Origin: Pyrinomonadaceae bacterium | Lineage (GTDB): Bacteria; Acidobacteriota; Blastocatellia; Pyrinomonadales; Pyrinomonadaceae | DNA: 29,491 nt | Direction: 5' to 3' | Assembly: GCA_035575965.1 (NCBI GenBank) | Contig: DATLXD010000114.1 | Location: 1 to 29,491 of the forward strand | Part shown: one piece after another, positions 1-29,491 of the stretch | How the letters are laid out: each line of letters begins with the position of its first letter | Position numbering within the stretch: the first letter of the stretch is position 1 | Notes under the pieces: model-generated | What the model saw: only the letters and a program-made list of their open reading frames with translations | Databases searched by the model: none | Told to the model about the DNA's origin: nothing | Made by a program: the position numbers and the translations under genes

Positions 1-237
1 GAGATTGATTTGGGCGAAGAAAAACCGCGCCAGATTCTCGCCGGTTTAGCCGAATACTACGAACCGGAAAAACTTATCGGGCGAAAAGTCGTCGTCGTAG
101 CGAATCTCAAACCGCGAAAAATGCGCGGGCTGGAATCGCAGGGAATGATTTGCGCTGCATCTTTGGAAAACAGCGACGACACGCCCGCGATTGCGACGTT
201 TTTGGAAGACGTGAAAATCGGTGCAAGATTAAAATAA
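1..237 (+). CDS. metG: C-terminal tRNA-binding OB-fold (Trbp111/EMAP-like) domain, probably the 3' end of methionyl-tRNA synthetase; 5' partial
   Basis: Frame open from position 1 (EIDLGEEKPRQILAGL...). Motifs LIGRKVVVVANLKPRKMRGLESQGM are typical of this domain. A stand-alone tRNA-binding protein cannot be excluded. Confidence 0.75.
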   Translation, partial: EIDLGEEKPRQILAGLAEYYEPEKLIGRKVVVVANLKPRKMRGLESQGMICAASLENSDDTPAIATFLEDVKIGARLK

Positions 238-262
238 AATTACGAAAAAAATTACTCCAATA

Positions 263-856
263 ATGGTTTTTGTATTTTTGATATTTAGTCCTTTAGTAAT
301 TTTTAGTCAAAAGAAAATTACCAGCAATAAACAAATTAAATCAGTAAAAAAAATTAAGCGCACTGAAATAGTTGCCAAAATTCAACCTGAAGACGGAATT
401 TGGAAAGAATTGGTTTCAGAAGAAGGTAGATTTAAAATACTTTTCCCAAAAGAGCCTGAAAAGTTAGTAAGAAACAAGGATTTTCCAAGGGGAAATTCTT
501 TTATTGAATACAAATTATGGACGAATTTCAGAAAATATTCAGTAAGTTTTGCGGAATTCGATAATGTAAAATCTCTTTCTAACGAGCAATTAAATGGACT
601 TTACGATATAACGCGCGATGGAATTGTAAAAGATGCCAAAGGAAAACTTTCGACTGACAATAGTTTGCAGGTTGGAAATGTTTTAGGACGCGAAATTACT
701 TACGAACAAGAAAATTACATTGTAATAAATCGTTATTTCTTGAATGGTAATAAATTTTATCAAATAATCACAGTCGTTGAAAAAGAGCTAAATGTTGGAA
801 CAAATGTTCAAGAATTCGGAAAGAAGTTTCTTGGTTCATTTCGATTTATTGATTGA
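263..856 (+). CDS. Hypothetical exported protein, possibly PsbP/DcrB-like fold
   Basis: 197-aa ORF with hydrophobic N-terminus resembling a signal peptide (MVFVFLIFSPLVIFS|QK) and an EGRFKILFPKEP segment. Visibly more AT-rich than flanking genes. The fold guess is inference. Confidence 0.6.
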   Translation: MVFVFLIFSPLVIFSQKKITSNKQIKSVKKIKRTEIVAKIQPEDGIWKELVSEEGRFKILFPKEPEKLVRNKDFPRGNSFIEYKLWTNFRKYSVSFAEFDNVKSLSNEQLNGLYDITRDGIVKDAKGKLSTDNSLQVGNVLGREITYEQENYIVINRYFLNGNKFYQIITVVEKELNVGTNVQEFGKKFLGSFRFID

Positions 857-875
857 GTTTAATAGTTAAAGTTGA

Positions 876-1157
876 ATGCAATTTGAATGGGACAAAGAGA
901 AAGCCGCAGGCAATCTCAAAAAACACGGCGTAAGTTTTGAAGAGGCTGAAACTGTTTTCGGCGATTCTTTGGCGAGAATTTTTGACGACGAAGAACATTC
1001 TTTTGATGAAAAACGAAACGGGATTGTCGGGCATTCAACAAAAAACCGCCTTTTAATAATCAGTTTTACGGAAAAAGAAAATGATACAATAAGAATAATC
1101 AGTGCAAGAGAAACAACACCGATGGAAAAGAGGAAACACGAAAATGCAAATGGATGA
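876..1157 (+). CDS. brnT: BrnT family toxin (DUF497 ribonuclease)
   Basis: MQFEWDKEKAAGNLKKHGVSFEEA...RIISAR matches the BrnT pattern (FEWD..K...N..KHG..F, RIISAR). Confidence 0.92.
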   Translation: MQFEWDKEKAAGNLKKHGVSFEEAETVFGDSLARIFDDEEHSFDEKRNGIVGHSTKNRLLIISFTEKENDTIRIISARETTPMEKRKHENANG

Positions 1158-1365
1158 AAATGATGAATTATTGCCTGAATACGATTTGGATTATTCAAAA
1201 TCAAAGCCGAATCGTTTTGCTGCAAAGTATCAACAGATACAGAGAACGGTTGTTCTTGATTCGGATATTGCCGATAAATTTCCGAACTCCCAAGCAGTTA
1301 ATGAAGCACTACGTTTTTTAGTCAGAGTTACAGAACAGCATCAAACTGAACTTACTCATAAATAA
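1144..1365 (+). CDS. brnA: BrnA-type antitoxin
   Basis: Overlaps the brnT stop. ELLPEYDLDYSK..PNRFA and VVLDSDIADKFPNSQAVNEALR are typical of BrnT partners. Start at ATG 1144 or 1150 rather than GTG 1102. Confidence 0.82.
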   Translation: MQMDENDELLPEYDLDYSKSKPNRFAAKYQQIQRTVVLDSDIADKFPNSQAVNEALRFLVRVTEQHQTELTHK

Positions 1366-1413
1366 AATTACAATTCTCTGTATTAATGAAAAACATTTTT
1401 CGTAAATCGAAAA

Positions 1414-2454
1414 CTATAAAATCCCTTTATCAATCAACAGTTCCGCATTCAGAACAGCCGAACCAGCCGCGCCGCGAACGGTGTTGTGTGAAAGGGCGAC
1501 GAAGCGATAATCGAAGATGTTGTCGGGGAAAAGTCTGCCGACGGTGATCGTCATTCCGTCGCCGTTGTCGCGGTCGAGTCGCGGCTGCGGGCGCGAAGGC
1601 TCGTCACAAATGTCTATAAAATGTTCGGGCGACGAATAAAGTTTGAGCGACGGGAAACTTTTCATTGCCTCCATTACGCCTTCCAGAGTCGAAGTTTGCC
1701 GCAGTTTTACTCTGACCGATGCCGTGTGTCCGTCAATTACATTGACGCGAAAACATTGTGCACTGACGGTAAAATCGGCTTTTTCAATCGTTTCACCGGA
1801 AAATTTACCGAGAATTTTTTGCGCTTCGGTTTCCACTTTCGGCTCTTCACCGGCGATATACGGTAAAACATTTTCCGTAATATCGAAAGCCGAAACGCCC
1901 GGATAACCCGCGCCGGAAATCGCTTGCAGGGTCGTAACGAAGACAGCTTCCACGCCGAATTTTCTATCAAGTGCGGCAAGCGGCGGCGCAAAACACATCA
2001 CCGCGCAATTCGGATTTGTCAGGATAAAACCTTTGCCAAAGCCACGTCTACGTTTTTGAATTTCGATTAAATCGGTGTGTTCGTGGTTGATTTCGGCAAT
2101 CAAAAGTGGCACGTCTTCGTCCATCCGGTAAGCGGACGAATTGCTGATAACCGGAAAACCAGCACGCGCGAACGCTTCTTCGGTTTCACGCGCGACGCTC
2201 GTCGGCAGGCTCGAAAAAACAAAATCGCAATCAATCGGCGGCTCAATCGGCTCGACCACGATGTCTTTGACATATTCGGGCATCGCACCGGGTAATTTCC
2301 AAGCGCACGCCTCAGCATATATTTTGCCGGTCGAGCGGTCTGAAGCGGCAAGCGCGGTTATCTCAAACTGCGGATGATTTTCCAGCAACTGCACAAATCT
2401 TTGCCCGACTGTTCCGGTTGCGCCCAAAATTCCTACACGACGTTTTCTGCTCAT
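1414..2454 (-). CDS. asd: Aspartate-semialdehyde dehydrogenase (archaeal/eukaryote-like subtype)
   Basis: GILGATGTVGQ Rossmann motif, catalytic NPNC, QAISGAGY, SHNTVRGAAG. Start placed at ATG 2454 (MSRKRRV). Confidence 0.95.
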   Translation of the reverse strand: MSRKRRVGILGATGTVGQRFVQLLENHPQFEITALAASDRSTGKIYAEACAWKLPGAMPEYVKDIVVEPIEPPIDCDFVFSSLPTSVARETEEAFARAGFPVISNSSAYRMDEDVPLLIAEINHEHTDLIEIQKRRRGFGKGFILTNPNCAVMCFAPPLAALDRKFGVEAVFVTTLQAISGAGYPGVSAFDITENVLPYIAGEEPKVETEAQKILGKFSGETIEKADFTVSAQCFRVNVIDGHTASVRVKLRQTSTLEGVMEAMKSFPSLKLYSSPEHFIDICDEPSRPQPRLDRDNGDGMTITVGRLFPDNIFDYRFVALSHNTVRGAAGSAVLNAELLIDKGIL

Positions 2455-2679
2455 ATGAAAAAGATAAATATGAAGCGACAATAAAAAATAAGTTTAATTC
2501 ACACGGTGCGAAATTGAAAACGCAGAGAATTTTATTGTTGTTTGTGTTTAACAATTCTAACTTTATCAAAGTCGCACGCCTGACCTCGAAGAACAAAAAT
2601 TATTTTCAGCAAAAGTGTAATTTTGCAGGCAATTATGCTTAAATAGCTCAACTAAAATAAATTTTTTACGAAAACAATT

Positions 2680-3537
2680 ATGTCCTGGATAGATAGCGGA
2701 GAAATTCTTGCTGACATCGGCGAGTTTTTGAGAGAAGACATCGGGCGCGGCGACATTACGACGCAATCGACCGTGCCGCCGGACGTACGCGGTTTGGGTA
2801 GATTTCTTGCAAAGGAAGATTTGGTCGTTTGCGGTTTGGAGGTTGCCGAAGCGGTTTTCGCGCATCTCGACCCGGAAAATCCCGAAATCGAAAATACTTT
2901 CGACGATGGCGACGAAGTTAAAGCAGGAACAGTTTTCGCAACTTTGAAAGGTTACGCCGACGTATTGCTGGCGGGCGAAAGAGTTGCACTGAATTTATTG
3001 CAGAGAATGTGCGGCGTGGCGACGCTGACGCGCCAATATGTGAAAGCCGTCGAAGGCACATGCACACAAATTATTGATACAAGAAAAACTACACCCGGTC
3101 TTCGCTTGCTTGAAAAATATGCGGTTACGGTCGGCGGCGGAAAAAATCACCGGTTCGGTCTGGACGACGGCGTTTTAATCAAAGACAATCACATCGCCCT
3201 CGCGGGCGGCATCACCGAAGCCATCACGATGGCAAAGAAAAAAGTCGGACACCTCCACAAAATCGAAGTCGAGATTTCCAATTGGGCGCAGCTTCGGGAA
3301 GCAATAGAATCAGGCGCGGACATTATTTTATTAGACAACCAAACGCCGGAAGAAGCGGAAAAACTCGTTGAAATGGCGCGACAGTTGAATCCGAATGTAC
3401 TGCTTGAGGCGTCCGGCGGAATGGATTTAGACCGCGTGCGCTCGTTTGCCGAAGCCGGAGTCGACCTTATCAGCGTCGGCAAGCTAACTCATTCGGCAAA
3501 AGCCGTGGACATCAGCTTTAAGATTCAAGCCGTCTGA
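2680..3537 (+). CDS. nadC: Nicotinate-nucleotide diphosphorylase (quinolinate phosphoribosyltransferase)
   Basis: EDIGRGDITT, DTRKTTPGLR, NHRFGLDDGVLIKDNH, EIEVE, DIILLDN and EASGG motifs. Confidence 0.97.
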   Translation: MSWIDSGEILADIGEFLREDIGRGDITTQSTVPPDVRGLGRFLAKEDLVVCGLEVAEAVFAHLDPENPEIENTFDDGDEVKAGTVFATLKGYADVLLAGERVALNLLQRMCGVATLTRQYVKAVEGTCTQIIDTRKTTPGLRLLEKYAVTVGGGKNHRFGLDDGVLIKDNHIALAGGITEAITMAKKKVGHLHKIEVEISNWAQLREAIESGADIILLDNQTPEEAEKLVEMARQLNPNVLLEASGGMDLDRVRSFAEAGVDLISVGKLTHSAKAVDISFKIQAV

Positions 3538-3567
3538 AATCCGTAATTACTTGGTAAAAACTTTTGA

Positions 3568-4500
3568 TTAAGTGAACTGTTTTGCGGGAATCTCTTCGCT
3601 CGTCAAAGCCAGCATTTCTCTGGTCGGTTTCAAAATCGGCAAAAACCAAACCAAAACACCCGACGCAATCAGCGCAATCGTGCAGGCAAAACCGCCTTCG
3701 ATGCCGTAATCGCCGCCCGTCAAAACGGTTAGACCAGCGTTTGTAACTTGAAAAAGCGGCGCAGTCGTTAACTCTTTTATACCGCTCACCGGAATTCCCA
3801 AAATCGCGCCCTGCATCCAGTTCCACATCAGATGAAGACCGGAAACCATCCACAAATTGCGTGTTTTTAAGTAAGCGATACTAAACCAAACGCCTGCCAA
3901 AGCCGTGTTGATTGTGGAAATATAACCTGCATTAGGATTGCCCGAATGACTCCAAGCGAAGAAAAGAGATGTCAACGCAATGGCAAACCAGGCAAGTTTT
4001 GCGCGGGCAAATGTTTGCAGAATGTATCCGCGAAAAAGTGCTTCTTCCGCCGCCGCACCGAGCGCGAAAACTGCCAGCGAAACGCCCAACGTCAACAAAA
4101 TCGCCGAGCTTCCGCTCGAATTGTTCGGCTGCAACGCCATTCCGCCAAAAATAATGGCGATAAAAGCCGCCAAATAAATCGAAACAGCGCCGAGAGTTAA
4201 ACCGAAAAGTAAATCATTCAACCAATTTTTCGTAAACCAGCAGCCAAGTGCTCGAAACGGCAAATTTTCCAGAAATTTGCCGCACATCCAGCCGACGAAA
4301 ATCGAAAGCGTCAGCAAAATAAAGTTCGGAACGACGAAACCCGACAAACCGCTTTTGTTAAAACCAATTGGCGAGCGTGAAAGAATCGCTTCGATTACCG
4401 CGCCGAAAACACTTGAAACAAAAACAAACGCGAGCAAAAAAATAATCACGCGCCAACCGCTCCGAATGCGTCTGAACTCGTTGAAAAAAACTTGCTTCAT
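3568..4500 (-). CDS. CPBP (CAAX/Abi) family intramembrane metalloprotease
   Basis: Many TM segments plus EEALFRG, FAWSH and HLMWN motifs. Confidence 0.9.
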   Translation of the reverse strand: MKQVFFNEFRRIRSGWRVIIFLLAFVFVSSVFGAVIEAILSRSPIGFNKSGLSGFVVPNFILLTLSIFVGWMCGKFLENLPFRALGCWFTKNWLNDLLFGLTLGAVSIYLAAFIAIIFGGMALQPNNSSGSSAILLTLGVSLAVFALGAAAEEALFRGYILQTFARAKLAWFAIALTSLFFAWSHSGNPNAGYISTINTALAGVWFSIAYLKTRNLWMVSGLHLMWNWMQGAILGIPVSGIKELTTAPLFQVTNAGLTVLTGGDYGIEGGFACTIALIASGVLVWFLPILKPTREMLALTSEEIPAKQFT

Positions 4501-4513
4501 AAGTTTTGGATTT

Positions 4514-4549
4514 TACTCTATGAACCTGAAAAACTCTATGAACTTGCGA
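4514..4549. repeat. 9-nt-period degenerate tandem array in the divergent intergenic gap
   Basis: TACTCTATG AACCTGAAA AACTCTATG AACTTGCGA; ACTCTATGAAC occurs at 4515 and 4533. Preceded by TTTTGGATTTT at 4504-4514. Confidence 0.6.
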
Positions 4550-4575
4550 AATTTATTTTGTGATAAACTGCAAGT

Positions 4576-6807
4576 ATGAGCGAAAATGAACAAAGCCGAA
4601 TAAAGCCAAAGAAACGCACCCCGCCCTGGTTTCTGGGCGCGTTTGTCCTGGTTTTGCTGACGGTTTTGATTCTGTTGCAATCGTCGAATTATTGGAAGGA
4701 TTTTGAAATTGAATCCGCCAGCGACACGCTGCTGCTTTACGCGCTTTCTTCGCTCAATTTTTTTGCATTTGTCATCTTCGGATTTATCTTTGTTCGCAGT
4801 CTGTTAAAACTTCGCCGCGAAAGACGCGCGATGCAACTCGGCTCAAGAATTAAAACCAAACTGCTGTTGTATTTTTTCGCCATCAGTCTGCTGCCAATTA
4901 TTGCAATGGCGGTTTTCTCTTATTTGTATACGAATCGCGCACTGGAACGCTGGTTCAGGCAAATTCCCGAAAATGCTATCAGCGAAGCGAGGCGCGTGCA
5001 AAACCTGTTAATCACCGACCAAACATTGAAATTGCAGGAAACCGCCAATATGCTGGCAGCCGAAGTGGATAAACGGGAAATTACCGCGCAGGATTTGCAG
5101 ACGCTGGTCGAAGCGGGAAATTTAACGAAACTCGAAATAATCTCGAAAACGGGCGACGTGATTGCCGCAGGCGAAAAAAATCTGAATGCAGAAGAAAAAA
5201 CCGAACTCGAAAAAACTCTTAAATTTGTTCACCAAAACAACCTTAGCGAAGCAGCTTTAAGCGACGGAAAATTTTTTGACGCTGCCGCGGCAACACTTTC
5301 AGACGGACGAGCGTTGGTTGTCGTGCCGAGTCTGCGTCCTGCCGAAAACGTCAATCAATTATTTGAAAATTCCCTCGTCGAACTTGTAAAATTAAAGCAA
5401 GAAGGGGTTACCGTCCGGCGAACCGGGTTTCTGACATTGGGAGTATTGACGTTTCTTTTGATTTTCGCTTCTTCGTGGACGGCTTTTTATATTGCGCGCG
5501 GACTAACCGTTCCAATCAAAGCGTTGGCGGAAGGCGCGGAAAAAATTGCACTTGGAAATTTGGCGCATCGTGTTTCCGTCCTTGCTGAAGACGAGCTTGC
5601 GCTGCTCGTTTTGACATTCAATCAAATGTCCGCCAAATTGGAGGAAAATTCCGCCGAACTCGAAGAACGCCGCAAGTATATCGAAACAGTTTTGCAGTCG
5701 CTTTCGACCGGTGTAATTTCTTTTGACAGCGAAAACCGCATCACAACTATCAACAAAGCGGCAATTCAAATTCTGAAACTCGAAAACGGGGACTTCGCAC
5801 AATTCGGTTTGGAAAAACTCGTCAACGAAGAAAACCGCACGATTTTGGAAAGACTTCTTGCGCGTGCAAAACGCATCGGGCAGGCGAGCGAGCAAACCGT
5901 TTTACAGCGCGAGCATACAGACGGAGGTGTGGAAACGAACGGAAATTTGCCGGTTGTTTTGTCCGCAACCGCTTTACCCGAAACTTTTGACGGCAAGGCG
6001 AGCGGAAGCGTGTTGGTTATTGAAGATTTGAGCGAATTGATTGCCGCCCAACGCGCTTCGGCGTGGCAGGAAGTAGCCAGACGAATGGCGCACGAGATAA
6101 AAAATCCGCTGACACCGATTCAGCTTTCGGCAGAGCGCATTGCAAAGAAATTTACAAACGGCGACGCAGAAAAAAATTATCCACAGATAAACATAGATAA
6201 ACACAGATTTAAAAACAAAGACCAAGGACCAAAGACCAAAGCCCAAACTGCAAAAATTATCAAAGACGGAACGGAAACGATTTTGCGCGAAGTTAATTCT
6301 CTAAAATCGATGGTTGACGAGTTTTCACGCTTTGCGCGGCTGCCGAACGCTAGATTGGAAAAAGGAAATGTGAACCGGATAATTGAACAATCAGTTTTTC
6401 TTTACGAAGACCGTTTTCCAGACGTTCAGATAAAAACGAATTTAGAAGATAAAATTCCGGGCGCGATGATTGACGAAGAACAATTGCGCCGCGCGTTTGT
6501 GAATTTAATCGAAAATTCAATCGAAGCGTTTGACGAAGCGCAAGCGGAAAAGCAAATTTATATAAAAACCTTTCACGACGCGGCGCGGGACTTGATTGTT
6601 GCAGAACTTTCCGACAACGGAAACGGAATTTCTCCCGCCGACTTTCAGAAACTTTTTCAGCCGTATTTTTCGACCAAAGGACGCGGAACGGGTTTGGGTT
6701 TGGCAATCGTGCAGAGAATCATTGGCGAGCATCAAGGAAAAATAAAAGCAGTTTCAAACAAACCGTGCGGCGCAAAATTTATCATCGAGCTTCCGACTTT
6801 TATTTAA
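4576..6807 (+). CDS. NtrY-like sensor histidine kinase (TM, HAMP, PAS, HisKA, HATPase)
   Basis: H-box WQEVARRMAHEIKNPLTPIQLSAER (NtrY type), N-box NLIENS, G1 DNGNG, F/G2 FQPYFSTKGRGTGLGL. Confidence 0.92.
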   Translation: MSENEQSRIKPKKRTPPWFLGAFVLVLLTVLILLQSSNYWKDFEIESASDTLLLYALSSLNFFAFVIFGFIFVRSLLKLRRERRAMQLGSRIKTKLLLYFFAISLLPIIAMAVFSYLYTNRALERWFRQIPENAISEARRVQNLLITDQTLKLQETANMLAAEVDKREITAQDLQTLVEAGNLTKLEIISKTGDVIAAGEKNLNAEEKTELEKTLKFVHQNNLSEAALSDGKFFDAAAATLSDGRALVVVPSLRPAENVNQLFENSLVELVKLKQEGVTVRRTGFLTLGVLTFLLIFASSWTAFYIARGLTVPIKALAEGAEKIALGNLAHRVSVLAEDELALLVLTFNQMSAKLEENSAELEERRKYIETVLQSLSTGVISFDSENRITTINKAAIQILKLENGDFAQFGLEKLVNEENRTILERLLARAKRIGQASEQTVLQREHTDGGVETNGNLPVVLSATALPETFDGKASGSVLVIEDLSELIAAQRASAWQEVARRMAHEIKNPLTPIQLSAERIAKKFTNGDAEKNYPQINIDKHRFKNKDQGPKTKAQTAKIIKDGTETILREVNSLKSMVDEFSRFARLPNARLEKGNVNRIIEQSVFLYEDRFPDVQIKTNLEDKIPGAMIDEEQLRRAFVNLIENSIEAFDEAQAEKQIYIKTFHDAARDLIVAELSDNGNGISPADFQKLFQPYFSTKGRGTGLGLAIVQRIIGEHQGKIKAVSNKPCGAKFIIELPTFI
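6182..6247 (+). repeat. Decamer x3 plus heptamer x4 arrays inside the kinase CDS
   Basis: CACAGATAAA CATAGATAAA CACAGATTTA (6182-6211), then CAAAGAC CAAGGAC CAAAGAC CAAAGCC CAAA (6216-6247). Confidence 0.85.
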
Positions 6808-6878
6808 TCGACTCGAGTTATGTTAGCTTACTTCACAATTTGCAGCCGCGAGAAGCATTCTTGAATCTTAAGTAGAAT

Positions 6879-7301
6879 ATGATTTCGATCCGCCCAGCCG
6901 TTAAAGGCGATATTCAAACTCTTTGCTCGCTCGACCTTATCGCGCGTCAGGAGGAAGAGCGGCGAGAATTTATCCGGCGTGAAGTAGCTGCCGGCACCTG
7001 CTTTGCCGCTGTTGCCGACGGAGAAGTTATCGGTTACGGTGTTCTGAATTACACTTTCTACTACAACGGCTGTATAGATATGTTGTATGTGCATTCCGAG
7101 CATCGGCGGTGCGGCGCGGGAGCGGCATTATTACGGCACATGGAGTCCGTTTGTCAAACTCCAAAGTTGTTCACCTCGACAAATCTCTCAAACTTGCTGA
7201 TGCAATCGCTACTCGCCAAACTTGCGTATGAATTGAGCGGCGTAATTCACAACTTGGATGAAGGCGACCCGGAAATTGTGTATTTCAAACGGCTCGGTTA
7301 A
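6879..7301 (+). CDS. GNAT family N-acetyltransferase
   Basis: MISIRPA N-terminus and acetyl-CoA motif LYVHSEHRRCGAGAALL. Confidence 0.88.
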   Translation: MISIRPAVKGDIQTLCSLDLIARQEEERREFIRREVAAGTCFAAVADGEVIGYGVLNYTFYYNGCIDMLYVHSEHRRCGAGAALLRHMESVCQTPKLFTSTNLSNLLMQSLLAKLAYELSGVIHNLDEGDPEIVYFKRLG

Positions 7302-7308
7302 AATTCGC

Positions 7309-7866
7309 TTAATTGGTTTTCTTCCGCGCCATTTCCTCGATTACCGATTCAACCGTTTGCGGCGTGATTTCTTGAGCGATTTCTTTGATAACTTTGTCGG
7401 AAAGTTTTTCCATTAATTTTTCCGCAATAGCTTCGATAACTTCGGGCGAAAAGTTTACCGTTTCCGGTAAATCTTTCTTTTCACCGAATTCTGCCGAGTC
7501 CTTTTTTTCGTCAACGCTTTTCGTGTCGGAATTTTCGGGAATCTCCTCCGTTGTCATTACCTGTTCGGCTGCGGAAAGCGGTTTTTTTTCGAGCGGCGGA
7601 ATCTCCAGAAGATTCAAGTCATCAAAATCAAAAACCGAAGCGTTTCGAGGTTGTGCAGTCATATTAAACTCCGTATTGTTCGCTGTGTTTTTATTATCAT
7701 CAGGCATCGCTGAATACTCTGGAGATTTTTTATCGTCCGATGTTTCTTGTGTTTCCTGCTCCGAAACATCCGGTTCGGTTTTTTGTGCGACAGACTGTTC
7801 ATCCGAAAATTCAAAAATCTTTTCATCGAGCCGCAAAATTTCATCTTCGGCTGAATTTATCGGCAT
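7309..7866 (-). CDS. C-terminal fragment of a RomR-like protein (acidic linker plus conserved helical tail); in frame with the ORF upstream
   Basis: Acidic low-complexity region ending PEVIEAIAEKLMEKLSDKVIKEIAQEITPQTVESVIEEMARKK. Same frame as 7888-8556, separated only by TAA 7888-7890 and 7 codons. Confidence 0.65.
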   Translation of the reverse strand: MPINSAEDEILRLDEKIFEFSDEQSVAQKTEPDVSEQETQETSDDKKSPEYSAMPDDNKNTANNTEFNMTAQPRNASVFDFDDLNLLEIPPLEKKPLSAAEQVMTTEEIPENSDTKSVDEKKDSAEFGEKKDLPETVNFSPEVIEAIAEKLMEKLSDKVIKEIAQEITPQTVESVIEEMARKKTN

Positions 7867-7887
7867 TCGCCGAAAATGCTCACCGGT

Positions 7888-8556
7888 TTAAGGCTGCGTT
7901 TCTACCGAAACTTCTTTTTTTTCGCCCGCACTCGAATCGGCAAAATTATTTTCCGATGTTTGAACATTCGACTCGGAAACAAACTTTTGCGATTCATCTA
8001 CCGGAAGGCTACCGATTTGATTGGTTTGAATCATCTCGTCGTCCATTCCCGCATCGTCAAATCTTTCAAAATTCACATCGCTCATTATCTCGGAACGGTT
8101 GCCCAAATTGGTGGCGGATGCTTCCGTTGCTTGATTTTTAGAACTGAAATTATCTTGATTATAAAATGAGGTTTCACCGCTTGAGCGGTTAAGCAAATTG
8201 GAAACTCTGCTCACCAATTGGCGAATCGACTGAAAAGGTTTTGTCAGATAATCGTCCGCGCCTACACGACGCGCTTTGGCTTCGTCAAAAGGCTCGAACG
8301 AACCGACCAGCAGAATAACCGGAATCTGTTTGGTTTCTTCATCCTGCTTAATCATTTCGCAAATCCGGTAACCGTCGAACCCGGGCATATTAACGTCAAC
8401 CATCACCAAATCAGGCGCGAATTCGACAAATTTTTCCATTGCCGAGTTACCGTCGCCAGCGGTAATTACTTCAATTTCTTCTTCGGCAAAAGTCAGGTTG
8501 ACAACCTTTTGAATCGTTACCGAATCATCTGCTAATAATAATCTACGTTTTGACAC
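7888..8556 (-). CDS. Response regulator receiver protein, RomR-like N-terminal part (prematurely stopped)
   Basis: LLLADDSVTIQKVV, DLVMVDVNMPGFDG, IPVILLVGSFEPFDE, ADDYLTKPF. GTG start with AAGGAG upstream. Confidence 0.88.
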   Translation of the reverse strand: MSKRRLLLADDSVTIQKVVNLTFAEEEIEVITAGDGNSAMEKFVEFAPDLVMVDVNMPGFDGYRICEMIKQDEETKQIPVILLVGSFEPFDEAKARRVGADDYLTKPFQSIRQLVSRVSNLLNRSSGETSFYNQDNFSSKNQATEASATNLGNRSEIMSDVNFERFDDAGMDDEMIQTNQIGSLPVDESQKFVSESNVQTSENNFADSSAGEKKEVSVETQP

Positions 8557-8641
8557 GGCAATTTTGCTCCTTATCGAACAACTAAAATATTTAGTCTAGA
8601 AAGACTATTTGTCTTGAAAAATAATTTGCGTAAAATATTTA

Positions 8642-9050
8642 CTAGGGTGTTTGACCTCTTTGAATAAACATTCGAACCATTGTCTGCAATTGCGTAGTAG
8701 TGAATAGTTTTGGCAAAAAAACGTCCGCGCCCGCCGAAAAACTTTCCGACGAACGAAAGACACAGATTTTGTTCATCCGTCATCATAATCATCGGAATTT
8801 TCATCAAGCGTTTTTTTCGACCTCATATGGCGGACGAGTTTCGTGCCTTGAATATACGGCATCTCGACATCAAAAACCGCCGCCCCAAAGGCTCGCCCGA
8901 TTATAAAAGTTTATACGCCTCTTTGCCTTCGCGTGCCGAGACGATCGTATAACCTTCTTCTTCGATTATTATTCTAAACAGACGCAAGATAGCCGGGTCA
9001 TTGTCGGCAACCAAAATCTGTTTTTCTTCGCCGCTTTGCTATTTGTTCAT
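8642..9050 (-). pseudogene. Decayed single-domain (CheY-like) response regulator
   Basis: AGGA RBS and ATG at 9050. Receiver motifs ILVADND, AAVFDVEMPYIQG, IPMIMMT and ADVFLPK are recoverable across TAG (9039-9041), TAA (8901-8903) and three frameshifts (about 8885, 8811-8817, 8750). Confidence 0.88.
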
Positions 9051-9094
9051 TAATAGTCCTTTTTTTTGACGTTGATGATTATTCTATAAAAATA

Positions 9095-10183
9095 TCATCC
9101 GTTTGACGAATTTAATCGATGAGGTTGCCGAGTATTTACTAATTTTGCCGCCAGCTTTATCGCCGCCTTCATACTTGAGGCGTCGGCTAAATTTTTCCCC
9201 GCAATATCGAAAGCCGTACCGTGGTCAACCGATGTCCTGACGAGCGGTAAGCCAAGCGTTACATTGACCGATGCGCCGAATGACAAGCATTTAACGGCAA
9301 TCGTCGCTTGGTCGTGGTAACAGGAAATAATCGCGTCGAATTCGCCTTTAAACCCGCGCAGAAAAATTGTGTCGGGCGAATATGCGCCGGACACATCTAT
9401 GCTAAAATTTTCTCGACATTCCGTAATTGCCGGAATTATTTCATCTGCTTCTTCCGTCCCGAACATTCCGCCTTCGGAAGCGTGCGGATTAAGACCGGCA
9501 ACCGCGATTTTTACATCTTTTTTTAATAATTTTGATAACGATTGATGGGAAAACTTAATCAGTTCCACCAAGTTTTCTTTTTTTATCAAATCAATCGCGT
9601 CGCGGAGTGAAATGTGCGTCGAAAGCAGAATGACGCGCAAGTTTTCCGCAAAAAAACTCATCGCAAATTCTTTTGAATTGGTTAAATGTGCAAGAAATTC
9701 CGTGTGTCCGGGAAAATCATAGCCGCCGAGCGCAATCGCCCGTTTGCTAATCGGCGCAGTGCAAATCGCATCGATTTTTTCCTCGCGCCAGAGCCGGACG
9801 GCTGTTTCGATATATTCGGCGGCGGCGCGTCCAGTTACGCCTGAATCTTCGCCTAAAATTACTTCGTCCGGGATATTGCGTAAATCGTGAACGGCAATTT
9901 GGTTTGAATTGTGCGGAAGATTTTTCGTCGCTTCAACGAAGTCAAACTCTATTCCTAAATCTCGCGCCGTTTTTTTTAAATACGCGGCATCGCCGATAAC
10001 GACGGGCGAGCAAAATTTTTTTATTTTATCGTCGGCAAGTGCTTTGAGCGTGATTTCCGCCCCGATTCCGGCGGCATCGCCCATCGTTATGCCGACTCGC
10101 GTCGAAGATTTATCCAGATTAGATTTTGAGATATTTTCGTTTTGTTTGACATTCACCGAATCATTTTGACATAAAAGCTGCAA
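9095..10183 (-). CDS. pdxA: 4-hydroxythreonine-4-phosphate dehydrogenase; start uncertain, probably further downstream
   Basis: GITMGDAAGIG, THISL, NPHASE, YHDQ and RTSVDHGTAFDIAG motifs. Confidence 0.93.
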   Translation of the reverse strand: MQLLCQNDSVNVKQNENISKSNLDKSSTRVGITMGDAAGIGAEITLKALADDKIKKFCSPVVIGDAAYLKKTARDLGIEFDFVEATKNLPHNSNQIAVHDLRNIPDEVILGEDSGVTGRAAAEYIETAVRLWREEKIDAICTAPISKRAIALGGYDFPGHTEFLAHLTNSKEFAMSFFAENLRVILLSTHISLRDAIDLIKKENLVELIKFSHQSLSKLLKKDVKIAVAGLNPHASEGGMFGTEEADEIIPAITECRENFSIDVSGAYSPDTIFLRGFKGEFDAIISCYHDQATIAVKCLSFGASVNVTLGLPLVRTSVDHGTAFDIAGKNLADASSMKAAIKLAAKLVNTRQPHRLNSSNG

Positions 10184-10237
10184 TAATACCCAAAATACTC
10201 AAAAAATTATTTTTGTATTTTGTGTATTATTGCAGCT
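10176..10237. repeat. 23-bp inverted repeat (1 mismatch, 16-nt spacer) downstream of ftsZ
   Basis: AGCTGCAATAATACCCAAAATAC (10176-10198) versus GTATTTTGTGTATTATTGCAGCT (10215-10237). Confidence 0.9.
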
Positions 10238-10259
10238 AATCATTTTCCTGCTTTAAACT

Positions 10260-11402
10260 TTAATCTGCTTGGCGACGAATAAACGTGGGAACGTTTATAT
10301 CTTCGTCTTTTTTTACGTCTAAAGGATTGTATGTCGGCGGCATCGTCGCGCCGCCCGCAGCCGCTTGTGCGGTCTCCGCAAACGGTGATAACGATGTCGC
10401 TGTTTGTTTGTAATTGTCAAAGCCGGTGGCGATGACGATTATCTTCACATCGTCTTCCATATCTTCGTCAAAGACCGTTCCAAAAATGATATTCGCGTCT
10501 TCATCGGCTTCTTGATAAATCAGTGAAATCGCTGCCTCAATCTCGTCGAGCGGCATATTTTTTGAACCTGTGATATTGATAAGTGCGCCACGCGCTCCCT
10601 TGATTGAATTTTCTTCGAGCAGTTTAGAATCAATCGCCGCCTTCATCGCGCTGATTGCCGCGCCGTCGCCTGTTCCGTGTCCAATACCCATCAGAGCCAC
10701 GCCCATTCCCTGCATTACTGATTTAACGTCCGCGAAATCGAGATTGATAACGCCTGAAACGGTTATCAAATCGGAAATGCCTTGAACGGCTTGCAGCAAA
10801 ATATCGTCCGCGCGGCGAAACGCATCCATAATCGAAATTTTTTCTTCGACTTCTTTGAGTTTTGAATTCGGAATCGTAATAATCGTGTCGACACAGCCGC
10901 GCAGTTCCGCGAGTCCTTCTTCGGCTTGCCGCATACGCTTTTTGCCTTCGACCGTGAAGGGCTTGGTCACGACGGCGACGGTCAATGCGCCGAGTTCGAT
11001 GGCAAGGGCGGCAATAACCGGCGCGGCGCCCGTTCCCGTTCCGCCACCGAGTCCGGTGGTCACGAAAACCATATCCGAGCCTTCCAGAACGTCCATTATC
11101 TTATCGGTGTCTTCAATCGCTGCCTGCCGCCCGATTTGTGGGTTTGCGCCCGCGCCGAGACCGCGCGTTAATTGGCTTCCAAGCTGAATCTTTATCGGAG
11201 CTTTGGAATCGTTTAAGGCTTGCACATCCGTGTTCACCACAATAAACTGCACGCCTTTGATGCCTGCCTCAATCATTCGATTAACCGCATTGCTTCCGCC
11301 GCCGCCAACGCCGATGACGATGATTTTTGCACCCGTTACAACCTCGTCGGCAAACTCCAGCATCATTCCTTTATTTTTTATTTGAAGACCGTTCGTAATC
11401 AT
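10260..11402 (-). CDS. ftsZ: Cell division protein FtsZ
   Basis: [13 protein letters not shown], tubulin signature [16 protein letters not shown]-terminal peptide [12 protein letters not shown]. Alternative start at 11366 or 11363. Confidence 0.98.
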
Positions 11403-11549
11403 TATTTATAATTCCTTTTGAAGAAAATTTAATTGTTAAAACTATTTTTATGAATTTCCGAGAGATTTTGCGATTTCAACAAGATATTGTGTCTATGGCG
11501 AAAAAGCATACAACGATTTGGGGTAAAAAATCCAGCCCAAATGTTAAAT

Positions 11550-12788
11550 TTATCTAAATTTATCTCGAAAATTTTCAAACCACTCGGCAACCTTGCGCGA
11601 CGGCGACTTTCCGCCTTGATTTTGCTCGCGGATTTGTAAGCGCATCGAAGCAAGTGCCAGCCCGCAAGCCGTCGCCCATTCGGGACTTTGCACTTCGTCG
11701 AGCAGCCCGCCGAAATGTTTTTGTTCCAAAAAACCGAGCCGTGTCGGCGCGTCGAAAACCTGTTCGGCAATCTCCACCATTCCGCGATTAAGTGAGCCGC
11801 CGCCGGTCAACACCACGCCGCTCGAGATTTGCCCGCGAATATTAAAAACTTCGTGCGCGATGTGCTGCAAAAGCTCGACGGCGCGCGGCTGCATAATGTC
11901 GCACAAAATTTCCTTTGATAGTTGGCGCGTTTCCTGTCTGCCGACCGGTGTAACCTCAATAATTCCTTGTCTTTCTTCTGCACTCATCAAAAATCCGGCA
12001 ACGCATCCGTAATGATGTTTGATTCGTTCGGCTTCGGGAATCGAAACGCGCAAACCGACGGCGATGTCCTTGGTAAAGTGCATTCCGCCGAACGGAAAAA
12101 CAATTGTGTGCTGTACCGCACCGCGACCGAAAATCATCAAGCTCGTAAGTTCTTCACCGATATTAACGAGAGCGCAGCCGTATTCCTTATCATCGTCAGA
12201 AAGCGTGCTGTTTGCTGCCGCGAGCGGCTCGAGCATCATTCTTTCTTCTTCGAGATCGGCTTGATGAATAGCTTTAACGATATTTTGCCTGCCCGCGCTT
12301 GGACTCGTGATAACGTGAATGCGGCTTTCCAGCCGCGACCCGCGCATTCCAATCGGTTCGACAATTCCGTCCTGCCCGTCAATAATAAATTCCTGCGGCA
12401 AGCGGTCGACGATTTCCCAACCCGCCGGAAGCTGCATCGCGCTGGCGGATTCGACTGCGCGTTCGACATCTTCAGTCGTAATCTCGCGTCCCGCGCCGGC
12501 AACCGCGACGACACCGCTTTTGTTTTCGCCGCGCAGGTGTTCGCCCGAAAGATTGACCGTCGCCGTATGAATCGACAAACCGCTAACGCGCTCGGCTTCT
12601 TCGACGGCTTTTTTGATTGATTCGACAACCGCGTCGGTCGTGGTTACAATTCCGCGCCGCAATCCGCGAGATTCAGCCGTGCCGATACCGACAATATTCA
12701 TCATGCCGTTTTCGGACGCTTCTCCGATGACGCACCGAATTTTGCTCGTGCCGATGTCTAATCCGACTGCTTGTATTTCACGACTCAT
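11550..12788 (-). CDS. ftsA: Cell division protein FtsA
   Basis: GLDIGTSK, VVLTGGGS, C-terminal amphipathic KVAEWFENF; directly upstream of ftsZ. Confidence 0.97.
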   Translation of the reverse strand: MSREIQAVGLDIGTSKIRCVIGEASENGMMNIVGIGTAESRGLRRGIVTTTDAVVESIKKAVEEAERVSGLSIHTATVNLSGEHLRGENKSGVVAVAGAGREITTEDVERAVESASAMQLPAGWEIVDRLPQEFIIDGQDGIVEPIGMRGSRLESRIHVITSPSAGRQNIVKAIHQADLEEERMMLEPLAAANSTLSDDDKEYGCALVNIGEELTSLMIFGRGAVQHTIVFPFGGMHFTKDIAVGLRVSIPEAERIKHHYGCVAGFLMSAEERQGIIEVTPVGRQETRQLSKEILCDIMQPRAVELLQHIAHEVFNIRGQISSGVVLTGGGSLNRGMVEIAEQVFDAPTRLGFLEQKHFGGLLDEVQSPEWATACGLALASMRLQIREQNQGGKSPSRKVAEWFENFRDKFR

Positions 12789-12796
12789 TTATTTTC

Positions 12797-12843
12797 AATT
12801 ACGAATTAAGTCAATAATAATTGCTTAATCGTAATTCGTAATT
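12797..12843. repeat. Inverted TAATTCG-family heptamer arms at the ftsQ-ftsA junction
   Basis: AATTACGAATTA (12797-12808) is the exact reverse complement of TAATTCGTAATT (12832-12843). Confidence 0.75.
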
Positions 12844-12848
12844 TTCAT

Positions 12849-13676
12849 TTAGTTAACACGAAATTCAAATTTTTCTTTTTGACTGCTTAAATCAAGCGAT
12901 TTTACTTCCTTACCTTTTCCCGCTATTTTTTCCAGACCGGTTTGCAGGCGTTTGCCGAAATTCTCTGTGGATAAAATAATCGTTACCGCTTCGCCGGAAT
13001 CCTGCACAACTACTTGCGGTTCTTGCAAATCGGTTAAATCAACCGAATTGACACGCTTGGCAAGCTCGAAATTTTGCCATTCATCCAGCATTTTCATATA
13101 AATTTTCACTCGTTCCTGATTGTTTTTAATCGCTTTGTCCGTTTTATCTTCATTCCATCCGCGCAAAGCAAACGGCGGACGTTCATCGTTTTTTTCGACT
13201 GCACCGAGAATTACTGCGTCATCGTCCGCCCAAACGTTGCCGGAGCCTAGTTGCACGACGGCACGCGGCACGCGCTCGTTGACATCGACGCGAATACCGT
13301 CGGGCAAAACACGCGAAACGACGACTGATTTGACGAGCGTAAATTTTTCGATGCCGTCTTTAATCTCCTTTAAATCCGCATTCAAAACGCCGAGTTTTTC
13401 AGCCGAAGCGCGGGCGATTTTTTCAATATCTTCTTTTGGAATCTTGTTTATGCCGCGAATGTCAACGGTTTTTACATCGAAAAATGCCGCCGCTGTCCCC
13501 GTTCGGTAACCCATAAACAATAAAAAACCTAAACAAAACAAAATGCCTGCGCTAAAAACGAGCGGAACAATGAAGTTAGCCAATGTTCCAGAACTCCTTT
13601 TTCGGTTGGCAATCGTTCTGCTCGGTCTTTTTGAAGTCGTTCCTATTTTTCGGATTGTTCTTTTTTGTGTTGCCAT
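12849..13676 (-). CDS. ftsQ: Cell division protein FtsQ/DivIB
   Basis: Basic cytoplasmic N-terminus, one TM helix, POTRA-like segment (VKSVVVSRVLPDGIRVDVNERVP); position before ftsA. Confidence 0.9.
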   Translation of the reverse strand: MATQKRTIRKIGTTSKRPSRTIANRKRSSGTLANFIVPLVFSAGILFCLGFLLFMGYRTGTAAAFFDVKTVDIRGINKIPKEDIEKIARASAEKLGVLNADLKEIKDGIEKFTLVKSVVVSRVLPDGIRVDVNERVPRAVVQLGSGNVWADDDAVILGAVEKNDERPPFALRGWNEDKTDKAIKNNQERVKIYMKMLDEWQNFELAKRVNSVDLTDLQEPQVVVQDSGEAVTIILSTENFGKRLQTGLEKIAGKGKEVKSLDLSSQKEKFEFRVN

Positions 13677-13689
13677 AATTATTTGAAAA

Positions 13690-13756
13690 GACGCGGAGAA
13701 ACGGCGACGCGGCGATTTTTACTCTCCGTGTCCCCGTGTCCCCGTGTCTCCTTGTC
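13690..13756. repeat. Inverted octamer arrays spanning the murC stop codon
   Basis: GACGCGGA GAAACGGC GACGCGGC GA, loop TTTTTAC, then TCTCCGTG TCCCCGTG TCCCCGTG TCTCCTTG TC. Confidence 0.88.
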
Positions 13757-15128
13757 GCAAAGTTTCTAATATCTCATCGGAAAGTCGCGTGATGCTTCCC
13801 GCGCCCAAAGTTATAACCAAATCATCTGCCTGCAATTCCTCGGCGATTTGAGCGGCGGCATTATCAATTTCGCCGATATACCGCACGTTTTTATGACCGT
13901 ATTTTTTGATGTTCTCGGTCAAAATCTCGGCGGTTACGCCCTCGATCGACTGCTCGCTCGCCGCGTAAATATCCGAAACAAAAAGCACGTCGGCGTTATT
14001 AAAACAAAGCGCAAATTCGTCCATCAATTCCTGGGTTCTGGTGTAGCGATGCGGTTGGAAAACAACCACCGTCCGCTTGCCGCCCGAACCGTTTTTCGCC
14101 CCCGCGAGCGTTGCCGAAATTTCCGTCGGATGATGACCGTAATCGTCGATTACCGTGATACCTTTCGCTTCACCTTTGAATTGAAAACGGCGGTTGGCAT
14201 TCTTAAATTTAGTAAATGCTTCGGCGATTTTCTGGAACGGAACGTCAACTTCCAGCGCAACGGCAATGGAGGCTAAAGCATTATAGATATTGTGTTTGCC
14301 CGGAACAGGTAAGTTTATCTCGCCTAAAACTTCGGCGCCTTTCCAGACATTAAAAGCCGAGCCGAAATTATCGTTATAGCGAATGTTATGCGCTGAAACA
14401 TCGGCTTGCGCGGTCATTCCGTATGTAACGCGGCGGCGTTTGATGTTGGGAATAATAAGCTGAACATTCGGGTCGTCGAGACAGATGATGCACGCGCCGT
14501 AAAACGGAACTTTATTGACAAAATCCGTGAAACACTGCACCACGTCGTCCATTCCTTTGTAAGATTCCATATGTTCCTTATCAATGTTCGTCACGACGGA
14601 AACCGTCGGATTGAGCATCAAAAAAGAACGGTCGCTTTCGTCGGCTTCGGTTACAAACCAATCGCTCGTGCCGAGCTTCGCGTTTGAGCCGAGCGTGTCA
14701 ACCACGCCGCCGACAACCGTCGTGGGTTCCAATCCAGCGTGTCCTAAAATCGTGGCAATCATCGAAGTCGTCGAAGTCTTCCCGTGAGTTCCGGCAACCG
14801 CCACCGAATACGGCTTCAAAGTCATCAATTCGGCGAGCATTTCCGCACGCGGTATAACCGGAATTTTCCTTTCTTTGGCAATTACTACTTCTGGATTATC
14901 TTCCTTAACCGCCGATGAATAAACCACAACCTGCGCGTCGCCGACGCTTTCCGCCGCGTGTCCTTCGTAAATTTTAGCGCCGGCTTTTTCCAGTCGGTCG
15001 GTAATTTTCGATTTTTTCAAATCAGAACCTGAAACAGAGAATTCCAGATTGCACAAAACTTCGGCGATGCCGCTCATTCCGATGCCGCCGATACCGATAA
15101 AATGTATGTTTTTAACGTGCCGAAACAT
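13719..15128 (-). CDS. murC: UDP-N-acetylmuramate--L-alanine ligase
   Basis: HFIGIGGIGMSG, AGTHGKTSTT, EADESD, DDYGHHPTE and FQPHRYTRT motifs. Confidence 0.98.
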   Translation of the reverse strand: MFRHVKNIHFIGIGGIGMSGIAEVLCNLEFSVSGSDLKKSKITDRLEKAGAKIYEGHAAESVGDAQVVVYSSAVKEDNPEVVIAKERKIPVIPRAEMLAELMTLKPYSVAVAGTHGKTSTTSMIATILGHAGLEPTTVVGGVVDTLGSNAKLGTSDWFVTEADESDRSFLMLNPTVSVVTNIDKEHMESYKGMDDVVQCFTDFVNKVPFYGACIICLDDPNVQLIIPNIKRRRVTYGMTAQADVSAHNIRYNDNFGSAFNVWKGAEVLGEINLPVPGKHNIYNALASIAVALEVDVPFQKIAEAFTKFKNANRRFQFKGEAKGITVIDDYGHHPTEISATLAGAKNGSGGKRTVVVFQPHRYTRTQELMDEFALCFNNADVLFVSDIYAASEQSIEGVTAEILTENIKKYGHKNVRYIGEIDNAAAQIAEELQADDLVITLGAGSITRLSDEILETLRQGDTGTRGHGE

Positions 15129-15131
15129 TTC

Positions 15132-15186
15132 GATTTTGGATTTTGGATTTTGGATTTTTCAAATTTGCAATCTCAACCACAAAATC
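15132..15186. repeat. GATTTTG x3 array with a degenerate inverted arm at the murG-murC junction
   Basis: GATTTTG x3 (15132-15152) plus GATTTT; counter-arm CAAATTT GCAATCT CAACCA CAAAATC (15160-15186). Confidence 0.85.
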
Positions 15187-15211
15187 AAGTTTTCCTTTTA
15201 CAAAACAATCT

Positions 15212-16285
15212 CTATCTTGCCAATTCTTCTATTAAATTAACTGTCGTTTCCGCCGCGTCCCGTTTCGCCAAATTTTTTGCGGAAGTTTCCATCTCCGTAA
15301 TTTTTTCGGGCTTTTCAATCAATTCAACGATTTCTTTTGCCAGACTTTCACCCGATAAATCTTTTTGTAAAATTATTCGCGCCGCGCCTTTACTGACTAA
15401 CGCTTCGGCGTTTTTGCGTTGATGGTCGTCGGCGGCAGTCGGAAGCGGAATCATAATCGCGGCTTTTCCAGCCGCCGCAACTTCCGCGCAAGTCGTCGCG
15501 CCCGCACGACAAATTATCAAATCCGTTTCGGCAAATTCGGAAACCATATCGGAAATATAACGGCTGACATCGGCATTTTTCCAATCGTTTTCCGCATAAC
15601 CTTTTTCAACTGTTTCAAAGTCCGATTCGCCCGTTTGATGCGTGATTTGCAATCGGTTTTTGAACGATTGCAAATGTTTTAAACTTTCAACCACCGCCGA
15701 ATTAATCGCTCTTGCGCCTTGCGAGCCGCCGAAAACGAGCAGGGAAAATTTTTCATTTTCTCTTTGTTTCTGCAGAATGTCAAAAAACTCTTTTCGCACC
15801 GGATTTCCCGTAACAATGCCTTTCTTGCCGAAAAACTCGACGGCTTCTTCAAAGGTCAAAGCGGCTTTTGTCACAAACGGCGCAAGCCTTCGATTTGTAA
15901 AACCGGGAAGCGCGTTTGAGTCCATAACCAGCGTCGGAACACGCATAAGGCTCGCCATTAAAAGAACCGAACCCGAAACATAACCGCCTGCGCCAACAAC
16001 AACTTCAGGCTGAAAATCTTTTATCAATCTACGCGCTTCGAGAAAACTCTTCGGCAAAATCAACAAACCTTTTATTTTTCCAAGCAGTCCGACATTTTTC
16101 AGTCCCGCGCTGTCTATCAAAGCAAGCTCAAATCCGTTGTCGGGAACAATTTTCGTTTCAAGCCCGCGAGCCGTGCCGACGAACAAAACTTTCGACTCAG
16201 CGTCACGCCGCACGATTTCTTTGGCGACGGCGATTCCCGGGTAAATATGTCCGCCGGTTCCGCCGGCGGCTATGATTATTCTCAT
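15212..16285 (-). CDS. murG: Undecaprenyl-PP-MurNAc-pentapeptide N-acetylglucosamine transferase
   Basis: GGTGGHIYP, GNPVR, GGSQGA, RAGATT and DHQRKNA motifs. Confidence 0.98.
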   Translation of the reverse strand: MRIIIAAGGTGGHIYPGIAVAKEIVRRDAESKVLFVGTARGLETKIVPDNGFELALIDSAGLKNVGLLGKIKGLLILPKSFLEARRLIKDFQPEVVVGAGGYVSGSVLLMASLMRVPTLVMDSNALPGFTNRRLAPFVTKAALTFEEAVEFFGKKGIVTGNPVRKEFFDILQKQRENEKFSLLVFGGSQGARAINSAVVESLKHLQSFKNRLQITHQTGESDFETVEKGYAENDWKNADVSRYISDMVSEFAETDLIICRAGATTCAEVAAAGKAAIMIPLPTAADDHQRKNAEALVSKGAARIILQKDLSGESLAKEIVELIEKPEKITEMETSAKNLAKRDAAETTVNLIEELAR

Positions 16286-16302
16286 TTATCTTGCTTAGTA
16301 AA

Positions 16303-16363
16303 GACGCGGCGATAGGGACACGGCAACGCGGTGAAAATCTCCTTGTCTCTGCGTCTCTGTGTC
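16303..16363. repeat. Inverted octamer arrays at the ftsW-murG junction
   Basis: GACGCGGC GATAGG GACACGGC AACGCGGT GA, then AAA, then TCTCCTTG TCTCTGCG TCTCTGTG TC. Same family as 13690-13756. Confidence 0.85.
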
Positions 16364-16378
16364 GTATTTTCAAATCAC

Positions 16379-17584
16379 TCACTTCAATCCCGTTTGCCCG
16401 CGCTTTCTTCTACGCGGCGGCGTTTCAAATTCGTCATTTTTAACATCAACTTTCAAACCAACAGTTCCGGCATACTGCGATATATTCAACAAAATCCCGA
16501 CGGCAAAAAGTGTAACGACGATTGACGAGCCGCCGTAGGAAATAAAGGGAAGCGGAATACCTTTTGCCGGAAGAATCGAAATTACGACCGAGATATTAAA
16601 AAGTGCCTGTACGATAATTCCCGTAATAATTCCGATGCCGAGTAGCATTCCGAAACGGTCGGGCGCGCGCAAAGCTGCTCGCGCGCCGCGCCACAACAGA
16701 AAACCGAAAGCCAGAACGACCGTCAGAGTTCCGATTAAACCGAGTTCTTCGCCGACGACCGCGAAAATAAAATCCGAATACGGATACGGCAAGTAAAAAA
16801 GTTTTTGCCGACCTTTTGCAAAGCCTTCGCCCATAATTCCGCCCGAACCGATGGCGTAAAGTCCTTGCACGACTTGATAACCGCCGTCGCCGGAGTTTTC
16901 CCACGGATTTATAAAAGCGAAAAGTCGCTTCATTCGCCACGGCGAAAGGATGAGAAATAAAATTCCGACGAGCAGCAGACTTCCGATTGTCAATGTAATG
17001 TGCTTCAATTTCGCGCCTGCCGCAAAATAAACCGTTACAAAAATCGCGCACAAAACCATCGTCGTTCCTAAATCCGGCTCAGCCATTACCAACGCGCCTA
17101 AACAGCCCAAAACCAGCCCGCACGGCAAAACCGTTTCCCTTAAATCTTCGACCGTATCTTCGTTTTTCGTCAAAAAATAAGCAAGAAAAATCGGCAGAGC
17201 GACCTTGGCGATCTCCGAGGGCTGAAATGACATTCCCGAATAACGCACCCAACGCCGCGCGCCGTTAATAGGCGGAGATCCGAAAACCGCGAGCAGCAAA
17301 ATTGCCGTAATCCCTAAAATTCCATAAACGATTGTTTTGCTTTCATAGCGATGATAATTTATTTTGCTGGTCAGATACATCGCCGCCAGACCCAATAAAG
17401 TAAAGCCTGACTGTTTATAAAAATACGTGAACTGGCTTTCGCCCTGCGTTTCCCTGAGCGCAATCATCGCCGACGCGCTGTAGACCATAATCGAGCCGAA
17501 CACGGCAAGACCGGCGGCAACCGCAAACATTAACCAATCTATGCGAAGTTTTTTTACCATTCTTAAAATCAATCCGAAGTTCAA
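16379..17584 (-). CDS. ftsW: SEDS peptidoglycan polymerase FtsW; probable start ATG 17560
   Basis: GARRW, FQPSEIAK, EPDLGT, GYQVVQG, SDFIFAVVGEELG and PFISYGGSS motifs. Confidence 0.96.
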   Translation of the reverse strand: MNFGLILRMVKKLRIDWLMFAVAAGLAVFGSIMVYSASAMIALRETQGESQFTYFYKQSGFTLLGLAAMYLTSKINYHRYESKTIVYGILGITAILLLAVFGSPPINGARRWVRYSGMSFQPSEIAKVALPIFLAYFLTKNEDTVEDLRETVLPCGLVLGCLGALVMAEPDLGTTMVLCAIFVTVYFAAGAKLKHITLTIGSLLLVGILFLILSPWRMKRLFAFINPWENSGDGGYQVVQGLYAIGSGGIMGEGFAKGRQKLFYLPYPYSDFIFAVVGEELGLIGTLTVVLAFGFLLWRGARAALRAPDRFGMLLGIGIITGIIVQALFNISVVISILPAKGIPLPFISYGGSSIVVTLFAVGILLNISQYAGTVGLKVDVKNDEFETPPRRRKRGQTGLK

Positions 17585-17652
17585 TGTCCAATGTTTAATA
17601 TTTTAGTTTGTTCCGCAGACTGACCTTGGGCTTTGGACTTTAGACTTTGGAC
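17573..17652. repeat. Inverted CAAAGTC/GACTTTG heptamer arrays across the murD 3' end
   Basis: CGAAGTT CAATGTC CAATGTT (17575-17595) faces GACCTTG GGCTTTG GACTTTA GACTTTG GAC (17622-17652). Confidence 0.8.
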
Positions 17653-18993
17653 GGCATTTTTGAAAAAAATGCCCCTTTCCTCAAACGAATTGAACATATC
17701 GAAACTTGCACACGCCGGTGCAAGCAAAACTGCGTCGCCATTTTCGGCATTTTCAAAACTTTTCAAAACTGCGCCCGTCATCGAATCGGCACGAACGATT
17801 TCAGCATAATTTTTCATTTGGCTTTCGATATTGTCGGCATCTTCGCCAATCAAAACGAGTTTGCGAACATTTTCCTTTATCAAACGGACGAGCGGTGCAT
17901 ACGGCGAATTTTTTCCGCGCCCGCCCAAAATTAAAATGATTTTGCCGTCCGTTTCCGCTAACGCTTCGAGTGCTTTTTGGGTCGCGTCAACGCTCGTCGC
18001 TTTGGAATCGTTATAAAATTTTACGCCTTCAATTTCCGTTACAAATTCCAAGCGATGTTCAACGGCTTTAAAGTTTCTCAAAGTTTCGCGCATCGAATCG
18101 GGCGATGCGCCGCACGCGAGTCCTGCCGCAAGACTCGCCAAAACATTTTGAACATTGTGAACACCGCGCAAATTCATTTCATCTCGAAAAGCCAAAACTT
18201 TTTCCTTACCGTTTGCCCGACAAACAAGTTCTCGACCGCGCAGAAACAAACCTTCGTCTAGTTCCTTTACGGTTGAAAATAAAACGATATTTGCCCGCAA
18301 ATTTTTTGCCCAACTCGCCGTGATTTCGTCGTCGGCGTTTAGAATCGCAAGATCGTCCGCCGTTTGATTCATAAAAAGACGATGTTTAGCGGCGGCGTAA
18401 TCGGTAAAGAAATCGTAGCGGTCAAGATGATTCGGCGTAACATTCAAAGCAACCGCGACTGCGGGGCGAAAATTCTTAATCGTTTCGAGTTGAAAACTCG
18501 AAAGCTCGCAAACCGTCCAGGTTTCATCGGTCGAGCTTTCTGCCAAACTTATCAAAGGCGTTCCGATATTTCCGCCGACTTGCGCGGTAACACCGGCATT
18601 TTGCAAAAGTTCGCCAATTAAAGTCGTCGTCGTCGTCTTACCGTTCGAGCCTGTAATTCCGACGATTTGACCTTTCAAAAATCTATAAGCTAACTCGACT
18701 TCGCCGATAACTTCACCGTCTTTGCGTTCGACATAACGCGCTGGAACTGTATTTGTCGGAACGCCCGGCGAAATTACAATCAAATCAATCTGGTCAAGCA
18801 ACCAAGAGGGAATTTGCCCGTCGAGAAGTCCGATTTTTTTTTCTTTCAAAGAGCGTGCTTCTTCCGCCCAATCCGCAATCGACTTTTTGTCGTGAAGCGC
18901 GACCGTCGCACCACGCTTCACCAAAAATTCGGCGGAAGCGATGCCGGATTTTCCCGCGCCTAAAACTAAAGTTTTTTTGCCTTGAAGTTCCAA
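17581..18993 (-). CDS. murD: UDP-N-acetylmuramoyl-L-alanine--D-glutamate ligase
   Basis: GAGKSG, GITGSNGKTTTT, ELSSFQL, NDSKAT and PACASFDMF motifs; TTG start. Confidence 0.97.
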   Translation of the reverse strand: MELQGKKTLVLGAGKSGIASAEFLVKRGATVALHDKKSIADWAEEARSLKEKKIGLLDGQIPSWLLDQIDLIVISPGVPTNTVPARYVERKDGEVIGEVELAYRFLKGQIVGITGSNGKTTTTTLIGELLQNAGVTAQVGGNIGTPLISLAESSTDETWTVCELSSFQLETIKNFRPAVAVALNVTPNHLDRYDFFTDYAAAKHRLFMNQTADDLAILNADDEITASWAKNLRANIVLFSTVKELDEGLFLRGRELVCRANGKEKVLAFRDEMNLRGVHNVQNVLASLAAGLACGASPDSMRETLRNFKAVEHRLEFVTEIEGVKFYNDSKATSVDATQKALEALAETDGKIILILGGRGKNSPYAPLVRLIKENVRKLVLIGEDADNIESQMKNYAEIVRADSMTGAVLKSFENAENGDAVLLAPACASFDMFNSFEERGIFFKNAVQSLKSKAQGQSAEQTKILNIGH

Positions 18994-18997
18994 TTTC

Positions 18998-20152
18998 TCA
19001 CCTTAATTTCAATGTCGATAAACTCAACAACGCGAAAAGAATCCCCACAATTACGAATCGAAAAACAATCTTCGGCTCTTTCCAGCCAGCCAGCTGAAAA
19101 TGATGATGCAGCGGCGATTGCAGGAAAATGCGCTTGCCAACTCCGGTTTTCGGATTCTTTGTCAATTTGAAATATGAAACCTGCAGCATCACCGAAAGGG
19201 CTTCGATAATAAAAACGCCGCCGATAAATGGTAAAAGAAATTCCTGTTTGGTCAAAATCGCTACCGTTCCGAGCGCACCGCCGATTGCCAGACTTCCGAC
19301 ATCGCCCATAAAAATCTGCGCGGGCGGCGCATTATACCACAAAAATCCGAGACTTGCGCCGACCATCGCGCCGCAAAAAACCGTCAATTCAGCTGCTTCC
19401 GGTTTGTGCGTGATGTCCAGATATTCAGCCCAGCGACGGTCGCTCGAGACATACGTCAATGCAGTCAAAGCCGACATCGCAATAAACGTGATGCTCGTCG
19501 CTAAGCCGTCCATTCCGTCGGTCAGATTCACCGCGTTTGACGAACCCAAAAGAACAAAAATGATAAAAAGCAAATATGGAAGTGGGCTAATCCAGCTTAC
19601 TGCATCGGTATAATTCGCAATTGCAGTGGCTTTAAAAAACGGAATACTTAGATTCCACGGGTAATTGGCGAAATAATAAAGACAACACCAGACAATAATT
19701 GCAGTTAATAACTGACCCAAAATTTTTTGCCAGCCCGTCAAACCCAGACTGCGCTTTTTGACGATTTTGATGTAATCGTCGGCAAATCCGATGATGCCGA
19801 ACGCAGTCGTCGCGCCCAAAGCCAACCACAAATAAAGACTGTCGAGCCGCGCCCAAAGAAGCGTCGAAAGAAAAACCGCGCCGAGAATTAAAACTCCGCC
19901 CATCGTCGGCGTGCCTTTTTTTGCTTGATGTTCCTCCGAAAGCTCTTCACGGATTTCTTGCCCGTATTTAAGTTCGGCAAGTTTCTTTATCACTTTGCCG
20001 CCAAACAATAGCGAGATAAGCAGCGCGGTAATCGTCGCCCAAGCCGTGCGAAACGTGAGATATTGAAAGACGTTCAAGCCTTTGTAGAAATACGACTCGC
20101 TGCTCGCGCTGTATTGTTTGAAAGCAATTTGATATAAAAGGTAATAAAGCAT
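18998..20152 (-). CDS. mraY: Phospho-N-acetylmuramoyl-pentapeptide transferase
   Basis: [35 protein letters not shown] and SPLHHHF motifs. Confidence 0.98.
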
Positions 20153-20158
20153 CTGTTA

Positions 20159-20270
20159 AATTTTGGATTTTAGATTTTGGGTTTGTCCGCCGTCCTTTGT
20201 TTTCCTTTGCCTGAAATTTGAAATCTGCAATCAAAATTAACATCTGCGTTTGTCCGTGTGCATCTGTGTT
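20159..20270. repeat. Composite array at the murF-mraY junction (inverted heptamer arms plus decamer x3)
   Basis: AATTTTG GATTTTA GATTTTG (20159-20179) versus TGAAATT TGAAATC TGCAATC AAAATT (20212-20238); then CATCTGCGTT TGTCCGTGTG CATCTGTGTT (20241-20270). Confidence 0.85.
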
Positions 20271-20271
20271 T

Positions 20272-21726
20272 TCATTTTTCTAAATTAAAATCTTCCAACA
20301 ATTTCTCGATAACTCGTTCCGTCCGCACGCCGCGGGAACCTTTGACCAAAACCAAATCGCCCGCACTTATTTCATTTGCGAGAAATTCGCCAGCTTCGGT
20401 CGAGTCTGCAAAAAATTTTGTTTTGCTCAAACCGTTTTCCTTTGCGCTTTCCGTCAACTCTTTTGCCAAGCCGCGCACGCCGATTAAAAAATCAATGCCG
20501 CTCGACGCAAATTGTTTGCCCGTTTCGCGGTGAATTTCCTTTTCCGTTTCGCCGAGTTCGAGCATTTCACCTGCGACGACGATTTTGCGTTTCGCGGTTT
20601 TTCCGTTGTCAACCAAAGTTTTGACCATTTCCAGAAGTGCCGCCGGATTTGAATTATACGAATCGTTAATGATTGTAAAACCTTCGGCGAAATGCAAAAC
20701 TTCTCCGCGCTGCGCGGGCGGCGCAATCGTTTCGAGAGCTTCTGCGATTTCCCGCGCCGACATTCCGAAACCGAATCCGACAGCCGAAGCCGCGAGCGCA
20801 TTTAAAACATTGTGCCGTCCCGAAAGTTGCAACCTGACATCGGCTTTTTCATTCGGCAAATTCAGAGCGAAATTTGTTTCACCGAATCGTTCCATTTCAA
20901 TTTCACTTGCCGAAACGTCTGCTTTTTGCTCAATTCCGAAAGTTATAGTTTTACCTTTATGAAGTTGGCGCATCGCTAAAACGCGAAAATCATCGGCGTT
21001 TAAGATTGCCGTGCCTTCCGGTTTCATTCCTTCGACGAGTTCGGCTTTGGCTTTTGCAACATTTTCAATCGAGCCGAGATGTTCAACGTGAACGGGCAAC
21101 ACGTTCAGTTCGACGGCAAAATCCGGCGGCGTGATTCCGCACAAACGCGCTATTTCATTCGACGGCGTTGACATTCCCATTTCCAAAACGGCAGCGTCAA
21201 AACTTTTATCTGCGGCGAGCTTTAAAACCGTCAAAGGATGTCCGAGACCGTTATTGTAATTTTTGATGTTTCGCAAAATTTTGCGTCCGGAACTTTGCAA
21301 AACGTGAGCGGTTAATTCTTTTGCCGTCGTTTTGCCCGCGCTTCCCGTAATCGCTACGACGGGCTTGTTCCATTCAAGATAAACGCCGTGCGCCAGATTC
21401 TGCAAAGCCAAAATCGCGTCGCGGACAAAAATTAAGCGGTCTCGAAATTCTTCTAAAACCGCTCGGTGTTCCGCAAATCTGTCGGGACGCGCCACGCAAA
21501 ACGCCGCGCCTCGTTCAAATGCCGACGGAATGTATTGGTGCGAATCTTGGAAATTGCCGTTGAAGCAGTTGTTTTGATATTCGGGCTGCGAGAAGGCAAA
21601 AAAAACTTCGCCTGCCCGGACTTCACGCGAGTCAATCGCAAACGATTGAACTTCCCGTCCAAGCAGAGCGGGATTGAGTTTGGAAGCGTCCGCGTCCATA
21701 TATTTTATGACGGTTTCTAGTTTCAA
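20272..21726 (-). CDS. murF: UDP-N-acetylmuramoyl-tripeptide--D-Ala-D-Ala ligase
   Basis: IDSREV, AITGSAGKTTAKE, NYNNGLG, LEMGM, NDSYNSNP, GEMLELG and VLVKGSRG motifs. TTG start overlaps the ftsI TGA. Confidence 0.95.
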   Translation of the reverse strand: MKLETVIKYMDADASKLNPALLGREVQSFAIDSREVRAGEVFFAFSQPEYQNNCFNGNFQDSHQYIPSAFERGAAFCVARPDRFAEHRAVLEEFRDRLIFVRDAILALQNLAHGVYLEWNKPVVAITGSAGKTTAKELTAHVLQSSGRKILRNIKNYNNGLGHPLTVLKLAADKSFDAAVLEMGMSTPSNEIARLCGITPPDFAVELNVLPVHVEHLGSIENVAKAKAELVEGMKPEGTAILNADDFRVLAMRQLHKGKTITFGIEQKADVSASEIEMERFGETNFALNLPNEKADVRLQLSGRHNVLNALAASAVGFGFGMSAREIAEALETIAPPAQRGEVLHFAEGFTIINDSYNSNPAALLEMVKTLVDNGKTAKRKIVVAGEMLELGETEKEIHRETGKQFASSGIDFLIGVRGLAKELTESAKENGLSKTKFFADSTEAGEFLANEISAGDLVLVKGSRGVRTERVIEKLLEDFNLEK

Positions 21727-23873
21727 TTTACAACACGCGGTCTTTCGGTTGACGATTTATTTTTTGTATCGCCTTTCGACTTTTCTCTATCCAAAATCGG
21801 TTTCGGTTTTCCCGAATTTTTCTCGTCCTTCGGAGACTTATTCGATGATTTACCGGTTTCCGCTTTGATTTCTTTCGGCGGTTTGCCGGGAACGGCTTTT
21901 TCTCTTTCGACAACCTTTTCCTTTTGAGATTTCCTTTCCGGGTTTTCAGTCGCCTTCCTGTCGGTTTTTTCGACCGATTTGGTTTCAGAATTTTTTGTCG
22001 AAGCCGTTTGGGAATCTAAATTCATCGCCGAATCCGTTATCGCGTCCGGTTCGCTCGGAACTTCTTCCTGCGCCGCCGCTTCTGCTGCTGCGATTTCCTC
22101 TTGAGTCGGCATATCGTGCGGCACGTTTAATTCAGGCAGAATTTGCTGTGCGATTTCGCGGAAAACCGGCGCGGAAACTTGTCCGCCGTTGCGCAGCGCG
22201 CCTCTCGGTTCATCCATCACGACTGCAATAACCACAGCCGGATTTTCAGCCGGAGCAAAGCCAACAAACGACGAAGTGTATTTGCTTCCGCTGACTCTCT
22301 TTATTTTAGGGTCGTATTTCCAAGCCGTTCCGGTTTTTCCAGCAGATGAATAGCCGTCGAGCGCGGCTTCTTTTCCTGTTCCGGTCACCACCACTTCGCG
22401 CAGCATTCTGCGCAGGCTGGCGGCGGCTTCCGCGCTGACGACCGTTGTCTTTTCAGGCTCGGCGGCGGAAATCACTATCCCGTCCGCTTGACGAATTTCT
22501 TTTATAATGTGCGGGCGAACTCTCACGCCGTCGTTGGCAATAGCCGCAAAAGCCAGAGCGGTTTGCAAAGAGGTTACGCCGATTTCGTAACCGATTGACA
22601 TCGAAGCCAGCGAATCGCCTTTCCATTTTTCCGTCGGGCGCACCAGTCCGCGCGTTTCCGCCGGAAGCTCGATGCCGCTTACCTCGCCGAAACCGAACTG
22701 ACGAATGTAATTGCTGAATCTGTTTTCGCCGATTTTCAAGCCGGTTTTAATCGCGCCGAGATTGCTGGAAATCGCCATAGCCTTCGTATAAGAAATCGCC
22801 TTGCCGCAATGCTTGTCTTTAAATTCGTGTTTGCCGACTTCGATAGTTCCGTTGCCGCAGCTAAACCACTCGTCAGGCTTAATCAGTTTTTCCTGCAACG
22901 CCGCCCCGTAAGTTACGAGCTTAAAGATCGAACCGGGCGCGAAGCTGCTCTGCACCGCTTTACTCTTATAATTTTCGGTTGGAAAATCGGCGAAATTATT
23001 CGGGTCAAAGCTTGGATAATCCGCCATCGCCAGAATCTCGCCCGTTTTCGGATCAAGCACGATTGCCGTTCCCGATTTCGCGGCGGCGGCTTTGACACCA
23101 GACTTGAGTGCCTCTTCGACTTTGTATTGAATCGAATGGCTAATCGTCAAAACAATGTCTTTCGGCGGTTCGCGCTCTTCTTCGGTTTCAGATTCGTCAT
23201 AAACTCTGCCGAGACGGTCGCGGTCTTGCCATTTCTTGACTGCCGCGCCGCGCAGAAGTGTTTCCTGCGATTGCTCGATTCCGGCTAAACCAACGTCGTC
23301 GGAATTACTGAAACCGATAACTTGCGCTGCCAAATTTTTGTAGGGATAACCGCGTTTTTGTTCATCCTTCCAGTGCAAGCCCGCCAATCGCGGCTCGTCA
23401 TACTTTTTCAAATCAACGTCTTTTAATTCGTCGTTTAATTTCTCGAACGTTTCTTCGTCAACCTTTCGCGCCAGCCAGACAAATCTTTTGTCGCTTTGTT
23501 TGGCTGTCTGCAATTCTCTGAAAACATCGCTCGGTTTAAGTTTAAGTGCGGCGGCGATTTTTTTCGCAGTTCCTTCGACATCTTCGATTTCGGCTGGGTC
23601 GGCAAACAGAGACTTTGTTTCGACGCTCATTGCCAGGGCGCGTTCCGAGCGGTCATAAATCGTGCCGCGCAGCATTTTAGTTTTTATCTGGTCGCGCCTT
23701 TGAACTTGCGCTCGGTCGCGCAGCCATTCGCTTTGGTTGACTTGCAGATGAACCAGCCGCACACCGATTGCGCCAATCCACAAAATAAAAAACGCGACAA
23801 TCAGCATAAAGCGCGTAAATACCGTCTGCATCGGATTTTTTTTGCGTTTGATTTTTTTTAAGCGTTTTGCCAT
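21723..23873 (-). CDS. ftsI: Class B penicillin-binding protein FtsI (PBP3) with long charged C-terminal tail
   Basis: TM anchor, RGTIYDR, catalytic SIFK (SxxK), SSN (SxN) and KTG motifs. Confidence 0.96.
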   Translation of the reverse strand: MAKRLKKIKRKKNPMQTVFTRFMLIVAFFILWIGAIGVRLVHLQVNQSEWLRDRAQVQRRDQIKTKMLRGTIYDRSERALAMSVETKSLFADPAEIEDVEGTAKKIAAALKLKPSDVFRELQTAKQSDKRFVWLARKVDEETFEKLNDELKDVDLKKYDEPRLAGLHWKDEQKRGYPYKNLAAQVIGFSNSDDVGLAGIEQSQETLLRGAAVKKWQDRDRLGRVYDESETEEEREPPKDIVLTISHSIQYKVEEALKSGVKAAAAKSGTAIVLDPKTGEILAMADYPSFDPNNFADFPTENYKSKAVQSSFAPGSIFKLVTYGAALQEKLIKPDEWFSCGNGTIEVGKHEFKDKHCGKAISYTKAMAISSNLGAIKTGLKIGENRFSNYIRQFGFGEVSGIELPAETRGLVRPTEKWKGDSLASMSIGYEIGVTSLQTALAFAAIANDGVRVRPHIIKEIRQADGIVISAAEPEKTTVVSAEAAASLRRMLREVVVTGTGKEAALDGYSSAGKTGTAWKYDPKIKRVSGSKYTSSFVGFAPAENPAVVIAVVMDEPRGALRNGGQVSAPVFREIAQQILPELNVPHDMPTQEEIAAAEAAAQEEVPSEPDAITDSAMNLDSQTASTKNSETKSVEKTDRKATENPERKSQKEKVVEREKAVPGKPPKEIKAETGKSSNKSPKDEKNSGKPKPILDREKSKGDTKNKSSTERPRVVN

Positions 23874-23955
23874 TAATTTTTATAAAATTTTATTCGAGTT
23901 ATTTTCGGCTAATTGTGCGCTATTGCAGAAAATTTTTAGTATGCAACGCTTTATT

Positions 23956-24456
23956 TTACGGCGATCTTCGTGTCTGAGGTTTGTCCGATTTGTCTTTTGT
24001 TTCCGGCGATTTTTTGGTTTTTAACACTTCTCCGAGAGACGTTTCGGCAGTCTTTTTTACAACTTCGATTTTGCTGGAAATCGCTTGTTTTACTTTTTCA
24101 GCGCGTGGTTTTACTGCTGAATTGAAACCGGAGGGAACAGCGGCAATTTTGTTTGCGGTTTCGGTAAAGCCAATTTTCTTGGCGACTTTTTTGATTTCGG
24201 CAGGTGAGAGCGCGATTTCTTTGGCGAGCATAAGCCGTCGTTTGTCTGCTTCGAGTTCATCGAGTTGTCTGCGTAGCCTTGAATTTTTAATACTGTAATC
24301 AATCGAGGAAAAATGCTGGCGCGCAGCGATGAAAAAGCCGGTAATCAGAAACAATCCGCAAATTAGCGTAAAAACGCGGTATCGCCACGGAATCGAGTTG
24401 CCTCCGCGTTGTGTTTTCTTTTTTTGATCGGTCTGGGAAATTTTTTTTCGGCTCAT
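23956..24456 (-). CDS. ftsL: FtsL-like cell division protein with Lys-rich C-terminal extension
   Basis: Lies between rsmH and ftsI. Basic N-terminus, one TM helix, coiled coil (SRLRRQLDELEADKRRLMLAKEIALSPAEIKKVAKKIG). GGAGGAG RBS before ATG 24456. Confidence 0.8.
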   Translation of the reverse strand: MSRKKISQTDQKKKTQRGGNSIPWRYRVFTLICGLFLITGFFIAARQHFSSIDYSIKNSRLRRQLDELEADKRRLMLAKEIALSPAEIKKVAKKIGFTETANKIAAVPSGFNSAVKPRAEKVKQAISSKIEVVKKTAETSLGEVLKTKKSPETKDKSDKPQTRRSP

Positions 24457-24481
24457 GATCTCCTCCAAATAGCGGATTTAT

Positions 24482-25441
24482 CTAATTTAACTTCAAGCAA
24501 GCACGGAGTTTTGCGCTGCGAGCGCGGGGATTTCCGTCTGTTTCTCTTTCGGTCGGCACAATCGGCTTGCGCGTCAAAATTTCGATTTCCGTTTTCGCGC
24601 CGCAAACGCATTGCGGAAATTTCGGCGGACAAAAGCATTTTCCAGACAGTTTCTGCAGCGTCTGTTTAACGATGCGGTCTTCCAAAGAATGAAAAGTTAT
24701 CACCGCAAGTCGTCCGTCCTTTTTCAAAATTTCCACGCCGTCGCGGATAAACCGCTCTAAAATTTCAAGCTCGCCGTTGACCGCAATTCTTAAGGCTTGA
24801 AACGTGCGCGTCGCGGGATGAATCTTATCTTTTTTGCCGCGCCCGACGGCTTTTTCAACTGCTTCGGCAAGTTGTTTCGTCGTTTTAACGGACGCGCCGT
24901 TCTCTCTTCTCTCAACTATTCGCCGTGCTATGCGTCTGGACAATCTTTCTTCGCCATATTCATAAATAATTCGCGCAATCTCAAATTCGGAAAGTGTTTC
25001 GAGCAACTCGGCAGCAGTTTCCGAGTTTGAATTGGGATTCATCCGCATATCGAGCGGCGCATCAAACCTGAAGCTGAAACCGCGTGTCCGGCTGTCAAAC
25101 TGCAATGATGAAACACCCAAATCAGCTAAAACACCATCAACTTTTTCAACTCCGACTTCAGCCAAAACTTGCTTAATGTCGGAAAAATTCGAGTGAAAGA
25201 CATTAAATCTTTCGCCAAAATTACCGAGTCTTTCCTTCGCCATCTCAATCGCTTCCGTGTCTAGGTCAATACCGATGACGCGCGTTTCGTCGTTTGCCGC
25301 CAAAATCGCTTCCGTATGTCCACCCAAACCGAGCGTCGCATCAACAAAAATTTCACCCGCTTGCGGCTTAAGCAATCGCAGAGTTTCGGCAAGCAAAACT
25401 GGTTGATGTATGTTTTTGACTATATTTTTCGGCACTTTCAA
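24482..25441 (-). CDS. rsmH: 16S rRNA m4C1402 methyltransferase
   Basis: HQPVLL, DATLGLGGH, DLGVSSLQ, RGFSF..DAPLDMRM, HPATRTFQALRIAVN, FHSLEDRIVK and NPRARSAKLR motifs. Confidence 0.98.
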   Translation of the reverse strand: MKVPKNIVKNIHQPVLLAETLRLLKPQAGEIFVDATLGLGGHTEAILAANDETRVIGIDLDTEAIEMAKERLGNFGERFNVFHSNFSDIKQVLAEVGVEKVDGVLADLGVSSLQFDSRTRGFSFRFDAPLDMRMNPNSNSETAAELLETLSEFEIARIIYEYGEERLSRRIARRIVERRENGASVKTTKQLAEAVEKAVGRGKKDKIHPATRTFQALRIAVNGELEILERFIRDGVEILKKDGRLAVITFHSLEDRIVKQTLQKLSGKCFCPPKFPQCVCGAKTEIEILTRKPIVPTERETDGNPRARSAKLRACLKLN

Positions 25442-25734
25442 AGAGCAACTATTACGTTTTCAAAGACCAAATTCAGTCACACAAATACACTTAAAGATTT
25501 AGTTTTTCAAAAACCCATAAAAATAATTCTGAAATGAATTTCTTAATTTCCGGCGGAAAACCTAACTCGAACCGCCCTTTTCTCAAACGCCTATTGCTAA
25601 AGATGTTCTGCGCGATACTTTACCATTGACTTGTGCGGAAAGTGCTTAAAATTCTCCATATCTTAAACACTAATTGTGAGAATCTACCCTTTTCCCAAAA
25701 AATACGTTTGGCTGTTTTCAACCGAATACAAAGC

Positions 25735-25764
25735 ATCTTACGATTATTTTTTAAAGTCTGTCAA
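25735..25764 (-). promoter_or_regulatory. Putative sigma70 promoter for the dcw cluster
   Basis: Minus strand TTGACA (25764-25759), 18-nt spacer, TAAGAT (25740-25735). Confidence 0.55.
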
Positions 25765-25922
25765 GGATTATCTACAGATTTTTTGTTTTAATCAGATGCT
25801 TAAAATTTTGCGGCTATTGCAAAGGAAAAACTCACGCATTTATATTTAATTTAAAGTTTTTCTTTCGCAGATGTTTGCGGTAAAGTCTATACTCTATTGT
25901 TTTCCCCGAATGTATCTCGCTT

Positions 25923-26726
25923 ATGACTATTACCTTCATTCAACTTATTGTCTTCGGCGCGGTTGCGGGCTTTGCAAATGTGCTTGGCGGTCTGATTCTT
26001 TTTCCGACGGGAATTCACAAAACTTACAAAAATCTTCTCAAATATGTTTTAGCATTGGGCGCGGGTTTTATGCTTGGCGTAATTTTTATTGATGTTTTGC
26101 CGGAAGTAGTTGAAATTTGGGTGAAACCGGACAATGCAAACGTTAGTGAAGCATTGGTCTTTCCGATGATTCTGCTGCTCATTGGTTATCTCTTGACACA
26201 GTTTTTTGAACATACTATCGCGCCTCATTTTCACTTGGGCGAAGAAATGCACCACGAACATTTGATTTCCACACGCTCGGCTTACACGGCAATCGGCGGA
26301 TTGCTGATTCATACATTTTTCGACGGCGTTTCGATTGCCGCCGCCGCGCAGGTTAATTTCCGCGTCGGAATTTTGGTTTTTATCGCGGTTTTTCTGCACA
26401 AATTTCCCGAAGGCTTTACGATTGCTTCGATGGTTTTAGCCGCTGGAAAAGGTCTCAGGGAAGTTATTCTGGCAACATCTTTAGTGGGTTTGACGACTTT
26501 GCTCGGTGTTTTGATTTTTTATTTTATCGGCGCAAGCGTGGGTTTTACCGTGGCTTACGCGCTTCCGCTGGCAAGCGGCGTAACGCTTTATGTGGCGGCA
26601 AGCGACCTTATTCCCGAAGTCAATCATCACGGCGGAAAACGACCGCTCGTTTCGATGTCGGTGTTCGCCGGAGTTGCATTGTTTTTCCTCGTGCATTACG
26701 CTTTGAATACGATTTTAGAAACTTAG
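25923..26726 (+). CDS. ZIP family divalent metal transporter
   Basis: About 8 TM helices, His-rich loop HFHLGEEMHHEH, TM4 HTFFDG, TM5 HKFPEG, C-terminal LYVAASDLIPE. Confidence 0.92.
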   Translation: MTITFIQLIVFGAVAGFANVLGGLILFPTGIHKTYKNLLKYVLALGAGFMLGVIFIDVLPEVVEIWVKPDNANVSEALVFPMILLLIGYLLTQFFEHTIAPHFHLGEEMHHEHLISTRSAYTAIGGLLIHTFFDGVSIAAAAQVNFRVGILVFIAVFLHKFPEGFTIASMVLAAGKGLREVILATSLVGLTTLLGVLIFYFIGASVGFTVAYALPLASGVTLYVAASDLIPEVNHHGGKRPLVSMSVFAGVALFFLVHYALNTILET

Positions 26727-26785
26727 AACATTGCGATATAAATTTTCGTATCTGATTCAGATTTAGTAAATAGTTTTTAGAAAAA

Positions 26786-27688
26786 ATGAATAGAAGCCTT
26801 TCGACGGTAAAATTTAATGCTCTGATTTTAGTTTTGCTTTATAGCTTGTTTAGTTTGCAAGCCTTTTCGCAAACGGCAAGTCCGTTTTCGATAAACGAAT
26901 CGCCCTTGCCCGCGCCGACCGAGCCGGTGAATGATTTTGCGGGCGTTTTGGATGAAAACACCAAGCAAACGCTCAACCAGCGCATAAAAGATTTCAAGGC
27001 TAAGACAAATCCGCAAGTCGTCTTAGCGGTTGCGATTGTGAAAACGACCGGCGAGCGCGATATTTTCGATTATTCGCTCGCGGTGTCGCGCGGCTGGAAA
27101 ATCGGCACGAAGGACGATGAAAATCCGAGCGCGCTGCTTTTTATTGCAATTGACGACCGCAAGTATTTTACGCAGGTCAGCCGAAACCTGGAAGACGAAT
27201 TGCCGGACGGCGTTGTCGGACAGCTTCAGCGTCAAAATCTCGTTCCGGCATTCAGACAAGGCAATTACGGTAAAGGTGTCGCGGATACGATTGAGGCTTA
27301 CATTCGCACGATTGAAGCCAAAGGAAGCGGTCAGCCCGCTAACATTGCAAACACCAAACAAGACCGCGTAGAGAGAGGTTCTGGAGGAATTTGTAACATC
27401 GTGACTTGTCTGATAATTTTATTCGTTCTGATGCTCATAATTTTCAGTCGTTTCGGTTCGTCAAACAGAGATAAAAATGACAGAGACCGTTGGGGCGGCG
27501 GTGGCGGCGGATTCGGCGGCGGAAGCGCGTTGCCGTGGATTATTGGCGGGGTTTTAGGCGGAATGGGCGGTAACGATAGAGGTTCATCGGGCGGTTGGGG
27601 AAGCGGCGGTTCTTCCGGCGGCGGCGATTGGGGCGGCTTCGGCGGCGGCGGTGATTTCGGCGGCGGCGGCGCGGGCGGAGATTGGTAG
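26786..27688 (+). CDS. TPM domain protein (YgcG-like)
   Basis: Signal peptide, PVNDFAGVL, GWKIG, LLFIAIDDRK, one TM helix, Gly-rich tail ending GGGDFGGGGAGGDW. Confidence 0.93.
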   Translation: MNRSLSTVKFNALILVLLYSLFSLQAFSQTASPFSINESPLPAPTEPVNDFAGVLDENTKQTLNQRIKDFKAKTNPQVVLAVAIVKTTGERDIFDYSLAVSRGWKIGTKDDENPSALLFIAIDDRKYFTQVSRNLEDELPDGVVGQLQRQNLVPAFRQGNYGKGVADTIEAYIRTIEAKGSGQPANIANTKQDRVERGSGGICNIVTCLIILFVLMLIIFSRFGSSNRDKNDRDRWGGGGGGFGGGSALPWIIGGVLGGMGGNDRGSSGGWGSGGSSGGGDWGGFGGGGDFGGGGAGGDW

Positions 27689-27725
27689 TTTGATTGCGGC
27701 TTTGAATTTGAAAACGGATAAATTT

Positions 27726-28037
27726 ATGAGTATTGAAGACCGTCTGGGAAAAGTTGAAAGAAGAGTTAATACGATTGAAGAAGCTATCCAAATATTATCC
27801 GAGTTGGTTATTAGCCACGACGAAAGATTGGTTAAATCTTTGAATAATGACGAAGACCTCAACGCCAAAATTTCTGCGCTAATTGATGCTCAAATCAGAA
27901 GCGAAGATAAGTTACAAGCGTTGGCTGATGCTCAAATTAGAAGTGAAGATAAAATACAAAATATCAATTCGGCACTTGAACAATTAACGCAACTTGTTGA
28001 AAAGGCTCATTCACGAATTGAACGTTTGGAAAATTAA
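27726..28037 (+). CDS. Small coiled-coil protein with an internal 14-aa duplication
   Basis: MSIEDRLGKVERRVNTIEEAI... heptad pattern; DAQIRSEDK occurs twice. ATG 27726 preferred over the ORF-track start that overlaps the TPM gene. Confidence 0.7.
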   Translation: MSIEDRLGKVERRVNTIEEAIQILSELVISHDERLVKSLNNDEDLNAKISALIDAQIRSEDKLQALADAQIRSEDKIQNINSALEQLTQLVEKAHSRIERLEN

Positions 28038-28055
28038 ACTTTGATTTAATAAATA

Positions 28056-28775
28056 ATGAAACATCAATTTGACGCATTTATTGACGATTTGAGAGGGACG
28101 CACGGCAGAAATTTGGCTTCGGTCATTTTATACGGGTCGGCGGCGGCGGGCGATTTTGTTCCTAATAAATCGCATTACAACCTGTTGATTGCCCTGCACG
28201 AAATCACGCCAAAGGATTTGCGCTCCGCGCAAGCACCGATGCGAGAATGGCACCGGATGGGTCATCCCGTGCCGGTTTATTTTACGGTCGCTGAACTTGA
28301 AAGGGCGGCGGACGTTTTCCCGATAGAGTTTCATCAGATGGAAAGTGCCAGAATTTTGCTTTACGGCACGGATGTTTTGGCGGATTTGAATATCTCAGAC
28401 GAGCATTTAAGACATCAAACCGAATACGAACTCAGAAGCAAGTTGATTCAACTGCGCCGTCAATATATTCCCGCTTCAACTTCGGTTTCGGGTTTGATAA
28501 ATCTAATGGCGGAAAGCCTTTCGAGTTTTGCCTCGATTTTTCGCGCCGTTTTGATAATTCAGGGATTCAAGCCGCCGGTGACGAAACACGAAATTATTGC
28601 CGCGACGGTCAAAGAATTGAAAATAGACGGCAAATCGTTTGAAAAAATCTTCCAGATTCGGGAAAATAATTCATCTAATATGCTCGATGAAGTTTCGGCT
28701 AACGCGCTTTTTGCAGATTATATGCAGCAGATTGAAAAGGTCATCGAATCGGTTGATAGAGTTCAGGGTGATTAA
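28056..28775 (+). CDS. Nucleotidyltransferase-fold protein with helical C-terminal domain (degenerate metal-binding motif)
   Basis: SVILYGSAAAGDFVPNKSHYNLL resembles the pol-beta/MNT GS...DxD motif, with the DxD position reading HYN. Confidence 0.8.
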   Translation: MKHQFDAFIDDLRGTHGRNLASVILYGSAAAGDFVPNKSHYNLLIALHEITPKDLRSAQAPMREWHRMGHPVPVYFTVAELERAADVFPIEFHQMESARILLYGTDVLADLNISDEHLRHQTEYELRSKLIQLRRQYIPASTSVSGLINLMAESLSSFASIFRAVLIIQGFKPPVTKHEIIAATVKELKIDGKSFEKIFQIRENNSSNMLDEVSANALFADYMQQIEKVIESVDRVQGD

Positions 28776-28800
28776 TTTGGAAATACTATAGGAAAGATTA

Positions 28801-28962
28801 ATGTCTGTATTGCCAAGACCGAATTCCATTTTGGGAGAGTATAAACTTGAACAAAACCCAGCCGAAATTCGTTATGGATTTGGCGAAGGTGAAGTTTCGG
28901 TAGTTGATAATGTAGATGTTTCGCATACACAAAATAAGGTTAGTTTTAAAAGGAGAAATTAG
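28801..28962 (+). CDS. Unannotated 53-aa small ORF
   Basis: AGGAAAG upstream of ATG 28801; MSVLPRPNSILGEYKLEQNPAEIRYGFGEGEVSVVDNVDVSHTQNKVSFKRRN; TAG 28960-28962 two bases before the lemA start. Confidence 0.4.
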   Translation: MSVLPRPNSILGEYKLEQNPAEIRYGFGEGEVSVVDNVDVSHTQNKVSFKRRN

Positions 28963-28964
28963 AA

Positions 28965-29491
28965 ATGAAAAGAGTAATTTTATTAACAATCGCGTTATTT
29001 GCCGTCTTCGGTCTGAGCGGCTGCAGTTACAACGATTTGACAGGCAGACAGCAAGGCGTAAAAGGTAAATGGGCAAATGTCGAAAGCTCGTTGCAGCGCC
29101 GCGCCGATTTGATTCCGAATCTGGTATCAACCGCGCAGATGCTCGGCGTGCAGGAACAGGAAGTTTTCGGACAGATTTCCGACGCGCGTTCGCGTCTTTT
29201 GAATGCGACGCAAGCCGCACCGCAAGGAGCGGACGGCGACAAAACGCCCGAACAAAAACAAGCCGTTCTTGATGCCAACAATAGCTTTGGCGGTACGGTC
29301 GGAAGACTGCTTAGTTTGCAGGAAAATTATCCGAGTCTCCGTTCGAGCGACGCATTTTTGAAAGTGCAGGACGAACTGTCAAGCACGGAAAATCGAATAA
29401 ATGTAGCGAGAACCGATTATAATCAAGCGGTTACTGATTACAACACGACGCGAAATCAATTTCCCGCCGTTTTAACCGCGAGTTTATTGGG
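28965..29491 (+). CDS. lemA: LemA family lipoprotein (3' partial; absent from the ORF track)
   Basis: AGGAG RBS; MKRVILLTIALFAVFGLSGC lipobox; WANVESSLQRRADLIPNLV, QENYPSL, ELSSTENRINVARTDYNQAVTDYN and QFP motifs. Confidence 0.95.
   Translation, partial: MKRVILLTIALFAVFGLSGCSYNDLTGRQQGVKGKWANVESSLQRRADLIPNLVSTAQMLGVQEQEVFGQISDARSRLLNATQAAPQGADGDKTPEQKQAVLDANNSFGGTVGRLLSLQENYPSLRSSDAFLKVQDELSSTENRINVARTDYNQAVTDYNTTRNQFPAVLTASLL

What the first reader, a model, noticed from the sequence alone, without database searches (positions are those of the whole stretch)
6163..6247. Intergenic-type repeats inserted in frame into the DHp loop of a histidine kinase
Seen: between the H-box helix and the second DHp helix the DNA reads GACGCAGA, then a decamer x3, then a heptamer x4. 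It translates as DAEKNYPQINIDKHRFKNKDQGPKTKAQ. The decamer matches the reverse complement of the murF-mraY array (ACACAGAT) and the heptamer matches the murD array family (CAAAG[A/T]C). Units of 7 and 10 nt are not codon multiples, so the periodicity is at DNA level. Inference: the repeat-generating process also hits coding sequence and is tolerated in this loop. Unit gain or loss would frameshift away the ATPase domain, a possible phase-variation switch.
Basis: partly seen in the sequence, partly recalled or inferred. Interest (0 to 1): 0.62.

Follow-up and report, generated by a model that had tools for sequence, protein, structure and literature searches.

The report
Repeat DNA translated in kinase loop
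Two short DNA repeat arrays of the kind that fill this soil bacterium's gene spacers are read in frame as a floppy 20-residue loop of a signalling kinase, as an old, tolerated insertion and not as an on/off switch.

Summary
A decamer array (6182-6208) and a heptamer array (6216-6247) lie in frame in an NtrY-type histidine kinase, in the connector between the two DHp helices (AlphaFold model). Both belong to genome-wide families: 731 period-7 arrays in 2.37 Mb, mostly intergenic hairpin arms.

The site is a hot spot. All 32 same-genus orthologues and about 120 metagenomic homologues carry 34-71 residues there, built from at least eight array families. Other families of the class have 22-36 residues and no arrays.

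The window's arrays are old. Its subclade keeps the same 45-residue segment across saturated synonymous divergence.

Arrays also sit in frame in ValRS, LeuRS, UvrA, PurL and other proteins. 89% encode hydrophilic peptides.

The decamer copy keeps the family's A-rich leader, so it looks like an inserted half-element, not local slippage.

The phase-variation reading is poorly supported. The tracts are short and imperfect, and three assemblies show no variants. However, one relative (G012) has lost exactly one unit and is frameshifted.

Following a lead from earlier scan notes, I found that 25 of 31 PF05635 (Avd-like) genes in this class are flanked by inverted arrays. The scan has seen this phenomenon before in other phyla.

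The parts
4576..6807 (+). NtrY-type sensor histidine kinase, 743 aa (HAMP, PAS, HisKA, HATPase_c)
   Evidence: ORF. Pfam domains. Homologues are named NtrY / nitrogen-regulation kinase by their sources.
6031..6156 (+). DHp helix 1 (residues 486-527) with the H-box; phospho-acceptor His506 is codon 6091-6093
   Evidence: AlphaFold helix 13-54 of the fragment that starts at residue 474. HEIKNPLTPI is invariant in 37 aligned kinases. The Pfam HisKA match ends at residue 525.
6157..6237 (+). Connector between the two DHp helices (residues 528-554); residues 536-550 are modelled at pLDDT below 50
   Evidence: Solved kinases align on both sides but not across it. The model matches DHp-CA structures ZraS, YF1 and HK853.
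6167..6181 (+). A-rich leader of the decamer element (CAGAAAAAAATTATC)
   Evidence: It scores 9.6 bits on a weight matrix of the 22 nt upstream of 32 other genomic copies (their median is 8.0). That score is reached by 0.07% of random genomic 22-mers and is the best position in the whole kinase gene.
6182..6208 (+). Decamer array CACAGATAAA x2.7, translated PQINIDKHR
   Evidence: TRF. Exact pattern match at 6181-6208 with 0 matches in 100 shuffles. Contig depth is about 7-fold higher at 6174-6214, with loose ends at 6172-6176 and 6208-6211, which shows a dispersed repeat.
6209..6215 (+). 7-nt spacer TTAAAAA between the two arrays
   Evidence: Read directly.
6216..6247 (+). Heptamer array CAAAGAC x4.6, translated NKDQGPKTKAQ; its last codons start helix 2
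   Evidence: TRF. The same array at the same place is cleaner in G009. AGACCAA-type arrays are present in most of the genus.
6238..6336 (+). DHp helix 2 (residues 555-587)
   Evidence: AlphaFold helix 82-114 of the fragment.
6472..6798 (+). ATP-binding (HATPase_c) domain that a one-unit change upstream would put out of frame
   Evidence: Pfam residues 633-741.
17622..17652 (-). Related heptamer array (GTCCAAA family on the minus strand) at the 3' end of a dcw-cluster gene
   Evidence: TRF; sequence read.
20241..20270 (-). Decamer-family copy (ACACAGAT type on the minus strand) in an intergenic stack of arrays
   Evidence: Sequence read.

Best explanation
The segment is a translated relic of the genome's dispersed short-period repeat elements. 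These elements are about 30-nt arrays of 7-10-nt units. In intergenic DNA they pair up as the arms of long hairpins. Their full-size form encloses a small PF05635 (Avd-like) gene.

The tip of the kinase's DHp helical hairpin is a permissive, solvent-exposed connector. In the ancestor of this Pyrinomonadaceae genus about 60 nt of such arrays became fixed there in frame, roughly doubling the connector. Since then further arrays have been added or exchanged at the same spot in different lineages.

Only copies that keep the frame, contain no stop codon and encode hydrophilic, probably disordered peptide survive. In the window's lineage a half-element (A-rich leader plus decamer arm) sits next to an older AGACCAA-type heptamer array. 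Both are now decaying by point substitution under weak purifying selection.

Shown: the arrays, their families, their placement in the loop, the genus-wide hot spot, the age of the arrays, and the genome-wide in-frame copies.

Inferred: insertion of pre-formed elements, the selective filter, and little or no effect on kinase function.
For: Family membership and genome-wide excess: there are 731 period-7 arrays against about 68 expected from shuffles. 46% are intergenic and 19% lie at gene edges, against 10% and 4.5% for random 31-mers.

Hairpin architecture: 61-76% of intergenic or edge arrays have an inverted partner within 120 nt, against 8% of deep coding arrays. Decamer pairs fold at -39 to -65 kcal/mol between genes. 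The kinase segment is unstructured as RNA (z = -0.31).

Pre-formed element: the kinase copy keeps the family's leader.

Loop placement.

Hot spot: outgroup families have 22-25 residues there (33-36 in f3) and no arrays. Distant NtrY homologues have 20. The genus has 35-57 residues and its metagenomic homologues 34-71, built from GTCCAAA, ATCCAAA, AATTACG, GTGGTCA, GTCGGCA, TCCTTCG, GATTTCG and decamer arrays.

Age: G009, G042 and 12 metagenomic proteins share the decamer-plus-heptamer peptide at exactly 45 residues. Loop omega is 0.25-0.8 against 0.12-0.15 in the flanks.

Generality: 57-81 arrays lie deep in ORFs. Ten that I checked are in penicillin amidase, UvrA, a MutS2-like protein, PurL, a lytic transglycosylase, ValRS, LeuRS, an ABC-F protein, an E2 acyltransferase and an aldehyde dehydrogenase. 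The ValRS insert is present in 4 of 16 genus genomes and in no outgroup.

Filter: 89% of deep arrays encode hydrophilic heptapeptides (GRAVY -1.24 against a proteome mean of -0.20). The opposite orientation has a stop codon in 25 of 57, or is hydrophobic at +0.70.

Cassette link: the PF05635 gene at C85:6882-7259 lies between inverted ATTTTGG and AATCCAA arrays. 25 of 31 PF05635 genes from 31 genomes of the class have at least 13/14 inverted identity between their flanks, with matching 7-11-nt arrays whose unit differs from cassette to cassette.
Against: No insertion mechanism is shown. I looked for no target-site duplication and identified no transposase, and no reverse transcriptase was found in this 81%-complete genome.

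The units in the kinase (the decamer and CAAAGAC) are not those of the one arrayed PF05635 cassette in this genome (AAAATCC).

The heptamer array could have grown in place by slippage.

Many lineages, with different arrays, share the same length of 45 residues, and omega is below 1. This suggests the loop has some function or length constraint, so 'tolerated junk' may be too weak a description.

My gene calls are crude (longest ORFs, greedy choice), so the coding and intergenic counts are approximate.

Translation of the loop is inferred from frame conservation, not from peptides.
Confidence: 0.72

Rival explanations
1. Contingency locus. Slippage in the heptamer or decamer tract gains or loses a unit at appreciable frequency. 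This frameshifts the kinase before helix 2 and the ATPase domain and switches the signalling pathway off and on.
For: Units of 7 and 10 nt do shift the frame. G012 differs from G010 and G024 by an exact one-unit (7-nt) deletion in the GTCCAAA tract at this very site. It has a stop about 45 codons later, and the remaining 200 codons are intact in another frame (E = 2.9e-95). In G048 both contigs end inside the loop. A heptamer-driven switch within a coding region exists in NeuO (PMC3046976).
Against: The window's tracts are 2.7 and 4.6 units at 88% identity, and the longest perfect tandem is about two units. NeuO tracts reach 93 copies and lie at the 5' end. Contigs from three samples show no length variant. 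The segment is exactly 45 residues in 70 of 120 homologues and throughout the window's subclade, despite dS of 0.6-1.5. Only 1 of the genus genomes (34 searched, 32 with a match) is out of frame, and none of about 70 metagenome loci is. Identical arrays sit in essential genes.
Confidence: 0.07
2. Local origin. The arrays arose in place by replication slippage of A-rich loop codons, with no import of pre-formed elements. The resemblance to intergenic arrays reflects a genome-wide slippage bias for 7-nt units.
For: Heptamers are the commonest long simple repeats in many bacteria, and a polymerase footprint of 7 nt has been proposed (Mrazek 2007, as summarised in PMC4679880 and PMC4692102). Neighbouring units differ by single substitutions (GTCCAAA, ATCCAAA, GTTCAAA, GACCAAA). 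In G022 an array is perfect where the sister genomes G041 and G046 have a degenerate one, which suggests local homogenisation.
Against: A small vocabulary of units recurs at tens of loci (73, 43 and 33 arrays for the top three). The decamer copy carries the family's non-repetitive leader. Array length is set at about 31 nt whatever the period, with a mode of 4.x copies, and not the decaying distribution that slippage would give. Unrelated units (AATTACG, GTGGTCA, GTCGGCA) appear at the same site in close relatives.
Confidence: 0.12
3. Exapted functional loop. The array-derived peptide is now a selected part of the kinase, for example setting connector length or handedness, autophosphorylation geometry or partner contact. 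The repeat look is only a historical trace.
For: Loop omega is 0.25 in the clade with the peptide KSKVQSFLNVFKPK, which has many synonymous differences. The modal length of 45 is shared by clades with different arrays. From established knowledge, the DHp connector influences cis versus trans autophosphorylation and lies near the specificity residues. This was not tested here.
Against: Length ranges from 34 to 71 residues within close relatives. Omega is 0.5-0.8 in the window's own subclade. The model gives pLDDT below 50. The same peptides occur in unrelated proteins.
Confidence: 0.15
4. Assembly or binning artefact. The repeat was spliced into the gene by mis-assembly of a metagenome.
For: The genome is a fragmented MAG (409 contigs), and the decamer is a dispersed repeat that attracts extra depth.
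Against: Contigs from three samples span the arrays without a single difference. The ORF is intact. Thirty-one other genomes and about 120 metagenomic proteins have arrays at the same site.
Confidence: 0.01

Closest known systems
Rickettsia palindromic elements (RPE; Ogata et al. 2000, as summarised in PMC10969869)
   Same: Both are a dispersed family of small non-autonomous repeats found in intergenic DNA. Both are also inserted in frame, many times, in unrelated housekeeping genes, where they are translated as extra surface peptide compatible with the fold.
   Different: RPEs are about 100-150-bp palindromes with a conserved peptide. Here the unit of insertion is a roughly 30-nt tandem array, often a single hairpin arm, drawn from dozens of unit families and stacked at the same site. 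The host is a free-living soil acidobacterium.
Heptanucleotide long simple-sequence repeats: TAACTGA of Beggiatoaceae and cyanobacteria (PMC4679880), GGGAATC/GGGGAYT of Xanthomonas and Nostoc (PMC4692102), the class defined by Mrazek et al. 2007
   Same: Both are genome-wide arrays of about four 7-nt units. Both are enriched next to gene ends and under-represented in coding DNA. The TAACTGA unit itself occurs here 11 times (canonical AACTGAT).
   Different: Those genomes are dominated by one unit and the repeats are described as intergenic. Here there are 188 canonical units, most arrays form inverted pairs, and dozens are translated inside conserved proteins.
NeuO poly-psi heptanucleotide VNTR of E. 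coli K1 (PMC3046976)
   Same: Both are a 7-nt unit inside a coding region. Three units encode one heptapeptide, and a one-unit change shifts the frame.
   Different: NeuO has 2-93 perfect copies two nucleotides after the start codon and switches at high frequency. The kinase has 4.6 imperfect copies in mid-gene and a length that is stable across species.
PF05635 proteins: 23S rRNA intervening-sequence protein, similar to the DGR accessory protein Avd (PMC10053308)
   Same: In this class the small four-helix-bundle gene lies between inverted arms, as intervening sequences do. The arms are the same kind of short-period arrays as in the kinase loop.
   Different: The kinase copy has no gene and only direct arrays. 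No rRNA context and no reverse transcriptase was found. A causal link between the protein and the arrays is not shown.

Membership tests
NtrY-type HisKA histidine kinase | HAMP, PAS, HisKA H-box and HATPase_c in this order, with the conserved His and the N, G1, F and G2 boxes | tested here: met
   Pfam. H-box, DNGNGI, FQPYFSTK and GTGLGL are read in the translation. Homologues are named NtrY. The fold matches DHp-CA structures.
Heptanucleotide long simple-sequence repeats (LSSR/STRR-like) | Head-to-tail copies of a 7-nt unit, longer than chance allows | tested here: met
   4.6 copies, TRF score 50. None of 100 shuffled windows reaches it.
Heptanucleotide long simple-sequence repeats (LSSR/STRR-like) | Genome-wide over-representation with enrichment outside genes | tested here: met
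   731 arrays against about 68 expected. 65% are intergenic or at gene edges, against 15% for random positions.
RPE-like selfish repeats in coding DNA | One dispersed family inserted in frame in several unrelated genes | tested here: met
   The ValRS insert is lineage-specific.
RPE-like selfish repeats in coding DNA | The inserted copy is a palindrome (hairpin) | tested here: not met
   The kinase copy has two direct arrays of different units and no inverted partner, and its RNA fold has z = -0.31. Only 8% of deep coding arrays have a partner. The orthologues in G004, G001 and G045 do carry both arms.
RPE-like selfish repeats in coding DNA | Evidence of mobility (target duplication, presence/absence between strains, a mobilising enzyme) | tested here: inconclusive
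   Presence/absence between species is seen for ValRS and for added arrays in the kinase loop. The leader is retained. No target duplication or enzyme was identified.
SSR contingency locus (phase variation) | Long, perfect tract prone to slippage | tested here: not met
   2.7 and 4.6 units at 88% identity.
SSR contingency locus (phase variation) | Unit-number polymorphism within populations | tested here: inconclusive
   None was seen in contigs of X1, X2 and X4, but contigs drop rare variants. No raw reads were available.
SSR contingency locus (phase variation) | On and off alleles among close relatives | tested here: inconclusive
   One off allele (G012, loss of one unit) among 34 genus genomes searched, 32 with a match, and none in about 70 metagenome loci.
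PF05635 hairpin cassette | Small four-helix-bundle gene between inverted short-period arrays | tested here: not met
   This is met for the genome (C85) and for 25 of 31 genes in the class. The kinase segment has no such gene and no inverted arm.

The most novel reading that the evidence does not exclude
The kinase-loop arrays are gene-less arms of an undescribed, class-wide (and, by earlier notes of this scan, multi-phylum) family of hairpin cassettes whose autonomous form carries an Avd-like PF05635 gene. On this reading the cassettes spread or are copied, build the terminator-like hairpins between genes, and seed new translated loops in essential proteins. They prefer sites that already hold an array, which makes places like this DHp connector evolving hot spots.
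Probability: 0.3. Interest if true: 0.8.

Novelty: new variant of a known kind. Interest (0 to 1): 0.55.

Why it matters
This is a clean natural case of non-coding repeat DNA becoming protein sequence. A whole genus of abundant soil bacteria has filled one kinase loop with different 7-nt arrays, always in frame, and some of these pieces have since come under purifying selection.

It also shows that such arrays invade essential enzymes in a free-living bacterium. Until now this was known mainly from Rickettsia.

It ties the arrays to cassettes that carry an Avd-like gene of unknown function, which gives a testable entry point to the old question of what makes heptamer repeats.

For annotation, it warns that odd low-complexity inserts and occasional frameshifts in these genomes are repeat-derived.

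Tried and rejected
1. Unit-number variants in sequencing data. Only assembled contigs were available. They show none in the main strain. They do show a co-occurring relative that replaces 71 nt with 80 nt, still in frame. This cannot exclude rare variants.

2. RNA structure of the kinase segment. It is not significant, so I rejected a hairpin or attenuator role inside the gene.

3. A second frame break in the G015 orthologue. It proved to be a 10-N scaffold gap. The many stops in G020 lie in the N-terminal part, away from the loop, and I did not pursue them.

4. A reverse transcriptase that could partner the Avd-like protein. None was found in this 81%-complete genome.

5. Correlation of array density with PF05635 copy number. 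The samples were too small (20-80 kb per genome). Family f7 has neither. G029 has 13 copies but no array in 20 kb. G026 has 1 copy and many arrays.

6. My first end-anchor pattern for the metagenome loci was too strict, so I replaced it.

7. A literature search for heptamer repeats in Acidobacteria, Blastocatellia or Pyrinomonadaceae found nothing relevant.
Full report
**What is there**

The window is one whole contig of a fragmented metagenome-assembled genome: 2.37 Mb, 409 contigs, 45% G+C, 81% complete. Source names of close homologues place it in Acidobacteriota, family Pyrinomonadaceae.

The ORF 4576-6807 encodes a 743-residue NtrY-type histidine kinase with HAMP, PAS, HisKA and HATPase_c domains.

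Between the H-box helix and the next helix the DNA has four parts:
- an A-rich stretch;
- CACAGATAAA x2.7 at 6182-6208;
- a 7-nt spacer;
- CAAAGAC x4.6 at 6216-6247.

No array of that period and score occurs in 100 dinucleotide-preserving shuffles of the window. Contigs from three separate soil samples span the arrays without a difference.

**Placement in the protein**

I modelled residues 474-743 with AlphaFold, using an alignment of 37 orthologues.
- Helix 1 is residues 486-527 and carries His506.
- Helix 2 is residues 555-587.
- The 27 residues between them are not modelled as regular helix, apart from one four-residue turn.
- Residues 536-550, which are the decamer peptide and most of the heptamer peptide, have pLDDT below 50.

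The model matches solved DHp-CA kinases: ZraS, YF1/FixL, HK853 and CpxA. Sequence alignments to these structures break at the loop.

**The repeats are a genome-wide population**

Tandem Repeats Finder on the whole genome gives 731 period-7 arrays, against about 68 expected from the shuffles. Most have about four copies, and there are 188 canonical units. The commonest units are AAAATCC (73 arrays), AAAGTTC (43) and AATTACG (33). The decamer AAACACAGAT is the commonest period-10 unit.

Median array length is about 31 nt for periods 7 and 14 and 26 nt for period 10. This points to a set length and not to open-ended slippage.

I called genes crudely (longest ORFs, chosen greedily, 87% coding). 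On that basis the 337 stronger heptamer arrays are distributed as follows:

| Position | Arrays | Random 31-mers |
|---|---|---|
| Intergenic | 46% | 10% |
| Gene edge | 19% | 4.5% |
| Inside ORFs | 34% | 85% |

Outside genes, 61-76% of arrays have an inverted partner within 120 nt. Pairs of the decamer element fold into hairpins of -39 to -65 kcal/mol just after stop codons. These hairpins have an A-rich leader on one side and a T-rich tail on the other, which looks like a two-way terminator. That function is inferred, not shown.

**The kinase copy looks like an imported half-element**

Thirty-two other decamer copies share a non-repetitive, A-rich upstream leader. The 22 nt before the kinase's decamer array score 9.6 bits on their weight matrix. 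This is above the family median of 8.0, is reached by 0.07% of random genomic 22-mers, and is the best-scoring position in the whole kinase gene.

The kinase segment has no inverted arm and no significant RNA structure (z = -0.31).

Elsewhere in the genome a decamer arm is also followed by a heptamer array, for example on C145. So 'leader, decamer arm, heptamer array' is a recurring half-hairpin layout.

**A genus-wide hot spot**

I measured the segment between the motif QLSAERI and the motif T-x-L-R-E-V in relatives.

| Group | Residues in the segment | Arrays |
|---|---|---|
| Distant NtrY homologues | 20 | none |
| Other families of the class | 22-25 (33-36 in f3) | none |
| Other Pyrinomonadaceae-like lineages | 23-55, Asn-Gly-rich, with 6-nt periodicity | no heptamer arrays |
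| The window's genus (34 genomes searched, 32 with a match) | 35-57 | yes |
| 120 close metagenomic homologues | 34-71, mode 45 | yes |

In the genus the segment is visibly built of arrays. Units seen include GTCCAAA, ATCCAAA, AATTACG, GTGGTCA, GTCGGCA, TCCTTCG, GATTTCG, AGACCAA and the decamer.

Some orthologues (G004, G001, G045) hold both arms of a GTCCAAA hairpin in frame. Within the window's own subclade, AATTACG and ATCCAAA arrays have been added several times, giving up to 71 residues.

**Age and constraint**

G009, G042 and twelve metagenomic proteins share the window's decamer-plus-heptamer peptide at exactly 45 residues. The periodicity has decayed differently in each: the heptamer array is cleaner in G009 and the decamer array is cleaner in G042.

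Nei-Gojobori estimates:

| Comparison | Loop omega | Flank omega |
|---|---|---|
| Window's subclade (flank dS 0.6-1.5) | 0.5-0.8 | 0.15 |
| Large sister clade (peptide KSKVQSFLNVFKPK) | about 0.25 | 0.12 |

The sister clade shows many synonymous differences. So the arrays are old. They evolve by substitution, not by unit changes, and parts have come under purifying selection.

The DNA-level origin still stands, because the same units fill intergenic DNA and unrelated proteins.

**The phase-variation idea**

Evidence for it:
- G012 differs from G010 and G024 by an exact 7-nt, one-unit deletion in the GTCCAAA tract.
- This gives a stop about 45 codons later.
- The downstream 200 codons are still intact in another frame.
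- In G048 both contigs end inside the loop.

Evidence against a programmed switch in this window:
- The tracts are short and imperfect.
- No variants appear in three assemblies, although contigs hide rare alleles.
- Length is stable across deep divergence.
- Only one off allele occurs among the genus genomes, and none among about 70 metagenome loci.
- The contrast with NeuO is large: NeuO has 2-93 perfect copies at the 5' end.

The strongest argument is generality.
- 57-81 arrays lie deep inside ORFs.
- Ten that I checked are in penicillin amidase, UvrA, a MutS2-like protein, PurL, a lytic transglycosylase, ValRS, LeuRS, an ABC-F protein, an E2 acyltransferase and an aldehyde dehydrogenase.
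- The 23-residue ValRS insert is present in only 4 of 16 genus genomes and in no outgroup. It is a true lineage-specific insertion in an essential gene.
- 89% of deep arrays encode hydrophilic heptapeptides.
- The opposite orientation would give a stop codon or a hydrophobic peptide.

This is the signature of a selective filter on random insertions, not of switches.

**Link to PF05635 cassettes**

Earlier notes of this scan report the same phenomenon in other phyla. They suggest that full-size elements carry a PF05635 gene. I tested this here.

In this genome one PF05635 gene (C85:6882-7259) lies directly after tRNA-SeC, between inverted ATTTTGG x4.4 and AATCCAA x6.4 arrays. That is the genome's most abundant unit family.

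Across 31 genomes of the class, 25 of 31 PF05635 genes have at least 13/14 inverted identity between their 200-nt flanks. Nearly all have matching 7-11-nt arrays on both sides, and the unit differs from cassette to cassette. In G004 the cassette arms use the same unit (AGTCCAA / ACTTTGG) as the two arms inside that genome's kinase loop.

PF05635 is annotated as the 23S rRNA intervening-sequence protein and resembles the DGR accessory protein Avd (PMC10053308). I found no reverse transcriptase here. Whether the protein makes, moves or merely rides with the arrays is unknown.

**Distribution**

Heptamer arrays also occur in sampled DNA of two other families of the class (about 175 per Mb in 40-kb samples). 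I saw none in samples of a Chloracidobacterium-like genome or of family f7. Family f7 also lacks PF05635 in the three genomes searched. The samples are small.

**Comparison with what is known**

Heptamer arrays of about four units near gene ends are known from Xanthomonas, Nostoc, Beggiatoaceae and cyanobacteria (PMC4692102, PMC4679880). The TAACTGA unit itself occurs here.

In-frame colonisation of housekeeping genes by small repeats is known from Rickettsia palindromic elements (PMC10969869).

I found no paper describing either phenomenon in Acidobacteriota, and none linking such arrays to PF05635.

I therefore class this as a new variant of a known kind. Within this scan it is a further instance of something already seen on other DNA.

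**Unpublished genomes**

G016 (L006), G018 (L010, L210) and G042 (L043) are unpublished.
- G016 and G018 add rows to the orthologue comparison, and G018 adds one of the 31 cassettes.
- The two dN/dS pairs that involve G042 rest on it.
- Its loop peptide is identical to that of the public protein P0034.
- No conclusion depends on these genomes alone.

Noticed in passing
G000 contig C85:6721-7283 (locus L206): A PF05635 (Avd-like, 23S rRNA intervening-sequence protein) gene lies directly after tRNA-SeC. It is enclosed by inverted ATTTTGG/AATCCAA heptamer arrays. The same layout holds for 25 of 31 such genes across the class, each with its own unit.
   Followed up: partly
L021 (G012:C205, about 25980-26010): The orthologous kinase has lost exactly one GTCCAAA unit and is frameshifted in the DHp loop. 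The downstream 200 codons are still intact in another frame. I could not check this against reads.
   Followed up: partly
L070 and L071 (G048:C24 end, G048:C6 end): Two contigs of one genome both end inside the kinase loop arrays. This suggests that the repeats break assemblies there.
   Followed up: no
G000 contigs C92:2560-2730, C353:1127-1264, C193, C259, C236: Convergent pairs of the decamer element form hairpins of -39 to -65 kcal/mol right after stop codons, with A-rich and T-rich flanks. They look like two-way transcription terminators built from tandem arrays.
   Followed up: partly
G000 contig C406:5990-6075 (locus L177/L182): ValRS carries two adjacent heptamer arrays (AAATTCA, AATCTTA) as a 23-residue in-frame insert. 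It is present in only 4 of 16 genus genomes and in no outgroup.
   Followed up: yes
whole genome G000: Eleven arrays use the unit TAACTGA (canonical AACTGAT). This is the same heptamer that is abundant in marine Beggiatoaceae and some cyanobacteria (PMC4679880).
   Followed up: no
L110-L146 (metagenome loci of other Pyrinomonadaceae-like lineages): The same DHp connector is expanded to 23-55 residues by Asn-Gly-rich low-complexity sequence with 6-nt periodicity (AACGGC). The loop is therefore an expansion site beyond this genus, with a different repeat type.
   Followed up: no
window 27616-27685: A GGC-rich repeat of period 27 (2.6 copies, TRF score 84) lies inside the ORF 26786-27688. It is probably a Gly-rich protein repeat.
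   Followed up: no
window 13690-13756 and 15128-15158: Octamer (CCGTGTCC) and heptamer (TTTGGAT) arrays abut the ends of dcw-cluster genes. One overlaps the 3' end of an ORF and so adds a repeat-derived tail.
   Followed up: no

Follow-up and report, generated by a model that had tools for sequence, protein, structure and literature searches.

Inverted short-tandem-repeat hairpins at dcw gene junctions of a Pyrinomonadaceae bacterium as probable gene-less members of a genome-wide population of palindromic insertion elements

Introduction

Inverted heptamer arrays are already in print for Xanthomonas and Geobacter. Xanthomonas genomes carry 70–75 convergent inverted pairs of GGGAATC arrays each, with about four units preferred, mostly between co-directional ORFs and near stop or start codons, and with species-dependent copy number (Rehm et al., 2015, PMC4692102). 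Geobacter metallireducens has several classes of 3–5 tandem units of 7–9 nt in opposite-strand pairs, set at variable distance at dozens of intergenic and intragenic places and read as sites of a global regulator (Aklujkar et al., 2009, PMC2700814); a preliminary description of the locus studied here, which held that repeat systems use one consensus, was mistaken on this point. The TAACTGA arrays, known from Beggiatoaceae, cyanobacteria, and Bacteroidetes, stop a few nucleotides short of a start codon, often without a Shine–Dalgarno (SD) motif; 169 are direct and 1 indirect, and their patchy distribution suggests horizontal spread (PMC4679880). The ORF-bearing intervening sequences (IVS) of 23S rRNA in Coxiella burnetii, Leptospira, and Xanthomonas hold an S23p/PF05635 gene in the loop; their inverted repeats contain variable-copy tandem heptamers (GACAGAT in Coxiella), RNase III cleaves their stem, and a selfish or mobile nature has been proposed for them (PMC4990558).

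The window, i.e., the whole stretch of 29,491 nucleotides analyzed here, comes from a Pyrinomonadaceae MAG of a soil acidobacterium (81.5% complete; G000 in our genome set). Like the 23S rRNA IVS, the elements of this genus can hold a four-helix-bundle (4HB) gene of the same family between long heptamer-bearing terminal inverted repeats. Unlike the IVS, which occupy rRNA helix 25 or 45 and are removed by RNase III, all elements studied lie between or within protein-coding genes; most copies have no gene, the arm families are many, and a PIN pair and a GxxExxY gene occur as cargo as well. Tandem heptamers in inverted pairs between co-directional genes are shared with Xanthomonas; there, however, a single G-rich unit is read as quadruplex-forming and has no described cargo, while the units here are AT-rich or mixed, fall into 101 families, and have cargo versions. 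The Geobacter metallireducens sites are similar, by description, in being multi-motif with one architecture; cargo and turnover are analyzed here and not in PMC2700814. Short intergenic heptamers just upstream of start codons recall the TAACTGA and cyanobacterial STRR arrays, but 40% of the arrays here are paired, while those of TAACTGA are nearly all direct. The units CCCCAGT, TTGGTCA, and CAACAGT of the STRR1–3 arrays of heterocystous cyanobacteria do not occur among the 30 commonest 7-mer unit classes, and the host is an acidobacterium, not a cyanobacterium.

Small dispersed palindromes in intergenic DNA are also typical of MITEs, REP/RAYT, and foldback elements; foldback transposons are eukaryotic and have arms of tandem short repeats around a variable or cargo-bearing centre. 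Unlike MITEs, the elements described here show no target duplication and no common internal sequence from a parent transposon; unlike REP/RAYT, the single Y1 gene of this genome is not flanked by arrays. Intrinsic terminators differ as well, with a GC-rich stem, a 3–8 nt loop, and a U run: a terminator consensus scan called 0/7 of the junction sites, and terminator-like sites are fewer than in shuffles (16 vs. 24.1).

Results

Arrays at the dcw junctions

Pfam and NCBIfam profile matches give the gene order pdxA, ftsZ, ftsA, ftsQ, murC, murG, ftsW, murD, mraY, murF, all on the minus strand, in agreement with the preliminary description. Tandem Repeats Finder and direct reading also bear out its arrays of 7–10 nt units at all seven junctions named there. 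The features are (window coordinates; genes on the minus strand):

10176–10237, ftsZ–pdxA hairpin: arms 10176–10205 and 10210–10237, stem of 22–23 bp
12797–12843, ftsQ–ftsA hairpin: AATTACG/CGTAATT family, ~10 nt upstream of the ftsA ATG
13688–13758, murC–ftsQ hairpin: GACGCGG/GACACGG octamer family, murC stop codon (13719–13721) in the loop
15130–15189, murG–murC element: GGATTTT family, intact array 15130–15159, decayed partner 15160–15189
16300–16364, ftsW–murG imperfect hairpin: GACGCGG/GACACAG octamer type
17575–17651, murD–ftsW degenerate element: GGACTTT (AAAGTCC) family, partly within the murD coding sequence
20156–20241, murF–mraY element: GGATTTT family, arm 20156–20185, decayed partner 20210–20241
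20242–20270, decamer array: ACACAGATGC type, three units, adjoining the murF stop codon

A facing inverted array of the same unit had been claimed for every junction; this holds in part. RNA folds were scored as z against 200 dinucleotide shuffles on the sense and antisense strands. Three of the seven sites beat the shuffles on both strands: ftsZ–pdxA (-29.3 kcal/mol; z -10.1 sense, -9.3 antisense), ftsQ–ftsA (-5.3, -4.7), and murC–ftsQ (-5.1, -4.6). The signal is weaker at ftsW–murG (-0.8, -3.1) and murD–ftsW (+0.8, -3.4), which beat the shuffles on the antisense strand only. At murG–murC (-0.8, -1.1; no better than shuffles) and murF–mraY (-0.2, -1.6; not significant), an intact array stands opposite a decayed partner. 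A heptamer-armed hairpin cassette, our working name for two inverted tandem arrays of one 7–10 nt unit, empty or enclosing a small gene, that lie between a stop and the following start codon, is clear at 3/7 dcw sites and degraded at 4/7; 239 strict hairpins of the genome and the cargo copies are of the same kind. The ftsZ–pdxA hairpin has a weak periodicity of 8–9 nt (CAAAATAC type) and is followed by UUUAU only; its single Rfam match, to a miRNA, is sub-threshold and was dismissed as chance.

Some arrays are translated. The murC–ftsQ arm 13722–13758 codes for the MurC tail RQGDTGTRGHGE, and each of its units repeats one mismatch, A–C on the sense and G–U on the antisense strand. The murD–ftsW array 17622–17652 is read as the MurD tail VQSLKSKAQGQ, while its partner 17575–17599 crosses the murD stop codon; ftsW likely starts at the ATG near 17560. 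Other arrays abut start codons: the intact murG–murC array reads (AAAATCC)4 in the sense direction and stops 3 nt short of the murC ATG, and the murF–mraY arm consists of sense AAAATCY units, the last one 3 nt before the mraY ATG, matching the family consensus ATTTTGGATTTTAGATTTTGG. The decamer array is unpaired, as reported earlier; ~40 arrays of the ACACAGATGC type occur across the genome, some as paired hairpins. The reported lack of SD motifs at the start codons is real and nothing special here, an SD-like motif being found in only 19–28% of ATG-start ORFs. Arrays occupy 7/9 dcw junctions vs. 26.7% of co-directional junctions (binomial P = 0.002, post hoc, because the region was chosen for carrying arrays).

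Genome-wide population and families

The most common array period is 7 (731/2221 Tandem Repeats Finder rows). The preliminary description had proposed a genome-wide scan for inverted partners, and such pairing proves to be far above chance: a partner (score >= 28, within 150 nt) is present for 334 of 845 arrays vs. 18 direct and 29 reversed-sequence controls. The 239 strict hairpins form the 101 unit families, with a median arm of 26 nt and a median loop of 22 nt. Among families with at least two co-directional copies, 88/93 such copies follow a single arrangement per family. We rejected a reading of this figure as transcription polarity, since the arm order of a palindrome is identical on both strands; the test shows one arrangement per family.

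The AATTACG/CGTAATT family comprises 11 strict hairpins and occupies ftsQ–ftsA in four congeners too. The GGATTTT arms have the consensus ATTTTGGATTTTAGATTTTGGATT, with a variant unit at the same position at ~17 loci and in both cargo cassettes of this family. With two or fewer mismatches, the GGATTTT 23-mer is found in 31/31 congeners, in 3 to 217 copies vs. 0–9 for the reversed control.

Cargo genes between the arms

In this genome, GGATTTT arms enclose a 4HB gene (TIGR02436) directly after tRNA-SeC (contig C85) and a PIN toxin–antitoxin (TA) pair (C363), and a GxxExxY/PDDEXK_3 gene is bracketed by an arm family also found as hairpins (C198). The link of such arrays to four-helix-bundle and GxxExxY genes, which the preliminary description had mentioned, is correct (C85, C198). 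A literature search found no paper joining either gene type to heptamer arms. This genome has only 1–2 4HB genes; in two congeners, G019 and G011, 16/18 4HB genes lie between inverted arrays, and the murC–ftsQ unit type is among those bordering them. Proteins with the same arms are 89–95% identical across genomes, while paralogues with different arms are 32–68% identical. Of the 13 arm classes found on cassettes, nine recur as hairpin families of this genome (P = 5e-9). The 4HB count correlates with the arm count across genomes (rho 0.67), which is only suggestive because kin genomes are not independent. The IVS-like trait, i.e., terminal inverted repeats round an S23p/PF05635 ORF, is present in the cargo copies at C85, in G019 and G011, and at mraY–murD of G024; the seven dcw copies of the window have no ORF between the arms.

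Several further candidates were rejected as cargo. Longer inverted pairs that surround ribosomal protein genes, an ABC transporter, or a 297-aa gene prove in each case to be two separate junction hairpins; at dcw junctions of congeners, the Hfq-related gene that follows ftsZ and the small lipoprotein-like ORF that follows murD are ordinary genes with separate hairpins alongside. An inverted array pair also surrounds an anti-sigma module (C404), a cargo candidate only.

Filled, short-loop, and bare sites in congeners

Comparison of orthologous sites in relatives, also proposed earlier as a check, shows filled, short-loop, and bare states at three sites. The TA site is filled in five genomes, decayed in one, nested with another family in one, and short-loop in seven, the short-loop forms retaining the same arms and the cassette leader. 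The tRNA-SeC site has the 4HB cassette in five genomes and is bare in one. At mraY–murD, G024 has a 4HB cassette, G011 and G008 have short-loop hairpins of its arm family, and the stop-to-start spacer is bare in the window and in three other congeners; the same arm type surrounds a 65%-identical 4HB gene at a different locus in G011. Orthologous cassettes hold the same unit across ~20% flank divergence, hence, the units are not fast-drifting.

At the seven window junctions, a reading of 16 dcw loci from congeners revealed no filled copy, and none of the 4HB hits from the 31 genomes searched falls there by contig or coordinate. Apart from shared-family sites, each dcw junction in congeners is bare or occupied by another family. 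For example, ftsW–murG is bare in five congeners, lacks an array in one more, and has at least seven different families in the rest. The murG–murC array is found in seven congeners besides the window, and the start-proximal murF–mraY array is common to ~10. Presence or absence between species may also come from loss.

Search for a mobilizing agent

Target-site duplication was not seen: adjacent direct repeats of 2, 3, and 4 nt flank 33, 8, and 1 of 235 elements, vs. 29, 9, and 2 in the shifted control. Among 49 loops of at least 45 nt, blastn gave no loop-to-loop match at E < 1e-3, and tblastn gave no match of loops to the 4HB protein. An association of the arrays with RAYT or reverse transcriptase genes, another check proposed at the outset, was not borne out in this MAG: the one IS200-like Y1 transposase gene (PF01797; C187:118–435) lies on a contig with no strict hairpin, the 1 kb read round it shows no tandem array, and no reverse transcriptase gene was found in the 81.5%-complete assembly.

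Discussion

We consider the junction structures to be, probably, palindromic DNA insertion elements that are distributed genome-wide and are gained and lost, with the dcw copies as gene-less members of cassette families. Arm families are shared with cargo cassettes and the cargo appears deletable, which argues for this assignment of the dcw hairpins. Each element consists of two mirror-image tandem arrays of 7–10 nt units; many families coexist, each set by its arm unit and each in one fixed arrangement, and the dcw copies, part intact and part decayed, would belong to this population. In the genus, families enclose small cargo, mainly 4HB (TIGR02436/PF05635) genes, but also the PIN pair and the GxxExxY nuclease-fold gene, with each 4HB paralogue keeping its own arm unit. 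Deletion of the cargo would leave a short-loop hairpin, and gain, loss, and replacement would take place within the few bases separating a stop codon from the next start. The observed architecture, families, cargo link, and presence or absence across species are consistent with elements mobile via some agent; repeated independent occupancy suggests a preference for gene ends, and most dcw copies may be neutral passengers. By analogy with the 23S rRNA IVS, RNase III could cut transcripts at a long perfect stem, and a surviving A-rich arm may act as an unstructured leader ahead of a start codon.

Of the two explanations offered in the preliminary description, footprints of cargo cassettes are largely supported at the level of genome and genus (cargo arms, filled and bare sites, mraY–murD of G024); in the dcw region cargo was seen at one junction only, bare in the window, and neither an enzyme nor a target duplication was found. 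The other, hairpins tuning processing and stoichiometry of the dcw transcript, gains no support, there being no strand-specific wobble signature and a fast turnover. More tentatively, and with considerable doubt, the 4HB cassettes and gene-less hairpins could form one undescribed class of mobile elements, with a protein recognizing its own arms and with the 23S IVS and heptamer repeats as special cases. Each 4HB paralogue would then recognize the arms of its own family as a transposase recognizes ends and would promote the spread or retention of that family, and the elements would favour the narrow gap that separates a stop codon from the following start.

An immobile origin in place, with slippage building an array, an intrastrand template switch inverting a copy, concerted evolution altering the unit, and cargo genes just happening to occupy available spacers, seems unlikely. 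Among long simple repeats, heptamers are the most frequent kind in many bacteria, and slippage has been given as their explanation (Mrazek, 2007, as cited in PMC4679880). The absent target duplications, the unrelated loops, the 65/101 families that are singletons, and the only moderate mirroring of unit order between arms (mean z 0.89, unit-permutation test) fit such an origin, as does the identical change in all units of the murC–ftsQ arm, which indicates homogenization within the arm. It is difficult to reconcile, however, with a 23-nt arm that recurs at dozens of loci with its variant unit always at one position (G011 alone has over 50 exact copies), a 70-fold range of copy number among congeners, cassette units stable over the flank divergence given above, one arrangement per family, and arm classes of 4HB cassettes and gene-less hairpins that coincide well above chance.

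Host selection on RNA, with the hairpins as processing sites, stabilizers, or attenuators that set protein ratios from the dcw mRNA, is quite unlikely, although stems of 17–26 bp do lie within a polycistronic unit, similarly built IVS stems are cleaved by RNase III (PMC4990558), divergent, promoter-bearing spacers hold only 11% of hairpins vs. 25% of intergenic bases, and the dcw cluster is enriched and heavily occupied throughout the genus. Against this, pairing mismatches on the sense strand are G–U in 156 and A–C in 154 cases, i.e., symmetric at the DNA level; the fold energies of the two strands do not differ (P = 0.19), and at 3/7 sites the antisense fold is the better one. The two elements shared by most species, i.e., the oldest, no longer pair; one and the same junction is, between species, bare or occupied by 5–7 unrelated families; and the conserved 150-nt ftsA–ftsZ spacer has an array in 1/14 genomes read (G013). 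A search of sequencing runs for transcripts turned up metagenome contigs of DNA or unknown type only. That the arrays are binding sites of a host protein (a global regulator at the paired sites, or else ribosomal protein S1, Csp, or Csr at arrays directly ahead of start codons), with the hairpin incidental, is very unlikely: the 101 unit families of one genome cannot all suit one protein, and both presence and unit at the same gene vary freely between species. Binding sites have been proposed for Geobacter (PMC2700814) and Beggiatoaceae (PMC4679880), and here most genes are without an SD motif, leaders are A-rich, and the start-proximal (AAAATCC)n before mraY and murC is retained in 8–11 genomes (window included) as the partner arm decays.

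The over-representation of heptamers in bacteria and the role of the four-helix-bundle (23S IVS protein) family are decades-old questions, usually treated separately. The genus provides a compact test bed for both, with more than 30 species genomes and one shared operon, in which a junction may be bare, contain only a short hairpin, or contain a 4HB cassette with arms of the same family. Arm families range from 3 to over 200 copies in a genome. Together, this makes the rates of gain and loss, the choice of target, and any protein–arm specificity directly measurable. In annotation, such hairpins should not be taken for terminators or riboregulators. The arrays account for variable C-terminal tails (MurC, MurD) and, because contigs break at them, for fragmented assemblies. 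In four metagenome runs, contigs are short and break or cross-join at arrays; there is a weak hint of a variant without 12795–12845 and, in one sample, a weak hint of a different murC–ftsQ arm unit.

The dcw cluster and its junction elements

The genome is a MAG of 2.37 Mb in 409 contigs, 81.5% complete, with 45% G+C; the window is its contig C114, placed in Pyrinomonadaceae, Acidobacteriota, by FtsZ-based retrieval. The dcw genes are on the minus strand, in the order ftsI, murF, mraY, murD, ftsW, murG, murC, ftsQ, ftsA, ftsZ, followed by pdxA, and the gene names of the preliminary description are right.

21723-23873, minus strand, ftsI
20272-21726, minus strand, murF (TIGR01143, 351 bits)

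A tandem array of a 7–10 nt unit is present at all seven junctions named in that description (ftsZ-pdxA, ftsQ-ftsA, murC-ftsQ, murG-murC, ftsW-murG, murD-ftsW, murF-mraY); its statement that each array faces an inverted array of the same unit is only partly confirmed. Both strands of each junction were folded and compared with 200 dinucleotide shuffles. The fold is robust on both strands at three junctions, ftsZ-pdxA (z about -10), ftsQ-ftsA and murC-ftsQ (each about -5); ftsW-murG and murD-ftsW beat the shuffles only on the window plus strand, antisense to the genes (z about -3); many of their plus-strand pairs are G-U and correspond to A-C on the sense strand. The folds of murG-murC and murF-mraY show no difference from the shuffles; in both elements the (AAAATCC)n array, which stops 3 nt upstream of the start codon, is intact and its partner has decayed. 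Ahead of mraY and murC, this surviving A-rich arm may form an unstructured leader, in keeping with a proposal made for TAACTGA repeats (PMC4679880). A-rich leaders are typical of ATG-start ORFs in this genome. The reported lack of Shine-Dalgarno motifs is real, yet normal here, as the motif precedes only 19–28% of such ORFs.

Some arrays are coding. The murC stop codon lies within the loop of the murC-ftsQ hairpin, one arm of which codes for the last 12 residues of MurC, and the GGACTTT array of murD-ftsW codes for part of the MurD tail. The arm at 13722-13758 is translated as the MurC C-terminal tail RQGDTGTRGHGE, the arm at 17622-17652 as the MurD tail VQSLKSKAQGQ; both tails vary among congeners. 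Elsewhere in the window, two arrays at 6163-6247, one of a decamer (CACAGATAAA) and one of a heptamer (CAAAGAC), are in frame within a 743-aa ORF (4576-6807).

Genome-wide architecture and element families

Period 7 prevails in the TRF output for the whole genome (731 of 2221 rows). Inverted pairing exceeds the slippage expectation: an inverted partner lies within 150 nt of 334 of the 845 arrays, vs. 18 in the direct and 29 in the reversed-sequence control (local alignment, score at least 28), and neighbouring same-unit arrays at most 100 nt apart are inverted in 99 cases and direct in two. The 239 strict hairpins (median arm 26 nt, median loop 22 nt) fall into 101 unit families, 65 of them singletons. 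They are intergenic or overlap gene ends, at a median of 3 nt past the stop codon and 9 nt ahead of the following start; divergent spacers hold 11% of hairpins vs. 25% of intergenic bases. Enrichment at co-directional junctions is not seen by junction count (26.7%, vs. 31% of convergent and 26% of divergent ones). The dcw cluster is enriched, with arrays at seven of nine junctions (P = 0.002), in a region picked for this very feature.

Three lines of evidence speak for families of dispersed elements and against local accidents: a fixed arrangement, an arm consensus, and bracketed genes. Among families with at least two co-directional copies, 88 of 93 such copies follow one of the two possible arrangements per family. 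As a palindrome is identical on both strands, the single arrangement carries no information on transcription polarity. The GGATTTT family has the terminal consensus ATTTTGGATTTTAGATTTTGGATT, in which a variant AGA unit keeps its place across about 17 loci, the murF-mraY arm of the window among them. The GGATTTT 23-mer (up to two mismatches) occurs in all 31 congeners searched, in 3 to 217 copies (reversed control, 0–9); the unpublished genomes G016 and G018 enter such genus-wide counts only. Over 50 of the copies in congener G011 are exact, and many of them form plus/minus pairs 50–140 nt apart. A distinct non-tandem palindrome of congener G019, GACTGGAGCGCAA...TTGCGCTCCAGTC (-81 to -89 kcal/mol), is a separate REP-like family, found at two junctions of its dcw locus, L004.

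L004:9871-10039, G019 palindrome, ftsQ-ftsA
L004:4758-5028, G019 palindrome, murD-ftsW

Genes between the arms

In this genome, GGATTTT arms enclose a TIGR02436 four-helix-bundle (4HB) gene 5 nt downstream of tRNA-SeC, and also bracket a small ORF with a PIN-domain toxin; a GxxExxY/PDDEXK_3 gene is bracketed by arms of another family. Inverted tandem arrays flank 16 of the 18 4HB genes of G019 and G011, and every paralogue has a unit of its own. Between the two genomes, 4HB proteins sharing an arm type are 89–95% identical; paralogues with other arms are 32–68% identical. Of the 13 cassette arm classes, nine recur in this genome as hairpin families (hypergeometric P = 5e-9; 2e-7 vs. AT-rich classes only), among them the GGATTTT and GGACTTT types of the dcw cluster; 4HB genes in G019 and G011 are bracketed by arms of the GACGCGG octamer type as well. 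A broken 4HB gene (contig C200:5070-5550; frameshift or TAG) is preceded by a complete CGAATAG-type hairpin and lacks flanking arms. At contig C404:1181-2505, anti-sigma factor and antagonist genes lie between inverted AAAATGG arrays 1262 nt apart, as cargo or between two half-elements.

Filled, short-loop and bare sites

At the toxin-antitoxin site, the cassette carries genes in this genome and in congeners G014, G022, G003, and G046; in G041 it has decayed. The same arms persist in seven congeners, together with their inner GGATTGGCAA/TTGCCAATCC extension, and G011 also retains part of the cassette leader around a loop of only 80–100 nt; hence, a short-loop hairpin can derive from a cargo cassette by deletion. 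In G023, a hairpin of another family is nested between remnants of the old arms. The tRNA-SeC site holds a 4HB cassette in five genomes, a bare 12-nt spacer in G006, a different hairpin in G009, the closest relative of the window, and an unpaired AGGATGA array in a second clade.

The dcw junctions are highly dynamic among 15 congeners; of a sixteenth, G024, only a partial dcw contig was read. The mraY-murD spacer is 4 nt from stop to start in the window and G015, bare and slightly longer in G007 and G002, and occupied by five different families in other species. In G024 it holds a 134-aa 4HB gene that lies between GGTTTTT/GGTCTTT arms and stops 5 nt short of the murD ATG. This arm family forms short-loop hairpins at the same junction in G011 and G008, and G011 carries a 4HB 65% identical to that of G024, with GGTTTTT arms, at an unrelated locus. 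The ftsW-murG junction is bare in five species, with at least seven families among the others, and the conserved 150-nt ftsA-ftsZ spacer bears an array in one of 14 genomes read (G013). Orthologous cassettes hold their unit across about 20% flank divergence, so where one junction holds different families, separate insertions or replacements account for this better than unit drift does.

Two junctions differ among congeners in gene content. A gene of about 90 aa related to Hfq (PF21979, 30 bits) lies between ftsZ and pdxA in several congeners; the window and the genomes nearest to it lack the gene. In G011 only its 3' end is left, immediately after a hairpin, as if by an element-associated deletion. 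At murD-ftsW, three congeners have an ORF of about 150 aa that starts with a lipoprotein-like signal peptide and matches no Pfam family; it is absent from the window.

Loci of the two genes (L numbers, congener dcw loci)
Hfq-related gene, ftsZ-pdxA: window 10184-10262 (gene absent); L006, L007, L008, L010, L012; L003:12511-12771
ORF of about 150 aa, murD-ftsW: L006:4724-5184, L008:4742-5236, L010:8370-8842; truncated in G019, L004:4758-5028

Mobility and RNA function

The proposal that the junction repeats are footprints of small cargo cassettes targeting gene ends is largely right as to kind, given the bracketed genes and the filled, short-loop, and bare sites. In this genome we found no target duplications at the elements, no internal sequence shared among copies, no linked transposase (arrays are missing around the single Y1 transposase gene) and, in the 81.5%-complete MAG, no reverse transcriptase; 101 hairpin families stand against only two 4HB genes, one intact and the other broken. 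The missing duplications, shared interiors, and linked transposase, together with the few 4HB genes, argue against a classical transposon. The other proposal, hairpins tuning processing and stoichiometry of the dcw transcript, is unsupported, with no sign of selection for RNA structure. It is plausible that an mRNA stem of at least 20 bp is an RNase III substrate, by analogy with the related IVS stems for which cleavage has been demonstrated (PMC4990558). Among 153 co-directional hairpins, the sense strand has no wobble bias (156 G-U vs. 154 A-C mismatches), and fold energy does not differ between sense and antisense; junction occupancy turns over between species, and the two elements common to most species (murG-murC, murF-mraY) have lost pairing, only the start-proximal A-rich arm being left.

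Cargo cassettes and their gene-less forms belong to a poorly understood kind of element noted before. Published systems for comparison are inverted heptamer-array pairs between co-directional genes in Xanthomonas (PMC4692102), several classes of paired tandem 7–9 nt sites in Geobacter metallireducens (PMC2700814), heptamer arrays ahead of start codons in Beggiatoaceae, cyanobacteria, and Bacteroidetes (PMC4679880), and a 4HB gene within the heptamer-bearing stem of the 23S rRNA IVS (PMC4990558). Literature searches found no paper linking these four. The present case adds an acidobacterial genus, toxin-antitoxin cargo, a filled/short-loop/bare series within the dcw operon, and a statistical agreement of the arm classes of cassettes with the families of gene-less hairpins.

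Metagenome contigs

At the arrays, metagenome contigs showed only assembly breaks. Contigs of four independent runs stop or cross-join exactly at the GGATTTT/GGACTTT arrays (window 15125-15160, 17652, 20159), where word depth rises tenfold; array repeats probably account for the 409 pieces of the MAG. In one soil metagenome run (X5), one contig skips the ftsQ-ftsA hairpin (window 12794-12846) and another has CCCCATC units in the murC-ftsQ arm (window 13726-13755), differences that may be strain-level element polymorphisms.
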